Shown here one piece after another: positions 1-64,000 of a DNA stretch of 64,000 nucleotides. Numbering within the stretch: the first letter of the stretch is position 1; every line of letters begins with the position of its first letter. Position numbers and translations under genes: made by a program. The notes under the pieces are model-generated. The model was not told the DNA's origin and ran no database searches. It saw nothing but the letters and a program-made list of their open reading frames with translations. Location of the stretch: NCBI GenBank assembly GCA_963801165.1, contig CAWDDT010000006.1:416001-480000 (forward strand), written 5' to 3'. The stretch comes from an uncultured bacterium. Its GTDB lineage: Bacteria > Actinomycetota > Acidimicrobiia > Spongiisociales > UBA5794.

Positions 1-183
1 ACAGGTGAACAACGGCGCCATCAAAGCGACATATGAGATGAAGGACATATAGAAGAACGCGATCGTCGCCATCCGGTGCCGCCTCAGGCGGGTAACGAAT
101 AGGTCCCATTGTGTGATCGGTTCCGCAGAGATGCCCTCTGCGGCGTCTAAAACGAGTTCGTCGCTCGATCCACGCTCAGTCAT
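1..183 (-). CDS. Peptide ABC transporter permease, OppC/DppC-type, N-terminal part only (runs off window)
   Basis: Manual translation MTERGSSDELVLDAAEGISAEPITQWDLFVTRLRRHRMATIAFF... matches the OppC N-terminal pattern; start overlaps the stop of the upstream permease. Confidence 0.75.
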   Translation of the reverse strand, partial: MTERGSSDELVLDAAEGISAEPITQWDLFVTRLRRHRMATIAFFYMSFISYVALMAPLFTC

Positions 184-1402
184 AGCGGACTCTCGGGTCC
201 AGGACGCCGTAGAGAATGTCGGCAACGATGTTCATGACGACAACGCCTGCCCCGATGGCCAACACCACGGCCATGATCGTCGGGTAGTCGATAGCGTTTA
301 TGGCTCCGATATACATCCGTCCGATGCCCGGCCAGCCGAAGATCGACTCGGTGATGATTGCCCCACCGATGATGAATGCAATGTCGATCGAGACGAGGGT
401 GACGATCGGGATCATCGCGTTGCGTAGAGCGTGCTTGACGATGATGGTCCGCCGGGGCAGGCCCTTGGCCTTGGCGGTTCGCAGATAGTCGGAGTGCATC
501 ACCTCCAGCATCGACGCCCGCTGGAAACGTGAGTAACCGGCCATCGAAATCGCGGCGATCGACACCGCCGGCAGCGTCAGGTGTTGGATGACATCACCGA
601 GCTGGGACAGCGAAGGAAGGCCGAACAATCCGCGGCCAAGCTGCTCATATCCGGAGCTGGTCATCCCGGCGACATAGAACACCTTCACCCCGAGCCAGCG
701 TTCCAGCTGATAGGCCAGGACCAGCTGCAGCATGACACCGATGATGAAGATCGGCGTCGAGTACGTGATGAACGAGAGTGTCGTGCCCAGCTGGTCAAAG
801 AACGAATACTGTCTGATTGCCTGGTACACGCCAAGCGGTATCCCGATGATCAGGGCCAATATCAGTGCGGTCATGCCAAGCCGGAACGTGTTGCCAGCGG
901 CCGAGAAGATATTGTCCCACACGGGACCGTCGCCCCGGAACGACACTCCCCAGTTGAATGCGAACACAACCCGGCTCTTGAGGATCCACAACTCCATGAA
1001 GGCCACCAGGAGAATCCCGAAAGCCCTATAGGAGCGCCACCAGTTCGCCTCGATCTTGACGAAGAAGGCGGCGACGATGGCGGCGATTGCACCAAAGAAT
1101 GTCGCTATCGCAACCCAGCTGCGAATACCAAGCTTCCCGAACAGCACGATAAGGCCCGCCTGCGACGGGACGTCGACGGGGGTGACGAAGTTGTGCAGCC
1201 AGATTATGTACTGCTCGTACCAGGGCTTGTCGAGCCCCCATTGCCTGGTCAACTGCGGAATCAACGGTTGCATTCTCTGATTCAGCTTCAGCCGATCCAG
1301 CGGGGAGCCCCCGGAGAATTGGATCAGCACAAACACGACCAAGCTCAATGCGAACAGCGTGACTATGCCATAAACCAAGCGTCGAATGATGTACGCGAAC
1401 AT
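176..1402 (-). CDS. Peptide/nickel ABC transporter permease, OppB/DppB family
   Basis: N-terminus MFAYIIRRL, EAA loop DYLRTAKAKGL..IIVKHALRNA, ITESIFGWPGIG, C-terminus LDPRVRY. Confidence 0.92.
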   Translation of the reverse strand: MFAYIIRRLVYGIVTLFALSLVVFVLIQFSGGSPLDRLKLNQRMQPLIPQLTRQWGLDKPWYEQYIIWLHNFVTPVDVPSQAGLIVLFGKLGIRSWVAIATFFGAIAAIVAAFFVKIEANWWRSYRAFGILLVAFMELWILKSRVVFAFNWGVSFRGDGPVWDNIFSAAGNTFRLGMTALILALIIGIPLGVYQAIRQYSFFDQLGTTLSFITYSTPIFIIGVMLQLVLAYQLERWLGVKVFYVAGMTSSGYEQLGRGLFGLPSLSQLGDVIQHLTLPAVSIAAISMAGYSRFQRASMLEVMHSDYLRTAKAKGLPRRTIIVKHALRNAMIPIVTLVSIDIAFIIGGAIITESIFGWPGIGRMYIGAINAIDYPTIMAVVLAIGAGVVVMNIVADILYGVLDPRVRYD

Positions 1403-1556
1403 CCTCTAATGCCTCCCGCTCGGGTGCAGAGACTATACCAGGCGCGACGGCCCGGCCGGGGGAGAAACAGTCACACCCCTGGCTCGTGTTGGCCGCAACT
1501 GTGCATTGCCGAAGCTCCTCCTCGAATTCTCGCCGCACCCGCCTCAGCCTACGAGA

Positions 1557-1584
1557 AGAGGGGCCCGCTGACGCAGGCCCCTCT
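1557..1584 (-). terminator. GC-rich hairpin downstream of the substrate-binding protein gene (terminator or mRNA stabiliser)
   Basis: AGAGGGGCC (1557-1565) and GGCCCCTCT (1576-1584) form an inverted repeat. Confidence 0.6.
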
Positions 1585-1612
1585 CTCAGTTGCTGTGGTG
1601 TTCGGCTTGAAC

Positions 1613-3412
1613 CTAGAGGTCCTTCCGGTACCAGTCCTCAATGTTCCACAGGTCCGTTGCGGATGTCGGGTTGTGCTTGTAGCCACCAACCGTGTCACCC
1701 CAGACAGCACCGACAGTGAGACGGGCATACAGCGGGATGATCACCAGCTCGTCTGCCAGGATCTGCTCGCCTTCCTGCATCAGCGGAATGAGTACGTTCG
1801 GGTCAACAGAGGCGTTGAGCTCGTCGCGAATCTCAGCGAACCGCTTCGAGTTGTCGTCGATGACCGACGAATCCGCCGTGCCCCAGCGGTACACGTTCTG
1901 ACCGTCCGGTGGCGGCTGCTCGGGATCGAACAGGTCGTAGAGGCTGACACCACCGGAGAAGCCCGGTGAACCAGACCACGCCCACTCGCCCAGGTCCCAC
2001 AGACCGTTGTCGAGTGTCTCACCGAAGAACACCTGCGAATCCTCCAGCTGGTTCTCGTAGTTGACGCCGACGTCCTGGAACATGTTCACGAAAAGCTCGG
2101 AGAGCTTGACACGAGCATCGTTGTTGGAAGTCGTCGAGAACACAGTGTGCAATTGATCGACACCCAGCTCTGCCTTGGCCTTGTCGAAGTATTCCTTGGC
2201 AGTGTCCGGGTTGTACTCGTACTTCGACCACGGATTCGTGGCGATGCTCGGGTTGCCGACGAGGAATGTATCCAACGGCTCTACCTGCCCGGCGAGGATC
2301 TCATCGACGATGAGGCCCTTGTTGATGGTGTAGGCGACGCCCGTCCTGTAGTTCAGGTTGTCGTTCGCCGAGTCCGGGTTCTTCTCGAAACGGCCGGGGC
2401 CGAACTGGAAGTTCAGGTGCTCCCAAATCGGGCCAGTGAGAACCTCTACGGTCGCGCCGTCAGGCTCGAGTGCCTGCAGCGTCTCGATGAGATCCGTGGA
2501 CGGCGGAGGCTGGATGACATCGACCTCACGGCCCTTGAAGGCGGTGATGATCGACTCGGTCTCCGGGATGAACCGCATGACAACGCTGTCGAGGTACGGC
2601 AGCTGCTGACCGGTCTCGGGATCGGTCTTCCAGTAATTGTCGTTGCGGACGACCTTGACGTACTCACCCTTCTGCCAGCTGTCGAACACAAACGGTCCGG
2701 CTGACGGCCACATCTTGTCGTTCCAGTCGGTCGCAAAATCAGTGCCCTCGACCGCATGCTTCGGAACGATGATTCCGAAGACCAGCTCGTACTGCACGGT
2801 CGGCTGAGCGAGCGTGTAGCTGAAGGTCTTGGCACCAACGTCGGTCGAGATGATGTCCTCGTAGATGGCCTTGTCGGTCGGGAGATCGGGATTCAGGTGC
2901 AAGTCCAGCGTGAACTGGAAGTCATCACCGCTGATCGGCACGCCGTCGGACCATACCGCCTCGTCACTGATCTGGTAGTTGACGGTCATCGTCCCGTCGT
3001 CGTTGATCACGACTCCGCCGTTTTCGGTAGTAGGCAGTTCGGTCACCAAATCCGGGATGAGCTCGAGGGTGTAACCATCGACATCCTGGACGCCGGCGAG
3101 ATAAGCCTGGCCGAGCCGGGCCACAATTACGTTATCGCCGCCAACGGCCAGCGGGTTCAAGGTTGGGGGCTCCTGGTCATCCGCTACGACCACCTCACCA
3201 CCGTACGGCTTGCCCGGGGCTTCAGTCGTGGTGGTGGTAGTTGCCGCTGCAGTTGTACTAGGGGCCGCTGTTGTCGTTTCCGGTGCTTGTGTCGTGGTGG
3301 TCGCAGTGGTGTCACTCGTATTGTCGTCTCCGCCACACGCGGTAACGATCAACGCAAAAGCGACTACTACAGCCAACCACAACACCCTGCGGCTACGCCA
3401 CAATCGATTCAA
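1613..3412 (-). CDS. Family 5 (OppA/DppA-like) ABC substrate-binding lipoprotein
   Basis: Lipobox VTAC, Thr-rich linker, WSDGVPISGDDF, SAGPFVFDSW, RNDNYW motifs; lies upstream of the permeases. Confidence 0.92.
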   Translation of the reverse strand: MNRLWRSRRVLWLAVVVAFALIVTACGGDDNTSDTTATTTTQAPETTTAAPSTTAAATTTTTTEAPGKPYGGEVVVADDQEPPTLNPLAVGGDNVIVARLGQAYLAGVQDVDGYTLELIPDLVTELPTTENGGVVINDDGTMTVNYQISDEAVWSDGVPISGDDFQFTLDLHLNPDLPTDKAIYEDIISTDVGAKTFSYTLAQPTVQYELVFGIIVPKHAVEGTDFATDWNDKMWPSAGPFVFDSWQKGEYVKVVRNDNYWKTDPETGQQLPYLDSVVMRFIPETESIITAFKGREVDVIQPPPSTDLIETLQALEPDGATVEVLTGPIWEHLNFQFGPGRFEKNPDSANDNLNYRTGVAYTINKGLIVDEILAGQVEPLDTFLVGNPSIATNPWSKYEYNPDTAKEYFDKAKAELGVDQLHTVFSTTSNNDARVKLSELFVNMFQDVGVNYENQLEDSQVFFGETLDNGLWDLGEWAWSGSPGFSGGVSLYDLFDPEQPPPDGQNVYRWGTADSSVIDDNSKRFAEIRDELNASVDPNVLIPLMQEGEQILADELVIIPLYARLTVGAVWGDTVGGYKHNPTSATDLWNIEDWYRKDL

Positions 3413-3461
3413 GGTGTTGCCTCCTTGGTATACCGTGTAGGGGGACTGATGGAACCAGCGC

Positions 3462-3692
3462 TCAACGGGACCAGAGCCACGTCAAGAGCACCGTGGTTAC
3501 GGCAAACACGGCGGATACCGAAACCGTGATCCTGTCGAGGTTCCTCTCCACGACATTGGATCCGGTAAAGCCTCCGCCCATGCCACCGCCGAACATGTCT
3601 GATACGCCTCCACCCCTCCCCGCATGCAGCAGGATGAGGAAAATGAGGGCAAGCGACACGAGCGCGTGAAGCGCCGCCACGACTGATGCCAA
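3462..3692 (-). CDS. secG: Preprotein translocase subunit SecG
   Basis: LILLHAGRGGGVSDMFGGG...VERNLDRIT is the actinobacterial SecG signature; TTG start after a GGGAGA RBS. Confidence 0.92.
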   Translation of the reverse strand: MASVVAALHALVSLALIFLILLHAGRGGGVSDMFGGGMGGGFTGSNVVERNLDRITVSVSAVFAVTTVLLTWLWSR

Positions 3693-3813
3693 GGGTCTCC
3701 CTTTCTCACACGGGACCCGCACACACGGGCCCATAGACGCGAGTATGGAGTGTTCGCGCCAGAAGATCAAGTTTGTCGACGCCAGGTTCTGGCAAGGCCC
3801 AACCGCGGTCGGG

Positions 3814-4554
3814 TCATCCCGCCTGCTTGGCGACGGCTTCTGCGGCCGCGGCTGCGGCATCGGCGTCGCCGAGATATCGGCTGTTGATCGGCTCTAAATT
3901 CTCGTCGAGCTCGTACAGCAGGGGGATCCCCGTCGGGATGTTGAGATCCGGAATCTCCTCGTCGGAGATTCCGTCGAGATGCTTCACCAACGCACGAAGA
4001 CTGTTGCCGTGGGCGGCGACGATCACCGTCTTGCCGGCGCGCAGGTCGGGGACGATGGCATCGTGCCAGTACGGCAGCATGCGCTCGACGACGTCCTTGA
4101 GGCACTCGGTCGCGGGCAACAGGTCGGGCGGCATCCATGCGTAGCGCGGATCGTGTCCCGGATGACGCTGGTCCATAGGATCGAGAGCAGGGGGCGGTGT
4201 CGCATACGAGCGCCGCCACATGTGCACCTGCTCCTTGCCGTGTTGCTCGACCGTCTCCTTCTTGTTGAGACCCTGTAGCGCGCCATAGTGCCGTTCGTTC
4301 AGCCGCCAGCTCTTGACGACCGGGATCCACACCTGGCCCATCTCGATCAGTGCCAGGTGAAGCGTATCGATGGCCCGCTCCAGAAGCGAGGTATGGGCCA
4401 CGTCGAACCGCAAGCCCTCGTCCTTCATGATCTTCCCGGCCGCCCTGGCCTCGGTGACTCCGAGCTCGGACAGGGGGACATCGGTCCAGCCGGTGAACAC
4501 GTTCTCCAGATTCCATGACGACTGGCCATGACGCAGTAAGACGAGTGTTGTCAT
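3814..4554 (-). CDS. gpmA: 2,3-BPG-dependent phosphoglycerate mutase
   Basis: [37 protein letters not shown]. Confidence 0.96.
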
Positions 4555-4615
4555 CAGAAGACTCCTGTCGCGACTACCGACCAAGCTAGCGCGCCGCTTC
4601 GATTTCCCACAGGCG

Positions 4616-6355
4616 TCACCGCTCGCGGCGATACCAATACTCGATGTTCCAGGTGCTACCGGCCTGGCTGGGGTTCAGATCGAAGCCCACAATGGTGTCG
4701 GCCCACACCGCGGCCGCTACCTGACGCGCCCCCACCGGAATCACGACTGCGTTATCGGCAAGAATCTGCTCAGCGGCCCGGGAGAGACTCATCACCTGGG
4801 CGGAGTCGAACGAGTTGCGAGCCACTGCCATTACGCCCCGAAACCGTGCCACAGCGTCGTCGTCGGCCACGGTGGAGTCGGGTGTCCCCCACCGGTACAG
4901 GTTCTTGCCGTCGGGCGGGGACGAATCCGGGTCGAAACGCTCGAGGGTCTCCAGCGCACGGCTTGCCCCCGGGTTCCACGCCCAGGCAAACCAGCCAATG
5001 TCCCAGGTGCCGTCGTTCAGAGTGTCGCCAAAGAAGACCTGTGAGTCCTCGAGCTGGAGTTCGACGTCGATACCGATGTTCCCCAGCGCCGATGCGAGAT
5101 AGTCGGCGATGCGGGGCCGCTCCTCCTCGGCGTCGTTCGTCGTCGACAAGATCGCGACGGGCGGATCGGCGTCACAATCTCGCTCCGCGGCGGCACACGC
5201 ATCCGCCAGCAGCTCCTTCGCCCGCCTTGGGTCGAAGGAGTATTGGGCCCACGGTGCACCGTCCTTCGCATGGAGATCCAGGAAGGAGAAAATCGGCGCC
5301 CATCCGACAAGGGCGGCGATGCGCTCAGGATCGATGGCGTAGGCAACGGCCTGCCGGAACGATCGGAACCGGTTCAGAGACTCGGGGTTCCGATTGTTCG
5401 GCCCGAATTGGAAGTTCAAGTGCTCCCAGATCGGACCGGCTTCCAGCTGGAGGTCCACGCCGTCCGACTCCAACCGCTCCAAGCTCTTGATCGTCTCCGC
5501 GTCATAAATCGGCTGTATGACGTCAAGCTGCCGTTGGGTGAATTGGAATAGGAGATCCCCACCGTCCTGTATGAAACGGAACTCGACCGCATCCAGATAC
5601 GGCAGCTCGTTGCCTGCCGAGTCGGTCTTCCAGTAGTGGTCGTTGCGGGTCAGCTTGATGTACTCGCCCGGTTTCCATTCCGAGAACACGAAGGGGCCGG
5701 CCGACGGCCACATCTGCGTATTCCAGTCCGTGAGGAAGTCGGTACCCTCGACCGCGTGGCGGGGGACGATGTAGCGGAACAGGGTCTCATACTCAACGGT
5801 CGGGGCGGCAAACGTCATAGAGAACGTCTTGGCCGAGGAGTTGACCGCAACGACATCCAGCTCCGTCCACTGGTCGCGGGAGATGTCCGGGTCACGCATC
5901 AGGTTCCAGGTGAACGCCAGGTCGGCAGCCGTGACAGGAACACCGTCACTCCAGACAGCATCGTCACGGATCACCCAACGAACCGTCATCGTGCCGTCAT
6001 CGTTCAGGACCACACCACCATTCCCGACCGATGGAAGCTCGGTGACCAACTCGGGGACGAGCTGCAGGGTCGATCCGTCGACGTCGTAGACACCCGCGAG
6101 GTATGTCTGGCCGATCGTGGCCACGGTGGAGACGTCTCCGCCGTCTGCGAACGGGTTGAGCGTCAGTGGCTCCTGGTCGCCGCCTATCACGACGGTCCCG
6201 CCGTATGCGGGTGCCGGCGGCTCGGTCGTGGTGGCGCCGTCCGCCGGGGCGCTCGCCCTCCGCACCGAGGTCTCCGTGCCGCCAAGCTCACCACCCCTGC
6301 TGCAGGCGGCGGCAAGCAATGAAGCCGCACACAGCAGAGCAAGGACGCGTCGCAT
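4616..6355 (-). CDS. Second family 5 ABC substrate-binding lipoprotein, paralogue of 1613..3412
   Basis: Lipobox AAAC; long shared blocks ([52 protein letters not shown]). Confidence 0.9.
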
Positions 6356-6420
6356 TGGCCTCCAGTCGACGCGCTTCACCTTACTCGGAGCAACCCATAC
6401 CGGCCCCGGCCGGTCGCGGC

Positions 6421-6795
6421 CTATGCCGCGAGGTCGATCAGAACCCGGCGCTTGTGCCAAATCGGCGTCTCCACACCGGGACGTGCCCCAGCGCCAACGA
6501 GACTCCCGGTACCGATCCCATCCATGCCGAAATGGCGGGCATCACAACTCTCGATGGCCTCACGCACCAGCCGGACCGACTCTGAGATGGCCCAGTCATG
6601 CCCCGGTGCGTCAAGCACGAAGTCGAACGTCAGCGACGACTCGGCGAAATCAGTGATGACCCGCACGCCGCTGACTCGCTCGTGCACTGCGATCTTGTCA
6701 CGAACCGCATCGACGTGGTCGTAGAACCCGAAACCGTTGCCCGGCCAGCATGAATGCCGGGTGAGACGGAACTCGAAAGAGACTCTGTACTGCAT
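6421..6795 (-). CDS. Hypothetical protein, 124 aa
   Basis: ATG start with a G-rich upstream sequence; same strand as neighbours, fills the gap; globular composition. Confidence 0.6.
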   Translation of the reverse strand: MQYRVSFEFRLTRHSCWPGNGFGFYDHVDAVRDKIAVHERVSGVRVITDFAESSLTFDFVLDAPGHDWAISESVRLVREAIESCDARHFGMDGIGTGSLVGAGARPGVETPIWHKRRVLIDLAA

Positions 6796-6969
6796 GTTCC
6801 ACCACCCCTGCGACGAGGGGCCCCTTGACTCCTACCTACCCGCTACCCCAGGTAGCGTTGCCTGCACTGATAGTGCACGACAACCCGTCGGCGGGCAATG
6901 CCCATTCCCTGCCCACGACGAGGGACTAGTGCAGGAAGAGTCGTTCCGGTGGCGTCTGCGTACCTCGCC

Positions 6970-7734
6970 TCACATCCAGTAGCGGACGATCGAGGCGAAG
7001 CTGTCGGGGTCGAGCGAGGCGCCTCCCACGAGGGCTCCATCGATGTCGCGCTTTGCCATCAGACCGGCGATGTTCCCCGGCTTGACCGACCCTCCGTAGA
7101 GGATTCGCACCGAGTCGGCGGCCTCCCCGAACATCCCGGCGACGGTGTCGCGGACAAAGGTGCACATGTCTCCGGCGTCGTCGCCGCTGGCGGTCTTGCC
7201 GGTGCCGATGGCCCAGATCGGCTCGTACGCGATCACCATGGCGGCAACCTGCTCGGCCGTCAGCCCCTGCAGCCCGAGCCTCACCTGAGACCCGACCCTG
7301 TCCTCGGTCCGACCCTCGTCACGCTCCTGCTCGGTCTCCCCGCAGCACATGATCGGCGTCATCCCGGTCTCGAAGATCGCTTTGACCTTCTTGTTCACAT
7401 CTTCGTCTGTCTCCCCGAAGATCTGCCGCCGCTCTGAATGACCTGCGATGACATAGGAGACGGACAGCTTTGCGAGCATTTGCGGGGACACCTCACCGGT
7501 GAAAGCGCCCTTCTCCTCGTAGAAGCAGTGTTGCGCTCCCAGACTCAGTTCGAGCCTGTCGGTCTCGATAACGGTCTGCACGGATCGCAGTGCCGTCAAC
7601 GGCGGACAAACCACCACGTCGACACGCCCGTAGTCGGACGACTCCAACCGGTAGCTCAGCTTCTGCACCATCTGAATCGCTTCGAGATGTGTCGCGTGCA
7701 TTTTCCAGTTGCCGGCGATCAGGTCTTTACGCAT
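6970..7734 (-). CDS. tpiA: Triosephosphate isomerase
   Basis: IAGNWKM, GAFTGEVS, GHSERR, AYEPIWAIGTG, LYGGSVKP, GALVGGASL. Confidence 0.98.
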   Translation of the reverse strand: MRKDLIAGNWKMHATHLEAIQMVQKLSYRLESSDYGRVDVVVCPPLTALRSVQTVIETDRLELSLGAQHCFYEEKGAFTGEVSPQMLAKLSVSYVIAGHSERRQIFGETDEDVNKKVKAIFETGMTPIMCCGETEQERDEGRTEDRVGSQVRLGLQGLTAEQVAAMVIAYEPIWAIGTGKTASGDDAGDMCTFVRDTVAGMFGEAADSVRILYGGSVKPGNIAGLMAKRDIDGALVGGASLDPDSFASIVRYWM

Positions 7735-8911
7735 CGTTCCACCTCTCCAGGGCAGCTATACCCGGTAATACTTTTCCTTCGAGCATCTCGAGACCGGCGC
7801 CACCACCGCTCGAGACGTGCGATATCTGATCCTCCCGGCCGAGCATCCGGATCGCGGCAACGCTGTCGCCGCCACCGACGACGGTGAAGCCGTCGGTCTC
7901 GGCCAGGGCAGCAGCAACCCCCGCCGTGCCGGTGCGGAACGCCTCCCACTCGAACACGCCCATGGGCCCGTTCCAAAAGACGCTGGCAGCCTCGTCGATG
8001 ACGGCCCGGAACCGTTCGATTGACGCCGGCCCTATGTCGAGACCCATCGCGCCTGCGGGGATCGCGCCGACCGCAACCACCTCGTGGTCGGCGTCCTCGG
8101 CAAAACCGGCTGCGGCAACGATATCAACGGGCAGCAGGATCTTGGCACCGTTCTCCCCCGCCAGCAGACCGCCAACCACGTCGATCATTGCTTCCTCGAC
8201 GAGCGAGTTACCCACCTCATAACCTTGAGCCCGCAGCAGGGTGAAGCACATACCGCCACCGACAATCATCTTGTCCACTCGCGGCAGCAGATGGTCCATG
8301 ACCGCGAGCTTGTCGGAGATCTTGGCCCCCCCGAGGATCACGAGGTAGGGGCGGTCTGGATCGCCAAGCAGAGCCGAGAGCGCCTCGACCTCCCTGGCGA
8401 GCAGCACGCCCGCGGCCGAGCGGAGACGCTCGGCAACTCCCACCGTGCTGGCATGGGCACGATGGGCAGAGCCGAAGGCATCGAGAACGAACACGTCGGC
8501 CAACCGCGCCAGCCGATCGGCCAGCTCGGGGTCGTTCTTCGTCTCACCCGGCTCGAACCGGGTGTTCTCGAGGAGGGTAACGGTGCCGGCATCGGCGTCG
8601 GCGACAGCCGCCTCCGCCTCGGGACCGGCAACGACATCGAGCTTGATGACCGGGAATCCTCCGAGCTCCGCCATGCGTCGACCGACCGGATCCATGCGGA
8701 AAGCGTCATCTATGCCCTTGGGACGGCCGAGATGGCTGCAGACAACCACCCTGGCGCCGCGGGCGAGCAGTGCCTCGATGGTGGGGAGGCTGGCTGCGAT
8801 CCGGAAATCGTCGGCCACCTCCCCCTCATCCAGAGGTACGTTCAGATCGGAACGTACGAGGACCGTCTTCCCTGCGACGCCGAGCGCGTCGAGCGTAGGG
8901 AGATTCGTCAT
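7727..8911 (-). CDS. pgk: Phosphoglycerate kinase
   Basis: RSDLNVP, SHLGRP, LLENTRF, DAFGSAHRAHAS, WNGPMGVFE, GGGDS; start moved to MTNLPT. Confidence 0.97.
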   Translation of the reverse strand: MTNLPTLDALGVAGKTVLVRSDLNVPLDEGEVADDFRIAASLPTIEALLARGARVVVCSHLGRPKGIDDAFRMDPVGRRMAELGGFPVIKLDVVAGPEAEAAVADADAGTVTLLENTRFEPGETKNDPELADRLARLADVFVLDAFGSAHRAHASTVGVAERLRSAAGVLLAREVEALSALLGDPDRPYLVILGGAKISDKLAVMDHLLPRVDKMIVGGGMCFTLLRAQGYEVGNSLVEEAMIDVVGGLLAGENGAKILLPVDIVAAAGFAEDADHEVVAVGAIPAGAMGLDIGPASIERFRAVIDEAASVFWNGPMGVFEWEAFRTGTAGVAAALAETDGFTVVGGGDSVAAIRMLGREDQISHVSSGGGAGLEMLEGKVLPGIAALERWNDA

Positions 8912-8918
8912 CTCCCTA

Positions 8919-10904
<1,986 letters not shown>

Positions 10905-10912
<8 letters not shown>

Positions 10913-11774
10913 GGTCGTCCGGGGTATCGCGATGGCTCACGTTCGCGTCGAAGCCCGCCTCGTTCAACAGGCGGGTGACTTCGGTAGCAATGGCGACCGA
11001 CCGGTGACGGCCTCCGGTGCAGCCGATACCGATCGTGAGGTAGGCCTTACCCTCGGCCTCGTAGCGTGGGAGCAGGAAACGAAACAGCTCCATCGCCTTG
11101 TCGATGAACTGCCGGGCGTCTTCAGTGTTGAGCACGTGGTCGCGCACGGCGGCATCATGGCCGGTCAGCGGTCGCAGCTGCGGAATCCAATGCGGATTCG
11201 GCAGGAAGCGCACGTCGAGCAGGATGTCGACAACACGGGGTGAGCCGCGTTTGAAACCGAACGAGATCACATCGACGCGGAGACGTCGTTTCGCTTCGGG
11301 ACCTTCGAACGCTTCGACCACCCGGTCCCGGAGCTCGTGGACATTGAGGTCCGTGGTATCGACGATGAAGTCGGCAAGACCTCTGATCTCCTCGAAGGCG
11401 CGCCGTTCGGCAGCTATGCGCTCCGCCAACGTACCGCTCGGGATGGGATGACTCCGTCTTGTCTCCTCGAACCGGCGTTCCAGGGTCGCATCGTCGGCAT
11501 CCATGAAGAGCACCGTGGTTGGCACGCTGCGCTGCAGCAAGGCATGGAGCGCATCCTCGAGCGCCTCGTAGGTGACCCCGCCCCTGGTATCTACAACAAC
11601 GGCAACCCTATCTCGTTTTCCTTCGGGTACACCGATCTGGTCGATGAGAAACTTGATGAGCTCGGCCGGGAGGTTGTCAACGACGAAGTAGCCGAGGTCT
11701 TCCAGGACGTCGGCTGCCCGCGAGCGCCCGGCTCCCGACATCCCCGTGATGATCACCGCTCGCGGCTGACTCAA
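10905..11774 (-). CDS. rapZ: RapZ/YvcJ RNase adapter P-loop protein
   Basis: ITGMSGAGRS, VVDNLP, SFGFKRG, DVRFLPNPHW, GCTGGRHRSV. Confidence 0.95.
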
Positions 11775-13609
11775 CGTCGACTCCCTCCGCCTGTTAGCAC
11801 GGCCACCAGCTCTGTGGCGACCGCATTGGGCACGATCTCGGAGATCTCTTCCACCGATGCGCTGCGCAACCTCTTGAGCGATCCGAAACGGCGCAACAGA
11901 TCCTTCTTCCGTTTTGACCCGATGCCGGGCACCGAATCAAGGACAGAGTCAACCATACGTCTCCGCCGCAGCGTGCGATGGTATGTAATGGCGAAGCGAT
12001 GTGCCTCATCGCGCACACTCTGAAGGAGATAGAGAGCCTCCTCGCCGCGCGGGATCATGAGGGGGTGCTCCTCCCCTGGCAGGTAGACCTCCTCCAAACG
12101 CTTTGCCAGACCGGCGACGGGAATTGCGAGCTCGAACTCGTCGAGCACTTTCACCGCCCGGCCCAGCTGCCCGGCGCCACCATCGATGATCACCAGCGAC
12201 GGCGAGTAAGCGAACTTGCCGCGTTCTTCGACCGGGCGACGGGTGTCGGCGAGATATGCCCCGAACCGGCGCCGCAGCACCTCCTCCATTGCGGCGAAGT
12301 CATCCTGGCCCGAAAGCGTCTTGATCTTGAAGCGTCGGTATTCCGACTTCTTAGGGAGACCGTCCTCGAAGACCACCATCGATGCCACGGTGTCGGTTCC
12401 CTGGATCGTCGAGATGTCGTAGCACTCGATGCGTAGGGGCGCCTCCTTCATGCCGAGGTGCTCCTGCAGGCTGCGCAGCGCCTTGGCGCGGGCGTTGTGG
12501 TCCGAGGCTCGCCTCATCCTGTGCCTGGCGAACTCCTCCCTGGCATTGGCGTATGCGGTTTCCAACAGGTGCCGCTTCGAGCCGCGCCGCGGGACACGTA
12601 TCTCCACATTCGAGCCACGCCGCTTACTCAACCACGCGCTCCAGAGCTCGGGATCGGCTGGCAACTCGGGAACAATGACGAGACGGGGCGGCGTCTGGCC
12701 GCCGTACGTCTGCCGGAGGACGATCTCGATCAACTCGGCGTGAGTCACATCCTCGACCTTGTCTATGACGCTCGTCCTGCGGCCGGTCAGCCTGCCCCTG
12801 GTGACGTTGAAAACGACCACAGCGGCCTCGAGCTCGTCTTCCTCTACGGCGATGAGATCGAACGTCTCCGGCGTGGTCGAGACCAATTCCTGACGCTGTA
12901 GCGCCTTCGCTACCGACGCCAACTGATCCCGGAGACGGGCAGCATGCTCGTACTCGAGCCTCGATGCTGCGTCATGCATCTCACGTCGCAGCTGTGCGGT
13001 GAGGTCGGCCCGGTCTCCGTCGAGAAACGCCGCAAGCCCGTCGAGGTACTGCGCGTACTGGTCACGATCGACCTCCCCGACACAAGGCCCCGAACAGCGC
13101 TCGATGTGATAGAGCAAACAGGGTCGGCCCAGCGAGGCGTGGCTCTTGAACTTCGTATCCGTGCACGACCTTATCGGGAAAGTGCGTAGCAGCAGATCTC
13201 TGGTCTGCCTGATGGCGTAGGCATGAGCGTAGGGCCCGAAATACTGAACACCCTTGCGGCGCCGTCCCCGCATCACCATCACCCGCGGCCATTCCTGATC
13301 CCTGGTCAGCGCCAGATAGGGAAAACTCTTGTCGTCGCGTAGCTTGATGTTGAAGCGCGGTTGATGCTTCTGCACCAGGGTGTACTCCAGCATCAAGGCA
13401 TCGACCTCGGTGTCGGTCACTATCCAGTCGACGGAGGCCGCCGATGACAGCATGGCCCGGGTGCGATCGAGCAGCTCAGAACCGAAGTAGTTGGCGAGAC
13501 GCTTGCGGAGCGATTTGGCTTTGCCGATATATAGGACGCGCCCGTCGGAACCTTTGAACAGGTAGACGCCGGGCCCGTCGGGAATCGTGGAGGCGGGGGG
13601 ACGCTGCAT
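11771..13609 (-). CDS. uvrC: Excinuclease ABC subunit C
   Basis: GIY-YIG domain (PGVYLF..LYIGKAKSLR), UVR domain, RIECYDIS, RDEAHRFA, C-terminal HhH. Confidence 0.97.
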   Translation of the reverse strand: MQRPPASTIPDGPGVYLFKGSDGRVLYIGKAKSLRKRLANYFGSELLDRTRAMLSSAASVDWIVTDTEVDALMLEYTLVQKHQPRFNIKLRDDKSFPYLALTRDQEWPRVMVMRGRRRKGVQYFGPYAHAYAIRQTRDLLLRTFPIRSCTDTKFKSHASLGRPCLLYHIERCSGPCVGEVDRDQYAQYLDGLAAFLDGDRADLTAQLRREMHDAASRLEYEHAARLRDQLASVAKALQRQELVSTTPETFDLIAVEEDELEAAVVVFNVTRGRLTGRRTSVIDKVEDVTHAELIEIVLRQTYGGQTPPRLVIVPELPADPELWSAWLSKRRGSNVEIRVPRRGSKRHLLETAYANAREEFARHRMRRASDHNARAKALRSLQEHLGMKEAPLRIECYDISTIQGTDTVASMVVFEDGLPKKSEYRRFKIKTLSGQDDFAAMEEVLRRRFGAYLADTRRPVEERGKFAYSPSLVIIDGGAGQLGRAVKVLDEFELAIPVAGLAKRLEEVYLPGEEHPLMIPRGEEALYLLQSVRDEAHRFAITYHRTLRRRRMVDSVLDSVPGIGSKRKKDLLRRFGSLKRLRSASVEEISEIVPNAVATELVAVLTGGGSRR

Positions 13610-13713
13610 CTCCTGATGCTACGACAGACTCCGCGCGCTGCTTGCGAGCGCGTGGCAGTTTCCGATCGAAACCCTGGACGGACCGGCACCAACGTGCCGG
13701 CCGCGGCCTCGAT

Positions 13714-13962
13714 CTACGAAGCTACTGCCGCTGCGAAACGGCGGCCGGCCTGCAGGATCTCGTCAACGCTCGATGCCTTGTGCAACTCGACGAAGGCGTG
13801 CTCCCTTACCCGGTGCAGATCTTCGACGGTCATCCACTCTGGCGGTGTCTCGTAGACATCAACCTCGGGCAACTCGGCGACAACTTCATCGGGAGTGTCG
13901 GCCTTGACAAACGCCCAGGCTGCTCCGCTCCCGTACTCGTATGCGACGTAGAAACCGTCCAT
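13714..13962 (-). CDS. Hypothetical protein, 82 aa
   Basis: AAGGAGG RBS before ATG; same strand as the uvr genes. Confidence 0.7.
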   Translation of the reverse strand: MDGFYVAYEYGSGAAWAFVKADTPDEVVAELPEVDVYETPPEWMTVEDLHRVREHAFVELHKASSVDEILQAGRRFAAAVAS

Positions 13963-13992
13963 GCGTCCTCCTTGGTCATGGCATCTTCGGCC

Positions 13993-14706
13993 TTACCGTC
14001 GACTACCTTGAGTGTTCATCCAGCGCACTCCCAGTAGTCGGGGTATTTGCTCTTGACCAACATATTCAGGTTCGGTTGCTATCGCGGCTTTGCTGAGACC
14101 GCTCTCCACAATCTGGTTGAGGCACCAGCCTGCCGACGCCGCCGCGGTGAGGATGTCGGCAAGCGTGCGGTGGTGGAACGTGACCGCAGCACCGGTGGTG
14201 GGCATGAGCGTGCTCCCGGGCTCGAAGTACCTCCCCCATCGCCACAGGATCTCGCCATCGCTCTGATCCAAGATCGGTCCGGACCCGTCGGCGGTGAACG
14301 CCGGGTGGTTCATCACCAGCACCAGCGTCCCGCCGGGGCGGACCACCCGGGCGGCCGCGGCAAACACATCGAGCCCGGAGAGATGCTCGAGCACGAGAAC
14401 CATGTAGGCGCCATCGAAGACACCGCCTCGTACCCACTCCAGATCAGGCAATGCTGTTCGAACGACGGGACCCCGGGCGTACGCATGCCTGAGAAGTGGC
14501 ATGGAGACGTCGCAGCCGACCACCCTCCCCGGATAGAGATCCATGATCTGGCCCTCGCCGCAGCCCAGTTCGAGCAAACGTCCGCCAACGCCTTCGAGCA
14601 AGCCGGTGATCAGCGGCACGATGTCCAACCGGTAGATGGGGTCGCCTGCGACTTCGCCCAACCACCAGGCGCCGTGATCGTTCCACTCGTTGTCAACGCC
14701 ATCCAT
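13993..14706 (-). CDS. Class I SAM-dependent methyltransferase
   Basis: LLELGCGEG motif I, GCDVS, VVRPGGTLV, NHPAF, FHHRTL. Confidence 0.88.
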   Translation of the reverse strand: MDGVDNEWNDHGAWWLGEVAGDPIYRLDIVPLITGLLEGVGGRLLELGCGEGQIMDLYPGRVVGCDVSMPLLRHAYARGPVVRTALPDLEWVRGGVFDGAYMVLVLEHLSGLDVFAAAARVVRPGGTLVLVMNHPAFTADGSGPILDQSDGEILWRWGRYFEPGSTLMPTTGAAVTFHHRTLADILTAAASAGWCLNQIVESGLSKAAIATEPEYVGQEQIPRLLGVRWMNTQGSRR

Positions 14707-14720
14707 AGCCGCGGCACCTC

Positions 14721-14800
14721 TATCCCGGCAGTAGTTCCCTTATCCCGGCAGTAGTTCCCTTATCCCGGCAGCAGTTCCCTTATCCCGGCAGCAGATCCCG
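14721..14800. repeat. 20-bp tandem repeat x4 (TATCCCGGCAGYAGTTCCCT) overlapping the uvrA stop
   Basis: Units start at 14721, 14741, 14761 and 14781. Confidence 0.95.
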
Positions 14801-17605
14801 AAGGAATTTCCCCGTGTACGACTCGGAGACCGCGGCCACTTCCTCGGGCGTGCCCTCGGCGACGATGCGGCCACCGCCCTCACCGCCCTCGGGACCGAGG
14901 TCGATGATCCAGTCGGCGGTCTTGATGACATCGAGGTTGTGCTCAATGACGACCACCGTGTTCCCGGCATCGACCAGACGATGCAGCACGATCAGGAGCT
15001 TGCGAACATCCTCGAAGTGCAGCCCCGTCGTCGGCTCATCAAGCACATAGAAAGTCTGCCCGGTCGATCGCTTCCCCAGTTCCGACGCCAGCTTCACCCG
15101 CTGCGCCTCGCCACCGGAAAGCGTCGGAGCCGGCTGGCCGAGCGTTATGTAGCCGAGACCGACATCAAAGAGTGTCTGCAGGACACGGGCGATCCGGGGC
15201 TGATTCTCGAAGAAGTGGACCGCGGCCTCTACGGACATGTCGAGCACGTCGGCGATCGAGTGACCCTTGAACGTGATCTGGAGGGTCTCCCTGTTGTAGC
15301 GACGCCCCTTGCACACCTCACAGGGAATGTAGACATCAGGCAGGAAGTGCATCTCGATACGGATAGTGCCGTCCCCTTTGCAGGTCTCGCACCGCCCCCC
15401 GGACACATTGAACGAGAACCGACCGGGTTTGTAACCACGCATCCGTGCGTCGGACGTCGACGAGAACAGGTCGCGGATCTTGTCGAACACTTTGGTATAG
15501 GTGGCGGCGTTGGAGCGTGGCGTCCGCCCGATCGGGCTCTGGTCGATGTTGATGATCTTGTCGATCAGGTCGGTACCGGTGAAGCGACGGTGCCTTCCGG
15601 GCAGCTGATGCGATCCGTGCAGCTCGTGATGCAGACCCTTGGAGAGGATCTCCTCTACGAGCGAAGACTTTCCGCTTCCGGAGACACCGGTGACAACGGT
15701 CAGCGAGCCCAGCGGGAAGGCAACGGTGAGATCCTTGAGGTTGTTCTCGGCGGCGCCTTCGACTGTGATCGCTCCCCCGGTCCCGATCCGACGCACCTCA
15801 GGGACCAAGATCTCCCGCCTTCCGGCGAGGTAGTCGCCCGTGAGCGAATCCGGGGCGCCGGTGATCGCATCGAGATCTCCCTGGGCGACGATCCGACCAC
15901 CGTGAGCGCCTGCGCCCGGGCCGATGTCGACTATGTGGTCGGCAATCCGGATGGTCTCTTCGTCGTGCTCGACGACGATCAGCGTGTTCCCCAGGTCGCG
16001 GAGCCGCAGCAGGGTCTCGATCAGCCGCTGGTTGTCACGCTGGTGCAGCCCGATCGACGGTTCGTCGAGGATATAGAGGACGCCGACCAGACCGGAGCCG
16101 ATCTGGGTGGCCAGCCGGATCCGCTGAGCCTCGCCGCCGGCGAGCGTGGCGGCGCCCCGCATGAGAGTCAGATAGTCGAGCCCGACGTCGACCAGGAAGG
16201 AGAGACGTGCCTTGATCTCCTTGATGACGAGATGGGCGATCTTCGTGTCACGCTCGCTCAGCCGCAAACCCCCAACCCAATCGACCGTATTGCGCAACGA
16301 CATCGCCGACACCTCGAAGATGCTCTTGTCCGCCACGGTGACGGCCAGCGACACCTCGTTGAGCCTTCCCCCGTGGCACGCCCTACACGGCACCTCGCGC
16401 ATGAACTGCTCGTATTGCTGGCGGGCACCTTCCGAGTCGGTCTCCCGATAACGCCGATCCAGCCAGGGGATCACCCCCTCATATACCGTCTCGTACTGCC
16501 GTTTGCGGCCAAACCGGTTCTGGTAGACCACCGGGAAGGGCTTGTCGCCGGCACCGTTGAGCAGAAGCTCCTGCTGTTGCGTCTTCAGCCTCCGGAACGG
16601 GCGCCGCATGTCGATGCCCTCCCGCTGCGCCACCGACTCGAGCAGACGCCGCATGTAGCCCAGACGGTGCTGCGCGGCCCACGGCGCCAGCGCACCCTCC
16701 GCAAGACTGCGGTCGGGGTGCGGCACCACCAACTCCGGGTCGACCTGGTAGCGGGTTCCGATGCCGGTGCAGACCGGACATGCCCCGTATGGGCTGTTGA
16801 ACGAGAAGTTCCTCGGCTGCAACTCCTCGAACGACAAACCGCACTCGGGGCAGGCGAAGGCCTGGCTGAAGGTCAGCATGGGACCATCGACTACGTCGAT
16901 GAAGGCCACACCCTCGGCAAGTGACAGGGCTGTCTCGAGTGACTCGGTGAGCCGCTGCTCTATACCGTCTTTGCGCACCAGCCGGTCGACCACCACTTCG
17001 ATCGTGTGCTGGTAGTAGCGGTCGAGCTTGATCTCCTCGCTGAGATCGTGGACCTCGCCGTCGATGCGGGCCCGGCTGAAACCATCCTTGTGCAGGTCGG
17101 CGAGCAAAGACTCGTATTCGCCTTTCCGCCCTTGCACGACCGGCGCCAGGACCTGAAACCTCGTCCCATCAGCCAGGTCGAGAATCTGGTCGACGATCTG
17201 CTGTGGGGTTTGTCTGGCCACAACCGAGCCGTCCCGTGGACAATGTGGGATGCCGATGCGGGCGTAAAGCAGCCGCAGATAGTCGTGGATCTCGGTGACG
17301 GTTCCAACCGTCGACCTCGGGTTGCGACTCGCCGATTTCTGATCGATTGAGATCGCCGGAGACAGACCCTCGATGAAGTCAACGTCGGGCTTCTCCATCT
17401 GCCCAAGGAACTGGCGAGCATATGCGGACAGGCTCTCGACATAGCGACGCTGCCCCTCTGCATAGATGGTGTCAAACGCCAGCGACGACTTGCCAGAACC
17501 GGAGAGCCCGGTAAACACGATCAGCTCGTCGCGCGGCAACGTCAGGTCTACATCGTTGAGATTGTGCTCGCGGGCACCCTTGATGATGATGTTGCCGCTG
17601 CCCAA
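14780..17605 (-). CDS. uvrA: Excinuclease ABC subunit A
   Basis: GAREHNL, two ABC ATPase domains ([18 protein letters not shown]), CxxC zinc fingers, LSGGEAQR. Confidence 0.98.
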
Positions 17606-17647
17606 CGCTTCGCCGTCCTCTAGCCCTCAATCGCACGATCGGAGGCG

Positions 17648-17670
17648 ATTGTAGTTTGGGGGTGTGACAA
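17648..17670 (-). promoter_or_regulatory. PafBC/RecA-NDp-like DNA-damage promoter of uvrA
   Basis: Minus strand TTGTCAC-ACCCCCAAAC-TACAAT fits TGTCxx-N10-TAnnnT; the same TTGTCACACCC lies before uvrB. Confidence 0.7.
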
Positions 17671-17712
17671 GAAACGGCGGGAAGAAACCCGTTTGGAGGC
17701 ACCCACGAGCTG

Positions 17713-18918
17713 TCACGACGACTGCGAAGCTGGCCCGGCTGCGGCATTGCTCGTACCCGGGCGGCCTCGCAGCAATAGGTATGCCAGTGCGGCGAGGCCG
17801 ATGGGCCCGAGCGGGGACCACCCGAGCGTCTCCTTGCCCAACTGGAGCCAGGAAATCGCGATGAGAGCCGCCACGACCGGCGCCACCCGCCGCCAGGACG
17901 TCGCCACCACCACAAGGGCAGGTAATAGCAGGCCCCCGTCGTAGAAGAGCGTCTGTGGGGCTACCGCCATAGCGGCGGCGGCGGCCAGCCCCCAACGCCA
18001 GAGTGCTGCGTCGTGGGGGAATCGCCACCATTCCCGTGCGACTGCCAGCGCCACCAACAGCGCGAGCCCGTACCCGATCGTCTCGGCGAGGCGAGACCCG
18101 GCACCGAGTGAGTTCGCCAGGAAGCCGGGAAACGAGATGAAGTTCGGCCCGTTTGCCACCACGTTCAGGCTGCTGAAGTCTCCCGCCTGTCCCCACCAAT
18201 CGCCGAGCCAGCTCCCGCCCATCAGAAGGGTCGAGACGACAAACAGCGTGATCGCACCAGTTGCCCACCCTGCCAGCGCTCGCCAGCGTCTCGCGACAAG
18301 CAATAGCGGCAAAACCACGACGCCGAACTGCGGCTTGTATAGCAGCAGGGCGGCAACCAGCCCGGCGAGAAAGGCACGATCGTCGTGGTCGAGTCGGGCC
18401 GCCGCACTGAACAAGAGCAGAGACAGCGCGACGTTCTGGCCCCCGACCACGCCCGCAAACACCGGGTAGAAGGCAAGCGCGATTACCAGCAATGCCGGCT
18501 TCTGCAGCCTGGTCCAGCGCAACCACGGCTGAAGAGCCGCTATCGCACCCGCCAGGGCGAGCGCCATCAGAACCGTGTGGAGCAGGAACGCCCACCTGTA
18601 GCCCAGGTGGGTGAGCAGCCCGTACACGGCGGCGGCAAAGGGCGGGTAGGCGAAATAGAGGTAACCACCCTCGTCGTTGATCAGCCCGGCCTGCTCCTGC
18701 TGCTGGCGTCCGGCGTCGTATAGCTGGTCCCATTCACCGCTCGCAGCGATCGCACCTGCCCCGTAGAACGTTGGGTAATCGCCCCCGAGCCTGCTGGCCG
18801 GATCATCGACGTCGTAACGCACGGTGGCCAGTAGGAGCGCCAGAGCCAGGGCAGTCAGGATCGCCAGTGGATATACCCTTAGTCGCCACGAATACCCGTC
18901 GCCCGATCCGCTAGTCAC
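17713..18918 (-). CDS. GT87 (DUF2029)-like membrane glycosyltransferase
   Basis: Polytopic; GGDYPTFYGAG, FAYPPF, GGQN and KPQFG motifs typical of GT87. Confidence 0.8.
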   Translation of the reverse strand: MTSGSGDGYSWRLRVYPLAILTALALALLLATVRYDVDDPASRLGGDYPTFYGAGAIAASGEWDQLYDAGRQQQEQAGLINDEGGYLYFAYPPFAAAVYGLLTHLGYRWAFLLHTVLMALALAGAIAALQPWLRWTRLQKPALLVIALAFYPVFAGVVGGQNVALSLLLFSAAARLDHDDRAFLAGLVAALLLYKPQFGVVVLPLLLVARRWRALAGWATGAITLFVVSTLLMGGSWLGDWWGQAGDFSSLNVVANGPNFISFPGFLANSLGAGSRLAETIGYGLALLVALAVAREWWRFPHDAALWRWGLAAAAAMAVAPQTLFYDGGLLLPALVVVATSWRRVAPVVAALIAISWLQLGKETLGWSPLGPIGLAALAYLLLRGRPGTSNAAAGPASQSS

Positions 18919-18955
18919 GGTGGAGACGATACCGCCTGTGCCGAGGGCACAGGCG

Positions 18956-20968
18956 TCATCGTGCGGCTTCCCTGACCTCGCGTAGCTCCTGTTTCAGCCC
19001 GCTCACCTCGTCACGGAGACGAGCGGCATACTCGAAACGCAGTTCGGTAGCCGCAATGTGCATCTCTTCCTCCAGGCTCTGGATGAGCCGGCGCAGGTCC
19101 GACGTGTCCATGTCGAGAGGCTTGCGCTCCCGGTTCTCGCGCACCCGCCGATCCGCCGACGGCGAATCAGACGACTGGACGAGGGCGAGGATATCGCTCA
19201 CCTTCTTCCGGATCGTCTGTGGATCGATTCCGTGCTCCTCGTTGAAGTCCTTCTGGAGCCGGCGGCGCCGGTTGGTCTCGCTTATCGCCCACTGCATCGA
19301 GTCGGTGACGGAGTCGGCGTACATGATGACCTGACCCTCGACATTGCGCGCTGCCCGGCCGATCGTTTGCACGAGCGAGGTCTGTGATCGCAGGAATCCC
19401 TCCTTGTCGGCATCCAGGATGGCCACCAGGGAGACCTCCGGCAGGTCGAGCCCCTCCCGCAACAGGTTGACTCCGACCAGGACGTCGTATTCCCCCCGCC
19501 GCAACTCGCTGAGGATCTGCACCCGCTCGAGCGTGTCGATGTCCGAATGCAAGTAGCGAGCCTTCACACCGAGCTCGAGCAGGTAGTCGGTGAGATCCTC
19601 GGACATCTTCTTTGTCAACGTCGTCACCAGCACCCTCTGGTCCCGCTCCGCACGCAGCTGGATCTCCTCGAGGAGGTCGTCGATCTGACCCTTGGTCGGC
19701 CTCACGATCACCTCGGGGTCAACCAGACCGGTGGGACGGATCACCTGCTCTACGACCTGGTCGGATGTGTCGAGCTCCCATCGACTCGGCGTTGCCGACA
19801 GGAGGACGCATTGGTTGGTCCTCTCGAACCACTCTTCGAAGGTGATCGGACGGTTGTCGAGCGCCGACGGCAACCGGAATCCGTGTGCGACGAGAACCTC
19901 TTTGCGGCTGCGATCGCCGGCGTATTGACCATGGATCTGAGGGATTGTCACGTGGCTCTCGTCGATGATGGTGAGGTAGTTGTCGGGGAAGTAATCGAGC
20001 AACGTGTACGGAGGGCTCCCCGCCGTGCGCTCGTCGAGGTGACGTGAGTAGTTTTCGATACCGGCGCAGGTGCCGATTTCCCGCATCATCTCCATGTCGT
20101 ACGAGGTACGCATCCGGAGCCTCTGCGCCTCGAGGAGCTTCCCCTGAGTCTCGAGCTCGTCGAGGCGTTGGTGGAGCTCTGTCTCAATATTGCCGACCGC
20201 CCGCAACATCCTTTCCCGCCCTGCGACGTAGTGGGTGGCGGGATAGACCATCACTTCCCGCATCTCCTCGAGTATCTCACCGGTGACCGGGTTCATGCGC
20301 AGGATTCGGTCCACCTCGTCGCCGAAGTACTCGATCCGGTATATGGTTTCCTCGTAGGCCGGGAAGACCTCGAGCGTGTCCCCCTTCAGCCGGAACTTCC
20401 CGCGCACCAGGTTCATCTCGTTGCGCTCATATTGGATGTCGACCAACCGCCGCACGGCGTCCTGGAGCGGAAACTCGACACCGCGGATGACCCGCAGCAG
20501 CCGGCCCTCGTACTGTTCCGGCGAGCCGAGACCGTAAATGGCCGACACCGAAGCCACGATGATCACGTCCTCACGGGTCAGCAGCGCCGCTGTTGCGGAG
20601 TGTCGGAGACGGTCGATCTCATCGTTCATCGTCGACTCCTTCTCGATGTAGGTGTCGGTTTGAGCGATGTACGCCTCCGGCTGGTAATAGTCGTAATAGC
20701 TGACGAAGTACTCGACCCGGTTCTCGGGGAAGAACTCACGGAACTCGTTGGCGAGCTGGGCAGCCAGGGCCTTGTTGGGAGCGAGAACGAGTGTCGGTCT
20801 CTGCACTTGCTCGATCAGCCAAGCGATCGTTGCCGATTTGCCGGAACCGGTGATCCCCAGAAGGGTCTGGAAACGGTCGCCGCGGTACACCCCCTCAGCC
20901 AGCCGGGCAATGGCTTCCGGTTGATCTCCTGCTGGAGAGAAGTCGCTATGAACCTTGAAGGGTCGCAT
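18956..20968 (-). CDS. uvrB: Excinuclease ABC subunit B
   Basis: [47 protein letters not shown]-terminal UVR domain. Confidence 0.98.
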
Positions 20969-20974
20969 TGCGTC

Positions 20975-20997
20975 AGCGTACCCGCCGGGTGTGACAA
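20975..20997 (-). promoter_or_regulatory. PafBC/RecA-NDp-like promoter of uvrB, probably leaderless
   Basis: Minus strand TTGTCAC-ACCCGGCGGG-TACGCT, then 6 nt to the ATG. Confidence 0.7.
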
Positions 20998-21013
20998 AAA
21001 CGCACGCGCCCGA

Positions 21014-21622
21014 TCATCGACTCGAGCGCGAGGTCAGCGTCGCCCACAATTCATCGACTTGCGCCGCCAGGTCGGCAAACGAACCGCGGTTGTCGATCAC
21101 GTAGTCGGCGTGCGACAGCCACGAGTCGCGCTTGGGTTGCACCGCAAGCCTGCGGGCGACATCGGCTGGATCCATCCCCCGCCCCACCGCCCGGACGGCC
21201 CGGATCTCTCTCGGAGCATCGACCACCACCCTCGTCCAGTCGGCATCGGCTCGCTCCTGCGCCAGCGGCAGCTCGACGACCACGTCGCGACTACCTGCCC
21301 CGACCACCCTCTTTGCGATCTCCGCCGCGATGAGAGGGTGCGTGATGGCTTCGAGCTCGGCGAGCTGCTCCCGATCGGAGAATACGATTGCGGCGAGCCG
21401 CCACCGCTCGATCCGGCCATCCACAACAGTCTCCGGCCATCGCCCGGCCACCTGGTCGAATGCGGCACCCCCCGGTTCCAATACGTCATGACCGATCTGA
21501 TCGGCTTCGATCACCAACGCACCCCGGTCGGCGAGCAGCCGGGTCACGCTGGTCTTTCCGCTGCCGATTCCCCCGCTCACGATGATCCGGAGCGGTTGTC
21601 TGGCATTGTCAACGGACCTCAC
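21014..21622 (-). CDS. coaE: Dephospho-CoA kinase
   Basis: SGGIGSGKT, IEADQIGH, LEAITHP, ADYVIDNRG; GTG start 7 nt after TACAGT; directly upstream of uvrB. Confidence 0.92.
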   Translation of the reverse strand: MRSVDNARQPLRIIVSGGIGSGKTSVTRLLADRGALVIEADQIGHDVLEPGGAAFDQVAGRWPETVVDGRIERWRLAAIVFSDREQLAELEAITHPLIAAEIAKRVVGAGSRDVVVELPLAQERADADWTRVVVDAPREIRAVRAVGRGMDPADVARRLAVQPKRDSWLSHADYVIDNRGSFADLAAQVDELWATLTSRSSR

Positions 21623-21645
21623 GCCCGGGACTGTACCCTGTGACG

Positions 21646-23151
21646 ATGCTGACGGCTCGCGACCCTTGGGAACAGCGGCTCGATTGGTTGTTGCGCGTCG
21701 TTCTGTGGGCTTCGCTGACATTTTCCGTGATCGTCACCACGATCGTGTACGGGGCGACTGCCAACGTCGGAATATCGGCACTTCTCGCCGGTGCCTGGGT
21801 GGTTACGATGCAAGTCGTCCCGGACAGCCACCGCAACTCGGAGCAATGGGGTGAGCTGCTTGCGGTCGTTGGTGTGGTCGTCTCGCTGGTCGCGATCGCC
21901 CTGACGGGAGGCGGCGACTCGGCATACGTGCTCTTCCTCGCCGGGGCGCCCCTGTTCGCCGCCAGCTTCCTCGGTACCCGGATCGCATACGAGACCGGCG
22001 CCCTGACCATCGCCGGCTTGTTCGTGATCGCCCGTGCCCTTGGCAAGTCGTTGTTCGACCAGTCGACTTTGCTCTCGGCGCTTCTGTACGCCCTCATCGC
22101 GATCTCTTTCACACAGGTGCGCAGGCTGCTCATCGAGACCCGCGAGAAGAGCGTCGAGCTGATGGCCGCCACGGCCCGGGTGGAGCGTATCCAGAGCGCC
22201 CACACCCTGCTCACAAGCCTCTCGGAGCTGGCCAACATCCAGGAGCTGAACCCGGTCACCATCGGCACGGTCGCTCTGCGCGACCTGTCTGCGACGGTGC
22301 CGTTTGCCGCGGGACGGGTGAGCGTGATCAGGGATGACGGCGACGTGCTGGTCGTAGCCACCCGCGGCGAACCGGACCAGGACACCCCGCCGCAACGCTA
22401 CGACATCGCAATCCGCGGCAACCGGCTCGGCGCCATGGAGCTGTGGCCCATCGCTGATCAGCCGCTACGCGACCATCTCCCGGCGATCCAGCCCATCGTG
22501 AGACAGCTCGGCCTGGCGTTCGACAACGTCGCCCTCGTGCAACGTATCGCCCACCGCACGGTATACGAGGAGCGGGTGCGTCTCGCCAGGGAGCTGCACG
22601 ACAACATCGGTCCCGGCCTCGCCTCGCTCGGACTCCGTCTCGACATGCTCATCTTCCAGGAGACCGACAGCCCGGAGCTGGCGCGTCACCTCGAGGGAAC
22701 CCGGGCGGCGGTAACGGCGCTGGTCGAGGAGGTCCGCACCACCGTGCGGGACCTGAGACACGACAATGTCGCATCCATTGTGGAACAGGCCTACGAGATA
22801 GTGGCCTCCGAGGCAGGATCCGGGCCCGAGATCCACATCGCGATACAGGAGCAACGTCCCCCCCGTCCGGCGGTCGCTGTGGAGCTCCGGGCCATTCTGA
22901 CTGAGGCGGTACGTAACGCGATCGAACACTCGCAGGCAACCCGCCTCTCGATCGAGGGGGCTGTCGACCGCGACAGGGGAAACATCACGGTTGCCGACAA
23001 TGGCCGGGGATTCGACCCCGACGATCTGCCTCCGGGTCACTACGGTGTGCTCGGGATGCGGGAACGAGCCAAGGAGATCGGCGGCACGCTCGAGATCGAA
23101 TCCAGACCATCGGGAGGCAGCCGCGTTACCATCGCATGGGAGGCCGACTGA
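21646..23151 (+). CDS. Membrane sensor histidine kinase, HisKA_3 (NarX/DesK-type), with GAF-like linker
   Basis: About 6 TM helices; EERVRLARELHD H-box; EAVRNAIEH, DNGRGF, GVLGMRER. Confidence 0.92.
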   Translation: MLTARDPWEQRLDWLLRVVLWASLTFSVIVTTIVYGATANVGISALLAGAWVVTMQVVPDSHRNSEQWGELLAVVGVVVSLVAIALTGGGDSAYVLFLAGAPLFAASFLGTRIAYETGALTIAGLFVIARALGKSLFDQSTLLSALLYALIAISFTQVRRLLIETREKSVELMAATARVERIQSAHTLLTSLSELANIQELNPVTIGTVALRDLSATVPFAAGRVSVIRDDGDVLVVATRGEPDQDTPPQRYDIAIRGNRLGAMELWPIADQPLRDHLPAIQPIVRQLGLAFDNVALVQRIAHRTVYEERVRLARELHDNIGPGLASLGLRLDMLIFQETDSPELARHLEGTRAAVTALVEEVRTTVRDLRHDNVASIVEQAYEIVASEAGSGPEIHIAIQEQRPPRPAVAVELRAILTEAVRNAIEHSQATRLSIEGAVDRDRGNITVADNGRGFDPDDLPPGHYGVLGMRERAKEIGGTLEIESRPSGGSRVTIAWEAD

Positions 23152-23152
23152 G

Positions 23153-23782
23153 TTGACCATCAAAATTGTCATCGCCGATGATCACAACATGATGCGGGAG
23201 GGGCTCTCCCAGGCGCTCGACAGCATCCCCGACATCGAAGTGATCGCCAGCGCGGCCGACGGCAGAGAGCTGCTCGAGCGGCTCCAGGAGACAACACCCG
23301 ACGTCATTCTCGTCGACATCGAGATGCCACGTCTCAGCGGTATCGGTGCACTCCGTGAGCTTGTGGGCGGACCACCCGCGATCGTCGTCACCATGCACAG
23401 CGACGAGGCACAACGCAAGAAGGCCGCCGCCGCCGGAGCGAAGGGCTTTCTCTCCAAGGCCGCCCCACTCCCCGACCTGGCCGCAGCCATCAGAGCGGTA
23501 GCCGCAGGCGAGACGCTCATCGACGAGGCAACGACCCCGCAGATCCTAGATCAGCATCGCCAGCCGGTTCTCGACGAGGGAGCAGCGGCATTGACCGCTC
23601 GGGAGCGGGAGCTTCTCAAACTGCTCGCCTCGGGTGTCAGCAGCACGGACGATCTCGCAGACCGTCTCTACATCTCGCAGAAAACGGTGAAGAACCATCT
23701 CGCCAGCATCTACGAGAAGCTCGCCATAACCGATCGTGCCCAGGCCGTCGTCGAAGCGATCCGGCTCGGAATTCACCGGTAG
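23153..23782 (+). CDS. NarL/LuxR-family response regulator
   Basis: IADDH, LVDIEMP receiver; LTARERELLKLL...ISQKTVKNHL HTH; TTG start right after the kinase stop. Confidence 0.94.
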   Translation: MTIKIVIADDHNMMREGLSQALDSIPDIEVIASAADGRELLERLQETTPDVILVDIEMPRLSGIGALRELVGGPPAIVVTMHSDEAQRKKAAAAGAKGFLSKAAPLPDLAAAIRAVAAGETLIDEATTPQILDQHRQPVLDEGAAALTARERELLKLLASGVSSTDDLADRLYISQKTVKNHLASIYEKLAITDRAQAVVEAIRLGIHR

Positions 23783-23824
23783 CTGCGAAATGCGACAAAA
23801 CGTGCGATTGGGTCGACCGACCTA

Positions 23825-23851
23825 TAAAGGTCGCTCCGATCGTGCCGATAC
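23825..23851 (+). promoter_or_regulatory. Sigma28/WhiG-type promoter of flp copy 1
   Basis: TAAA-N15-GCCGATAC versus consensus TAAA-N15-GCCGATAA. Confidence 0.8.
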
Positions 23852-23888
23852 ATCGAGTGGATCACCCTGCCAAGAAGGAAAGAACACC

Positions 23889-24059
23889 ATGCTCCAGATG
23901 TGGATCGCACTCAAGAACCGCTTCGAGACCGAAGATGGCGCCTCGCTCGTCGAGTACGCACTCCTCGTAGCCCTCATCGCCATTGTGGCACTGATCGCCA
24001 TCACGGCGGTCGGCACCAAGGTCTCCGCCAACTTCAGCGAGATCGCCGCAACCCTCTAG
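23889..24059 (+). CDS. flp: Flp (type IVc/Tad) major pilin, copy 1 (TAVGT allele)
   Basis: 56 aa; G|ASLVEYALLVALIAIV class III signal with the Flp E+5/Y+6 motif; AAGGA RBS. Confidence 0.95.
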   Translation: MLQMWIALKNRFETEDGASLVEYALLVALIAIVALIAITAVGTKVSANFSEIAATL

Positions 24060-24081
24060 CCGACCCAACACCTACACACCG

Positions 24082-24112
24082 AATCGGGGCCCCAAACGGA
24101 GGCCCCGATTTC
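24082..24112 (+). terminator. Intrinsic terminator after flp copy 1 (repeated at about 24484-24514 and 24860-24890)
   Basis: AATCGGGGCC / GGCCCCGATT stem followed by TC. Confidence 0.75.
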
Positions 24113-24224
24113 GTATGTGCGATCTTGTCTGTGTCGTCTCTGCCACCACTCTTGGTGTTGGCTGAACCACTACTCCTGGTGTTGGCTGACCACTGACTGT
24201 TGACCGAATGAGTCGATCGACCTA

Positions 24225-24251
24225 TAAAGGTCGCTCCGATCGCGCCGATAC
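24225..24251 (+). promoter_or_regulatory. Sigma28/WhiG-type promoter of flp copy 2
   Basis: TAAA-N15-GCCGATAC. Confidence 0.8.
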
Positions 24252-24290
24252 ATCGATTGGATCACCCTGCCAAGAAGGAAAGACACAACC

Positions 24291-24461
24291 ATGCTCCAGA
24301 TGTGGATCGCACTCAAGAACCGCTTCGAGACCGAAGATGGCGCCTCGCTCGTCGAATACGCACTCCTCGTAGCCCTCATCGCCATTGTGGCACTGATCGC
24401 CATCACGGCGCTCGGCACCAAGGTCTCCGCCAACTTCAGCGAGATCGCCGCAACCCTCTAG
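24291..24461 (+). CDS. flp: Flp pilin, copy 2 (TALGT allele; absent from the ORF track)
   Basis: Manual read ATG 24291 to TAG 24461; same 56 aa apart from V->L. Confidence 0.95.
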   Translation: MLQMWIALKNRFETEDGASLVEYALLVALIAIVALIAITALGTKVSANFSEIAATL

Positions 24462-24602
24462 CCGACCCAACACCTACACACCGAATCGGGGCCCCAAACG
24501 GAGGCCCCGATTTCGTATGTGCGATCTTGTCTGTGCCGTCCCTGCCACCACTCCTGGTGTTGGCTGACCACTGACTGTTGACCGAATGAGTCGATCGGCC
24601 TA

Positions 24603-24629
24603 TCAAGGTCGCTCCGATCGCGCCGATAC
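24603..24629 (+). promoter_or_regulatory. Sigma28/WhiG-type promoter of flp copy 3
   Basis: TCAA-N15-GCCGATAC. Confidence 0.75.
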
Positions 24630-24666
24630 ATCGATTGGATCACCCTGCCAAGGAGGAAAGAAGACC

Positions 24667-24837
24667 ATGCTCCAGATGTGGATCGCACTCAAGAACCGCT
24701 TCGAGACCGAAGATGGCGCCTCGCTCGTCGAATACGCACTCCTCGTAGCCCTCATCGCCATTGTGGCACTGATCGCCATCACGGCGCTCGGCACCAAGGT
24801 CTCCGCCAACTTCAGCGAGATCGCCGCAACCCTCTAG
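24667..24837 (+). CDS. flp: Flp pilin, copy 3 (TALGT allele)
   Basis: Same prepilin motif; AGGAGG RBS. Confidence 0.95.
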   Translation: MLQMWIALKNRFETEDGASLVEYALLVALIAIVALIAITALGTKVSANFSEIAATL

Positions 24838-25034
24838 CCGACCCAACACCTACACACCGAATCGGGGCCCCAAACGGAGGCCCCGATTTCGTATGTGCCG
24901 TCCCTGCCACCACTCTTGGTGTTGGCTGACCACTGACTGTGACCGAATGGGTCGACCGACCCATTGAGCATCGACGTGTACCCGATAGATTGCAGTTAGC
25001 CAAAGGATCACCCTGCCAAGGAGGAAAGAACACC

Positions 25035-25205
25035 ATGCTCCAGATGTGGATCGCACTCAAGAACCGCTTCGAGACCGAAGATGGCGCCTCGCTCGTCGAG
25101 TACGCACTCCTCGTAGCCCTCATCGCCATTGTGGCACTGATCGCCATCACGGCGGTCGGCACCAAGGTCTCCGCCAACTTCAGCGAGATCGCCGCAACCC
25201 TCTAG
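25035..25205 (+). CDS. flp: Flp pilin, copy 4 (TAVGT allele)
   Basis: Same prepilin motif; AGGAGG RBS; upstream promoter region diverged. Confidence 0.95.
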   Translation: MLQMWIALKNRFETEDGASLVEYALLVALIAIVALIAITAVGTKVSANFSEIAATL

Positions 25206-25227
25206 CCGACCCAACACCTACACACCG

Positions 25228-25259
25228 AATCGGGGCCCCCATGTGGGGGCCCCGATTTC
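25228..25259. terminator. Strong, probably bidirectional terminator between flp4 and the convergent tad operon
   Basis: AATCGGGGCCCCC-ATGT-GGGGGCCCCGATT perfect 13-bp stem. Confidence 0.8.
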
Positions 25260-25288
25260 TTGCCAACGGACCGAGGTGCGGCAACCGG

Positions 25289-26626
25289 CTACTTGGCCAT
25301 GACCACGAAGTACTCATCCTGGTATCGATAGTGCCAGCCGAGAAGCTCGAGATACTTGACGAGCGGCCACTCCGCCCTCATCAGAGCCTGATCGATACCG
25401 AACTCAGCGAACGTATCCTCGACCCCGAGACCCGACTTGACGTCGGTGTACTTCTCGAACAGCTCGGCACCGTACAGCTCGGCGCGATCATCGATGAACA
25501 CCCGGCGTTCCGGCCAATCAGCGAAGATCAGGTAGCCACCGACGGCGCTGCCGCTGAACAGCGGGCTGTCATCCAGGGCGGCAAGCGCGGCATCTGATGG
25601 GAACCGGTCCTCCCTCAGTTGCAGCGGTCTGGCAACGGCGGCGACGGCGACTGCGACCAGGAGGGCGGCGATTATCCAGTTGATGACATAGGGCTCCTCG
25701 CGACGCACCGGCGCCGGCGTGTGGCCCGCGAACACCGCCATCGCAAATGGTACGAGAACGATGAAGGCCGGCCACACGTTCCGTTCGGCAAGCAAACCGA
25801 AGAGCATGAACGGAGCCACGATCCACAGATCCCTCGGCTTCACCTTCCCCAATGTGGCCGCGGCCACGATCGCGACCAGCGCTATGCCCAGAGGAATGAG
25901 AAACGGGTTCGTCAAATCGGGCGGTTGCCACTCGCTGATCAGGTCGAGAGCCCCCCGGCTCCTGAAGAACTGCAACACGATCCACCACACGCCGAGACCG
26001 TGTGCCGTCACGGCAGTCGCGACAACGGCGACGCCAACGGCAACGCCTTGACGACGCGACCGCCTCCGTACCGCATCTAGGAGAAGCAGACCGAGACCAA
26101 TAGGAAACGTCCCGTGTATCGATGCCCAAAGCCAGAACAGCGGCGGCAGAAGCCACAGTGGTTTGCGGTCAACGAAGATGAACACAACCGTCAGCGAAAG
26201 CAGCATGTTCCCGATCAAAGCCGGACGGGCGATTGCAAACGGTATTGCCTGCCAGACGACGAACAACAGCCCCGCAAGGGTCAGCCAGAGATGGCCGCCG
26301 ACGACCCGGTACACGACGAGACCCAGCAATGCAACGGTGAGCGACACGATCACGAGCTTCATCATGAGCACCCACTCGATCCCGCCTGTGGTGCGTTCGA
26401 GCCAGCCGTACCCGAGCTCGACCAGCCACGACTGAGTGCGCCAGGCCGACCCCGCGGCGGTGAACGAGAACGGGTCAGTGGTTAGCACGCGACCCGTCGC
26501 CAACTGCTCGGTCCCGGCACGGACATGCCATAGGAACGAGTTGTCTCCTACGGGTAGACCGGCACGCCACGCAACCAGCAAGAAAGGGACGAGCAACCGC
26601 AGATGGGCAACCCGCAGCCTGGTCAC
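25289..26626 (-). CDS. Polytopic membrane protein, putative GT-C-fold glycosyltransferase
   Basis: About 10 TM helices; DNSFLWHVRAG, DPFSFT, LWASIHG, VFIDDRAELYG; last gene of the tad operon. Function is inferred. Confidence 0.6.
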   Translation of the reverse strand: MTRLRVAHLRLLVPFLLVAWRAGLPVGDNSFLWHVRAGTEQLATGRVLTTDPFSFTAAGSAWRTQSWLVELGYGWLERTTGGIEWVLMMKLVIVSLTVALLGLVVYRVVGGHLWLTLAGLLFVVWQAIPFAIARPALIGNMLLSLTVVFIFVDRKPLWLLPPLFWLWASIHGTFPIGLGLLLLDAVRRRSRRQGVAVGVAVVATAVTAHGLGVWWIVLQFFRSRGALDLISEWQPPDLTNPFLIPLGIALVAIVAAATLGKVKPRDLWIVAPFMLFGLLAERNVWPAFIVLVPFAMAVFAGHTPAPVRREEPYVINWIIAALLVAVAVAAVARPLQLREDRFPSDAALAALDDSPLFSGSAVGGYLIFADWPERRVFIDDRAELYGAELFEKYTDVKSGLGVEDTFAEFGIDQALMRAEWPLVKYLELLGWHYRYQDEYFVVMAK

Positions 26627-26629
26627 GGT

Positions 26630-27532
26630 CTACAGGATCGTGTTGACGATTTGGATCGCAGCCGGCCCCAAGAGGACGACGAAGATCCCGGGGAAGATAC
26701 ACAGCACCAACGGGAACGTCATCTTTACCGGGGCAGCAAACGCACGCTCCTGCGCACGCAACCGCCGTCGCACCCGCATCTCGTCCGCCTGCACCCTCAG
26801 CATGCGCGAGATGGACACACCAAAGGCGTCAGCCTGGGTGAGGGCCATGATGAACGTATTGAGATCATCCACGTCGGTCCGCGCGGCGAGAGACTTCAGC
26901 GCCTGGTTACGACTGACGCCGACCCTGGTCTCCTGAAGCATCCTGGAGAACTCATCGCTGAGCTCACCGGGCACGTTCTGGACGACCCTCCCGAGCGCAC
27001 CCTCGAAGCCGAGCCCGGCCTCCACGCTGATGACCAGCAGATCGATGACGTCCGGCAGATCACGCTCCATGGCGCCCTTGCGCTCATCCACGCGGCGGGT
27101 GAGCATGGCCTCAGGTCCGAGAACGCCGATCGCCAGGGAACCAATGACGCCGGCAAGACGGGCGGTACCCTGCAGCTGGCTGTTGACGAAAAACGCAAGC
27201 ACAACTCCGAATACGAGAGAAAGCACTCGGATCACGGCCCACGAGTTCGAGTCGAGACGTGATGACCAACCCCCGATCATCAACCGCTTCTCAACGCGAG
27301 CGCCCCACCCCTGTGGGGTGTATCGCATGAAGACTCGCCCGACGCCCTGGAACAACGGTGCGACGGCACGTTCGGAGAATCCTCGCTCGAGTAGCTCGGA
27401 ACGCGTTTCTCGCAACCCGGCGAGACGCCGGGAGGCGCTGGCACGGGCTTTGAGAACTCCCCCGCCGACAAACACCGCTGCCGCACCTATGGTGACCCCA
27501 ACGGCAATGGCGGCAAATAGAGCTTGATCCAT
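26630..27532 (-). CDS. tadC: Tad pilus assembly protein TadC (T2SS F family)
   Basis: DLLVISVEAGLGF, GVSISRMLRVQA, PVKMTFPLVLCIFP. Confidence 0.93.
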   Translation of the reverse strand: MDQALFAAIAVGVTIGAAAVFVGGGVLKARASASRRLAGLRETRSELLERGFSERAVAPLFQGVGRVFMRYTPQGWGARVEKRLMIGGWSSRLDSNSWAVIRVLSLVFGVVLAFFVNSQLQGTARLAGVIGSLAIGVLGPEAMLTRRVDERKGAMERDLPDVIDLLVISVEAGLGFEGALGRVVQNVPGELSDEFSRMLQETRVGVSRNQALKSLAARTDVDDLNTFIMALTQADAFGVSISRMLRVQADEMRVRRRLRAQERAFAAPVKMTFPLVLCIFPGIFVVLLGPAAIQIVNTIL

Positions 27533-28587
27533 CAGACATCCACCTTCACGATTTTGGACAGCCAGTAGACCCCTGCGACGAGCAGGAGCACCGCCCCACC
27601 GAGGGCGATCAAACCCTTTGTGGAATCCAACATGGGTTGCAGGTACTCGCGTCGGGTGAGGAACAGGAAAAGGAACAAGAAGACGGGCAGAGAGCCGAGC
27701 ACGTATGCCGAAACCCGTCCCTCAGCGGTGAGGGCCTTCATCTCTCGCCGCAGCCGGTTTCGCTGCAGCATCGTGTCGGCTGCCGTCTGGAGCACCTCCG
27801 CGAGGTTGCCGCCAACCTCGCGCTGGATGCTGATCGCCAGCACCGCCCAGTCGAAGTCCAACGACTCCATCCGGTCTGCGACCTGTTTCAGCGCCACCAC
27901 CGGGGACCGGCCGAGACGGGTCTCGTTCATCGCTCGCCCGAACTCCCGCGCCGTCGGCTCGGGCGCCTCGGAGGCAACAGCCTCGACCGCCTGCAACAGC
28001 GAGTAGCCAGACCGCAACGAGGTCGAAAGCAGGTTGAGCGTATCCGGTAGCTGGTTCTCGAACTTCGTCTTGTGCCGTGCAGCGATTCCCTGAATGAGAA
28101 ACACGGCAACACCAAGCACGAAGGCGGCAGCGACCGCGCCCCAGATCAGATTCCGCATGTAAACCATGATCAGCAGGCCGAAGATGATCGCGATGCCCAG
28201 GATACCGGCGATTGCCTCACCGGGGCGAAGCGGCATATTGGCCTGATCGAGCGCCGTCTCGATCTGGTTGATGAAGCCACGATCCCTGGCGATGTCCTCG
28301 GCCCCCACCACAAACCGGCGCAGCAGCGGGATCCGGGAGAGGCGACCCCCTTCCTCAGCCTTGCCCGACAGAGAGCCGAGCCTGCCCCGCAGGTCACGCT
28401 CAACCCCGGCGTTCGACCCGAACAGGATGACGATCAGCAGGAACAACGCCAACCCGGCCCCAACCGCACCGCCGAGAAGCATAACGTCCTGGGTCCCGCT
28501 TGTGCCCGATGTCTGGGCGAGGGCCGGGGCTGCGGTCGTCGTCACAATGGTGACGACACCGAGAACAAGATAGAACAGTCTCTGCAT
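27532..28587 (-). CDS. tadB: Tad pilus assembly protein TadB (T2SS F family)
   Basis: FENQLPDTL..LRSGYSL, IQREVGGNLAEVL, ALTAEGR. Confidence 0.93.
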   Translation of the reverse strand: MQRLFYLVLGVVTIVTTTAAPALAQTSGTSGTQDVMLLGGAVGAGLALFLLIVILFGSNAGVERDLRGRLGSLSGKAEEGGRLSRIPLLRRFVVGAEDIARDRGFINQIETALDQANMPLRPGEAIAGILGIAIIFGLLIMVYMRNLIWGAVAAAFVLGVAVFLIQGIAARHKTKFENQLPDTLNLLSTSLRSGYSLLQAVEAVASEAPEPTAREFGRAMNETRLGRSPVVALKQVADRMESLDFDWAVLAISIQREVGGNLAEVLQTAADTMLQRNRLRREMKALTAEGRVSAYVLGSLPVFLFLFLFLTRREYLQPMLDSTKGLIALGGAVLLLVAGVYWLSKIVKVDV

Positions 28588-28589
28588 GT

Positions 28590-29939
28590 CTACCGTCCTA
28601 CGAATGGCTCTGGGGCAAACAACTCTGCCGGCAGATTTACACCGTAGTCGGCCAAACGGTCGCTGAACGACGGTCTGATGCCGGTGGCCTTCAGCCGGCC
28701 CCGGAACATCCCGTTCTCATCCATGCCCATCCCGTAGTCGAAGAGGAACAGATCCTGGGTGGTGATGATGTCCCCCTCCATCCCGACGACTTCGGTGACC
28801 TGAGTGACCTTACGGGTGCCGTCACGCATCCGGTTGAGGTGAACGATGAGGTCGACCGCCGAGGAAACCTGCTCACGAATCGCTCGCACCGGCAACTCCA
28901 TGCCGGCCATCAGCACCATCGTCTCGATACGGGAAAGTGTGTCCCGCGGAGTGTTCGAGTGGATCGTTGTCAGCGATCCGTCGTGACCGGTGTTCATAGC
29001 CTGGAGCATGTCGAGAGCCTCACCACCACGAACCTCACCGACGACGATACGGTCGGGCCGCATACGCAGTGTGTTGCGGACGAGATCACGGATAGTGACC
29101 TGACCCTTTCCTTCGATGTTGGCGGGACGGCCCTCGAGAGACAGCACGTGCATCTGATTGAGCCGAAGCTCGGCGGCGTCCTCAACGGTGATGATGCGCT
29201 CTGTGTCCGGGATGAAGCTCGACAGGACGTTCAGCAAAGTCGTCTTACCTGAGCCGGTACCGCCCGAGACGATGACGTTGAGCCGCCCGTATACACATCG
29301 ACGCAGGAAACCGGCCACCTGGTCGGACAATGCGCCCATCTTCACTAGCTGGTCGGATGTGAACGGGTCAGCCGAGAATTTACGAATCGTCAGGAAGGGA
29401 CCGCCGATGGCGAGCGGATGGATCACAGCGTTGACACGAGAGCCATCCGGGAGCCGAGCGTCGACCATCGGAGTCGATTCATCGATACGACGACCCACCT
29501 GGCCGACGATCTTCTCGATGATCCTCTCGAGGTGCGTGGCATCGACAAACCGGGTGTCGGAAAGGCTGAGACGACCGGCGCGCTCGACCCAGACCTGATG
29601 CGGGCCGTTGACCATGACCTCAGTTATGTTCTCGTCTGACAGGAACGGATCGATCGGGCCGTAGCCGAGAACGTCGTCGGCGATCTCTTGTAGAAGGGCA
29701 ACCCGGTCGGCGCGTGCCAGGGGAACCGATTCTTCCTGATCGAGTGCCCATTCGAGCATCTCCATGACGCGCAGCTTGAGCTCTGCGTCGCTCATCTGAC
29801 GGTCGTAGAGCATCGGCCCGAGGCCCTCGACGACCTTGTAGTGGAGCTTACGCCTCAGCTCCTGGACGATCTCTTCACGGTGACCTTCGACGGTCACCTC
29901 TGCTGCTTTCGCTGCCTTGACGCGATCGGCGAGACTCAT
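28590..29939 (-). CDS. cpaF: Tad pilus ATPase CpaF/TadA
   Basis: [46 protein letters not shown]. Confidence 0.97.
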
Positions 29940-29967
29940 ATGCAGTCCATTCCTGGTCGGTTCCTAC

Positions 29968-31152
29968 TCACCTGAACCATCGGCGTTTCCCGCCTTCGCC
30001 TTCACCGTCTTCTAGCTCTCCCTCGTCGAGGACGAGCTGAGCGACCCCGCGCAGGTCCCTAGCCACACGGCTGCGGGGGTACAGGGAGACGACCGGTTCT
30101 CCTTCGTTGACCGCACGGGGGACGAGTTTGTCCGACGAAACGGCCGCCTGGACCTCGAGACCCAGCGAGCGTTCCAGCTCACCGATATCGAGACGGGCCT
30201 TGGAATTGACCCGGTTCAGCACCAGCTTCATCTTCTCGAACGGGAACTTGATGAGACGCAGTGTGTCGAGCGCCAGCTTGGCATTCTTGACTGCGGGCAG
30301 ATCCATGTCCACAACGAGGAGCACAACGTCCGAGCGCTCGAGAATCGACAGTACCGGTTCATCGAGGAAGGGAGCGGTGTCGATCACGATGTAGTCGAAC
30401 ATCCTCTTGAGCATGCCAATCGACTTGACCACGACCTGGGTGGATACCTCGTCTGCAAGGGAGGGTTCCAACGGTGCGGACAACACCCGCATACCGGAGG
30501 AGTGTCTCGCCAGGAGGCTGTCGAGCAGGTCCTCATCCAGCTTGTCGATGTCGCGTGCCACGTCAACGATGGTGTGCCGCGGGTCGATCTGCAACGAGAT
30601 GCATACATCACCAAACTGGAGATCGGCATCGAGAACGACGACCCGGGACGGATCGCCCCAGCCTGCCAGCGTGAGCGCAACGTTGACGGTAGTCATCGTC
30701 TTTCCTGCGCCACCCTTCGGTGACATGATCGTCACGACCTTGCCGATCTTGCGCTTGGCGGGGCCTTCTTCTTCCCGCCGGTGAATCTGCTCGATGAGAC
30801 CAAAGGCGTCCTCGACCTTGGAGTTGGTGAGCGGTACCTCGATTACATCCTTTATGCCCGCCCGCAGAGCCGCACGGAGAACATTGGTGTCAACCGATTC
30901 AGCGACCAGCACAACCGGCAGATCGGCACGCACGTCGAACAGGAGGGTCACCTCTACCACCCCGGCCTCGTGTGCGTAAGAGGGACCGGCGATGGTCAGG
31001 TCGATCGACTCCTCAACGAGGCGGCGCTGAGCATCGCTGATGTTGCGTGCCGTGTGGACCTTGTGGCCCTCCAGCAGCGAGCGCGTCGCTTCGACGAACT
31101 GGTCGTCGTTGTCGACAACTAGAACCGAATACGTCGCGTTATCCGTTGCCAA
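29968..31152 (-). CDS. cpaE: CpaE/TadZ (atypical receiver plus MinD-like ATPase)
   Basis: Receiver-like N-terminus without the phospho-Asp; SPKGGAGKT, DADLQFGD; located between cpaB and cpaF. Confidence 0.9.
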   Translation of the reverse strand: MATDNATYSVLVVDNDDQFVEATRSLLEGHKVHTARNISDAQRRLVEESIDLTIAGPSYAHEAGVVEVTLLFDVRADLPVVLVAESVDTNVLRAALRAGIKDVIEVPLTNSKVEDAFGLIEQIHRREEEGPAKRKIGKVVTIMSPKGGAGKTMTTVNVALTLAGWGDPSRVVVLDADLQFGDVCISLQIDPRHTIVDVARDIDKLDEDLLDSLLARHSSGMRVLSAPLEPSLADEVSTQVVVKSIGMLKRMFDYIVIDTAPFLDEPVLSILERSDVVLLVVDMDLPAVKNAKLALDTLRLIKFPFEKMKLVLNRVNSKARLDIGELERSLGLEVQAAVSSDKLVPRAVNEGEPVVSLYPRSRVARDLRGVAQLVLDEGELEDGEGEGGKRRWFR

Positions 31153-32167
31153 GGAGGACTCCTGCCTCTTCGAACTGTAGGCGAATCCGCTCGATGAGCG
31201 AGAACAGGTCGTCGATAACCACACCATCGGAGGTGAACGGGTCGTAGACCTTTTCCTGACCGTTCTCATTCTCGCCGCTCGGTATCAGCGACAGCGCCAC
31301 ATCCGTGTACTGGGAGGCGAACTGGATCTCTTCAGCCTGCTCGGGAGTCACCTCGAGCACGACGATCTGAGCGCCCGCCGGCGTCAAGCCGGTGCCCAAT
31401 GGGCTGGGGCGCGTATCGGGACCGACCGCCAGTACCTCGATGTCCTGGAGGACCGTCTGGGTGAAGTCGATCGAACCGGGGAATGTCTGCGCATAGCGGG
31501 CGATGATGTCCTGTTGGGTCGTCGTACCCTGGTCACCCGACGGAGGAGTCGTGGTCGTCGTCTGGGTCGCCGTCCCATCGCCGAGCAGCAGCGAGCGCAG
31601 CTCCGGATCTTCAAACAGTGAGGTCGACTGGGTGAGGTCGATAGACGCCGACGCAATCAGGTTGACCCGGTCCCCCGGACGCACGAACCCACCCACCGTG
31701 TTCTCCTCATTGGGTCGGAACGAGATCGCGACCTTGCCCTCGGGTACAGATTCCGAGAGTTTGATATTGGAGAGGAGGTTGGGAGCGATGAACATGTCCG
31801 CGGTGATCAACTGGCCGGCGCTAATCGGTCCGGCGGCAACGTTGATGGGGTCGATGATCGACTCGAGGCGCGGGTTATTGGCACAGACGTTGAGCGGAGC
31901 CGAACTGGTATCGGTGGGGCCGGCGCATGCAATCTGCGATCCCTCGAAAACCACCGACTCGACGAGGCCTGAGGATTCCTTGATGAAATCCTTCGCCTCG
32001 GCAGCCGTGGTCCCGGTATCGATGAACTCCGTGGCTCGATACACAATGACCTCTTGCACGTTGGCCCGTGCGTCTGATTCTACCGTCGACAAGTACTGCC
32101 ACACGGAGAACGCCGACACCGCAGCCAATGCCAGCGCGATGATCAATACCAGGGATCGTCTACCCAT
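31139..32167 (-). CDS. cpaB: Flp pilus assembly protein CpaB/RcpC
   Basis: N-terminal TM; VPEGKVAIS, VGGFVRPGDRV, VLQDIEVLAV, LEVTPEQA. Confidence 0.92.
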   Translation of the reverse strand: MGRRSLVLIIALALAAVSAFSVWQYLSTVESDARANVQEVIVYRATEFIDTGTTAAEAKDFIKESSGLVESVVFEGSQIACAGPTDTSSAPLNVCANNPRLESIIDPINVAAGPISAGQLITADMFIAPNLLSNIKLSESVPEGKVAISFRPNEENTVGGFVRPGDRVNLIASASIDLTQSTSLFEDPELRSLLLGDGTATQTTTTTPPSGDQGTTTQQDIIARYAQTFPGSIDFTQTVLQDIEVLAVGPDTRPSPLGTGLTPAGAQIVVLEVTPEQAEEIQFASQYTDVALSLIPSGENENGQEKVYDPFTSDGVVIDDLFSLIERIRLQFEEAGVLLGNG

Positions 32168-32283
32168 TTCAGTTGGCCCTTCCGGTCTGTTCTGAAAGCA
32201 CTACACGACCGAGATCAAACAGAGACCCCACACGCCGCGCTAATAGCCAAGCACCACAGTGCCCGGTGTCAAGTACCTTTGAG

Positions 32284-33957
32284 CTACTTGCGACCGATGC
32301 CTCGCTCTTTGAGTTCCTCGAGGATGGCTTCAAGAGACGCGTCGGCAGCGAAGGTCGGAACCTCTGTGGCTTCGTCTTCACGCTGGAACTCCCTGCGTCT
32401 CGGTCGGCTCGGCGTACGCCGCTGACTGAATGTCGTGCGTTCCTCCCACTCGGGGAGGGCCTGCTTGATTGACAGGCTCACCCGACGTCTGTCGGCATCG
32501 ATCTCCGTGACCTTTACCCGTACTTGTTGACCGATCGAAAGTTCTAGCTCGGGACTCTCGACATGGTGGAGTGCAATCTCCGACACATGGACTAGTCCCT
32601 CGACACCTTCACCAACTGCGATGAACGCGCCGAATGGCACGGACTTGGTGACCTCGCCGTCGAGGATCGCACCGAGCTCTGTGTCTCGAATGAACTCTTC
32701 CCACGGATCCTCGCGAGTCTGGCGAATGGACAGAGAAATTCGCTCCCGGTCGCGTTCTACCGTCAGCACGCGCACCTTGACCTTGTCGCCCACACTGACG
32801 ACCTCGCTCGGGTGGCTGACGTGCTGCCACGACAGCTCGGAGACGTGAACGAGGCCGTCCATGCCCCCCAGGTCGACAAATGCCCCGAAGTTGACGACGG
32901 ACGAGACGACGCCGTCGCGGATATCGCCTTCCTGGAGCCCGGAGAGAAAGGCCTGCCGCTGCTCTGCCTGCGCCTCTTCCAGATGGGCGCGACGAGACAG
33001 CACGACATTGTTGCGGTTCTTGTCGAGCTCGATCACCTTGGCTTCGATCGTCTCACCGATGAAGGGGGCGAGGTCACGGACCCTGCGGAGGTCCACCAGG
33101 GACGCCGGTAGGAACCCACGCAGACCGATGTCGACTATCAAACCACCTTTGACGACCTCGATGACCGGACCGGTCACGGTGCCGCCCTCGTTCATGATCT
33201 TCTCGATGCGGCCCCAGGCGCGCTCGTACTGGGCCCGCTTCTTGGAGAGAACCAGACGACCCTGATCGTCTTCCATCTGGAGGACCAGTGCCTCGATCGG
33301 TTCGCCCTCCTTGACTACCTCACCGGGATTGACCTGGTTGCGGATCGAGAGCTCGTGGAGCGGGATCACGCCCTCAGCCTTGAAGCCGATATCGACGAGT
33401 ACCTCATCGGGATCGACGCGCACGACAATGCCGGCGACGATGTCACCCTCCTTGAATTCGAACACGGTTCGTTCGATGACCGCGGCGAAATCCTCCACGC
33501 TGAGGTTGTCGGCCACATCGCCGATATCCCGGGGTGCGGTGATCGCAGGGCGCTCACCGACACCGTAACGATATTGGGGCGGCTCGATGGCAGGTTCGGG
33601 CTCGGTCGGCTCGACCGCCGCTGGAACGGCAGACTCGGATGATGAGACTTCTGGCGTTTCCTCGGGAGTTGCCGCAGGATCGACAGGGCCCGTCGTCTCC
33701 GCTGTTGTCGTCTCCGCTGTTGTCGTCTCCGCTTCCATGGTGTCGGCGGGAACAGTCGGGGAAGTCACGTCGGCGGCTTCCCCGGTTGCGGTGTCGGCGG
33801 GAACAGTCGTGGAAGTCACGTCGGCGGCTTCCTCGGTTGCGGTGTCGGCGGGGACAGTCGGGGAGGTCACCTCGGCGACTTCCTCGGTTGCGATGGTAGG
33901 GGCTTCCGCACCCTCAGCCGTTGGCTGAGTGGGCTCGGTCACCGGTTCGTCGGACAT
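32284..33957 (-). CDS. rpsA: 30S ribosomal protein S1 (four S1 domains) with long acidic N-terminal extension
   Basis: VLSKKRAQYERAW, VVKGGLIVDIGLRGFLPASLV, DGLVHVSELSW; AAGGAG RBS before MSDEP; follows polA. Confidence 0.95.
   Translation of the reverse strand: MSDEPVTEPTQPTAEGAEAPTIATEEVAEVTSPTVPADTATEEAADVTSTTVPADTATGEAADVTSPTVPADTMEAETTTAETTTAETTGPVDPAATPEETPEVSSSESAVPAAVEPTEPEPAIEPPQYRYGVGERPAITAPRDIGDVADNLSVEDFAAVIERTVFEFKEGDIVAGIVVRVDPDEVLVDIGFKAEGVIPLHELSIRNQVNPGEVVKEGEPIEALVLQMEDDQGRLVLSKKRAQYERAWGRIEKIMNEGGTVTGPVIEVVKGGLIVDIGLRGFLPASLVDLRRVRDLAPFIGETIEAKVIELDKNRNNVVLSRRAHLEEAQAEQRQAFLSGLQEGDIRDGVVSSVVNFGAFVDLGGMDGLVHVSELSWQHVSHPSEVVSVGDKVKVRVLTVERDRERISLSIRQTREDPWEEFIRDTELGAILDGEVTKSVPFGAFIAVGEGVEGLVHVSEIALHHVESPELELSIGQQVRVKVTEIDADRRRVSLSIKQALPEWEERTTFSQRRTPSRPRRREFQREDEATEVPTFAADASLEAILEELKERGIGRK
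33692..33892. repeat. In-frame repeats in the rpsA 5' extension: 15 bp x3 (AETTT) and 51 bp x3 (ATEEAADVTSxTVPADT)
   Basis: 51-bp units start at 33739, 33790 and 33841; 15-bp units at 33692, 33707 and 33722. Confidence 0.93.
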
Positions 33958-34103
33958 GTGTGTACGTCAACTCCTTGAGAAACATGGATTTGTCCCCCGC
34001 GCGCGAAGGCCAGAGGAGACGGGCGAGATGGTAGCACGCTGCCAGCCCCTTCGGTCAAGGTTGTTTCGCTATCTGCCAGCAATCGCCACACCGGGTTGGC
34101 TGA

Positions 34104-36740
34104 TCAGTGCTCAACGTCGGCAAGGGTCTTCCCGGCGGCCGTCTCCACACGGAGAGGCACCCGGAGCTCGACGATTCCCTCCATGACGGATCTGATGAGA
34201 TCCGTAACAGCGTCGACCTCGTCCTCCGGCACCTCCAGCACGAGCTCGTCGTGGATCTGAAGCAACATCTCGGCGCCGAGCCGCCTATTACGCAGCTCCT
34301 CCTCAAGTACGACCATGGCCTTCTTGATGATGTCGGCCGCCGAGCCCTGGATGGGTGCGTTGAGCGCCATTCTCTCGCCTGCCTGTCTCGTCCTGAAGTT
34401 GCCGCTCGACAGCTCGGGGAGATAGCGTCGGCGGCCCAGGATGGTCGTGGTGTAGCCGGAATCACGAGCGGCAGCCACGATGCCCTGCATAAAGTCCCTG
34501 ACTTCCGGGAACCGATCGAAGTACACGTCGATATGCGCCTGAGCTTCGGCCCGATCGATCTCGAGACGCTGCGCCAGCCCGTACGCCTCCATTCCGTACA
34601 AGAGACCGAAGTTGATCATCTTGGCGCGACGCCGTTGCTCGGTGGTCACATCTTCGATGGCAACGCCGCTGACGTTGGCAGCCGTGGCCGCGTGGATGTC
34701 GAAGTTGTTGCGGAACGCATCGACCAGACCAGGGTCGCCCGAGAGATGAGCCAGAATCCGCAGTTCGATCTGGCTGTAGTCGGCGACCAGGAACTGCCAC
34801 CCGTCGGCCGCCGTAAATGCCCGGCGGATCGCCCGCCCTTCGGCGGTACGCACCGGTATGTTCTGCAGGTTCGGCTGTTCCTGCGAGAGGCGCCCGGTGG
34901 CGGCTGCCATCTGGTTGAACCGGCCCCTGACCCTCCCATCGGGCTCGATCAGCGGCAGCAGGGCGTCGACGTAGGTCGAGCGAAGCTTCTCCAACTCCCG
35001 GTATGTCAACAGATCGTCGACGATCGGATGCCCTTCCCGGAGCTTGCCCAAAACCGAAGCGTCGGTGGACGGCACGCCCTTGGGGGTCTTCTTCAGCACG
35101 GGCAGCCCGAGCTGATCGAAAAGGATCTCCCGCAACTGGAGGGTGGAGTTGATGTTGAAGGGACCACCTGCCGCGGCATGGATTGCCGTCTCGAGCTCGC
35201 CCAGTCTCTTGCGAAGATCCGCACCAAAACCCTCGAGGAACTCCCGATCGATCAGTACCCCGGTCGATTCCATCCGCGCCAGGATCCCGACCAACGGCAA
35301 CTCGATGGCTACGAACAGATCGGCTTCTCCGCGGGCTTCCAGTTGTGCCCGCAACGGCTCGACGAGATCACGGATTGCGACGGCCCGCCGGCCCAGCGCT
35401 TCGAGGTCAGGCCCCCGTGACCCTTCGAAATCGAACGACCCTTGCGCGGCCGCCGACTCCTCATTGGCCGCAACCGCCATCCCCAGCTCGCGGTAGGCGA
35501 GATCTTCGAGATCCGGGACCCGCTGGCCGGGGTTGATGATGTAGCCGGCGAGCGCGGTGTCGAAGCCGACCACCGGCGGCTCGATGCCGACGTCGATGAG
35601 CGCTCTGATGAATGGCTTGGCGTCATGGGCTACCAACCCGCGGCCGGCTCGTATCGCCGCAACCAGGTCGCCGAGATGCGGTTCGGGAACGAAAACTGCC
35701 TGATTGTCGTCGGCCGCCACCATGACACCCCCGACCCCGTCCGCTTCCCACAACGGCTCGACGGAAACCACACCGACCCCGATAGCCTCTTTGATCTGCC
35801 CGGCTGAATTGGCCGTTGTGACCGATATCTCGCGCTCCTGGGCCTCTGCGGCGTGGAACCCTCCGAGCTCGGTGAGACGCTCCCAGACATCACGGAAAGC
35901 CAAACCGGCGAACACGGTCTGCACCTCGTCACGGTCCCACTCCTGGAGTCGCAGCATCTCCGGTGTCACCCCGGCCGGCTCTTCCTCGATGCGCACGTCC
36001 GGAAGCATCAGCATGAGGTCTCGATTGAGATACACCTGCTCACGGTGCGTCCCCAGATTTTCCCGTAATCTGGGGGTCTGCTCGTCGAGATGCTCATAGA
36101 TGCCATCGAGGCTCCCATACTCGGAGATGAGACGAGCCGCCGTCTTCTCGCCCACCCCGGGCACACCCGGCAGATTGTCCGATGAGTCACCGCGCAGCGC
36201 GGCATATTCCCGGTACTGGGTCGGGGCAACGCCGTATTTCTCCGCGATCCATTGCGGTGAGGCCGTGACGACATCGGAGATCCCCCGACGGGTGTACAGG
36301 ACCGTCACATCGTCACTGACGATTTGGAAACTGTCCCGGTCGCCGGTCACTACGAGCACCCGCCAATCGTCGGCGACGGCCGCCGCGGCGACCGTTGCGA
36401 TGACGTCGTCGGCCTCGTACCCGGGCGAGGTCAGCTGCCGGATCCGCAGCACGTCGAGCACCTCCCGGATGAGTGGAAGCTGGCTCGCGAACAGGTCGGG
36501 GGGCGATTCTCGCTGTGCCTTGTACTCGGGGAACTTCTCCTTGCGCAGGTTCGGTCCGCGCACGTCCCAGGCCACGGCAACCGCGTCTGGCTTCTCCTCA
36601 CGGAGAAGACGTACCAGCATGTTGGTGAACCCGAGGACCGCATTCGTCACCTGACCGGCGGGTGTTGCCAGATCGGTGGGCAGCGCGTAGAAAGCGCGGT
36701 AGGCGAGACTGTGTCCGTCGAGAAGAGCGAGCGTCGGCAT
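34104..36740 (-). CDS. polA: DNA polymerase I
   Basis: LDGHSLAYRAFYA 5'-3' exonuclease; TGRLS..PNLQNIP, ADYSQIELR, AKMINFG, LLQIHDEL. Confidence 0.98.
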   Translation of the reverse strand: MPTLALLDGHSLAYRAFYALPTDLATPAGQVTNAVLGFTNMLVRLLREEKPDAVAVAWDVRGPNLRKEKFPEYKAQRESPPDLFASQLPLIREVLDVLRIRQLTSPGYEADDVIATVAAAAVADDWRVLVVTGDRDSFQIVSDDVTVLYTRRGISDVVTASPQWIAEKYGVAPTQYREYAALRGDSSDNLPGVPGVGEKTAARLISEYGSLDGIYEHLDEQTPRLRENLGTHREQVYLNRDLMLMLPDVRIEEEPAGVTPEMLRLQEWDRDEVQTVFAGLAFRDVWERLTELGGFHAAEAQEREISVTTANSAGQIKEAIGVGVVSVEPLWEADGVGGVMVAADDNQAVFVPEPHLGDLVAAIRAGRGLVAHDAKPFIRALIDVGIEPPVVGFDTALAGYIINPGQRVPDLEDLAYRELGMAVAANEESAAAQGSFDFEGSRGPDLEALGRRAVAIRDLVEPLRAQLEARGEADLFVAIELPLVGILARMESTGVLIDREFLEGFGADLRKRLGELETAIHAAAGGPFNINSTLQLREILFDQLGLPVLKKTPKGVPSTDASVLGKLREGHPIVDDLLTYRELEKLRSTYVDALLPLIEPDGRVRGRFNQMAAATGRLSQEQPNLQNIPVRTAEGRAIRRAFTAADGWQFLVADYSQIELRILAHLSGDPGLVDAFRNNFDIHAATAANVSGVAIEDVTTEQRRRAKMINFGLLYGMEAYGLAQRLEIDRAEAQAHIDVYFDRFPEVRDFMQGIVAAARDSGYTTTILGRRRYLPELSSGNFRTRQAGERMALNAPIQGSAADIIKKAMVVLEEELRNRRLGAEMLLQIHDELVLEVPEDEVDAVTDLIRSVMEGIVELRVPLRVETAAGKTLADVEH

Positions 36741-36799
36741 CCCGTGATCGTACCGGACCTGGCGATGCCGATGACGGCTACGCCGACGAGGCCCCGTTG

Positions 36800-38356
36800 C
36801 TACTCAACGAGCGAGACGGGATTGCCCTCTATGTGCGCCGACCAGGTGGTGGTGTCGCGGGCGCCACCGGCCGCGCTCACCTGATACGTGACCTTGATGG
36901 TCCACCAGCAGTCGCCCGAGCAGGTGTAATCGTCGGGGATGTCAACGCGGATCTGCACCTGACCGTCGTCGTAATCGTTGGGGCCGTACGAGACGCTGCA
37001 CGGATCGTATGTGGCCCCAGTGGCACTCCAGGTACACGACGGCGAGGTGCCGTCCGGCTTGAAGATCTCGGTCTTGATGTTGCCGGAGTCTGGATCCCAC
37101 AACTCGACCACCATCTCCTTGCCGGCGTGAACCGGCTGCACCTCGGCCAGGTCGAACGTAGCCGTTTGTCCAGAGAAGTTCACGTATATCGACATGTCAC
37201 CCAGACCGTAGAGGCGCGGGCTGCCATTGTTGGCCGATGCCCGCAGCGAGTAGCGATTGAGGCCCCTGCCGCCGTCGTTGGCGACCACAACCCTCAGCGG
37301 ATAGACACCGGCGCCGGCATTGAAGGTCGTGCCACACATGCGGTCCCACAGCGACGCGACCCCACCGGGGACACCGATCTCGACGTCGTCCCAATTCAGC
37401 TCGCCGTCGCCGTTCTGGTCATCGCCCGCGTTCACAAATCCGTCGCCGTTGAAGTCGGCGAAACTGTCCTGGGGGTCGTACTTGACCGAGCAGAGCACGG
37501 TGTTGTCGGTCGTGTTGAGCGGCGTTGGGTCGGGGGCGTAGAGAATGAACCACGTCGTCGGCGGCGGGTCCCCCCAGTGTGTGTTGTCGCCGACCAGGAC
37601 GTTGTCTCCGCCCCCGCGGTAGAACGGACCGTCAAAAACCTCGACCGATAGATCCGTCGCACCATCGGGAACTTCGACCCCATAGAGGTACCCACCGCTC
37701 GTAGGAACGCCACCGCTCGTTGCCGTCGGCCGAGCGTCCGGGTTCTTCGCGCAACTGCTGCCGGTGTCGTCGTGGAGGCATTGTGATGCAAAACGGTCAC
37801 CCAACTGGCGTCCCGTGTAATAGCCGTGGATGTTGGCCCAGAAGTGCGGCTCACGGCCGGGAATGCTCGGGTCCTCACCGAAGTACGGCAGATTGCTGCC
37901 CATCGGGAGCGGCAACACGTACTCGGCAACCGCTGTGCGCGACATCGTGATCGAGTCGAAGCCGAAGACACGCATGAAGAAGGTGTCGACAGTATCGGTG
38001 ACCGTAACCCGGAGCTGGAACTGATTGTCAACCGCGGTCGCGTCGTCGGAATAGTCGACGGGAGTCACCGTCGTGCCACCCACGCCGTCGACATATCCGT
38101 TGTCGCCGGCGATGGCATCTGCCGTGTCGTACGCCTGGGTCTGGTCACCCGGTTCGTAGACGACGCCGGCGAGAGCCGCGGCGTCTGCGCCGTGCTGGAT
38201 CCTGATCCCGTTGAGGTACAGCCACCCGAAGTCGACAGAAAATGCGGCGAAGCCGAGCAGCACCGTCATACTTGCGGCGACGAGGACAACAGCGGCCCCC
38301 GCCTCGGCACGCTCGCTGAACCCGAGCTTGGCAACGATGCGTCGAGCCAGTTTCAC
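36800..38356 (-). CDS. TadG-like pilus tip/minor pilin with large Cys-containing extracellular domain (paralogue 2)
   Basis: G|AAVVLVA...SVDFGWLY...ADAAALAG Tad N-terminal motif. Confidence 0.85.
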   Translation of the reverse strand: MKLARRIVAKLGFSERAEAGAAVVLVAASMTVLLGFAAFSVDFGWLYLNGIRIQHGADAAALAGVVYEPGDQTQAYDTADAIAGDNGYVDGVGGTTVTPVDYSDDATAVDNQFQLRVTVTDTVDTFFMRVFGFDSITMSRTAVAEYVLPLPMGSNLPYFGEDPSIPGREPHFWANIHGYYTGRQLGDRFASQCLHDDTGSSCAKNPDARPTATSGGVPTSGGYLYGVEVPDGATDLSVEVFDGPFYRGGGDNVLVGDNTHWGDPPPTTWFILYAPDPTPLNTTDNTVLCSVKYDPQDSFADFNGDGFVNAGDDQNGDGELNWDDVEIGVPGGVASLWDRMCGTTFNAGAGVYPLRVVVANDGGRGLNRYSLRASANNGSPRLYGLGDMSIYVNFSGQTATFDLAEVQPVHAGKEMVVELWDPDSGNIKTEIFKPDGTSPSCTWSATGATYDPCSVSYGPNDYDDGQVQIRVDIPDDYTCSGDCWWTIKVTYQVSAAGGARDTTTWSAHIEGNPVSLVE

Positions 38357-38931
38357 GGGGAAGCTCCAAAGACGTCAGGCTCGAGACGGACCAGCGCCCG
38401 CTCTACGAAGTTGCGGTCGAGGTACGGGAGAATATTGGTCACCGGGGTGTGGTGGTAGGTGATCTCGACACCGAGGACATCCAGACCACCACCGGTCGGC
38501 TCGAGAGTGGTGTCCCGATCGTCCGGGGGCCAGCCGGCGCCACCGTAGGAAAAGCCGGGGATATTGGGATCCGGACACGGAGTCCACTTGCACAGCGGGT
38601 CGCTGCCATCGTACTGGTAGCGGTCGTACGCACCCGTCTTCGCCCCGGTGTCGGGATCCGCCTTGAAGATGTCGACCTGCACGATCACACCGGGGTCTAC
38701 CTGACCATACAGACCCACTTCGATCGCCTCGAGGATCCTGATGTCGGCCTCGGCCCGGTTGCCCATCGTCGCACCGGTGCGACCGGCGGAGTTGGCAGCT
38801 GATGCGACCGTGAGACGCTCTTTGAAGGCAAGACCAAACTCGAGCGAGCCGAGGATGAGCAGGATCAGCAGCGGCAGGACAAACGCCATCTCAACGAGTG
38901 TTGCCCCGTCCTCGCGTTTGATGTTTTTCAT
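38353..38931 (-). CDS. TadE/TadF-family minor pilin (paralogue 2)
   Basis: G|ATLVEMAFVLPLLILLILGSLEFG; start moved to MKNIKR. Confidence 0.9.
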   Translation of the reverse strand: MKNIKREDGATLVEMAFVLPLLILLILGSLEFGLAFKERLTVASAANSAGRTGATMGNRAEADIRILEAIEVGLYGQVDPGVIVQVDIFKADPDTGAKTGAYDRYQYDGSDPLCKWTPCPDPNIPGFSYGGAGWPPDDRDTTLEPTGGGLDVLGVEITYHHTPVTNILPYLDRNFVERALVRLEPDVFGASP

Positions 38932-39093
38932 ATCGTCCCCTGCCCGGTCAGTTTTCGTGGAGACTACCACACGCATTCGTGCGACCACTCTGCGTGAGTA
39001 TAGCTGTCCCGGCCACAATTATCTAGAGGGGCATCATATGCACGTCGGACGGCTACCGGAAGACACTCCGTGACATAGGCATGTACTGACTAG

Positions 39094-39120
39094 TTATCGG
39101 TCGGTCGCGCCGACGTTCAG
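39094..39120 (-). promoter_or_regulatory. Possible sigma28-type promoter for the second tadE-tadG pair
   Basis: Minus strand CTGA-N15-ACCGATAA; -10 near consensus, -35 weak. Confidence 0.45.
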
Positions 39121-40679
39121 GGAACGAGGTGAATCGGCTGACCGTTGACCGATGCAGTCCAGGTGGTGCGGTCGGTAATACCGGCAGAGACGCCGTAGCT
39201 CACGTACACCCAGCAGTCATCGCCGCTGCACGTGTAGTCAGGCGGGACCGTGAACTTGAAGTCGAGCCAGTCGTTGTTGTAGTCACCGGTGTTGAACGTG
39301 AGGTAGCAGTTGGCCCTACCGTCGTCGGGGGCATAGGGGCTCTTGACCCCACCGCTGTCAAAGCGAACCTGCATCTTGCAGTCGATGTTGTTTATCGGCG
39401 CTGCTGCGTTGGGGTTGTCGAACTGCAGTGTTCCCGACGAAGAAGACCCGATGTCGGATACGTCCCAGAGACTGATGACCAGTTCCGCCCCGGCGTAGAC
39501 CTCGTCGAGCCGGGCGATCTTGAATACGGGGTTGGACCCCGTGTCGGTCTGCCACAACGACATCGCCCCCAACCCGTAGACCTGGGTGTCGTTCGACGTC
39601 GAACCGCCCACCAATGTCCGCAGCGAGAAGCCGTTGATGACGTTGGTGTCGTTCTGTACGGACACCTCGACGACATAGATTCCCGCCGAGGCGTTGGGGA
39701 TGGTGCAGATGGTGTCCCAGGCATTCTTGGCACCCGACTCGTAGCTTCCCGAACCGCGACTGTGGTAGTCCGCGTAGCAGAGCTGTACCGAGTTGTCCTT
39801 CCACTGGTTCGGGGTTGCGTCTGGTGCGTAAACCTTGAAGACGGTCACGTTCTTGGACCCGGGGTCGGACGCGTAGCCGCCGGCGGCCCCGGCCGTTGCA
39901 CCGCTGCCGTATTGCCAGTCCTCGGCGGGACCGTCTCCGCCGACATTGTTGCCATCGCCATCGGTGTCATGGGTCACCCCGTCATAGACCTGGATCTGGA
40001 CGCTGTGGCCCTCACTCGCTGAGCCCGGGACGACCTCCACGGCGTACCAGTACGCCGGCGACCGTCGCTCGAAGTTGAGCGAGCCGCCGTCGAGCCACCA
40101 CGATGCATAGGCGTCTCCGGATCCCTTGCCGCGATCCTTCCCCGAGATGGCGAGGTAGAACTGGCGGAGTCTGGCGCCCCCGAGAGTTGGGTCCTCCCCC
40201 AGATATGACTCGTCGCTGCCGATCTTGAGCGGTGGCAGCTGCTCGGCCGTAGCCGTCTCGTTGATCTTGAAGCTATCGCGGCCAAAAACGCGCATGAAGA
40301 ACGTGTCGACTGTGGTGGCGACGTTGACACTGAGCTGGTTGCAGTTGGCCCCCTTGCTCGGCGTCACCGTCGCGTTTGCGCCGTGCTCGTACCCCTGGCT
40401 AAAAGCAAGCTCGAGCGCGGTTGCGTAGGCCTCGGTGCCGAGGACGGGATCCCCACAACCGGGCAACGGCATGTGGACAACCCCGGCAAGAGCGGCGGCC
40501 TCGGCCGCCTTCTCGACCTTGAGTTGGTTGTAGTAGAGCCAACCGAGGTCGACGGCGAACGCGGCCATTCCCAGCAAGATCACCAAAGAGAGCGCGGTCA
40601 GCACGAGCACGACACCGCGCTCGCGATCATCATGAGAGAGCCTTCTCACCAGGGGCAATTTGCGCAGCAGTCTCATCAT
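39117..40679 (-). CDS. TadG-like pilus tip/minor pilin with large Cys-containing extracellular domain (paralogue 1)
   Basis: ERG|VVLVLTAL...AVDLGWLY...AEAAALAG; colinear similarity to 36800..38356. Confidence 0.85.
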   Translation of the reverse strand: MMRLLRKLPLVRRLSHDDRERGVVLVLTALSLVILLGMAAFAVDLGWLYYNQLKVEKAAEAAALAGVVHMPLPGCGDPVLGTEAYATALELAFSQGYEHGANATVTPSKGANCNQLSVNVATTVDTFFMRVFGRDSFKINETATAEQLPPLKIGSDESYLGEDPTLGGARLRQFYLAISGKDRGKGSGDAYASWWLDGGSLNFERRSPAYWYAVEVVPGSASEGHSVQIQVYDGVTHDTDGDGNNVGGDGPAEDWQYGSGATAGAAGGYASDPGSKNVTVFKVYAPDATPNQWKDNSVQLCYADYHSRGSGSYESGAKNAWDTICTIPNASAGIYVVEVSVQNDTNVINGFSLRTLVGGSTSNDTQVYGLGAMSLWQTDTGSNPVFKIARLDEVYAGAELVISLWDVSDIGSSSSGTLQFDNPNAAAPINNIDCKMQVRFDSGGVKSPYAPDDGRANCYLTFNTGDYNNDWLDFKFTVPPDYTCSGDDCWVYVSYGVSAGITDRTTWTASVNGQPIHLVP

Positions 40680-40687
40680 GGCACTCC

Positions 40688-41326
40688 CTAGAACTGCTGT
40701 GGTTCCATACGCATCGTCGTCCTGTCCACCCAGCAGTTTCCAGGTGGCGAGGTGCATGAGACATCAGGCAGGGGCACCAGACCCCCGGTGATCCATACAT
40801 GCGAGAAGACGATGTCGACACCCATCACATCGAGGGTGCCCACCTGGACATTCCGGCTGTCCGGGGTCCACGACCCGCCGTAGCCGCCGCTGCCATCGTC
40901 GCCCGGACACGGATTCCAGTCACACAACGGTCCGGGGCCATCCCGGTAGTTGTAGTAGTACCTGACACAGTCACCGCCCGGGCATCCGCCGACCGGGTTA
41001 CCGTTCACATCGGACTTGTAGAAGTCGACATACTTGACGACCCCAACCCCGCCACTCGGCAGGTTGGAGAGAGTCTGCTCCAGAGCTTCGAGCATCACCT
41101 GGTCGGCCTCGGGGCCGTTGCCGACCGCAGTCCCGACCCTGGCCGCCGATTGCCCGGCGTTGCCGATGGTCAGTCGATCTCTGAAGGCAAGACCGTACTC
41201 CATGATCCCAAAGAGGATCATCAGCAGCAGCACCGCTACCAGCGCAAACTCCACCATTGACGATCCGTCCTGATCTTCAAAGGCTCCCTTGCGGAGAGTG
41301 GTCATTCGACTACGCATAGTGGTCAT
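40688..41326 (-). CDS. TadE/TadF-family minor pilin (paralogue 1)
   Basis: G|SSMVEFALVAVLLLMILFGIMEYG. Confidence 0.9.
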   Translation of the reverse strand: MTTMRSRMTTLRKGAFEDQDGSSMVEFALVAVLLLMILFGIMEYGLAFRDRLTIGNAGQSAARVGTAVGNGPEADQVMLEALEQTLSNLPSGGVGVVKYVDFYKSDVNGNPVGGCPGGDCVRYYYNYRDGPGPLCDWNPCPGDDGSGGYGGSWTPDSRNVQVGTLDVMGVDIVFSHVWITGGLVPLPDVSCTSPPGNCWVDRTTMRMEPQQF

Positions 41327-41375
41327 AGGTTACCTGGCCGCTCGTTGAATTGCTAGAGAAAATGATCTCCCGCTT

Positions 41376-41402
41376 CTATCGGCGCGGCTGGAGCAAACTT
41401 GT
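41376..41402 (-). promoter_or_regulatory. Sigma28/WhiG-type promoter of the tadE-tadG operon
   Basis: Minus strand ACAAGTTT-N11-GCCGATAG versus consensus TAAAGTTT-N11-GCCGATAA. Confidence 0.7.
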
Positions 41403-41452
41403 GGGTTTATCTTTGCGACCTGCAGACTCACTAGTCAGCAAGCCCGGCCGCC

Positions 41453-41731
41453 CTACTCTGCAAGCTTGCCAAGGAGCTTGGCCCGCTTTGCCTCGAGCCT
41501 GGCACGGCGCAAACGCAGCTGTTCGAGGTGGCGCTCAAACCGGGCCACGTCGGCCGCCGTCTCCCGGGCATCCGAACGATCGATGGGACTCCCCGACACC
41601 ACGGCGTCGCGCTGGGTGTCGTCGTTGAGATGCCGGTGGATGTTCAGCTCTTCAGCGGCCAGGTCCTCGGCGTGCTGGAGCGCGGCGATCTCGTCGCCGA
41701 TCTGAAACAGCTTGCGCTCGATTCGCTTCAT
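41453..41731 (-). CDS. Hypothetical coiled-coil protein, 92 aa
   Basis: Heptad-rich charged sequence; TAGACT -10 box 9 nt before the ATG. Confidence 0.7.
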   Translation of the reverse strand: MKRIERKLFQIGDEIAALQHAEDLAAEELNIHRHLNDDTQRDAVVSGSPIDRSDARETAADVARFERHLEQLRLRRARLEAKRAKLLGKLAE

Positions 41732-41823
41732 GGCAGAGCGAGTCTACGATCCCGGGCTCCCAAGGAGTACGTCGCAGACCTCTAATCCGGGTCGGCCGAC
41801 TCACTCCTAGACTGCACCGCCCT

Positions 41824-41907
41824 GCCGGGATGGCGAAATTGGTAGACGCGACGGACTCAAAATCCGTTGGGCGCAAGTCCGTGGGGGTTCGAGTCCCCCT
41901 CCCGGTA
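41824..41907 (+). tRNA. tRNA-Leu(CAA), CCA not encoded
   Basis: Acceptor GCCGGGA/TCCCGGT, D-loop TTGGTAGAC, anticodon arm ACGGA-CTCAAAA-TCCGT, long variable arm, GGTTCGAGTCC. Confidence 0.97.
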
Positions 41908-41910
41908 CGA

Positions 41911-41931
41911 GCCTGCTGCTTGGCAGCAGGC
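41911..41931 (+). terminator. Hairpin immediately after tRNA-Leu
   Basis: GCCTGCTGC-TTG-GCAGCAGGC perfect stem. Confidence 0.65.
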
Positions 41932-42151
41932 CACAGCTTTGTGCGGAGCGCGTCCGCAACGACACGGGGGGCCCAGTGGCGGTCGGGCCGTCGGCATCGC
42001 GGCGTGTGGTGCGGAAACCGCAAATGCGCCGACGGCCCTACCGCCGGTGAAGCCAAGCCGCGCTGGAAGGGTGCGGACCCGACTTGCGGCAATTCTTGCC
42101 GACGACACCCTGGGGCACCAGAGGCATAATCGGCGCCACCGTGCGAGCTAG

Positions 42152-42958
42152 TCAGCCCGACCGCATGGCGTCGGCGAGTTCGGCGACCGCCCTCGACAAC
42201 GAATCCCGGGCGGACGCGGCGTCCGGAGCCTCGAGCACTCTCCGCACCAGAGCCGTGCCGACGATGACGCCGTCGGCTGCTGCAGCCGCGAGACGTGCCT
42301 GGGTCGGCGTGGCGATGCCCACACCGGCAACCACGGGCGTGGCGCCGTGCTCTCGGACCCGCGCCACCAGCGACGCAATGTGACGCGACACCTCCGATCG
42401 CTCGCCCGTCACCCCGATCTCGGCGATCCCGTAGATGAACGGCGGGTCGGCCGCGATCACCCGCTTCAACCTGGCCTCAGTGGTGGTGGGAGCAACAAAC
42501 AAGACAAGACCAAGGTCGCGCTTCTGCAGCGCCTCGGCGAACGGCTCCGCCTCATCGACGGGCAGGTCGGCGATGATCACCCCCGATCCGCCGGCCCGCT
42601 TCACCGCATCGGCGAAGGTGTCGATGCCGATGCGGAGCACCGGGTTGACATACGTCATCACCACCGCGGGCTTGCCCGTTCGAGACACGACGTCGCCGAG
42701 GATCTCCAGACCGACGTCGACACCCGACCCTGCCTGCAGCGCCCGGTCGCCCGCGGCCTGGATGACGGGGCCGTCCATCAGCGGATCGGCATAGGGAATA
42801 CCCACCTCGAAGGCATCGGCCCCCGCCTCGGCCATTGCAACAAATAGGTCGGCCGATTCACCCGGCGTGGGCAACCCGGCGGTCATGTACGGCATGAGGG
42901 CCGCCCGTCGTTCGCTGCGGCACGTCGCAAAGAGATCCGCGAGCCGTTCCCTACTCAT
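42152..42958 (-). CDS. trpA: Tryptophan synthase alpha chain
   Basis: [43 protein letters not shown]. Confidence 0.96.
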
Positions 42959-44138
42959 CGTGCTCACCCCTGGCAATGATCTGTTGCACGTCTTTGTCGC
43001 CCCGGCCGGAGAGATTGAGCACGACCGTCTTGCCCCGCAGTCGCGCCGCCTCTTTGATGATCCAGGCGAGGCCGTGCGCGGATTCGAGCGCCGGGATGAT
43101 GCCCTCCACCGAGGCAAGGTGGTACACCGCAGCGACCGCCTCCTCATCGGTTATCGAGGTGTACTCGACGAGTCCCTCATCCTTGAAGTAAGCGTGCTCC
43201 GGGCCCACTCCCGGATAGTCGAGACCGGCGGATATGGAGTGCGCTTCGAGGATCTGACCTTGATCGTCCTGGAGGAGGTAGGTCATTGAACCGTGAATGA
43301 CCCCAGGGCTGCCTGCGACAAGAGAAGCTCCGTGATGACCGGTCTCCAACCCGTACCCGGCGGCTTCGACACCAACCAGCTCGACACCCGATCCAACGTA
43401 CGGGTAGAAAACGCCCATCGAGTTCGAACCGCCGCCTACGCAGGCGACGATGACGTCAGGACGCGGTCTGTCGACGCCGTTCATCTGCTCTTGGAGCTCC
43501 TCCCCGATCACCTTCTGGAACTCGCGCACTATCCACGGAAACGGGTGAGGGCCCACGACCGAGCCGATGATGTAGTGCGTTCCGGTGACGCTCGCCACCC
43601 AGTCGCGCATAGCCGCAGAGACCGCGTCCTTCAAGGTGCCCGCACCCGACGTGACGGGCCGAACCTCGGTCCCGAGCATGCGCATCCGGTGCACGTTGAG
43701 TGCCTGGCGCTCGATGTCCTTCTCCCCCATGTAGACGACGCACTCCTGGCCCAGGAGCGCACAGGCCGTCGCCGTCGCCACCCCGTGCTGCCCCGCCCCC
43801 GTCTCGGCGATCACCCGCTGTTTCCCCATGCGCCTGGTAAGAAGCGCCTGGCCCATCGTGTTGTTGATCTTGTGTGCCCCTGTATGAGCGAGATCTTCCC
43901 GCTTCAAGTACAGCTCTACGCCTAATTCGTCTGAGAGACGGCTCGCCCGGTACACCGGCGTCGGTCTGCCGACGAAGTCCCGGAGCAACCCGTCCAGCTC
44001 GGCGTGAAAACCCGGATCCGCCCACGCCTCGACGAACGCGCTCTCGAGCTCTTCGAGCGCCGGCATCAGGGTCTCGGGTGCAAACTGGCCCCCGTAACCG
44101 GCGAACCTTCCTCTCTCATCTGGTCTGTCGAGTCTCAA
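42951..44138 (-). CDS. trpB: Tryptophan synthase beta chain
   Basis: [50 protein letters not shown]. Confidence 0.98.
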
Positions 44139-44724
44139 CTGTTTTCGCCCTCTCGATGAAGTCAGCAACCATACCGTGGTCCTTACGCCCCGGTGATATC
44201 TCGAGGCCACTCGAGGCATCGACACCCCACGGCCGCACCATCTGAACCGCTTCGGCCACGTTGTCCGGCCCGAGCCCCCCGGCCAGGACAAAGTCACGCT
44301 CGACGCCGCCGATCATCGCCCAGTCGAACGTCTCCCCCGTCCCGCCCAGCTTCGATTGCGAGGGCGTGTCGAGTAGCGGGATACCCGGCACGGTCCCCAG
44401 CTCAGCCTGTGGCGATGACGGGAACAGCACCAGATAACCGGCCTGTTCCGCGGCCCGGGCCGTCTCCAATCGGTGTCGACCGTAGGGCTGCACCCCGCTC
44501 AGCGGGCCGCCGTGGAGGATTTCGAGGACGTCGTCCGGCTCGAGGTCCATCGTGAGCAGAACCGCATCCACCGGGACACGGTCGGCCAGCGCGAATGCAG
44601 TGTCGAGCGTGATGAACCGCGGCGACGAGGGCACGTTGACCAGGCCAATCGCATCGGCGCCGGCCGCTACCGCGGCCGAGACGTCTTCGGCGATGGTCAG
44701 CCCGCAGACCTTGACCCAGGTCAT
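44116..44724 (-). CDS. trpF: Phosphoribosylanthranilate isomerase
   Basis: [30 protein letters not shown]. Confidence 0.95.
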
Positions 44725-45467
44725 GAGCCGGTGAGTCGGCCGATGAGCGCCGCCGGGTCGGAGCTCATGACGAGAGCCTCCCCGACCAGGATGGCGTCGT
44801 AGCCCGCGGCGGCCATCCGGGCCGCCCCGCTGGGACTCGACACCCCGCTCTCGGCAACCAGGACGCGTTGGCCGGCGACCACGGGGGCAATTCGCTCGGC
44901 CACGGCCAGGTCGGTGTGAAACGTCGCGAGATCACGATTGTTGATGCCGACCACGCTTGCGCCTACTCGCATCGCCACCGCCGCTTCCTCCGCAGTGTGG
45001 GCCTCCACGAGCGCCTGGATCCCCACCTTCCCGCATTCGCCCAGCATCATCGCAAGCCGGGCTTCGCCGAGGGCAGCCACGATCAACAAGAGCGCGTCGG
45101 CGCCGGCTGCCCGGGACTCCTCGATCTGGCGCGGCTCGATGATGAAGTCCTTGCGGAGCACCGGGACACCTACCGCGGTGCGCACTGCAGTCAAGTCGTC
45201 GAGCGACCCTGCGAAATAGTCAGGCTCGGTGAGGACGGATATCGCGGCGGCACCGCCCCGCTCGTAGGCGTTCGCCCGATCGACCGGATCAAGCCCGATG
45301 TTGAGATCGCCACGTGACGGGGAGCGACGCTTTATCTCGGCGATCACCTGGAGACCCGGCGCAGCGAGGGCTCCGGCAAAGTCGCGCGAGCTCGGGCCGG
45401 GACCTGAGAGCACAACTCCGTCCCGGTCGAGCCGTCGCCGTGTTGCGGCAAGAATCTCGTCGAGCAT
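44721..45467 (-). CDS. trpC: Indole-3-glycerol phosphate synthase
   Basis: IAEIKRRSPSRG, ISVLTE, LRKDF, GINNRDL, VAESG. Confidence 0.96.
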   Translation of the reverse strand: MLDEILAATRRRLDRDGVVLSGPGPSSRDFAGALAAPGLQVIAEIKRRSPSRGDLNIGLDPVDRANAYERGGAAAISVLTEPDYFAGSLDDLTAVRTAVGVPVLRKDFIIEPRQIEESRAAGADALLLIVAALGEARLAMMLGECGKVGIQALVEAHTAEEAAVAMRVGASVVGINNRDLATFHTDLAVAERIAPVVAGQRVLVAESGVSSPSGAARMAAAGYDAILVGEALVMSSDPAALIGRLTGS

Positions 45468-45491
45468 GGGGGCATAGTAAGACCGCCCCGC

Positions 45492-45791
45492 TCAGTCCTC
45501 CAGCGAGCGCACGTATTCGACGAGGCTCCTCACCTGCTCTGGCGTGAGCCGGCTGAAGCCGGGCATGTTGCCGGGACCGACCGCGATGACTCCGGCGATC
45601 TGCTCATCGGTGAGGTTCAGAGCGGCGTTAGATCCAGGCCCGATATCGAAGCCTATGCCACCGGACCCGTCCACCCCGTGACAGACGGCACAGGATCGGT
45701 CGAATAGATCCCTGCCGTACAGGTTCTGCTCGGAGGTGGCACACCCGGCGGTCAGCAGTGCGATCAGAGCAACGACAACGAGAACTCGCAT
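45492..45791 (-). CDS. Small c-type cytochrome lipoprotein
   Basis: Lipobox LTAGC; CAVCH heme motif; distal Met in GNMPGF. Confidence 0.9.
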   Translation of the reverse strand: MRVLVVVALIALLTAGCATSEQNLYGRDLFDRSCAVCHGVDGSGGIGFDIGPGSNAALNLTDEQIAGVIAVGPGNMPGFSRLTPEQVRSLVEYVRSLED

Positions 45792-45840
45792 GGGTCACGA
45801 ATCTAGGCCAACGCGCCGGCGGACCAGACGCGAAAGACGG

Positions 45841-47301
45841 TCACTCTGCTGCGACGCCGACCAGACGCGGCAACCGCACGACCACGGTTGTTCCCTGTCC
45901 GGGGCTGCTCTCGACATCGATCGAGCCGTCGATCGCATCCACCAGTTCCTTGACGATTGTGAGACCGAGCCCGGAGCCTTCAGGGCGCACCGGCCGGTAG
46001 CGCTGCGCTACGTACAGACGCTCGAATACGTGTTGGACGTCCTCGGGATCAATGCCGGGCCCCGTATCGGATACGGTCAAGCTCACCGTATCCAGGCTCA
46101 CCGTATCCTCCCTCCCGCGCAGCCCCACGCACACCGTTCCCCCTTCGGGGGCGTAGCGCAATGCGTTGTCGAGCAGGTTGCCGACGATCTGGCCAACCCG
46201 GTCCGGATCAATCGTGACCACACCGACATCGTCCAGGTCGGCCACCAGCGCAACGCGGAGCGCCTCTGCCCGGGCCTGCTGCGCCTCGACCAGCTCCGTG
46301 AGGTGCGCCGCCAGATCCACCTCCTCAGGGCGCCAGGTGAACTCGCGCGCCTCGAGGCGCGCCAGCAACATCAGATCCTCGATGAGCCTGCTCAGCCGGT
46401 CGGTCTGAACGCGCAGCACGCCGCCGATCCGCTTCATGTCGGCCGGCTCGACCTCGCCACCGTCGAGAGCTTCTGCGTACCCCCGGAGCGTCGTGAGCGG
46501 CGTCCGCAGATCGTGACCAACACTCATGAGAAAGTCACGCTCGCGGCGCCGCCCGTTATCGAGACGCGCCGCCATCTCATTCAATGCCCCCCCGAGTGCC
46601 GACACATCATCGTCACCATCTTCGGGCGCCCTCACCGAGAAGTCGCCGGTAGTGATCGCTGCGGCCGCCTCGCCGAGCCGATCCAGCCGACGCCCCACCC
46701 GCCGCGCTATCAACGTCGCCAGGATGACCGCCAGCACCGCACCGATTCCCAGCGAGAGGGCGAGAGGCTGCGCGAGGAGGTTGCCGTTCAGAAGCGGCTC
46801 GGTCCGACCGATCGCGATCAGGACCCGCGCCCTGTTGTTCCGCAGCCCGAGCGGGAGGCTGCTCACATACGCCAGTACCGGTCGGCCGCTGACCTCGGTC
46901 TTGATGACGTCGCCGATCACCGGGTCGGTACCCAGACTGTCGAAAAGCGGCCGCTGCACCGAAAACAGACTGCCCGTCGTCAGACCGTCTGCACCGACCA
47001 ACCGCGCCTCGACATAGTCGTGGCCGCCGACGGTACGAACAACCTCGAGCGTCCTCGGTATCGCCAGCAGGTCACTGGCGTCGGTGATCGGCAGGTTGTC
47101 TCGCAGCGACGCGACGATCAGAGTTGCGGTCGCATCGGCCTGCCGCCGCAGCTCGGCCTCGCTCTTGTCAACCAGTTTCCGGCTGATGACCGCGCCCGCG
47201 ACCAGCCCGGCAACCAGGGTCACCGCGGCCACCGCAAGCGCGCTCCACAGGACTTGACGTCGCAACGGGACCCGTGCCGCTCTTTCCAAACTGTCAGCCA
47301 C
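45841..47301 (-). CDS. HAMP-domain sensor histidine kinase (HisKA; BaeS-like)
   Basis: Two TM helices, HAMP, GHDLRTPLT, NLLDNALRY, DTGPGI, GSGLGL; GTG start overlaps the regulator 3' end. Confidence 0.92.
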   Translation of the reverse strand: MADSLERAARVPLRRQVLWSALAVAAVTLVAGLVAGAVISRKLVDKSEAELRRQADATATLIVASLRDNLPITDASDLLAIPRTLEVVRTVGGHDYVEARLVGADGLTTGSLFSVQRPLFDSLGTDPVIGDVIKTEVSGRPVLAYVSSLPLGLRNNRARVLIAIGRTEPLLNGNLLAQPLALSLGIGAVLAVILATLIARRVGRRLDRLGEAAAAITTGDFSVRAPEDGDDDVSALGGALNEMAARLDNGRRRERDFLMSVGHDLRTPLTTLRGYAEALDGGEVEPADMKRIGGVLRVQTDRLSRLIEDLMLLARLEAREFTWRPEEVDLAAHLTELVEAQQARAEALRVALVADLDDVGVVTIDPDRVGQIVGNLLDNALRYAPEGGTVCVGLRGREDTVSLDTVSLTVSDTGPGIDPEDVQHVFERLYVAQRYRPVRPEGSGLGLTIVKELVDAIDGSIDVESSPGQGTTVVVRLPRLVGVAAE

Positions 47302-47974
47302 CTTCCGCCATCCGGTACCCGACGCCCCATACCGTCTCGATGGGGATTTCGGGGAGCTTCTTGCGCAACTGGCGGACGTGGACGTCCACCGTCCGGGTCT
47401 CGCCAACGTAGTCGTACCCCCACACCGCCTCGAGCAGCTGTCGCCGCGACAGGACGAGTCCCGGGTGTGAGGCGAGATGCCAGAGCAGGTCGAACTCGCG
47501 GGCGGTCGGTCGCACGATCTCACCCGACGGCAACTCCACCTGTCTGCGCCCGCTGTCAATCGAGAAGCCGCCAACGCCAATCGTCTGCACCGACACCCGG
47601 CGCTCCTCGCTGCGACGCAGCACGGCTTTGACCCTCGCCACCAGCTCACGTGGGGAGAATGGCTTGGTCACGTAGTCGTCGGCTCCGATTTCGAGGCCCA
47701 CGATCTTGTCCACTTCGGAGTCGCGAGCGGTGAGCATGAGAATCGGGATATCGGAGGCGGCGCGCAGCCGTCGGCACACTTCGATGCCGTCGATACCCGG
47801 TAACCCGATGTCCAGGAGGGCCGCCCTAACATCTCCCTGTTTGGCCCGTTCCAGCCCTGCTTCGCCCGTCGCCGCATGGACCAGTCGAAACCCATCCCGC
47901 TCGAAATAGAGCCGGAGCAGGTCCGCAATGTCGCCTTCGTCCTCGATCAACAGGATCGTTCCACTCGTGGTCAC
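47294..47974 (-). CDS. OmpR/PhoB-family response regulator
   Basis: LIEDE, LDIGLP, GADDYVTKPFSPREL, RTVDVHVRQLRKK, TVWGVGYR. Confidence 0.95.
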   Translation of the reverse strand: MTTSGTILLIEDEGDIADLLRLYFERDGFRLVHAATGEAGLERAKQGDVRAALLDIGLPGIDGIEVCRRLRAASDIPILMLTARDSEVDKIVGLEIGADDYVTKPFSPRELVARVKAVLRRSEERRVSVQTIGVGGFSIDSGRRQVELPSGEIVRPTAREFDLLWHLASHPGLVLSRRQLLEAVWGYDYVGETRTVDVHVRQLRKKLPEIPIETVWGVGYRMAEGG

Positions 47975-48033
47975 ATGGCCTCCACCAGCCAGTATCGCTG
48001 CCGATTGTTCGAGGACTGTAAGAGATTCACAAA

Positions 48034-48106
48034 GACTTCGGGGGCGACTTCGGGGGCGACTTCGGGGGCGACTTCGGGGGCGACTTCGGGGACGACATCG
48101 GGGGGC
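48034..48106. repeat. 12-bp G-rich tandem repeat x6 (GACTTCGGGGGC), intergenic
   Basis: Four perfect and two degenerate units between the ygfZ-like stop and the regulator start. Confidence 0.95.
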
Positions 48107-48975
48107 TACATCGGCAGCGGCATAGGCAGCGTGACGACCTCGCCCGGCATGCCGGCAACCGAAACGAGCGAACCCGGCTCGACCTCGACCCGGATCATCG
48201 CCAGAGCCAGGGACTTCTCGAGCGTTGCGGACCATGCCGTCGATGTCACCGAACCGACCGGTCGCTCCCCCGCGATGACCTCGGCGCCGGGATCGGGTGG
48301 CTCCCCTACGATGACCAGCCCGGTGAGGCTCCGGTTCACGTGCCCTCGCGAGTCGATCCTGGCGACCAGCTCCTGACCCAGGTAGCAGCCCTTGGTGAAG
48401 TCCACCGCCGTGGCGACATCGACCCCCTCCTGGGGAATCGTGGTGTCGTCGAGATCGACACCCATCACGGCTTCGCCGATGGCTATCCGGAGCACCTCGA
48501 CTCTGTCATCCCCCGACTTCTCACCATCGGGACGGCTCCCGACGACCAGGATCCGCTCCTCGCTGCCATACCGAAACGGCATGCGGAACCGAACCGGTAC
48601 CTCGCCGCTCCAGCTTCCGGGCGGCGGCACGGCACCGATACCGTCCGCGGCGCCGGATCCCCACCGCTCCCAGATCGTCTCTGGCTCGACCTCGATCGTC
48701 ACATCGACACGGATCTTGAACCGGCGCAAATCATCGGCAACCACCCCGGTGCGCCCGGCATCACAGACCAGCCCGATCCGCTCGGAGCCGCGGAGAACCA
48801 ACAGGGTCGCTCGCAGCTTCCCTTTTGGGGACAGCAACAACGACCGTGCCGTCCCGCCCACGGGGATGGCGGCAATGTTCTGGCTGAGAAGCCCGTCCAG
48901 GAAAGAGACCGCGTCGGCCCCCGATACCCAAACGATCCCGGAACGTCCGCTGGTCAGCAGCGGGAGCTCAGACAT
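48106..48975 (-). CDS. YgfZ/GcvT-family folate-binding protein
   Basis: KGCYLGQE signature; VSGADAVSFLDGLLSQ. Confidence 0.92.
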   Translation of the reverse strand: MSELPLLTSGRSGIVWVSGADAVSFLDGLLSQNIAAIPVGGTARSLLLSPKGKLRATLLVLRGSERIGLVCDAGRTGVVADDLRRFKIRVDVTIEVEPETIWERWGSGAADGIGAVPPPGSWSGEVPVRFRMPFRYGSEERILVVGSRPDGEKSGDDRVEVLRIAIGEAVMGVDLDDTTIPQEGVDVATAVDFTKGCYLGQELVARIDSRGHVNRSLTGLVIVGEPPDPGAEVIAGERPVGSVTSTAWSATLEKSLALAMIRVEVEPGSLVSVAGMPGEVVTLPMPLPM

Positions 48976-50452
48976 GATGGGCCGCTTCAACGGCGGCGAG
49001 CACGGCGGCCGCCTTGTTCATGCATTCCTGATACTCGGCGCCGGGGTCGCTGTCTGCGACCACACCGGCGCCCGCCTGGACCCAGGCCTTGCCGCCCGCG
49101 GCCACCAGGGTGCGGAGAGCTATAGCGGTATCGAGGTTCCCGGAGAAGTCGATGTAGCCGACTGCCCCTGCGTAGGGCCCGCGAGCAGTGGGCTCGAGGT
49201 CGTCGATGATCTCCATCGCACGTACCTTGGGGGCGCCCGATACCGTGCCATGGGGGAACGTTGCCCGCAATACGTCCACGGGGCCGATGTCGGGCCGCAA
49301 CCGGCCGGACACTCCAGAGACGATGTGCATCACGTGGGAATACCGTTCGATCACCATGAGGTCGTCGACGCTGATCGTGCCGAACTCGCAGACCCGCCCG
49401 AGGTCGTTTCTCGCCAGATCGATCAGCATCACGTGCTCGGCACGCTCCTTCGGGTCGGCCAGCAGCTCGGCTTCCAGGCGCTCATCCTCGGTGCTCGTCT
49501 TGCCCCTGGGCCGGGTGCCCGCGATCGGGCGACTGGTGGCGATGCCGTCGCGGGCCCGCACCATGAGCTCGGGGGACGAGCCCACGATGGCGACGTCTTC
49601 GCCACGGACGAAGAACATGAATGGTGACGGATTGACTAGACGTAGCGCACGGTACACGCGGAAGGGGTCGGTATCCAGATCGACCTCGAGCCGGATCGAC
49701 GGGACGATCTGAAACGCGTCGCCGTTCCTGATGTGCTTCTTGGCGACGCGCACGGCCTCCTCGAACTCCTCCCGACTCATGTTGGCAATTGCCTCGGGCC
49801 GGGCGTCAAACCCGGGACGTGGCAGCGCCTCGTAGCGTGCGGGTGCCGCAAGTCGCTCTGCCGCGGCCTCCAAGTCGGCGACGGCACGATCGTAGTCTGC
49901 CTCCGGGTCCTCACCCACGAATACGTTTCTGATCAACGTGACCGTGTCCCGGAACCGATCGACGGCGGCGAGCATCCCGAAGAACTGCCAAACCATCTCC
50001 GGGAGTTGTCGATCGTCCGGCGGACGGTTGGGTAGATGCTCGATGTGTCGAACTGCGTCGTAGGCGAGATAGCCGACCGCCCCCGAGTGCAACGGTGGCA
50101 AGTCGCGGCCGTGGCCGAGCTCTTCGGATGTGGGCACAGACAACGAAGCGATGACCTTCTCGAGGACCGTGAGTGGATCGCCATCTGGCAGCTCCCGGTA
50201 TCTCCCGGTGACCGCACAGCGACCGTCCCGGGCGTGCAGCGTGAACTCAGGCTGCCCCCCAACAAACGACCATCGCGCCCAACGCTCACCACCCTCCACA
50301 GACTCGAGAAGGAAACCCGGCTCGTCACCGATCAGCTTCTCGAATGCCGATATGGCCGTCTCCCTGTCTGCCAGCACCTCGACCGATATGGGCACGACCT
50401 CGTAGCGAGAGGCGAGATCGACGAACCGGGCACGCGAGAGGTCTGGTGTCAT
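48968..50452 (-). CDS. trpE: Anthranilate synthase component I
   Basis: FLLESVEGG, NPSPFM, GSSPE, PIAGTRPRG, EHVMLIDLARND, GTVSGAPK. Confidence 0.93.
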   Translation of the reverse strand: MTPDLSRARFVDLASRYEVVPISVEVLADRETAISAFEKLIGDEPGFLLESVEGGERWARWSFVGGQPEFTLHARDGRCAVTGRYRELPDGDPLTVLEKVIASLSVPTSEELGHGRDLPPLHSGAVGYLAYDAVRHIEHLPNRPPDDRQLPEMVWQFFGMLAAVDRFRDTVTLIRNVFVGEDPEADYDRAVADLEAAAERLAAPARYEALPRPGFDARPEAIANMSREEFEEAVRVAKKHIRNGDAFQIVPSIRLEVDLDTDPFRVYRALRLVNPSPFMFFVRGEDVAIVGSSPELMVRARDGIATSRPIAGTRPRGKTSTEDERLEAELLADPKERAEHVMLIDLARNDLGRVCEFGTISVDDLMVIERYSHVMHIVSGVSGRLRPDIGPVDVLRATFPHGTVSGAPKVRAMEIIDDLEPTARGPYAGAVGYIDFSGNLDTAIALRTLVAAGGKAWVQAGAGVVADSDPGAEYQECMNKAAAVLAAVEAAHHV

Positions 50453-50487
50453 GACGGCGAGGTTAGACCGCACCACCGCAACCGGAA

Positions 50488-51270
50488 TCACACACTCGTC
50501 AGGCTGTCGAGCCCGATCGCGCGCAGCAACTTGTCGAAGAAGGAGGAGAGGACGTTCACATTGCCGGTGACCATGAGCAGACCGAAGCCGGCGAGCAACA
50601 ACCCGGAGAAGACGCTGATCGGGGTCAGGTAGCGCTTGATTCCGTTGAAGACGGAGAACGTCTTGGCGAGCACGAGCGAGGCGACCAGGAAGGGCACGCC
50701 GAGGCCAAGCGAATAGAACGCAAGGACGAGCATCGCGTGCCCGGTTTGACCCGACGTCTCCGCGTTGAGGCCGAGGGTGAGCGCGGCACCGAGAAATGGC
50801 CCGATGCACGGGGTCCACCCGAATGCGAACGCCATCCCCATCACCGGTGGAGCGAATGCCCCGAATCGGCTGGGGCGGATCTCCAGGCGCCGGTCTTTCA
50901 TCACCGGCAGCAATATGCGGGGCTGCCAGATCGCGGTGACCGCGATGAACACGCCCATGACGATGATCACCCACCCGGCGATCGTGGTGAACACCCCGCC
51001 GTTCAGGAGACGTCCGATCGACGAAGCGGCGCCACCAAAGAGCACGACAAAAACGAGCGTGAACCCGAGTATGAACAGGATCGTGGCCCTGGCCACCTTC
51101 CACATCGAGGCCTGACCTTCGGCGATCTCACGGGTCGAATATCCGGACATCAACCCGAGGTATCCGGGCAGGAGGGGAAGCACGCACGGCGAGAGGAAGG
51201 AAGCGGCGCCGGCGAGAACGGCCGCGACCAGCGAGGTGTCTACCTCCGCCAGGAACGTATGAACGCTCAA
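50488..51270 (-). CDS. ccdA: Cytochrome c biogenesis protein CcdA (DsbD TM domain)
   Basis: SFLSPCVLP and FGWTPCIGP Cys motifs; GAGGAG RBS before TTG. Confidence 0.92.
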   Translation of the reverse strand: MSVHTFLAEVDTSLVAAVLAGAASFLSPCVLPLLPGYLGLMSGYSTREIAEGQASMWKVARATILFILGFTLVFVVLFGGAASSIGRLLNGGVFTTIAGWVIIVMGVFIAVTAIWQPRILLPVMKDRRLEIRPSRFGAFAPPVMGMAFAFGWTPCIGPFLGAALTLGLNAETSGQTGHAMLVLAFYSLGLGVPFLVASLVLAKTFSVFNGIKRYLTPISVFSGLLLAGFGLLMVTGNVNVLSSFFDKLLRAIGLDSLTSV

Positions 51271-51410
51271 GATGCTCCTCCTCAGGGCGTCGCCCGTCGA
51301 CAACAAGAGCCCACACCGGTTTGTTCCAACACGTGGTGATGCGGGCCGTCGACCTCGACGCAGGGTAACCTCGTTGCGCTGATGGTTGACCACAACGGGC
51401 GTAGAACCGC

Positions 51411-52733
51411 ATGCCGGTGATCTCCGACTTCACCATTCGGGACCGGCGGGTGCTGACTTTGATGATGTTTGTCGCGCTCGTAGCGGGCTATGGCGGCAGC
51501 CAGCTGAGTCATACGCTGCCGTTCGCCCGCAACGACCTCGGACTCAGCGAGGGCGGCATGAACTGGGTTTTTGCGGCTACCCGTGTCGCATCGTTCGTCG
51601 GTCTCGGCTTCATGGTCTATGCCGACCGCCACGGGCGGCGACGCCCGTTCCTCATTGCCTACGCTCTGCTCCCCATCGGCAATCTACTGACCGCGATTGC
51701 GCCGGATCCGGTCACCTTCGCCGCCGCACAAAGCGTCACCCGCATCGCGGTCATCGCAGTTGCCGGGCTCGCCATCGTTCTGCTTGCCGAAGAGCTGACG
51801 CCACGGCTCAGAGCCCTCGGGATCGGCCTATACGCGCTGGCCGGGGCGGCCGGCTCCGGTCTAGGGCTCAGTGTGCTGCCGATCGCCGACACCAGCGATG
51901 CCGCCTACCGGCTTCTCTTTGCGTTCACCGGTGTCGGCCTGCTCGGGATCCCGGTACTGATGAGATTCCTGAACGAGAGCCGGGCGTTCGTCGCCTACCA
52001 GCACAAGGTCACATTCCGCACCGCCCTCCGCGCCGGTTTGGGACGGCACTTCTGGCCCATGGCCGCAATCTCGTTTTTCGTCGCCATGTTCTCAGCCCCG
52101 GCCACGTCCTTTGTCATGGAGCGGTTGGTCGACAATCTCGCATGGGAGACGGGCCCCGCCCGCTTCCTGCTCATGGTGTTCAGCGGTCTCGGTACAGCCG
52201 GCGTGGTCATCGGCGGAAGACTCGCCGATCGAATCGGCCGCAAGCAGACGACCATCCTGGCTCTCCTCACAGGACTCGTCGGCGGCGTGGCCTTCTACAC
52301 CCAGGACAGCGGCTGGGTGCTCGCCCCTGCGATCTTCCTCGCCACGATGGGCCTGGGCATGCTCACACCATCTCTGGCGTCGCACCGTTCCGAGCTGTTC
52401 CCAACGAGGGTGCGGGCCACAGCGGCCGGGTGGATAACAAACGTCGCCATCGGAGGCAGCATCGCCGGTTTCACCATCGGAGGGCTGGTAGTCGACAGGG
52501 TCGGGCTGCCGCGTACGATCACTGCCCTCGGTGCCGGTCTCCTCATCGCCGTCCTCCTGGTCACCCGGTTGCCGGAGACGCGGGGGATGGACCTGGTGCG
52601 CTCCCGAGCGGGCCAGCAACGTGCCACCAGGCAAGGGCCACGAAACGCAACACCATCATCGTCGTCACAGCCCACCACACGCCGGGTAGACCCCAATCCT
52701 GCCACTGCACCACAGCAAGCACCACAGCAGTAA
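51411..52733 (+). CDS. MFS transporter
   Basis: About 12 TM helices; ADRHGRR and GRLADRIGRK motif A; ELFPTRVRATA; LPETRG. Confidence 0.9.
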   Translation: MPVISDFTIRDRRVLTLMMFVALVAGYGGSQLSHTLPFARNDLGLSEGGMNWVFAATRVASFVGLGFMVYADRHGRRRPFLIAYALLPIGNLLTAIAPDPVTFAAAQSVTRIAVIAVAGLAIVLLAEELTPRLRALGIGLYALAGAAGSGLGLSVLPIADTSDAAYRLLFAFTGVGLLGIPVLMRFLNESRAFVAYQHKVTFRTALRAGLGRHFWPMAAISFFVAMFSAPATSFVMERLVDNLAWETGPARFLLMVFSGLGTAGVVIGGRLADRIGRKQTTILALLTGLVGGVAFYTQDSGWVLAPAIFLATMGLGMLTPSLASHRSELFPTRVRATAAGWITNVAIGGSIAGFTIGGLVVDRVGLPRTITALGAGLLIAVLLVTRLPETRGMDLVRSRAGQQRATRQGPRNATPSSSSQPTTRRVDPNPATAPQQAPQQ

Positions 52734-53892
52734 CGAAAGCTGCACCAACCGTCGACCCCGCCAGGAAGACAAACCGGGAGGCGCCGATCGCAATCCCGTC
52801 CCAGACGAACACGACAGCGTTCAGCGGTTGCATGAGCACGACGAACAGATAGACGCCGGACACCGCCCTGATCACGCTGCGGTCGTTGCTGAACAGTTCG
52901 GGAAGCACTCCTCTCCCGGCCGCCATCGCCACTGCCAGCACCACACCCACGAGCAGGCCCCACCAGAGCAATCGGCGCGCATAGGCACGGGCCAGAAGGC
53001 GGTCGCCGTCGAAGTGGAGACCGACGAGAGCCTGGGCCGCGATAGCCAGCGAGTCGACCACGAGAGCTAGGAACAGCCACAGCTGCATCGCAACCTGGTG
53101 AGCCGCGACGACCTCGTCCCCCTGCCTCGTGGCAACTGCGGTGGCGAGCGTCAACGCCCCGAGCAACGCCCCGCTGCGGATGACCAACGCCCGACCGGCA
53201 CCCACCAGCGGACGCAATCCCGCCAGACCGGGCCAGGCCACCTGGAGCGAGAATCCGGCCCGGCGGCGTCGCAGCAGCTCGACGAACACCAGCGCCCCGA
53301 TCCATTGTGCGGCAGTCGTCGCCCAGGCTGCTCCCGCCAGACCCCACCCGAGACCAAAGATGAGAACGGGATCGAGAATGAGGTTGAACAAAGATACCGA
53401 GCCCACCACCCACATCGGCGTCTTCGTGTCCTGGTAGCCGCGGAAAACGCCATGAGCCACGGTGGCCAGCAAGACGGCAGGTAGCCCCAGAGCCCTGATC
53501 CTCAGGTACACGGATGCGTCTGAGAGCAGATCTGCCCTGGCACCCATCACACTGAGGATCGGTCCGGCGAGAATCTCCAGGACCACCGCCGCTGCGGCCC
53601 CGATGCCGACTCCGAGAACGAGCGCTCCAATAGTGAGCCGCCCGGCCCGATCGCGATCTCCGGCGGCCAGGGCTCCGGCGACCAGCGGTGTCGTTCCGTA
53701 TGCAAGGAAGTTGAAGAGGAAAAAGGAGACCGAGAAGACAGCAACCGCGACACCCAACGACCCGAGAGCGACAAGCCCCAGCCGTCCGACGAAGGCGGTG
53801 TCCACGAGCGATACGAGCGGGTCCGCCGCCAGCGTTCCCAGAGCCGGTATCGCCAATCGAAATATCTCGCGATCGAGGTCGCGCCCGGTCAC
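52561..53892 (-). CDS. MATE family efflux transporter (DinF-like)
   Basis: LAIPALGTLAADPLVSLVDTAFVGRLG, FNFLAYGTT, RGYQDTKTP; GTGA-coupled to the nth stop. Confidence 0.92.
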   Translation of the reverse strand: MTGRDLDREIFRLAIPALGTLAADPLVSLVDTAFVGRLGLVALGSLGVAVAVFSVSFFLFNFLAYGTTPLVAGALAAGDRDRAGRLTIGALVLGVGIGAAAAVVLEILAGPILSVMGARADLLSDASVYLRIRALGLPAVLLATVAHGVFRGYQDTKTPMWVVGSVSLFNLILDPVLIFGLGWGLAGAAWATTAAQWIGALVFVELLRRRRAGFSLQVAWPGLAGLRPLVGAGRALVIRSGALLGALTLATAVATRQGDEVVAAHQVAMQLWLFLALVVDSLAIAAQALVGLHFDGDRLLARAYARRLLWWGLLVGVVLAVAMAAGRGVLPELFSNDRSVIRAVSGVYLFVVLMQPLNAVVFVWDGIAIGASRFVFLAGSTVGAAFVTAVVLAVVQWQDWGLPGVWWAVTTMMVLRFVALAWWHVAGPLGSAPGPSPASPATG

Positions 53893-54575
53893 CGGCTGTC
53901 TCGAGGGCGTCGGGTCTTCGGCTGATACGGACACCGATCCCGGAGCGGGCACTCCCAGCAGCGAGGCGTCCTGGCATCGCATATGTCTCGCCCGAACTGG
54001 ATGAAACGCATCGATATCCCGGCCCACGTCTTCTGCAGGTACAGCTCCTTGAGATCGTTCTCGATCTTCGCCGGGTCTGTGTGAGCGGTGAGACCGAGCC
54101 GACGGGTCACCCGTTTGACGTGCGTATCCACCGCAATGGCGGCATCGCCCCAAACCTCCGCCAGCACGACGCTGGCGGTCTTTCTGCCCACCCCCCGCAG
54201 TGTCACCATCGCGTTGAGATCGCGGGGCACCTCGCCATCGAACTTCTCGACGATGTCGGCCGCGAGGGCGAGAATCGACTTCGTCTTCTGGCGGTAGAAA
54301 CCAGTCGAGTAGACAACGCTCTCGACCTCCTCGGGTGCGGCTGCAGCCAGGTCCTCCGGGGTCGGCCATCTCGAGAACAACACCGGTGTCACCCGATTGA
54401 CGTTGTCGTCGGTCGTCTGCGCCGAGAGGACAGTGCTCACCAGAAGCTGCCAGGGGTCGTCGTAGTCGAGCGCGGTGCCCATCTCCGGATAGAGCTCGTG
54501 AAGCCGCCTGAGGATGATCCGCGCCGAGCGGCGCCGCTGCGCCAGCGGTTGCTCGAGAGGACTGGTGGCCACCAT
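53889..54575 (-). CDS. nth: Endonuclease III
   Basis: LSAQTTD, GVGRKTA HhH, AVDTHV, C-X6-C-X2-C-X5-C FeS motif. Confidence 0.96.
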   Translation of the reverse strand: MVATSPLEQPLAQRRRSARIILRRLHELYPEMGTALDYDDPWQLLVSTVLSAQTTDDNVNRVTPVLFSRWPTPEDLAAAAPEEVESVVYSTGFYRQKTKSILALAADIVEKFDGEVPRDLNAMVTLRGVGRKTASVVLAEVWGDAAIAVDTHVKRVTRRLGLTAHTDPAKIENDLKELYLQKTWAGISMRFIQFGRDICDARTPRCWECPLRDRCPYQPKTRRPRDSR

Positions 54576-54653
54576 GGCCGGGAAGTGTAGGGCCGGGACC
54601 ACCCGCCCGTGTGGGTTCACGACGGCCGAGCGGCGGCGGCTACGATCCAGTCC

Positions 54654-55214
54654 GTGGATTTACGCACAGCCGTCACGGAGAGGGCCCGGGTCGAGGGGAA
54701 CCTGGTGCTTGTTGACGAGTTCCTCAACCATCGCGTCGATCCCGAGGTGATCGCCTCGGTGGGCACCGCGCTGGCCGAGGTATTCACCGCTCTCGAACCG
54801 AATCTCATCCTGACCGCCGAAGCGTCGGGTATCCCGCCGGCGATGGCGTGCTCGCAAGAGATGGGTGTGCCGATGGTCTATGCCAAGAAGTATCTCGGAA
54901 CGGGCGACCGGTATTCGTACGGTCGCGAGGTCACCTCACCTACCAAGGGAGTCGAGTACCGGGTCGAAGTCGCCCGGCGGGTGCTTCCTCCGGGGTTGCG
55001 TGTGGTCGTCGTCGACGATTTCCTGGCCAGGGGCCGCACGGCAGAGGCACTCGGCGAGATCGTCGCCGAAGCCGGCTGCGAGGTGCTGGGCTTCGGGTTC
55101 GCCATCGAGAAGCAGTGGCAGGGGGGTCGGGAACGGCTCGAGCGACACGGCTGGAAGGTGCACTCGGTGGTAGAGCTCGTCAGCCTCGAGGGATCCTCGG
55201 TCATCATCAAGTGA
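54654..55214 (+). CDS. xpt: Xanthine phosphoribosyltransferase
   Basis: VDEFLNHRVDP, TAEASGI, VVDDFLARG, IEKQWQGGR. Confidence 0.88.
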   Translation: MDLRTAVTERARVEGNLVLVDEFLNHRVDPEVIASVGTALAEVFTALEPNLILTAEASGIPPAMACSQEMGVPMVYAKKYLGTGDRYSYGREVTSPTKGVEYRVEVARRVLPPGLRVVVVDDFLARGRTAEALGEIVAEAGCEVLGFGFAIEKQWQGGRERLERHGWKVHSVVELVSLEGSSVIIK

Positions 55215-55639
55215 TCGACAAGGAGCGCGTCGCCGCGATTCGGGCTCGCTACGACGGGTGCTTCGGTTGCGGAACCTCCAATCAGATCGGGCTGCGTCTC
55301 GATGGGTTCATGCGCGACGGAAACCGTGTCCGGGTCCAGTTCCGGCCCCCGCAGCAATACAGCGGCTTCACCGATGTCGTTCATGGCGGCATTGTCGCCA
55401 GCGCTCTCGACGAGGTGATGGCGTGGACGGCGATGCTCGTTGAAGGTGTAATCGTGGTGACGGGTACTCTCGATCTCCGGTTCCGCAGACCCGCACGTAC
55501 CGGCACCGAGTTCGCTCTGGTAGGCACTCTCGAATCGCGCCGCGGTCGACGTCTCATGATCGCGGCAACGATGCTCGACGGCGACACCGTGGTCGCTGAA
55601 GCGTCGGCAATGTTCCTCGTGATGGAAGATCTGGATTAG
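55211..55639 (+). CDS. PaaI-family hotdog thioesterase
   Basis: CFGCG..N..GL, VHGGIVASALDE; GTGA overlap with xpt. Confidence 0.88.
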   Translation: MIDKERVAAIRARYDGCFGCGTSNQIGLRLDGFMRDGNRVRVQFRPPQQYSGFTDVVHGGIVASALDEVMAWTAMLVEGVIVVTGTLDLRFRRPARTGTEFALVGTLESRRGRRLMIAATMLDGDTVVAEASAMFLVMEDLD

Positions 55640-55679
55640 CCCGACCGCCCGGTGACAACTGGATACCGGCCGTGGGCGG

Positions 55680-56126
55680 CTAACCGCCGAACAGGACCAA
55701 CAACCCGAACCCGGCCGCCAGGTTGATGAATCCCGCCACCACCTGCCAGAACGCCCGCGGGTTCTTCTCGGGCCGCAGCCCGCGCCGCAAACGTTCTCCA
55801 GCGTTGACCCGTTTCAGCTCGCCTCGCCTCACGTCGGGATCGTCGTAGTCCTCGTCATGACGCTGCCGAGCACCGAAGAGAGCTCCAGCCGCACCCAATC
55901 CCATGCTCGTATACCCGCCGCCGCTTGCCCCCCCAGCGAGCAGCAGGAGAACACCACTTGCCATTGCGACGTAGGCGATACCGTCCATGACCGATGCGGT
56001 CGTGAAGAGACCGATCGCGCTACCGGCCAGGATGATCGCGCCCCAGCCGATCGCGAACACCGCCAGGTAGTCGGGAATGCGATCCCGCAACGGCAGCATC
56101 TCCTCCGGTGGGGCCGTCCCGGTCAT
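55680..56126 (-). CDS. Hypothetical membrane protein (3 TM)
   Basis: Hydrophobic segments; ATGA overlap with the upstream ORF. Confidence 0.7.
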   Translation of the reverse strand: MTGTAPPEEMLPLRDRIPDYLAVFAIGWGAIILAGSAIGLFTTASVMDGIAYVAMASGVLLLLAGGASGGGYTSMGLGAAGALFGARQRHDEDYDDPDVRRGELKRVNAGERLRRGLRPEKNPRAFWQVVAGFINLAAGFGLLVLFGG

Positions 56127-56407
56127 CGGAAGGAGGCCGTCTTCTCCTCTTCGGCTCGCGCCTGGAGGTATCGCAGGATGCGCACGCACATGGCAATCAT
56201 GCCGAGGAGAATGAACAGAGCTCCGAAGAGCCAGCCGATGAACTCGAACCCGGCGAAGTAGCTGTTGCGGCAGTTGCTGAGCCCGTCGCCGCACAGCCCC
56301 CATCCGCTGCCGCCGCGGCGAAGGTCAAGAAGCACCATGAGCGGAATGAGCGCCACTGCGATGGCGGCGGTGATGAGTGCGACAATGGCGGCACGCAGTA
56401 CGGTCAT
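56123..56407 (-). CDS. Hypothetical membrane protein (2 TM, Cys pair in loop)
   Basis: TATTCT-6nt-ATG leaderless signature; C-X5-C loop between two TM helices. Confidence 0.7.
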   Translation of the reverse strand: MTVLRAAIVALITAAIAVALIPLMVLLDLRRGGSGWGLCGDGLSNCRNSYFAGFEFIGWLFGALFILLGMIAMCVRILRYLQARAEEEKTASFR

Positions 56408-56493
56408 GCGCGGAGAATACCGCGATTTCGAATTGAAGCGGTGCCGTCACCGCGACTATTAGGGTGCAGTCCGGCGACGGAGTGAGGTGGCGA

Positions 56494-58125
56494 ATGGACT
56501 TCTACCGGGAGCAATTCACAGATGCGGAGCGAGCGGTCCTGACCCGCTTCTTCACCAACCTCGACGGCCCGGTCTTCGCCATCGTCAACCTGCCCGAGGT
56601 AGTCAAGGGGGCGCTCTTCGCCAGATACAGCAGGTCGTTCAAGTCGGTGCGCCGGCTGTTTCTCGATGAGTTCTACAACCAACCCGACGTGGGTGTGAAG
56701 CATCTCGCGGCAGCTCTCGACGGTGACGATCCGATGGTCAAGCTGCAACGGGCCCAGGCGCTCTATGACCGTGTGTTCTCCGAGTTCGGCGACGATTCCG
56801 TTGCGCAACTCGGTGGGGCGCACCTCGCCTGCGAACAGGCCTCCAACCTGTTGACCAAGGTGCTCGAGTGGGGGCGTCTGGCCGCCTACCTCGAACAAAG
56901 CACGCGTTACATCTTCTACGACGAGAAACTGGGCGATCACTACCGCTACATGATCCCACCGGAGATCGAGGCCTCGCCGTATCGGGACCGTTTCGTGGAA
57001 ACAATGGAGTGGCTGTTCGACACCTACGCCGCCCTTGTTGCGCAGGTGGTCCCCTACTACGAGGCCCTGTACCCGAAACAAGAGGGCGATTCCAACTTCG
57101 TATGGCGATCGACCATCCGGGCCAAGGCGTGTGACGATATCCGTGGTCTGCTCCCCGCTTCGACCCAATCGAGCGTTGGGATCTTCGCCACCGGACAGAC
57201 ATACGAGATGATGCTGATCAGGATGCGGGCACACCCTCTCGCCGAGGTGAGAGAGTATGCCGCCTTGATGCTCACCGAGCTGCGGAAGGTCATCCCATCG
57301 TTCATGCGTCGCGTCGACCTTCCCGACCGGGGTGGCGACTGGACCAGTTACCTGGTGCAAGTGACCGAGCGAATGAACGACCTGGCCGACCGGATCGAGG
57401 TCGAGCCGGAGCCGCGGGACGAGGTGACCCTGGTCGAATGGGATACGGACGCCGAGCTGAAGATCGCCGCCGCCGCTCTCTACCCGTACACCGATCTCCC
57501 CGACGATCAGATCCTCGCCCACGTCTCCCGGATGAACGAGGACCAGCAAGCCGAACTGATCCACGGTTACATCGGCGACCGTCGCAACCGGCGTCACAAG
57601 CCCGGGCGCGGTCTGGAGAGATCGGCCTACCGGTTCGACATCCTCTGCGACTACGGGGTCTTCCGAGATCTTCAACGCCACCGGATGCTCTCGATCGACT
57701 GGCAGCGTTTGTCGCCCACCCACGGCTACGTGACTCCCGACTCGATCGGGGACGTCGGGGCAACATCGGTCTGGGACGAGGCGATGTCACGGACTCGGGG
57801 GCTGTACGACGACATCGCCGCGGACCTGGGCAGCGACGTCGCCCAATACGTCGTCCCCTTCGCCTACCGGATCCGCTTCTTCTTCCAGCTCAACGCCCGC
57901 GAAGCGCTGCACCTCCTGGAGTTGCGCACCGGGGCCGGGGGGCATCCCGGGTACCGGCGGTTGTGTCAGGAGATGCACCGCCTCATCGCCGAGCAGGCCG
58001 GCCACCGCAACCTCGCGGCGGCAATGAGCTTCGTCGACCACAACGACTACGACCTTGCCCGGCTTGACAGCGAGAGGCGGGCTGCGGCCAAGAGGGCCGC
58101 ACTCAGCATCGAAGATCCTGCCTAG
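56494..58125 (+). CDS. thyX: FAD-dependent thymidylate synthase, two-domain form
   Basis: LFARYSRS, GDDSVAQL, LEQSTRY, RDLQRHR, LLELRT..GHP.YR; about twice the length of a single Thy1 domain. Confidence 0.88.
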   Translation: MDFYREQFTDAERAVLTRFFTNLDGPVFAIVNLPEVVKGALFARYSRSFKSVRRLFLDEFYNQPDVGVKHLAAALDGDDPMVKLQRAQALYDRVFSEFGDDSVAQLGGAHLACEQASNLLTKVLEWGRLAAYLEQSTRYIFYDEKLGDHYRYMIPPEIEASPYRDRFVETMEWLFDTYAALVAQVVPYYEALYPKQEGDSNFVWRSTIRAKACDDIRGLLPASTQSSVGIFATGQTYEMMLIRMRAHPLAEVREYAALMLTELRKVIPSFMRRVDLPDRGGDWTSYLVQVTERMNDLADRIEVEPEPRDEVTLVEWDTDAELKIAAAALYPYTDLPDDQILAHVSRMNEDQQAELIHGYIGDRRNRRHKPGRGLERSAYRFDILCDYGVFRDLQRHRMLSIDWQRLSPTHGYVTPDSIGDVGATSVWDEAMSRTRGLYDDIAADLGSDVAQYVVPFAYRIRFFFQLNAREALHLLELRTGAGGHPGYRRLCQEMHRLIAEQAGHRNLAAAMSFVDHNDYDLARLDSERRAAAKRAALSIEDPA

Positions 58126-58904
58126 TGACGACCCTCGATGACGAGCTCGCTCTTGCGCTCGATCTCGCCGACGCCGCCGATCGTCACACCCTGCCCCGCT
58201 TCGAGCAGGCCGACTTCACGCTCGGCTGGAAGGACGACCGCACCGAGGTAACGGAAGCCGACAGGGGCACCGAGGCTCTCCTCGCCGATCTCGTTGCCGC
58301 CGCCCGCCCCGGCCACGCGTTCTACGGTGAGGAGCACGGGCTCGCCGGCGTCGCCGACTCGGTGTGGCGGTGGGTGATCGACCCTATCGACGGAACCTCC
58401 GGGTTCGTGCGCGGCATACCGGTGTGGGCGACGCTCATCGCCCTCACCCACTCCCGCCACGGTGTCATGGTCGCGGTGGTGTCGGCACCGGCGCTCGGTC
58501 TTCGCTGGTGGGCAATCCGTGGGGGCGGCGCGTACGCCCACGGCGCCAGGTGCCATGTGTCCAAAGTGGCCGAGCTGGCCGCGGCACAGGTGAGCGTCAC
58601 CTTCAACGCCGGATGGGACGAGCTCGGTCTCACCGCCGTTCTCGTCGACATCCAGAGCCGGGCTCGGCGCGCCCGCGGTTTCGGGGACTTCTGGCAGCAC
58701 TGTCTCGTCGCCGAGGGGGCAATCGACCTCGCCATCGACGCCGTCGGGGTGGCGCCGTACGACCTGGCTGCGGTGCGTCTACTCGTCGAGGAAGCAGGTG
58801 GCAGGTTCACCGACCGACACGGCGTCGCCACGCACGAGCATCCCACCGCCATCAGCAGCAATGGTCTCCTCCACGACCTGGTGATCGCCCGGCTCGGCGG
58901 GTGA
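58125..58904 (+). CDS. hisN: Inositol monophosphatase family, probable histidinol-phosphatase HisN
   Basis: VTEADR, GEE, WVIDPIDGT..FVRGIPVWATLIAL, RGFGDFW, YDLAA. Confidence 0.82.
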   Translation: MTTLDDELALALDLADAADRHTLPRFEQADFTLGWKDDRTEVTEADRGTEALLADLVAAARPGHAFYGEEHGLAGVADSVWRWVIDPIDGTSGFVRGIPVWATLIALTHSRHGVMVAVVSAPALGLRWWAIRGGGAYAHGARCHVSKVAELAAAQVSVTFNAGWDELGLTAVLVDIQSRARRARGFGDFWQHCLVAEGAIDLAIDAVGVAPYDLAAVRLLVEEAGGRFTDRHGVATHEHPTAISSNGLLHDLVIARLGG

Positions 58905-58931
58905 GCGCCTGTCGCTAACTTGGGCACCCAC

Positions 58932-59555
58932 ATGACCATCGACATCTCCGCCGCCATCGCGCTCGCTGGCTACCGGGCAGCCGTTGCCGGCCTCTACGAG
59001 AGGGCGCGAGCCGGGGACGACCCGCCGACCGCCTGGCAAACGTGGCGACATGATCGCGACCATCTGCTCCGCACCCACCCGCAGAGTCCCGTTGCCGACC
59101 GGCCCGATTGGCCGGGCTCGCCCTTCTTCGCGTACGACGCCTCGTGGCGCCTGCTCGGAGCCATCGTCGCCGCGGGCCCGACAGCTTCGATATCGGTGGC
59201 CCAGCGCGACGGCACAACAGAGCACTTCGACCCGATCGGCTCGGTCCAGTTCAGCCGGGAGAACGCGACCTATTCTCTCCCGCTTTACTGGACACGCGGT
59301 TACAGCGGGGGTCTCTTCCTCCCTTTCGGCGACGCCACCAACGGCATCACGACCGCAGGGTCGGGCCGCTACCTGGTCGACCAGGCCAAGTCGGCGTTCC
59401 TCGGTCTCTCAGACGAATGCCTCGTCCTCGACTTCAACTTCGCCTACCACCCATCATGTGTCTGGGGCGATTGGCTGTGCCCGCTGCCCCGCCCCGAGTC
59501 ACGCCTCCCCATCGCAGTAGCGGCCGGCGAGCGCCTGACGTTCGGTCAGGTTTGA
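58932..59555 (+). CDS. DUF1684-family protein
   Basis: LFLPFGDATNG..T..SGRYL, LDFNFAYHPSC...CPLP. Confidence 0.85.
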   Translation: MTIDISAAIALAGYRAAVAGLYERARAGDDPPTAWQTWRHDRDHLLRTHPQSPVADRPDWPGSPFFAYDASWRLLGAIVAAGPTASISVAQRDGTTEHFDPIGSVQFSRENATYSLPLYWTRGYSGGLFLPFGDATNGITTAGSGRYLVDQAKSAFLGLSDECLVLDFNFAYHPSCVWGDWLCPLPRPESRLPIAVAAGERLTFGQV

Positions 59556-59599
59556 GCTCTCTCAGGTTCGAGTTTCGGCAAGCCGAAACTCCCTTCCTC

Positions 59600-59818
59600 C
59601 TACTGGGCCAACGGGATCCGAAGTACGAGGTTTCCTTCCTCGAGGGACCAGGAGGCGTTGCCAACCAGCGAATAGTCGAGGTAGTCCTTCTCCGCCTGCA
59701 GGATGAACCGACGTCTGGCCTCACCTTCGAGCGGCGGTACTCCGCGTTCCTTCACGGCCGCGGCACGGTCGCGGAATCGTTGTAGGAACTCTTCGACGTC
59801 GAGTTGAGCCACGTTCAT
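59600..59818 (-). CDS. Conserved-looking hypothetical protein, 72 aa
   Basis: AGGAGG RBS; RFRDRAAAVKERGVPPLEG..R. Confidence 0.7.
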   Translation of the reverse strand: MNVAQLDVEEFLQRFRDRAAAVKERGVPPLEGEARRRFILQAEKDYLDYSLVGNASWSLEEGNLVLRIPLAQ

Positions 59819-59885
59819 CCTCCTGGCGATCTTGGCGACAGGCTAGTGCCCCGTCCCCCGGAGCGGGGAGCTACGCTCACGACCG

Positions 59886-60746
59886 ATGATCGACTGCAAG
59901 ATGACGTTCGTCTCCGGCAAAGGGGGCGTCGGCAAGTCGGCAATAACTGCGTCGCTTGCCTTGCAAGCGGCGCGCCAGGGGCACCGGGTTCTGGTCATCG
60001 GCATGGTCGAGAGCATCGGGGTGGCGGCTCATCTCGCCACCGAGCCACTCGCCTACCAGCCGCGCCGGGTGCGGTCCGGGATCTACGCCCTCGCCGTTAA
60101 TCGCAGCGAGGCCCTCGACGAATATCTGCGTCTTCAATTGCGGGTCCCCAAGGCGGCCCCAACGCGGATCCTGACCAGGGCGCTCAGCGTCCTGGCGGAG
60201 ACCGCGCCCGGTGTCCGCGAGATCGTGACTGTGGGAAAGCCGATATACGAGATGTGGAGGGACCGCTACGACCTCATCCTGGTCGATGCGCCTCCTCTCG
60301 GCCAGCTGTTCTCCTATCTTCGGGCTCCGACGACGATTTCCGATCTCGTCCCTGCCGGGATGGTGCGTGCGCAGGCGGAGCGGATGCGGACCGCACTCCG
60401 GGACGCGGACTCTGTGGCCCTCGTGCTGGTAACGACCCCGGAGGAGCTACCGGTGCTGGAGACACAGGAGGCGCTCCGCCGACTCGAGGCCGAGCCTGTG
60501 GTTCGGCTCGCCGCTGTGGTCGCCAACCGCGTTCTGCCCGACCTCGGGCTCTCCGCTGAGGAGATCGAAATGCTCCCCGACGGACCGCACCGGGCGGCGG
60601 CCCGTCACCACTACGCCGCCCAGAGCCAGCAGGAGCATTGGCTGGGCGCGCTCCCCACCGGCCCCCGGTTCCCCTATCTCTTCGGAATCCACACAGCAGG
60701 TGAGGTCGGGGAGACACTTGCCGACCTGTGGGACGGTCAGCAATGA
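59886..60746 (+). CDS. ArsA/Get3-family ATPase, first of pair
   Basis: SGKGGVGKS, APGVRE, LVDAPP, PEELPVLET, VVANR. Confidence 0.85.
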   Translation: MIDCKMTFVSGKGGVGKSAITASLALQAARQGHRVLVIGMVESIGVAAHLATEPLAYQPRRVRSGIYALAVNRSEALDEYLRLQLRVPKAAPTRILTRALSVLAETAPGVREIVTVGKPIYEMWRDRYDLILVDAPPLGQLFSYLRAPTTISDLVPAGMVRAQAERMRTALRDADSVALVLVTTPEELPVLETQEALRRLEAEPVVRLAAVVANRVLPDLGLSAEEIEMLPDGPHRAAARHHYAAQSQQEHWLGALPTGPRFPYLFGIHTAGEVGETLADLWDGQQ

Positions 60747-61789
60747 GCACGCGGGTCATCGTCGTCACCGGGGCGGGTGGGGTCGGCAAGACGACGCTGT
60801 CGGCGTCCCTCGCCGTGACGGCAGCTCGTGCCGGCTTACGGACCTGTGTCATCACCGTCGACCCGGCGCAGCGACTCGCCGACGCCCTCGGAATCGAGGC
60901 GCTGAGCAACCACCCCGAGACTGTCGCCGGCCAGCCACGTCTATCCGCCGCCATGCTGGACGTGACCGCGGCCTGGGAGGCAATCGTGCACAGGCACGCC
61001 GAGCCGGATGTGGCCGAGCGGCTCCTCGCCGATCCCTTCTTCCGGGCACTCGCCGACCGATTCCCCGCCGCCCAGGCTTACGCTGCAGGTGAGCAGATGG
61101 CCGACCACATCGAGTCGGGTCACTGGGACCGCCTCGTGGTCGACACGCCCCCTGCGGGAGGCGGGCTCGACTTCTACACCGCACCCCGCCGGATCCAGGA
61201 GCTCGTCGGCGGCCGGCTCCTGCGCTGGCTCACAGGTGCCAGCATCCCCGGGCGGCGGGCTCTGTACCGCGTGACGGCCCGCCCTGCCCTGCGATTGGCC
61301 GACACGATTCTCGGTGGGCCCCTGCTCGAGGAGCTCGCCGAGTTCCTGATGGATCTGCGTTCGCTCTACGACGGCCTGTCGCACCGAGCCCACACGATCG
61401 ACAATCACTTGCGACGAGCAACATCGATCGTGGTAACGACTGCGCAACCAACGCCGCTGCGGGAAGCCCGCCGCTTCTTCGAGGAGCTCGAGGACACAGC
61501 GGCGCGCCCCGGCACCGTTGTGTTCAACAAGCAGCTCCCCGACGAGTGGACCGAGTCGAAGAACCTGCGCAGCCCGGGAATCGCCCCCGAGGTGCGGGCC
61601 GCGGCGAGAGAGAACCTAAGCCGATGGGCAAGCGAGGTCAGGCTGCAGCGCGACATGAAACGGGAGTTCGCGGCACGCTACGGGCTTCATCTCGCCGACG
61701 TGCCCTGGGCAAAGGATGCGCCGACCTCAGTGGCGGCCCTCGCCGACCTGCTCATGTCCTGTCCGGAGCTGGCCGGCTACGTCACATGA
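60743..61789 (+). CDS. ArsA/Get3-family ATPase, second of pair
   Basis: TGAGGVGKTT, ITVDPAQRLADALG, VVDTPP; ATGA-coupled to the first. Confidence 0.87.
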   Translation: MSTRVIVVTGAGGVGKTTLSASLAVTAARAGLRTCVITVDPAQRLADALGIEALSNHPETVAGQPRLSAAMLDVTAAWEAIVHRHAEPDVAERLLADPFFRALADRFPAAQAYAAGEQMADHIESGHWDRLVVDTPPAGGGLDFYTAPRRIQELVGGRLLRWLTGASIPGRRALYRVTARPALRLADTILGGPLLEELAEFLMDLRSLYDGLSHRAHTIDNHLRRATSIVVTTAQPTPLREARRFFEELEDTAARPGTVVFNKQLPDEWTESKNLRSPGIAPEVRAAARENLSRWASEVRLQRDMKREFAARYGLHLADVPWAKDAPTSVAALADLLMSCPELAGYVT

Positions 61790-64000
61790 CCGCGGATGGT
61801 CCCAACAACTCACGGAGCTCGGCAAAGAGCGCCGAGCGCGGTTCGACCCGATGCTCCTCACCGAGACGGATGACCTTCTCACCGCCGTCCGACGTCATGT
61901 GGAGGTAGACCGCCGCGCCCCCGGGATGGTTCTGGAGAGCGCCCCGCAACCGATCGACCATATTGCGTGACAGTCGGGACGCGGGAACCCGCAGCCGCAC
62001 CATCGCTTCCTCGCTCAACTCCGGCTCGCGCAGCTCCTGGGCGATGAACTTGACATCATCGCCCCTGTGGTCGACCCGCCCGGTGACTACCAGGATGGCG
62101 TCCTCCCGCACCAGAGGGCCGAATTCGGAGACAACCCGCGGGAAAGCAACCACCTCGGTGCTCCCCTGGAGATCCTCCAGGGAGAAGAAGAGCATCGCAT
62201 CGCCGCCTTTGGTGTAACGGCGGGTGATCGAGCCAACGATGCCGCCGACGGTGACCTTATCCTTGTCGGCGCGATCCCACAGACCCGGCACGGTGCATGT
62301 GCACATCGCCGCCAGCGTCTTCTCGACACCAAACAGCGGATGGTCCGAGACGTACAGACCGAGCATCTCCTTCTCGAAGCCCAGCTGGGTCTTCTTTGGC
62401 CACTCGTGCTCCGGAACGGTGATCTCCACATGCTCGATGACGTCGTCTCCACCGCCGAAGAGACTGTACTGGCCCATCTCCTCGGCCCGACGTCGCGAGA
62501 TCGTCGCATCGAGTATGTCGGGGTACATCTCGAAGAGACCCCGCCTGCTGCTTCCGAGGGAGTCGAACCCGCCCGCCTTGATGAGTGACTCGATCGTCCG
62601 CTTGTTGAGCACGGTCAGATCGACACGGTTCACGAAATCCCCGAACGACTCGAAGGCGCCCCCGCGCTCTCTCTCCTCGATGATCAGCTCGACGACCGAC
62701 TCACCTACATTGCGCACCGCGGACATACCGAAGGTGATGTCCCCATCCACCGCCGAGAAGTCGACGTCGGAGCGGTTTATGTCAGGAACCAGGACCTTGA
62801 TCCCCATCTGGCGGCACTCGTGGAGATACAGGGCCGTGCGGTCTTTGTCCCGTTTCACCGCGGTCAGCAGCGCCGCCATGTACTCGGCGGGATGGCGCAC
62901 CTTGAGCCAGGCCGTCTGATAGGCGACGAGAGCGTACGCCGCCGAATGCGACTTGTTGAAGCCATAGCCGGCGAAATGCTCGATGAACCCGAACAGCGAG
63001 CGAGCCTGTTCCTCGGAGGTTCCGTTGGCGACCGAGCCCTCGATGAACTTCTGCTCCTCGGCAGCCATCACCGAAGCGATCTTCTTGCCCATGGCCTTCC
63101 GCAGCCGGTCCGCCTCCGACATGGTGAACCCGGCCACCTTTCGGGCCGTCTGCATCACCTGCTCCTGAAAGACCATGATCCCATAGGTGTCGGCGAGTAT
63201 TTCTTCCAGATCCGGATGCGGGTACGTCACATCGGAGCGACCGTTCTTCCGGTCGGCATACTCGGTGTGCATGCCCGCCCCGAGCGGCCCCGGGCGGTAC
63301 AGCGCATTGAGCGCGGTGAGATGCTCGAACTTGTCCGGCTGCAGGTTGCGCATCAACGCCCGCATCGGCCCACCCTCGAACTGGAACACACCCATGGAGT
63401 CTCCGGCGCGCAGCATCTCGTAGACGGCGGGATCGTCGAGCGGTATATCGTCTATTTCGGGGCGGGTACCCGTGTTCTTCTCAATGAGCTCGAGCGCCCG
63501 CTCGATGGTCGCGAGGTTGCGCAACCCGAGGAAATCCATCTTGAGGAGACCGAGCTGCTCGACACCGTGCATCTCGTACTGGGTGACGATCTCCGCTCCC
63601 TCACCCTTCTGCTGGAGCGGAACGATGTCGGTGAGCGGGGTTGGCGCGATCACGACAGCAGCCGCATGAATCGAGTCTTGCCTGCGGAGACCCTCGAGCC
63701 CCCGAGCCGTGTCGATGACACGTTTGACGTCACCGTCCTGCGCATAGAGCTCACGGAGGCCGTGGGCACCCGTGTACCAGTCTTTCACCGTCGACGATGC
63801 TCCGCTATCCGGCTCCTCGAGACACTGCGCAAGCGTCGCCTCCTTGCCGAGAATGGCAGGTGGCATCAGCTTGGCGGCCTTGTCACCGAGACCGTAGGGG
63901 TACCCGAGCACCCGGGCCGCGTCACGGATCGCCTGGCGTCCCTTGATCGTAGAGAAGGTGATGATCTGGGCGACGTGATCCGACCCGTACCGCTCCGAGC
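61782..64000 (-). CDS. dnaE: DNA polymerase III alpha subunit, C-terminal part (5' end outside window)
   Basis: IHAAAVVI, GLLKMDFLGLRNL, ALYRPGP, FAGYGFNKSHS, EKEMLGLYVSDHP, OB fold. Confidence 0.97.
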   Translation of the reverse strand, partial: SERYGSDHVAQIITFSTIKGRQAIRDAARVLGYPYGLGDKAAKLMPPAILGKEATLAQCLEEPDSGASSTVKDWYTGAHGLRELYAQDGDVKRVIDTARGLEGLRRQDSIHAAAVVIAPTPLTDIVPLQQKGEGAEIVTQYEMHGVEQLGLLKMDFLGLRNLATIERALELIEKNTGTRPEIDDIPLDDPAVYEMLRAGDSMGVFQFEGGPMRALMRNLQPDKFEHLTALNALYRPGPLGAGMHTEYADRKNGRSDVTYPHPDLEEILADTYGIMVFQEQVMQTARKVAGFTMSEADRLRKAMGKKIASVMAAEEQKFIEGSVANGTSEEQARSLFGFIEHFAGYGFNKSHSAAYALVAYQTAWLKVRHPAEYMAALLTAVKRDKDRTALYLHECRQMGIKVLVPDINRSDVDFSAVDGDITFGMSAVRNVGESVVELIIEERERGGAFESFGDFVNRVDLTVLNKRTIESLIKAGGFDSLGSSRRGLFEMYPDILDATISRRRAEEMGQYSLFGGGDDVIEHVEITVPEHEWPKKTQLGFEKEMLGLYVSDHPLFGVEKTLAAMCTCTVPGLWDRADKDKVTVGGIVGSITRRYTKGGDAMLFFSLEDLQGSTEVVAFPRVVSEFGPLVREDAILVVTGRVDHRGDDVKFIAQELREPELSEEAMVRLRVPASRLSRNMVDRLRGALQNHPGGAAVYLHMTSDGGEKVIRLGEEHRVEPRSALFAELRELLGPSAVM

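Follow-up and report, generated by a model that had tools for sequence, protein, structure and literature searches.

A tandem array of four near-identical flp pilin genes at a Tad pilus locus of an uncultured Acidimicrobiia bacterium, probably kept uniform by gene conversion

Four flp genes of 171 bp (56 aa) each were called as open reading frames, head to tail on the + strand, in the window, which is the whole 64-kb stretch of DNA that was analysed. The source genome is an uncultured Acidimicrobiia metagenome-assembled genome (MAG), that of an actinobacterium of soil and salt marsh. The explanation that we favour, and consider fairly likely when taken as a whole, is that the array, as part of a Tad (type IVc) pilus locus, would encode the major subunit in a block of autonomous cassettes which descend from an old two-copy state, are kept alike by conversion and answer to a common regulator.

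Results

The four flp genes

The genes, and a short duplication found between the first two of them, were located as follows.

23889-24059, + strand: flp copy 1, haplotype A (G66, G121; Val41)
24291-24461, + strand: flp copy 2, haplotype B (A66, C121; Leu41)
24667-24837, + strand: flp copy 3, haplotype B
25035-25205, + strand: flp copy 4, haplotype A, identical to copy 1
24143-24193, + strand: 24-bp tandem duplication in the spacer between copies 1 and 2 (Tandem Repeats Finder period 24, 2.2 copies; alignment)

Tandem Repeats Finder reported one array at 23805-25259 (period 402, 3.8 copies, 88% matches, score 2165), a repeat far beyond chance. Only two coding positions vary among the copies, position 66 (G/A), which is synonymous (GAG/GAA), and position 121 (G/C), which gives V41L (GTC/CTC), and the haplotypes follow an ABBA order in which copy 1 equals copy 4 and copy 2 equals copy 3. 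The start-to-start periods are 402, 376 and 368 bp; the first is longer because of the 24-bp duplication, and the spacer between copies 3 and 4 lacks 14 bp that were aligned in the other two spacers. The open reading frame calls and the alignment bore out the original prediction on the number and length of the genes, the two differences, the pairing of copies and the periods, and the indels that it had placed in the spacers are this duplication and the 14-bp deletion. The ABBA order that it described for the coding sequence extends beyond it to two sites of an upstream palindrome (23811 and 23817); position 23875, in the ribosome-binding site, shows an AABB pattern across the four copies.

Flp prepilins are typically short, with a leader that ends in Gly followed by xxxxEY and a hydrophobic helix. 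The protein encoded here matched Pfam Flp_Fap (PF04964) at 33.4 bits (curated gathering cut-off 32.2, E 3.9e-8), its leader ends in Gly (...ETEDG/ASLVEYALLVALIAIV...), the xxxxEY motif and hydrophobic helix are present, and G17, A18, E22 and Y23 were invariant across 12 aligned Flp sequences. The mature pilin of all four copies is 39 aa long and identical except at one Val/Leu position. The genome has five flp genes, the four of the array and a fifth that is unlinked. An antigenic-variation cassette of the pilE/pilS type was ruled out, as all four copies are complete, carry expression signals and stand one conservative residue apart.

Representation of the array in sequencing runs

The four-copy array appears to be real. 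Depth was taken from k-mer contigs; four runs were examined, and the three DNA runs (X1, X2 and X6) were used for depth. The shared flp coding sequence stood at ~2.3-3.5x the depth of the flanks, measured on k-mer contigs, which are a poor guide to copy number and by which three and four copies are inseparable in any single run. In run X1 the depth was 4.4-6.6 for the flanks, 5.65 for spacer 1-2 and 6.82 for spacer 3-4, both of them unique, 17.3 for the coding sequence contig and 15.8 for the hairpin piece common to units 1-3; parts of units 2-3 were without cover in this run, holes that count neither for nor against the array. Run X2 gave a coding sequence depth of 30.8 against flanks of 7.1-10.4. 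Run X6 yielded a 408-bp contig (24288-24693) that covers copy 2, crosses the spacer and enters copy 3, with a depth of 8.45 against 3.6. No array-spanning contig was found among the k-mer contigs of the four runs, and no joints across the array (deletion forms) were reported in them. All four combinations of the two coding sites (66 and 121) were found across samples. The metatranscriptome gave one 180-bp contig over the flp coding sequence, which is no proof of transcription.

Strain concatenation, in which one or two flp copies of coexisting strains were joined by the metagenome assembler, had been named in the original prediction as a possible source of the array, and we regard it as very improbable. 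It draws on the estimated contamination of the source MAG (5.59%), on flp haplotypes that differ between runs and on the whole array being unspanned by any contig in the runs examined, but the depth check favoured the array. Spacers 1-2 and 3-4 both stand at single depth in run X1, with the shared coding and hairpin pieces at ~3x, the X6 contig bridges two copies, and the spacers are individually marked by the 24-bp duplication and the 14-bp deletion. The same arrangement is present in near-complete relatives (G037, 2 contigs, 4 copies; G021, 6 contigs, 2 copies), and the contigs of short-read relatives break right at flp, with a copy at most 60 nt from a contig end in 12 of 80 loci. Since short-read MAGs of Acidimicrobiia break at flp, pilin copy number is systematically under-counted in them.

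Signals of the individual cassettes

The following features surround the coding sequences.

23859-23888, + strand: leader of copy 1, with the invariant GGATCACCCTGCC box and the ribosome-binding site (AAGAAGGA)
24259-24271, + strand: leader box of copy 2
24637-24649, + strand: leader box of copy 3
25005-25017, + strand: leader box of copy 4
24966-25004, + strand: putative promoter core of copy 4 (TTGAGC, 16 nt, TAGATT), unlike those of copies 1-3 and closest to that of the last copy in G003
24078-24114, + strand: GC-rich, terminator-like hairpin after copy 1, followed by GAUUUCG (-24.2 kcal/mol, z -4.66)
24480-24516, + strand: hairpin after copy 2
24856-24892, + strand: hairpin after copy 3
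25227-25258, + strand: hairpin after copy 4, at the end of the repeat, with a perfect 14-bp stem and a loop unlike the others (-30.6 kcal/mol, z -4.82)

The leader box occurs exactly four times in the genome, one ahead of each array copy, and was kept in 15 of the 16 same-genus flp copies; the ribosome-binding site ahead of each copy is strong. Folding of the leader gave nothing significant (z 0.63 and 0.27), and the candidate mechanism in which the GGATCACCC box, which we take to resemble the 3' end of 16S rRNA, sequesters the ribosome-binding site was dropped on that account. The sequence after the hairpin stems is only GATTTCG or GATTTCTT, with a run of 3 T as against at least 5 T for an intrinsic terminator. 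A scan of 23700-25400 for consensus promoters and terminators returned 0 sites of either kind; the hairpin after copy 1 was missed because its T run is short, and the promoter hexamers named here match 8 of 12 positions, below the thresholds of the scan. Rfam at a permissive threshold gave no known RNA family in 23600-25400, the sole match being MH_s15 at chance level (15.2 bits against a gathering cut-off of 123, - strand).

Between operator and leader, 24 of 54 aligned columns vary among the four copies, and 20 of these set copy 4 apart (AAAB). The promoter core of copy 4 of the source genome (G000_c4) is 70% identical to G003_c2 of a relative, as against 51-55% to the cores of copies 1-3 beside it; that of copy 1 (G000_c1) shares 77% identity with G003_c1 and 80% with G005_c2, and the cores of units 1-3 are 90-95% alike. 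Every flp unit had been described as self-contained. Each copy does carry the signals of a cassette, but the promoter core and hairpin loop of copy 4 differ from those of copies 1-3.

The upstream palindrome and the adjacent two-component system

Two regulatory genes and four putative operators were recognized.

21640-23151, + strand: sensor histidine kinase, NarX/NarQ-like (Pfam HisKA_3 1.5e-11, HATPase_c 5e-14)
23150-23782, + strand: NarL/LuxR-type response regulator with REC and GerE helix-turn-helix domains (Pfam Response_reg 6.1e-25, GerE 8.3e-15)
23805-23828, + strand: putative operator of copy 1, CGATTGGGTCG-AC-CGACCTATAAA, 25.1 bits
24205-24228, + strand: putative operator of copy 2, 31.2 bits
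24583-24606, + strand: putative operator of copy 3, 26.4 bits
24944-24967, + strand: putative operator of copy 4, a perfect 9-2-9 palindrome (AATGGGTCG-AC-CGACCCATT), 28.1 bits, 18/24 self-complementary positions

A conserved palindrome of 20-24 bp precedes every flp copy, and a dimeric regulator probably binds there; in copy 4 its right half overlaps the -35-like TTGAGC. With a matrix built solely from 11 sites of other genomes, the five flp-linked sites ranked as the top 5 in the 4.55-Mb genome, those of the array at 25.1-31.2 bits and that of the unlinked fifth flp at 22.7, with the next best at 16.9. An operator-like site is conserved in relatives of the family and order. Among the 68 of 80 fetched loci that had sufficient upstream DNA, such a site was found in 47 of 59 with an adjacent response regulator gene against 3 of 9 without one (p 0.008, a value that is overstated, the loci being related and a few of them having given training sites).

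The histidine kinase is the first gene of a kinase, response regulator and flp module, its NCBIfam matches fall below cut-off, and an adjacent ortholog was present in 8/10 relatives. The response regulator aligned over its full length with NarL-family models at scores below their cut-offs, and in G003, G005, G013, G014 and G009 the first flp copy follows closely on its stop codon. This protein would be the likeliest candidate for binding the palindrome. Regulators of the LuxR/NarL family act at palindromic boxes overlapping the -35 region (the lux box type). The flp sites may be of a similar kind, being inverted repeats of 20-24 bp upstream of and overlapping a -35-like hexamer, with a GerE-type regulator gene adjacent; the predicted start site, and with it the -42.5 position, is deduced from the -10-like TAGATT.

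The Tad locus and neighbouring genes

Downstream of the array the following genes were found.

25289-26626, - strand: 445-aa polytopic membrane protein (M445), conserved, the last gene of the convergent tad operon
26630-32167, - strand: tad assembly operon (Pfam RcpC, AAA_31/CbiA + Response_reg, T2SSE, T2SSF twice)
31139-32167, - strand: rcpC/cpaB
29968-31269, - strand: tadZ/cpaE with a REC domain
28590-29939, - strand: tadA/cpaF
27532-28587, - strand: tadB
26630-27532, - strand: tadC
36800-38356, - strand: TadE/TadG-like minor pilin gene (for this and the next three: Pfam TadE, Tad; PF07811 genome search)
38353-39018, - strand: TadE/TadG-like minor pilin gene
39117-40757, - strand: TadE/TadG-like minor pilin gene
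40688-41326, - strand: TadE/TadG-like minor pilin gene

The tad operon is convergent to the flp array, with all five assembly genes nearby, and the TadE/TadG-like genes (36800-41326) are split from it by rpsA and polA. The genome holds one PF01478 match for an A24 prepilin peptidase (C6:146905-147231, 50.3 bits), outside the window and the locus.

M445, which was found in the loci of 9/10 relatives, matched no sequence family in Pfam at E up to 1 and none in NCBIfam. Its structure model (pLDDT 80.2, pTM 0.81) retrieved GT-C enzymes at all Foldseek ranks from 1 to 34 (STT3, AglB, PglB, DPY19, ArnT, Aft), with a best E of 1.2e-5 and a query-normalised TM of up to 0.58, and the Atlas gave only a feature-score lead of 0.92 to PMT_2, STT3 and Dpy19 clusters. 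As modelled, M445 is a GT-C-fold glycosyltransferase without a family annotation. Pseudomonas aeruginosa TfpW is a GT-C pilin glycosyltransferase, and the present locus resembles such systems in that a polytopic enzyme of GT-C fold is encoded beside pilin genes; it differs from the TfpW type in that M445 has no sequence-family match. An NFS sequon in Flp of the source genome was not conserved in G005, G002, G014 and G009, and the N-glycosylation sequon was rejected as support for the GT-C link for that reason.

Tandem flp genes in related genomes

Copy number in related genomes, a check put forward with the original prediction, varied from 1 to 4 flp at the orthologous locus, and the order of kinase, response regulator, flp(n) and then convergent M445-tadC-tadB-tadA was kept in 8/10 relatives. 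At least two flp copies were present in 46 of the 80 fetched loci, and tandem flp in at least 37 of 76 flp-positive Acidimicrobiia genomes. The array is not a new system, and the suggestion of an undescribed one has to be withdrawn. The premise that several flp genes are typically diverged also failed for Acidimicrobiia, in which tandem flp are often near-identical. Among the papers covered by full-text searches, none described flp arrays in Acidimicrobiia, how such arrays are homogenised or how they are regulated.

Loci with more than one flp gene are familiar elsewhere. Aggregatibacter has flp-1/flp-2, and the flp genes of Pasteurellaceae head the tad operon. Haemophilus ducreyi is reported to have flp1-flp2-flp3 (PMC3201912). 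The four flp genes of Bdellovibrio are described as diverse, differently regulated and not interchangeable paralogs, and no larger or more diverse flp set was known when they were reported (PMC5430801). The present locus is like all three in having several short Flp genes beside tadZ/A/B/C-type genes, with more than one flp per genome. It differs in that its four copies are 98.8-100% identical, each copy has an operator and a hairpin of its own, and the array is convergent to the tad operon.

Uniformity of the copies

The flp coding sequences of G000 were 98.8-100% identical to one another, and identity did not fall below 98.2% inside G003, G005, G013 and G022, as against a maximum of 88.7% between genomes. 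In the coding sequence tree, the copies of each of the multi-copy genomes of the genus that were examined (6/6) formed one side of a branch, with support of 98/98 for G000, 96/96 for G005 and 100/99 for G013 and G014. A promoter core appears to have its counterpart at the same position in another species and not elsewhere in its own genome. The first type, CGACCTAT(A/C)AAG ... CGAG(T/A)GGATCACC, was found at the first copies of G000, G003 and G014 and the second copy of G005, and the second type, CGACCCATTG, at the last copies of G000 and G003 and the single copy of G009. This positional orthology is based on shared motifs and pairwise identity, both of which favour a duplication that predates the split of the species. 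The promoter-core tree joined 4/5 last-copy promoters with support of 70/57 on 56 columns, and in the AU test the best tree uniting the promoters of G000 copies 1-4 was 10.8 log-likelihood units worse, which was not significant (p-AU 0.13; 0.135 for G003).

Within G000 the variable columns numbered 24/54 in the promoter against 5/236 in the leader, coding sequence and 3' UTR (Fisher p 1e-15), and 10/84 against 2/224 when units 1-3 were taken alone (p 6e-5). The ABBA, AABB and AAAB site patterns are mutually incompatible and all lie within about 300 bp. Copies 4 and 1 differ at ~45% of promoter-core positions, yet their coding sequences are identical (171/171), and over the whole tract that begins with the leader box and ends with the first hairpin arm they differ only at position 23875. 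Protein selection cannot explain the uniformity, because synonymous sites and the 3' UTR are equally uniform. The ABBA order alone needs no conversion, as a nested duplication of the inner B unit suffices; the identity of copies 1 and 4, as far as the alignment can tell, does need it. These data suggest that the flp copies probably overwrite one another by gene conversion. The original prediction of gene conversion or unequal crossover is supported by the coding sequence tree, in which the copies of all six genomes group, and by the positional matching of promoter cores, although the AU test was not significant.

Independent recent duplications in each species would leave copies that are alike because they are young, with no gene conversion, and the same alternative was raised by Wang and Chen for tandem flagellin genes (PMC6053082). 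We consider it unlikely here. The range of 1 to 4 copies at the same locus among species, the genome-wise promoter trees left unrejected by the AU test and the plainly recent units 1-3 of G000 would all fit it, but it does not account for two promoter types common to several species, for a G000_c4 and G000_c1 so different in promoter and indistinguishable in coding sequence, or for synonymous sites and a 3' UTR as uniform as the protein. A further proposal, that the Val41 and Leu41 pilins are two maintained functional isoforms, co-assembling or condition-specific, such that the array is not merely redundant, seems rather less probable still. GTC/CTC at the same codon splits the copies in three same-genus arrays (G000, G005 and G002), and each copy, whichever allele it carries, has a promoter of its own, the operator and ribosome-binding site differing slightly. 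The change is nevertheless a conservative one at a position where relatives vary freely, the arrays of G003, G013 and G014 are Val only, run X2 shows only the Leu haplotype (at ~3.5x flank depth) and X1 lists only a Val contig, and the existence of all four combinations with the synonymous site fits neutral shuffling.

Conversion between the copies would place them beside tufA/tufB and the tandem flagellins of Alteromonadales, whose paralogs in one genome are likewise more alike than orthologs from different genomes, are uniform at silent sites too and encode abundant structural or translation products. The flp array differs from these in its four copies, its distinct promoters and its visible tract borders (leader box to first hairpin arm). 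A survey of concerted evolution lists 26 genes, with tuf and one pair of tandem flagellins among them and no pilin, and neither 'pilin' nor 'pilus' appears in its text (PMC6053082).

Discussion

In the explanation favoured here, each cassette would consist of a 56-codon prepilin gene preceded by a palindromic operator, a promoter core and an unstructured leader whose ribosome-binding site is strong, and followed by a GC hairpin. As the four copies encode the same mature pilin bar one Val/Leu position, their outputs should add up, and the summed output would supply the protein needed in the largest amount for pilus assembly; dosage would be the likely function of the array. The array may have grown from an older two-copy state common to sister species, in which the first and last copies had different promoter types, and a later tandem duplication of the inner unit would have given the ABBA order. 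Gene conversion or unequal crossing-over would keep the leader, coding sequence, 3' UTR and first hairpin arm identical, with promoter cores and spacers diverging while the transcribed part stays uniform. A regulator bound at every palindrome would switch all flp copies together.

A more ambitious combination of these elements can be drawn, of which we are doubtful: a flp array plastic in copy number, serving as the regulated output stage of a dedicated kinase/NarL-type module, with private operators, conversion and GT-C modification. If it were true, an activator would be required by the inner cassettes, whose -35 is weak, and a basal supply would come from the last cassette, whose hexamers are better; how many inner cassettes there are, which ranges from 0 to 3 among species and perhaps differs among strains, would set the amplitude of a pilin burst. 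Conversion would keep the pilin uniform and the GT-C enzyme encoded in the locus would modify it, and the recurrence of the Val/Leu pair in three species could reflect a filament of two isoforms that is maintained.

In many bacteria it is Tad pili that drive adhesion and the sensing of surfaces, and to our knowledge almost nothing is known of those of Acidimicrobiia, a common uncultured group of soil and sediment. The flp locus would offer a clean natural example in which the copies of a high-demand subunit are kept identical while their promoters drift, with the borders of the tracts visible. The GT-C glycosyltransferase family without annotation that travels with the tad operon and the flp-specific palindromic operator beside a two-component system are both testable leads, and the operator would amount to a regulon prediction for the whole class.

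Organisation of the flp array

Four pilin genes were found in tandem in G000, the source genome (4.55 Mb in 13 contigs, 98.2% complete, 5.6% contamination), between genes for a two-component system and a convergent tad operon that ends in M445, a gene for a membrane protein. The window corresponds to G000:C6:416001-480000. The original prediction of four near-identical flp open reading frames was borne out by the reading frames and their alignment: the coding sequences differ only at position 66 (G/A, synonymous) and position 121 (G/C, Val41/Leu41), copy 1 is identical to copy 4 and copy 2 to copy 3, and the periods are 402, 376 and 368 bp. Tandem Repeats Finder reported a single array spanning 23805-25259 (period 402, 3.8 copies, score 2165) and an internal 24-bp duplication at 24143-24193, which accounts for the longer first period.

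Features of the flp locus in the window
21640-23151 (+): HisKA_3 histidine kinase, upstream of the array
23150-23782 (+): NarL/LuxR-type response regulator, upstream of the array
23805-23828, 24205-24228, 24583-24606, 24944-24967: palindromes before copies 1 to 4
23859-23871, 24259-24271, 24637-24649, 25005-25017: leader box GGATCACCCTGCC, invariant, directly 5' of the ribosome-binding site
23889-24059 (+): flp copy 1, 56 codons
24291-24461 (+): flp copy 2, 56 codons
24667-24837 (+): flp copy 3, 56 codons
25035-25205 (+): flp copy 4, 56 codons
24009, 24411, 24787, 25155: flp codon 41 of the four copies
25289-26626 (-): M445, 445-aa membrane protein without family, downstream of the array and convergent
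36800-41326: TadE/TadG-like minor pilin genes, beyond rpsA and polA

The protein matched Pfam Flp_Fap above the curated cut-off (33.4 against 32.2 bits) and carries the Gly/xxxxEY processing motif, with G17, A18, E22 and Y23 invariant in 12 aligned relatives. The predicted mature pilin would be of 39 residues, and is the same from all four cassettes except for Val or Leu at mature position 24.

Beyond M445, and convergent to flp, the gene order is tadC, tadB, tadA/cpaF, tadZ/cpaE and rcpC/cpaB; the sole A24 prepilin peptidase gene of the genome lies elsewhere on the same contig. The TadZ/CpaE homologue (29968-31269, minus strand) has an N-terminal receiver (REC) match (E 1.6e-7) besides its ParA/MinD-type ATPase domain; its reading frame as listed overlaps the upstream rcpC frame by ~130 bp, and the true start is therefore probably further in. 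A fifth, diverged flp gene (56% identity) is located outside the window at C6:106650. Within G000:C6:106500-107100 it is preceded by short tandem repeats (4-5 copies of ~21-bp units) and followed by another; the palindrome is present (106909-106932) and the leader box GGATCACCC is absent.

k-mer contig evidence for copy number

The array was compared with k-mer contigs of public sequencing runs, which break at repeats. In run X1 the flanking pieces had depths of 4.4-6.6, the flp coding contig 17.3, the hairpin piece common to units 1-3 15.8, and the unit-specific spacers 5.65 (1-2) and 6.82 (3-4). The coding contig of run X2 had a depth of 30.8 against 7.1-10.4 for the flanks, and in run X6 copy 2 was joined through the spacer to copy 3 by a contig of 408 bp (24288-24693, close to the sum of one period and the word length) with a depth of 8.45 against 3.6 for the flanks. 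These depths match three to four copies rather than one or two, although k-mer contig depth is a poor measure of copy number and none of the k-mer contigs of these runs spanned the array. Independent support comes from the spacers, each with its own indels, and the same arrangement was found in near-complete relatives (G037, two contigs, four copies).

A flp copy lay at most 60 nt from a contig end in 12 of 80 relatives' loci, the contigs of short-read relatives breaking exactly at flp, and 7 of 34 apparently single-copy loci are cut there. As contigs often end at flp, copy number is under-counted in short-read MAGs of the class. Contigs ending in or beside flp include those of loci L038, L042, L043, L045, L050, L056, L060 and L062.

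Tandem flp genes in relatives

Close flp matches were present in all 14 same-genus genomes searched. When 8-20 kb of each locus was compared, tandem flp genes (two to five copies) were found in 9/10 relatives; the order kinase, regulator, flp and convergent M445-tadC-tadB-tadA was kept in 8/10, where the flp copy number, proposed earlier as a check, ran from one to four. In a species-representative collection at least two same-strand copies were found in 46 of 80 loci (two in 29, three in 8, four in 7 and five in 2), and 10 loci had a flp pair with a DNA identity of 95% or more. Even sampling of the class gave flp matches in 76 of 150 high-quality genomes, and at least 37 of these 76 had, among the matches listed, two or more within ~700 bp on one strand. 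The array had been proposed as an undescribed system, and these counts do not bear that out: the tandem arrangement is ordinary for Tad loci and is the rule in Acidimicrobiia.

Origin of the uniformity

Within the window the four units form a mosaic. Read across copies 1 to 4, two positions in the operator's left half (23811 and 23817) follow the pattern ABBA. In the promoter core peculiar to copy 4, 20 sites spanning 23823-23858 follow AAAB; position 23875 within the ribosome-binding site follows AABB, and 23884 follows ABAA. Both coding sites are again ABBA, and the pattern is AAAB onward from the hairpin loop. Since ABBA and AABB sites together give all four combinations, the units must have undergone one or more exchanges or recurrent changes. 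Variable columns numbered 24/54 from operator to leader versus 5/236 between the leader box and the first arm of the hairpin, coding sequence and 3' UTR included (Fisher p 1e-15); for units 1-3 alone the figures were 10/84 versus 2/224 (p 6e-5). Selection on the protein cannot cause this uniformity, because untranslated and synonymous positions are equally uniform.

Coding identity within genomes was 98.8-100% in G000, 98.8% in G003, 98.2-99.4% in G005 and 99.4% in G013 and G022, and between genomes it reached at most 88.7%. In a maximum likelihood tree of 16 same-genus coding sequences, each of six multi-copy genomes formed one side of a branch, with six label changes, the lowest possible (support: G000 98/98, G005 96/96, G013 and G014 100/99, G002 93/96, G003 62/27). 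The promoter cores instead appear to match by position. In G000, G003 and G014 the first copy, just after the regulator stop codon, has the core CGACCTAT(A/C)AAG ... GCCGATAnAT ... CGAG(T/A)GGATCACC, which in G005 sits at the second copy. A last-copy core, CGACCCATTGAG ... CGATAGATT ... TTAGCCA, is found in G000 and G003, with related forms in G005, G014 and single-copy G009. In core sequence, G000 copy 4 shares 70% identity with G003 copy 2 and only 51-55% with G000 copies 1-3; for G000 copy 1 the values are 77% with G003 copy 1 and 80% with G005 copy 2.

Such a contrast would be expected if a two-copy state is older than the species and homogenisation of the coding parts came later; formal support is weak. 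A tree of the promoter cores (56 columns) joined four of the five last-copy promoters (support 70/57). The attribution of uniformity to gene conversion agrees with the grouping of coding sequences by genome in six of six cases and with the apparent positional matching of promoters, whereas on these 56 columns AU tests did not reject trees holding together the four promoters of G000 (log-likelihood difference 10.8, p 0.13) or those of G003 (p 0.135).

The ABBA order is most simply accounted for by nested duplication: a unit inside the array, carrying the first promoter type, would have gained four changes and then duplicated. It is the complete match of copies 1 and 4, with promoters that are probably old paralogs, that calls for conversion. 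Across samples the two coding sites occur in each of their four possible pairings: the window has both G-G, shared with X1, and A-C, shared with X2, while X6 has G-C and the RNA run X18 has A-G. A GTC/CTC difference at codon 41 separates copies of the same array in three genomes of the genus (G000, G005 and G002; loci L030 and L033 besides the window). This position varies freely across the class and arrays fixed for Val exist; a functional two-isoform reading is unlikely.

Palindrome and flanking signals

A palindrome of 20-24 bp, consensus (A/T)AT(A/G)GGTCG-NN-CGACC(C/T)AT(A/T), precedes each copy. The repeat is perfect before copy 4 (9-2-9) and before G003 copy 1 (12-2-12); measured from the ATG, its centre is 71-80 nt upstream in 15 of 16 same-genus copies. 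A weight matrix trained on 11 sites from other genomes only ranked the five flp sites as the five best in the whole 4.55 Mb (array 25.1-31.2 bits, fifth flp 22.7, next 16.9). Family and order relatives in which the kinase-regulator-flp order is intact (G022, G021 and G037) also have the palindrome before flp copies, and G016, without this order, has none. Upstream DNA was long enough in 68 of 80 loci; of these, an operator-like site was detected in 47/59 with an adjacent regulator gene versus 3/9 without (Fisher p 0.008, overstated since loci are related and a few gave training sites). These data predict a regulon, kept across the class, of an flp-specific palindrome beside a kinase and NarL-type regulator.

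The palindrome's right half shares bases with a -35-like hexamer. Copy 4 has TTGAGC, 16 nt and then TAGATT, and copies 1-3 have a poorer ATAAAG; a consensus promoter scan reported no promoter. If TAGATT is a -10 element, the palindrome centre would lie near -42.5, a typical activator position. The shared operator would switch all cassettes on together, and the regulator encoded upstream is the likeliest candidate for the switch.

The genome contains the leader box at these four places only, one for each copy; relatives of the same genus and family conserve the box, and it presumably resembles the 3' end of 16S rRNA. It is followed by a strong ribosome-binding site, and predicted folding of the leader gave no significant fold. 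The 3' UTR is identical after the stop codon and leads into a stable GC hairpin (-24.2 kcal/mol in copies 1-3, -30.6 in copy 4, z about -4.7). Three T only trail the hairpin, hence the terminator scan reported none; Rfam gave no family match. The transcription starts and stops of the cassettes are putative.

M445

M445 was kept in 9/10 relatives' loci (37-72% identity), without a Pfam or NCBIfam match. An AlphaFold model built on a 10-sequence alignment (pLDDT 80.2, pTM 0.81) was searched against the PDB with Foldseek, and ranks 1-34 were all GT-C glycosyltransferases, including STT3, AglB, PglB, DPY19, ArnT, ALG9/12 and Aft (best E 1.2e-5, query-normalised TM up to 0.58). A feature-based Atlas search pointed in the same direction. 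The predicted fold of M445 is thus that of GT-C glycosyltransferases, and the protein may be a pilin or envelope glycosyltransferase travelling with Tad loci in Acidimicrobiia.

Significance of the array

According to a 2017 report, the four flp genes of Bdellovibrio were then the largest and most diverse complement known and are not interchangeable (PMC5430801), unlike the uniform copies here. A survey of long-lasting prokaryotic concerted evolution counts 26 genes, with tuf and two tandem flagellin genes among them, and in its accessible part names no pilin (PMC6053082). For Bradyrhizobium, Sinorhizobium, Phenylobacterium, Prosthecochloris and the type IV filament superfamily, the accessible portions of the papers refer to flp paralogs or tad clusters and describe no near-identical arrays. 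Within the searchable full-text literature, no description of flp arrays in Acidimicrobiia was found.

The array appears to be genuine, and it is a tidy, clearly bounded case of something already known: Flp pilin genes in several copies that evolve in concert. Its simplest reading is an additive supply of the major subunit, with dosage as the putative effect; tandem duplication and loss would set the copy number, which may change between strains, and gene conversion would keep the copies uniform. The leads most worth following are the operator specific to flp, together with the two-component system beside it, and the GT-C enzyme linked to Tad.
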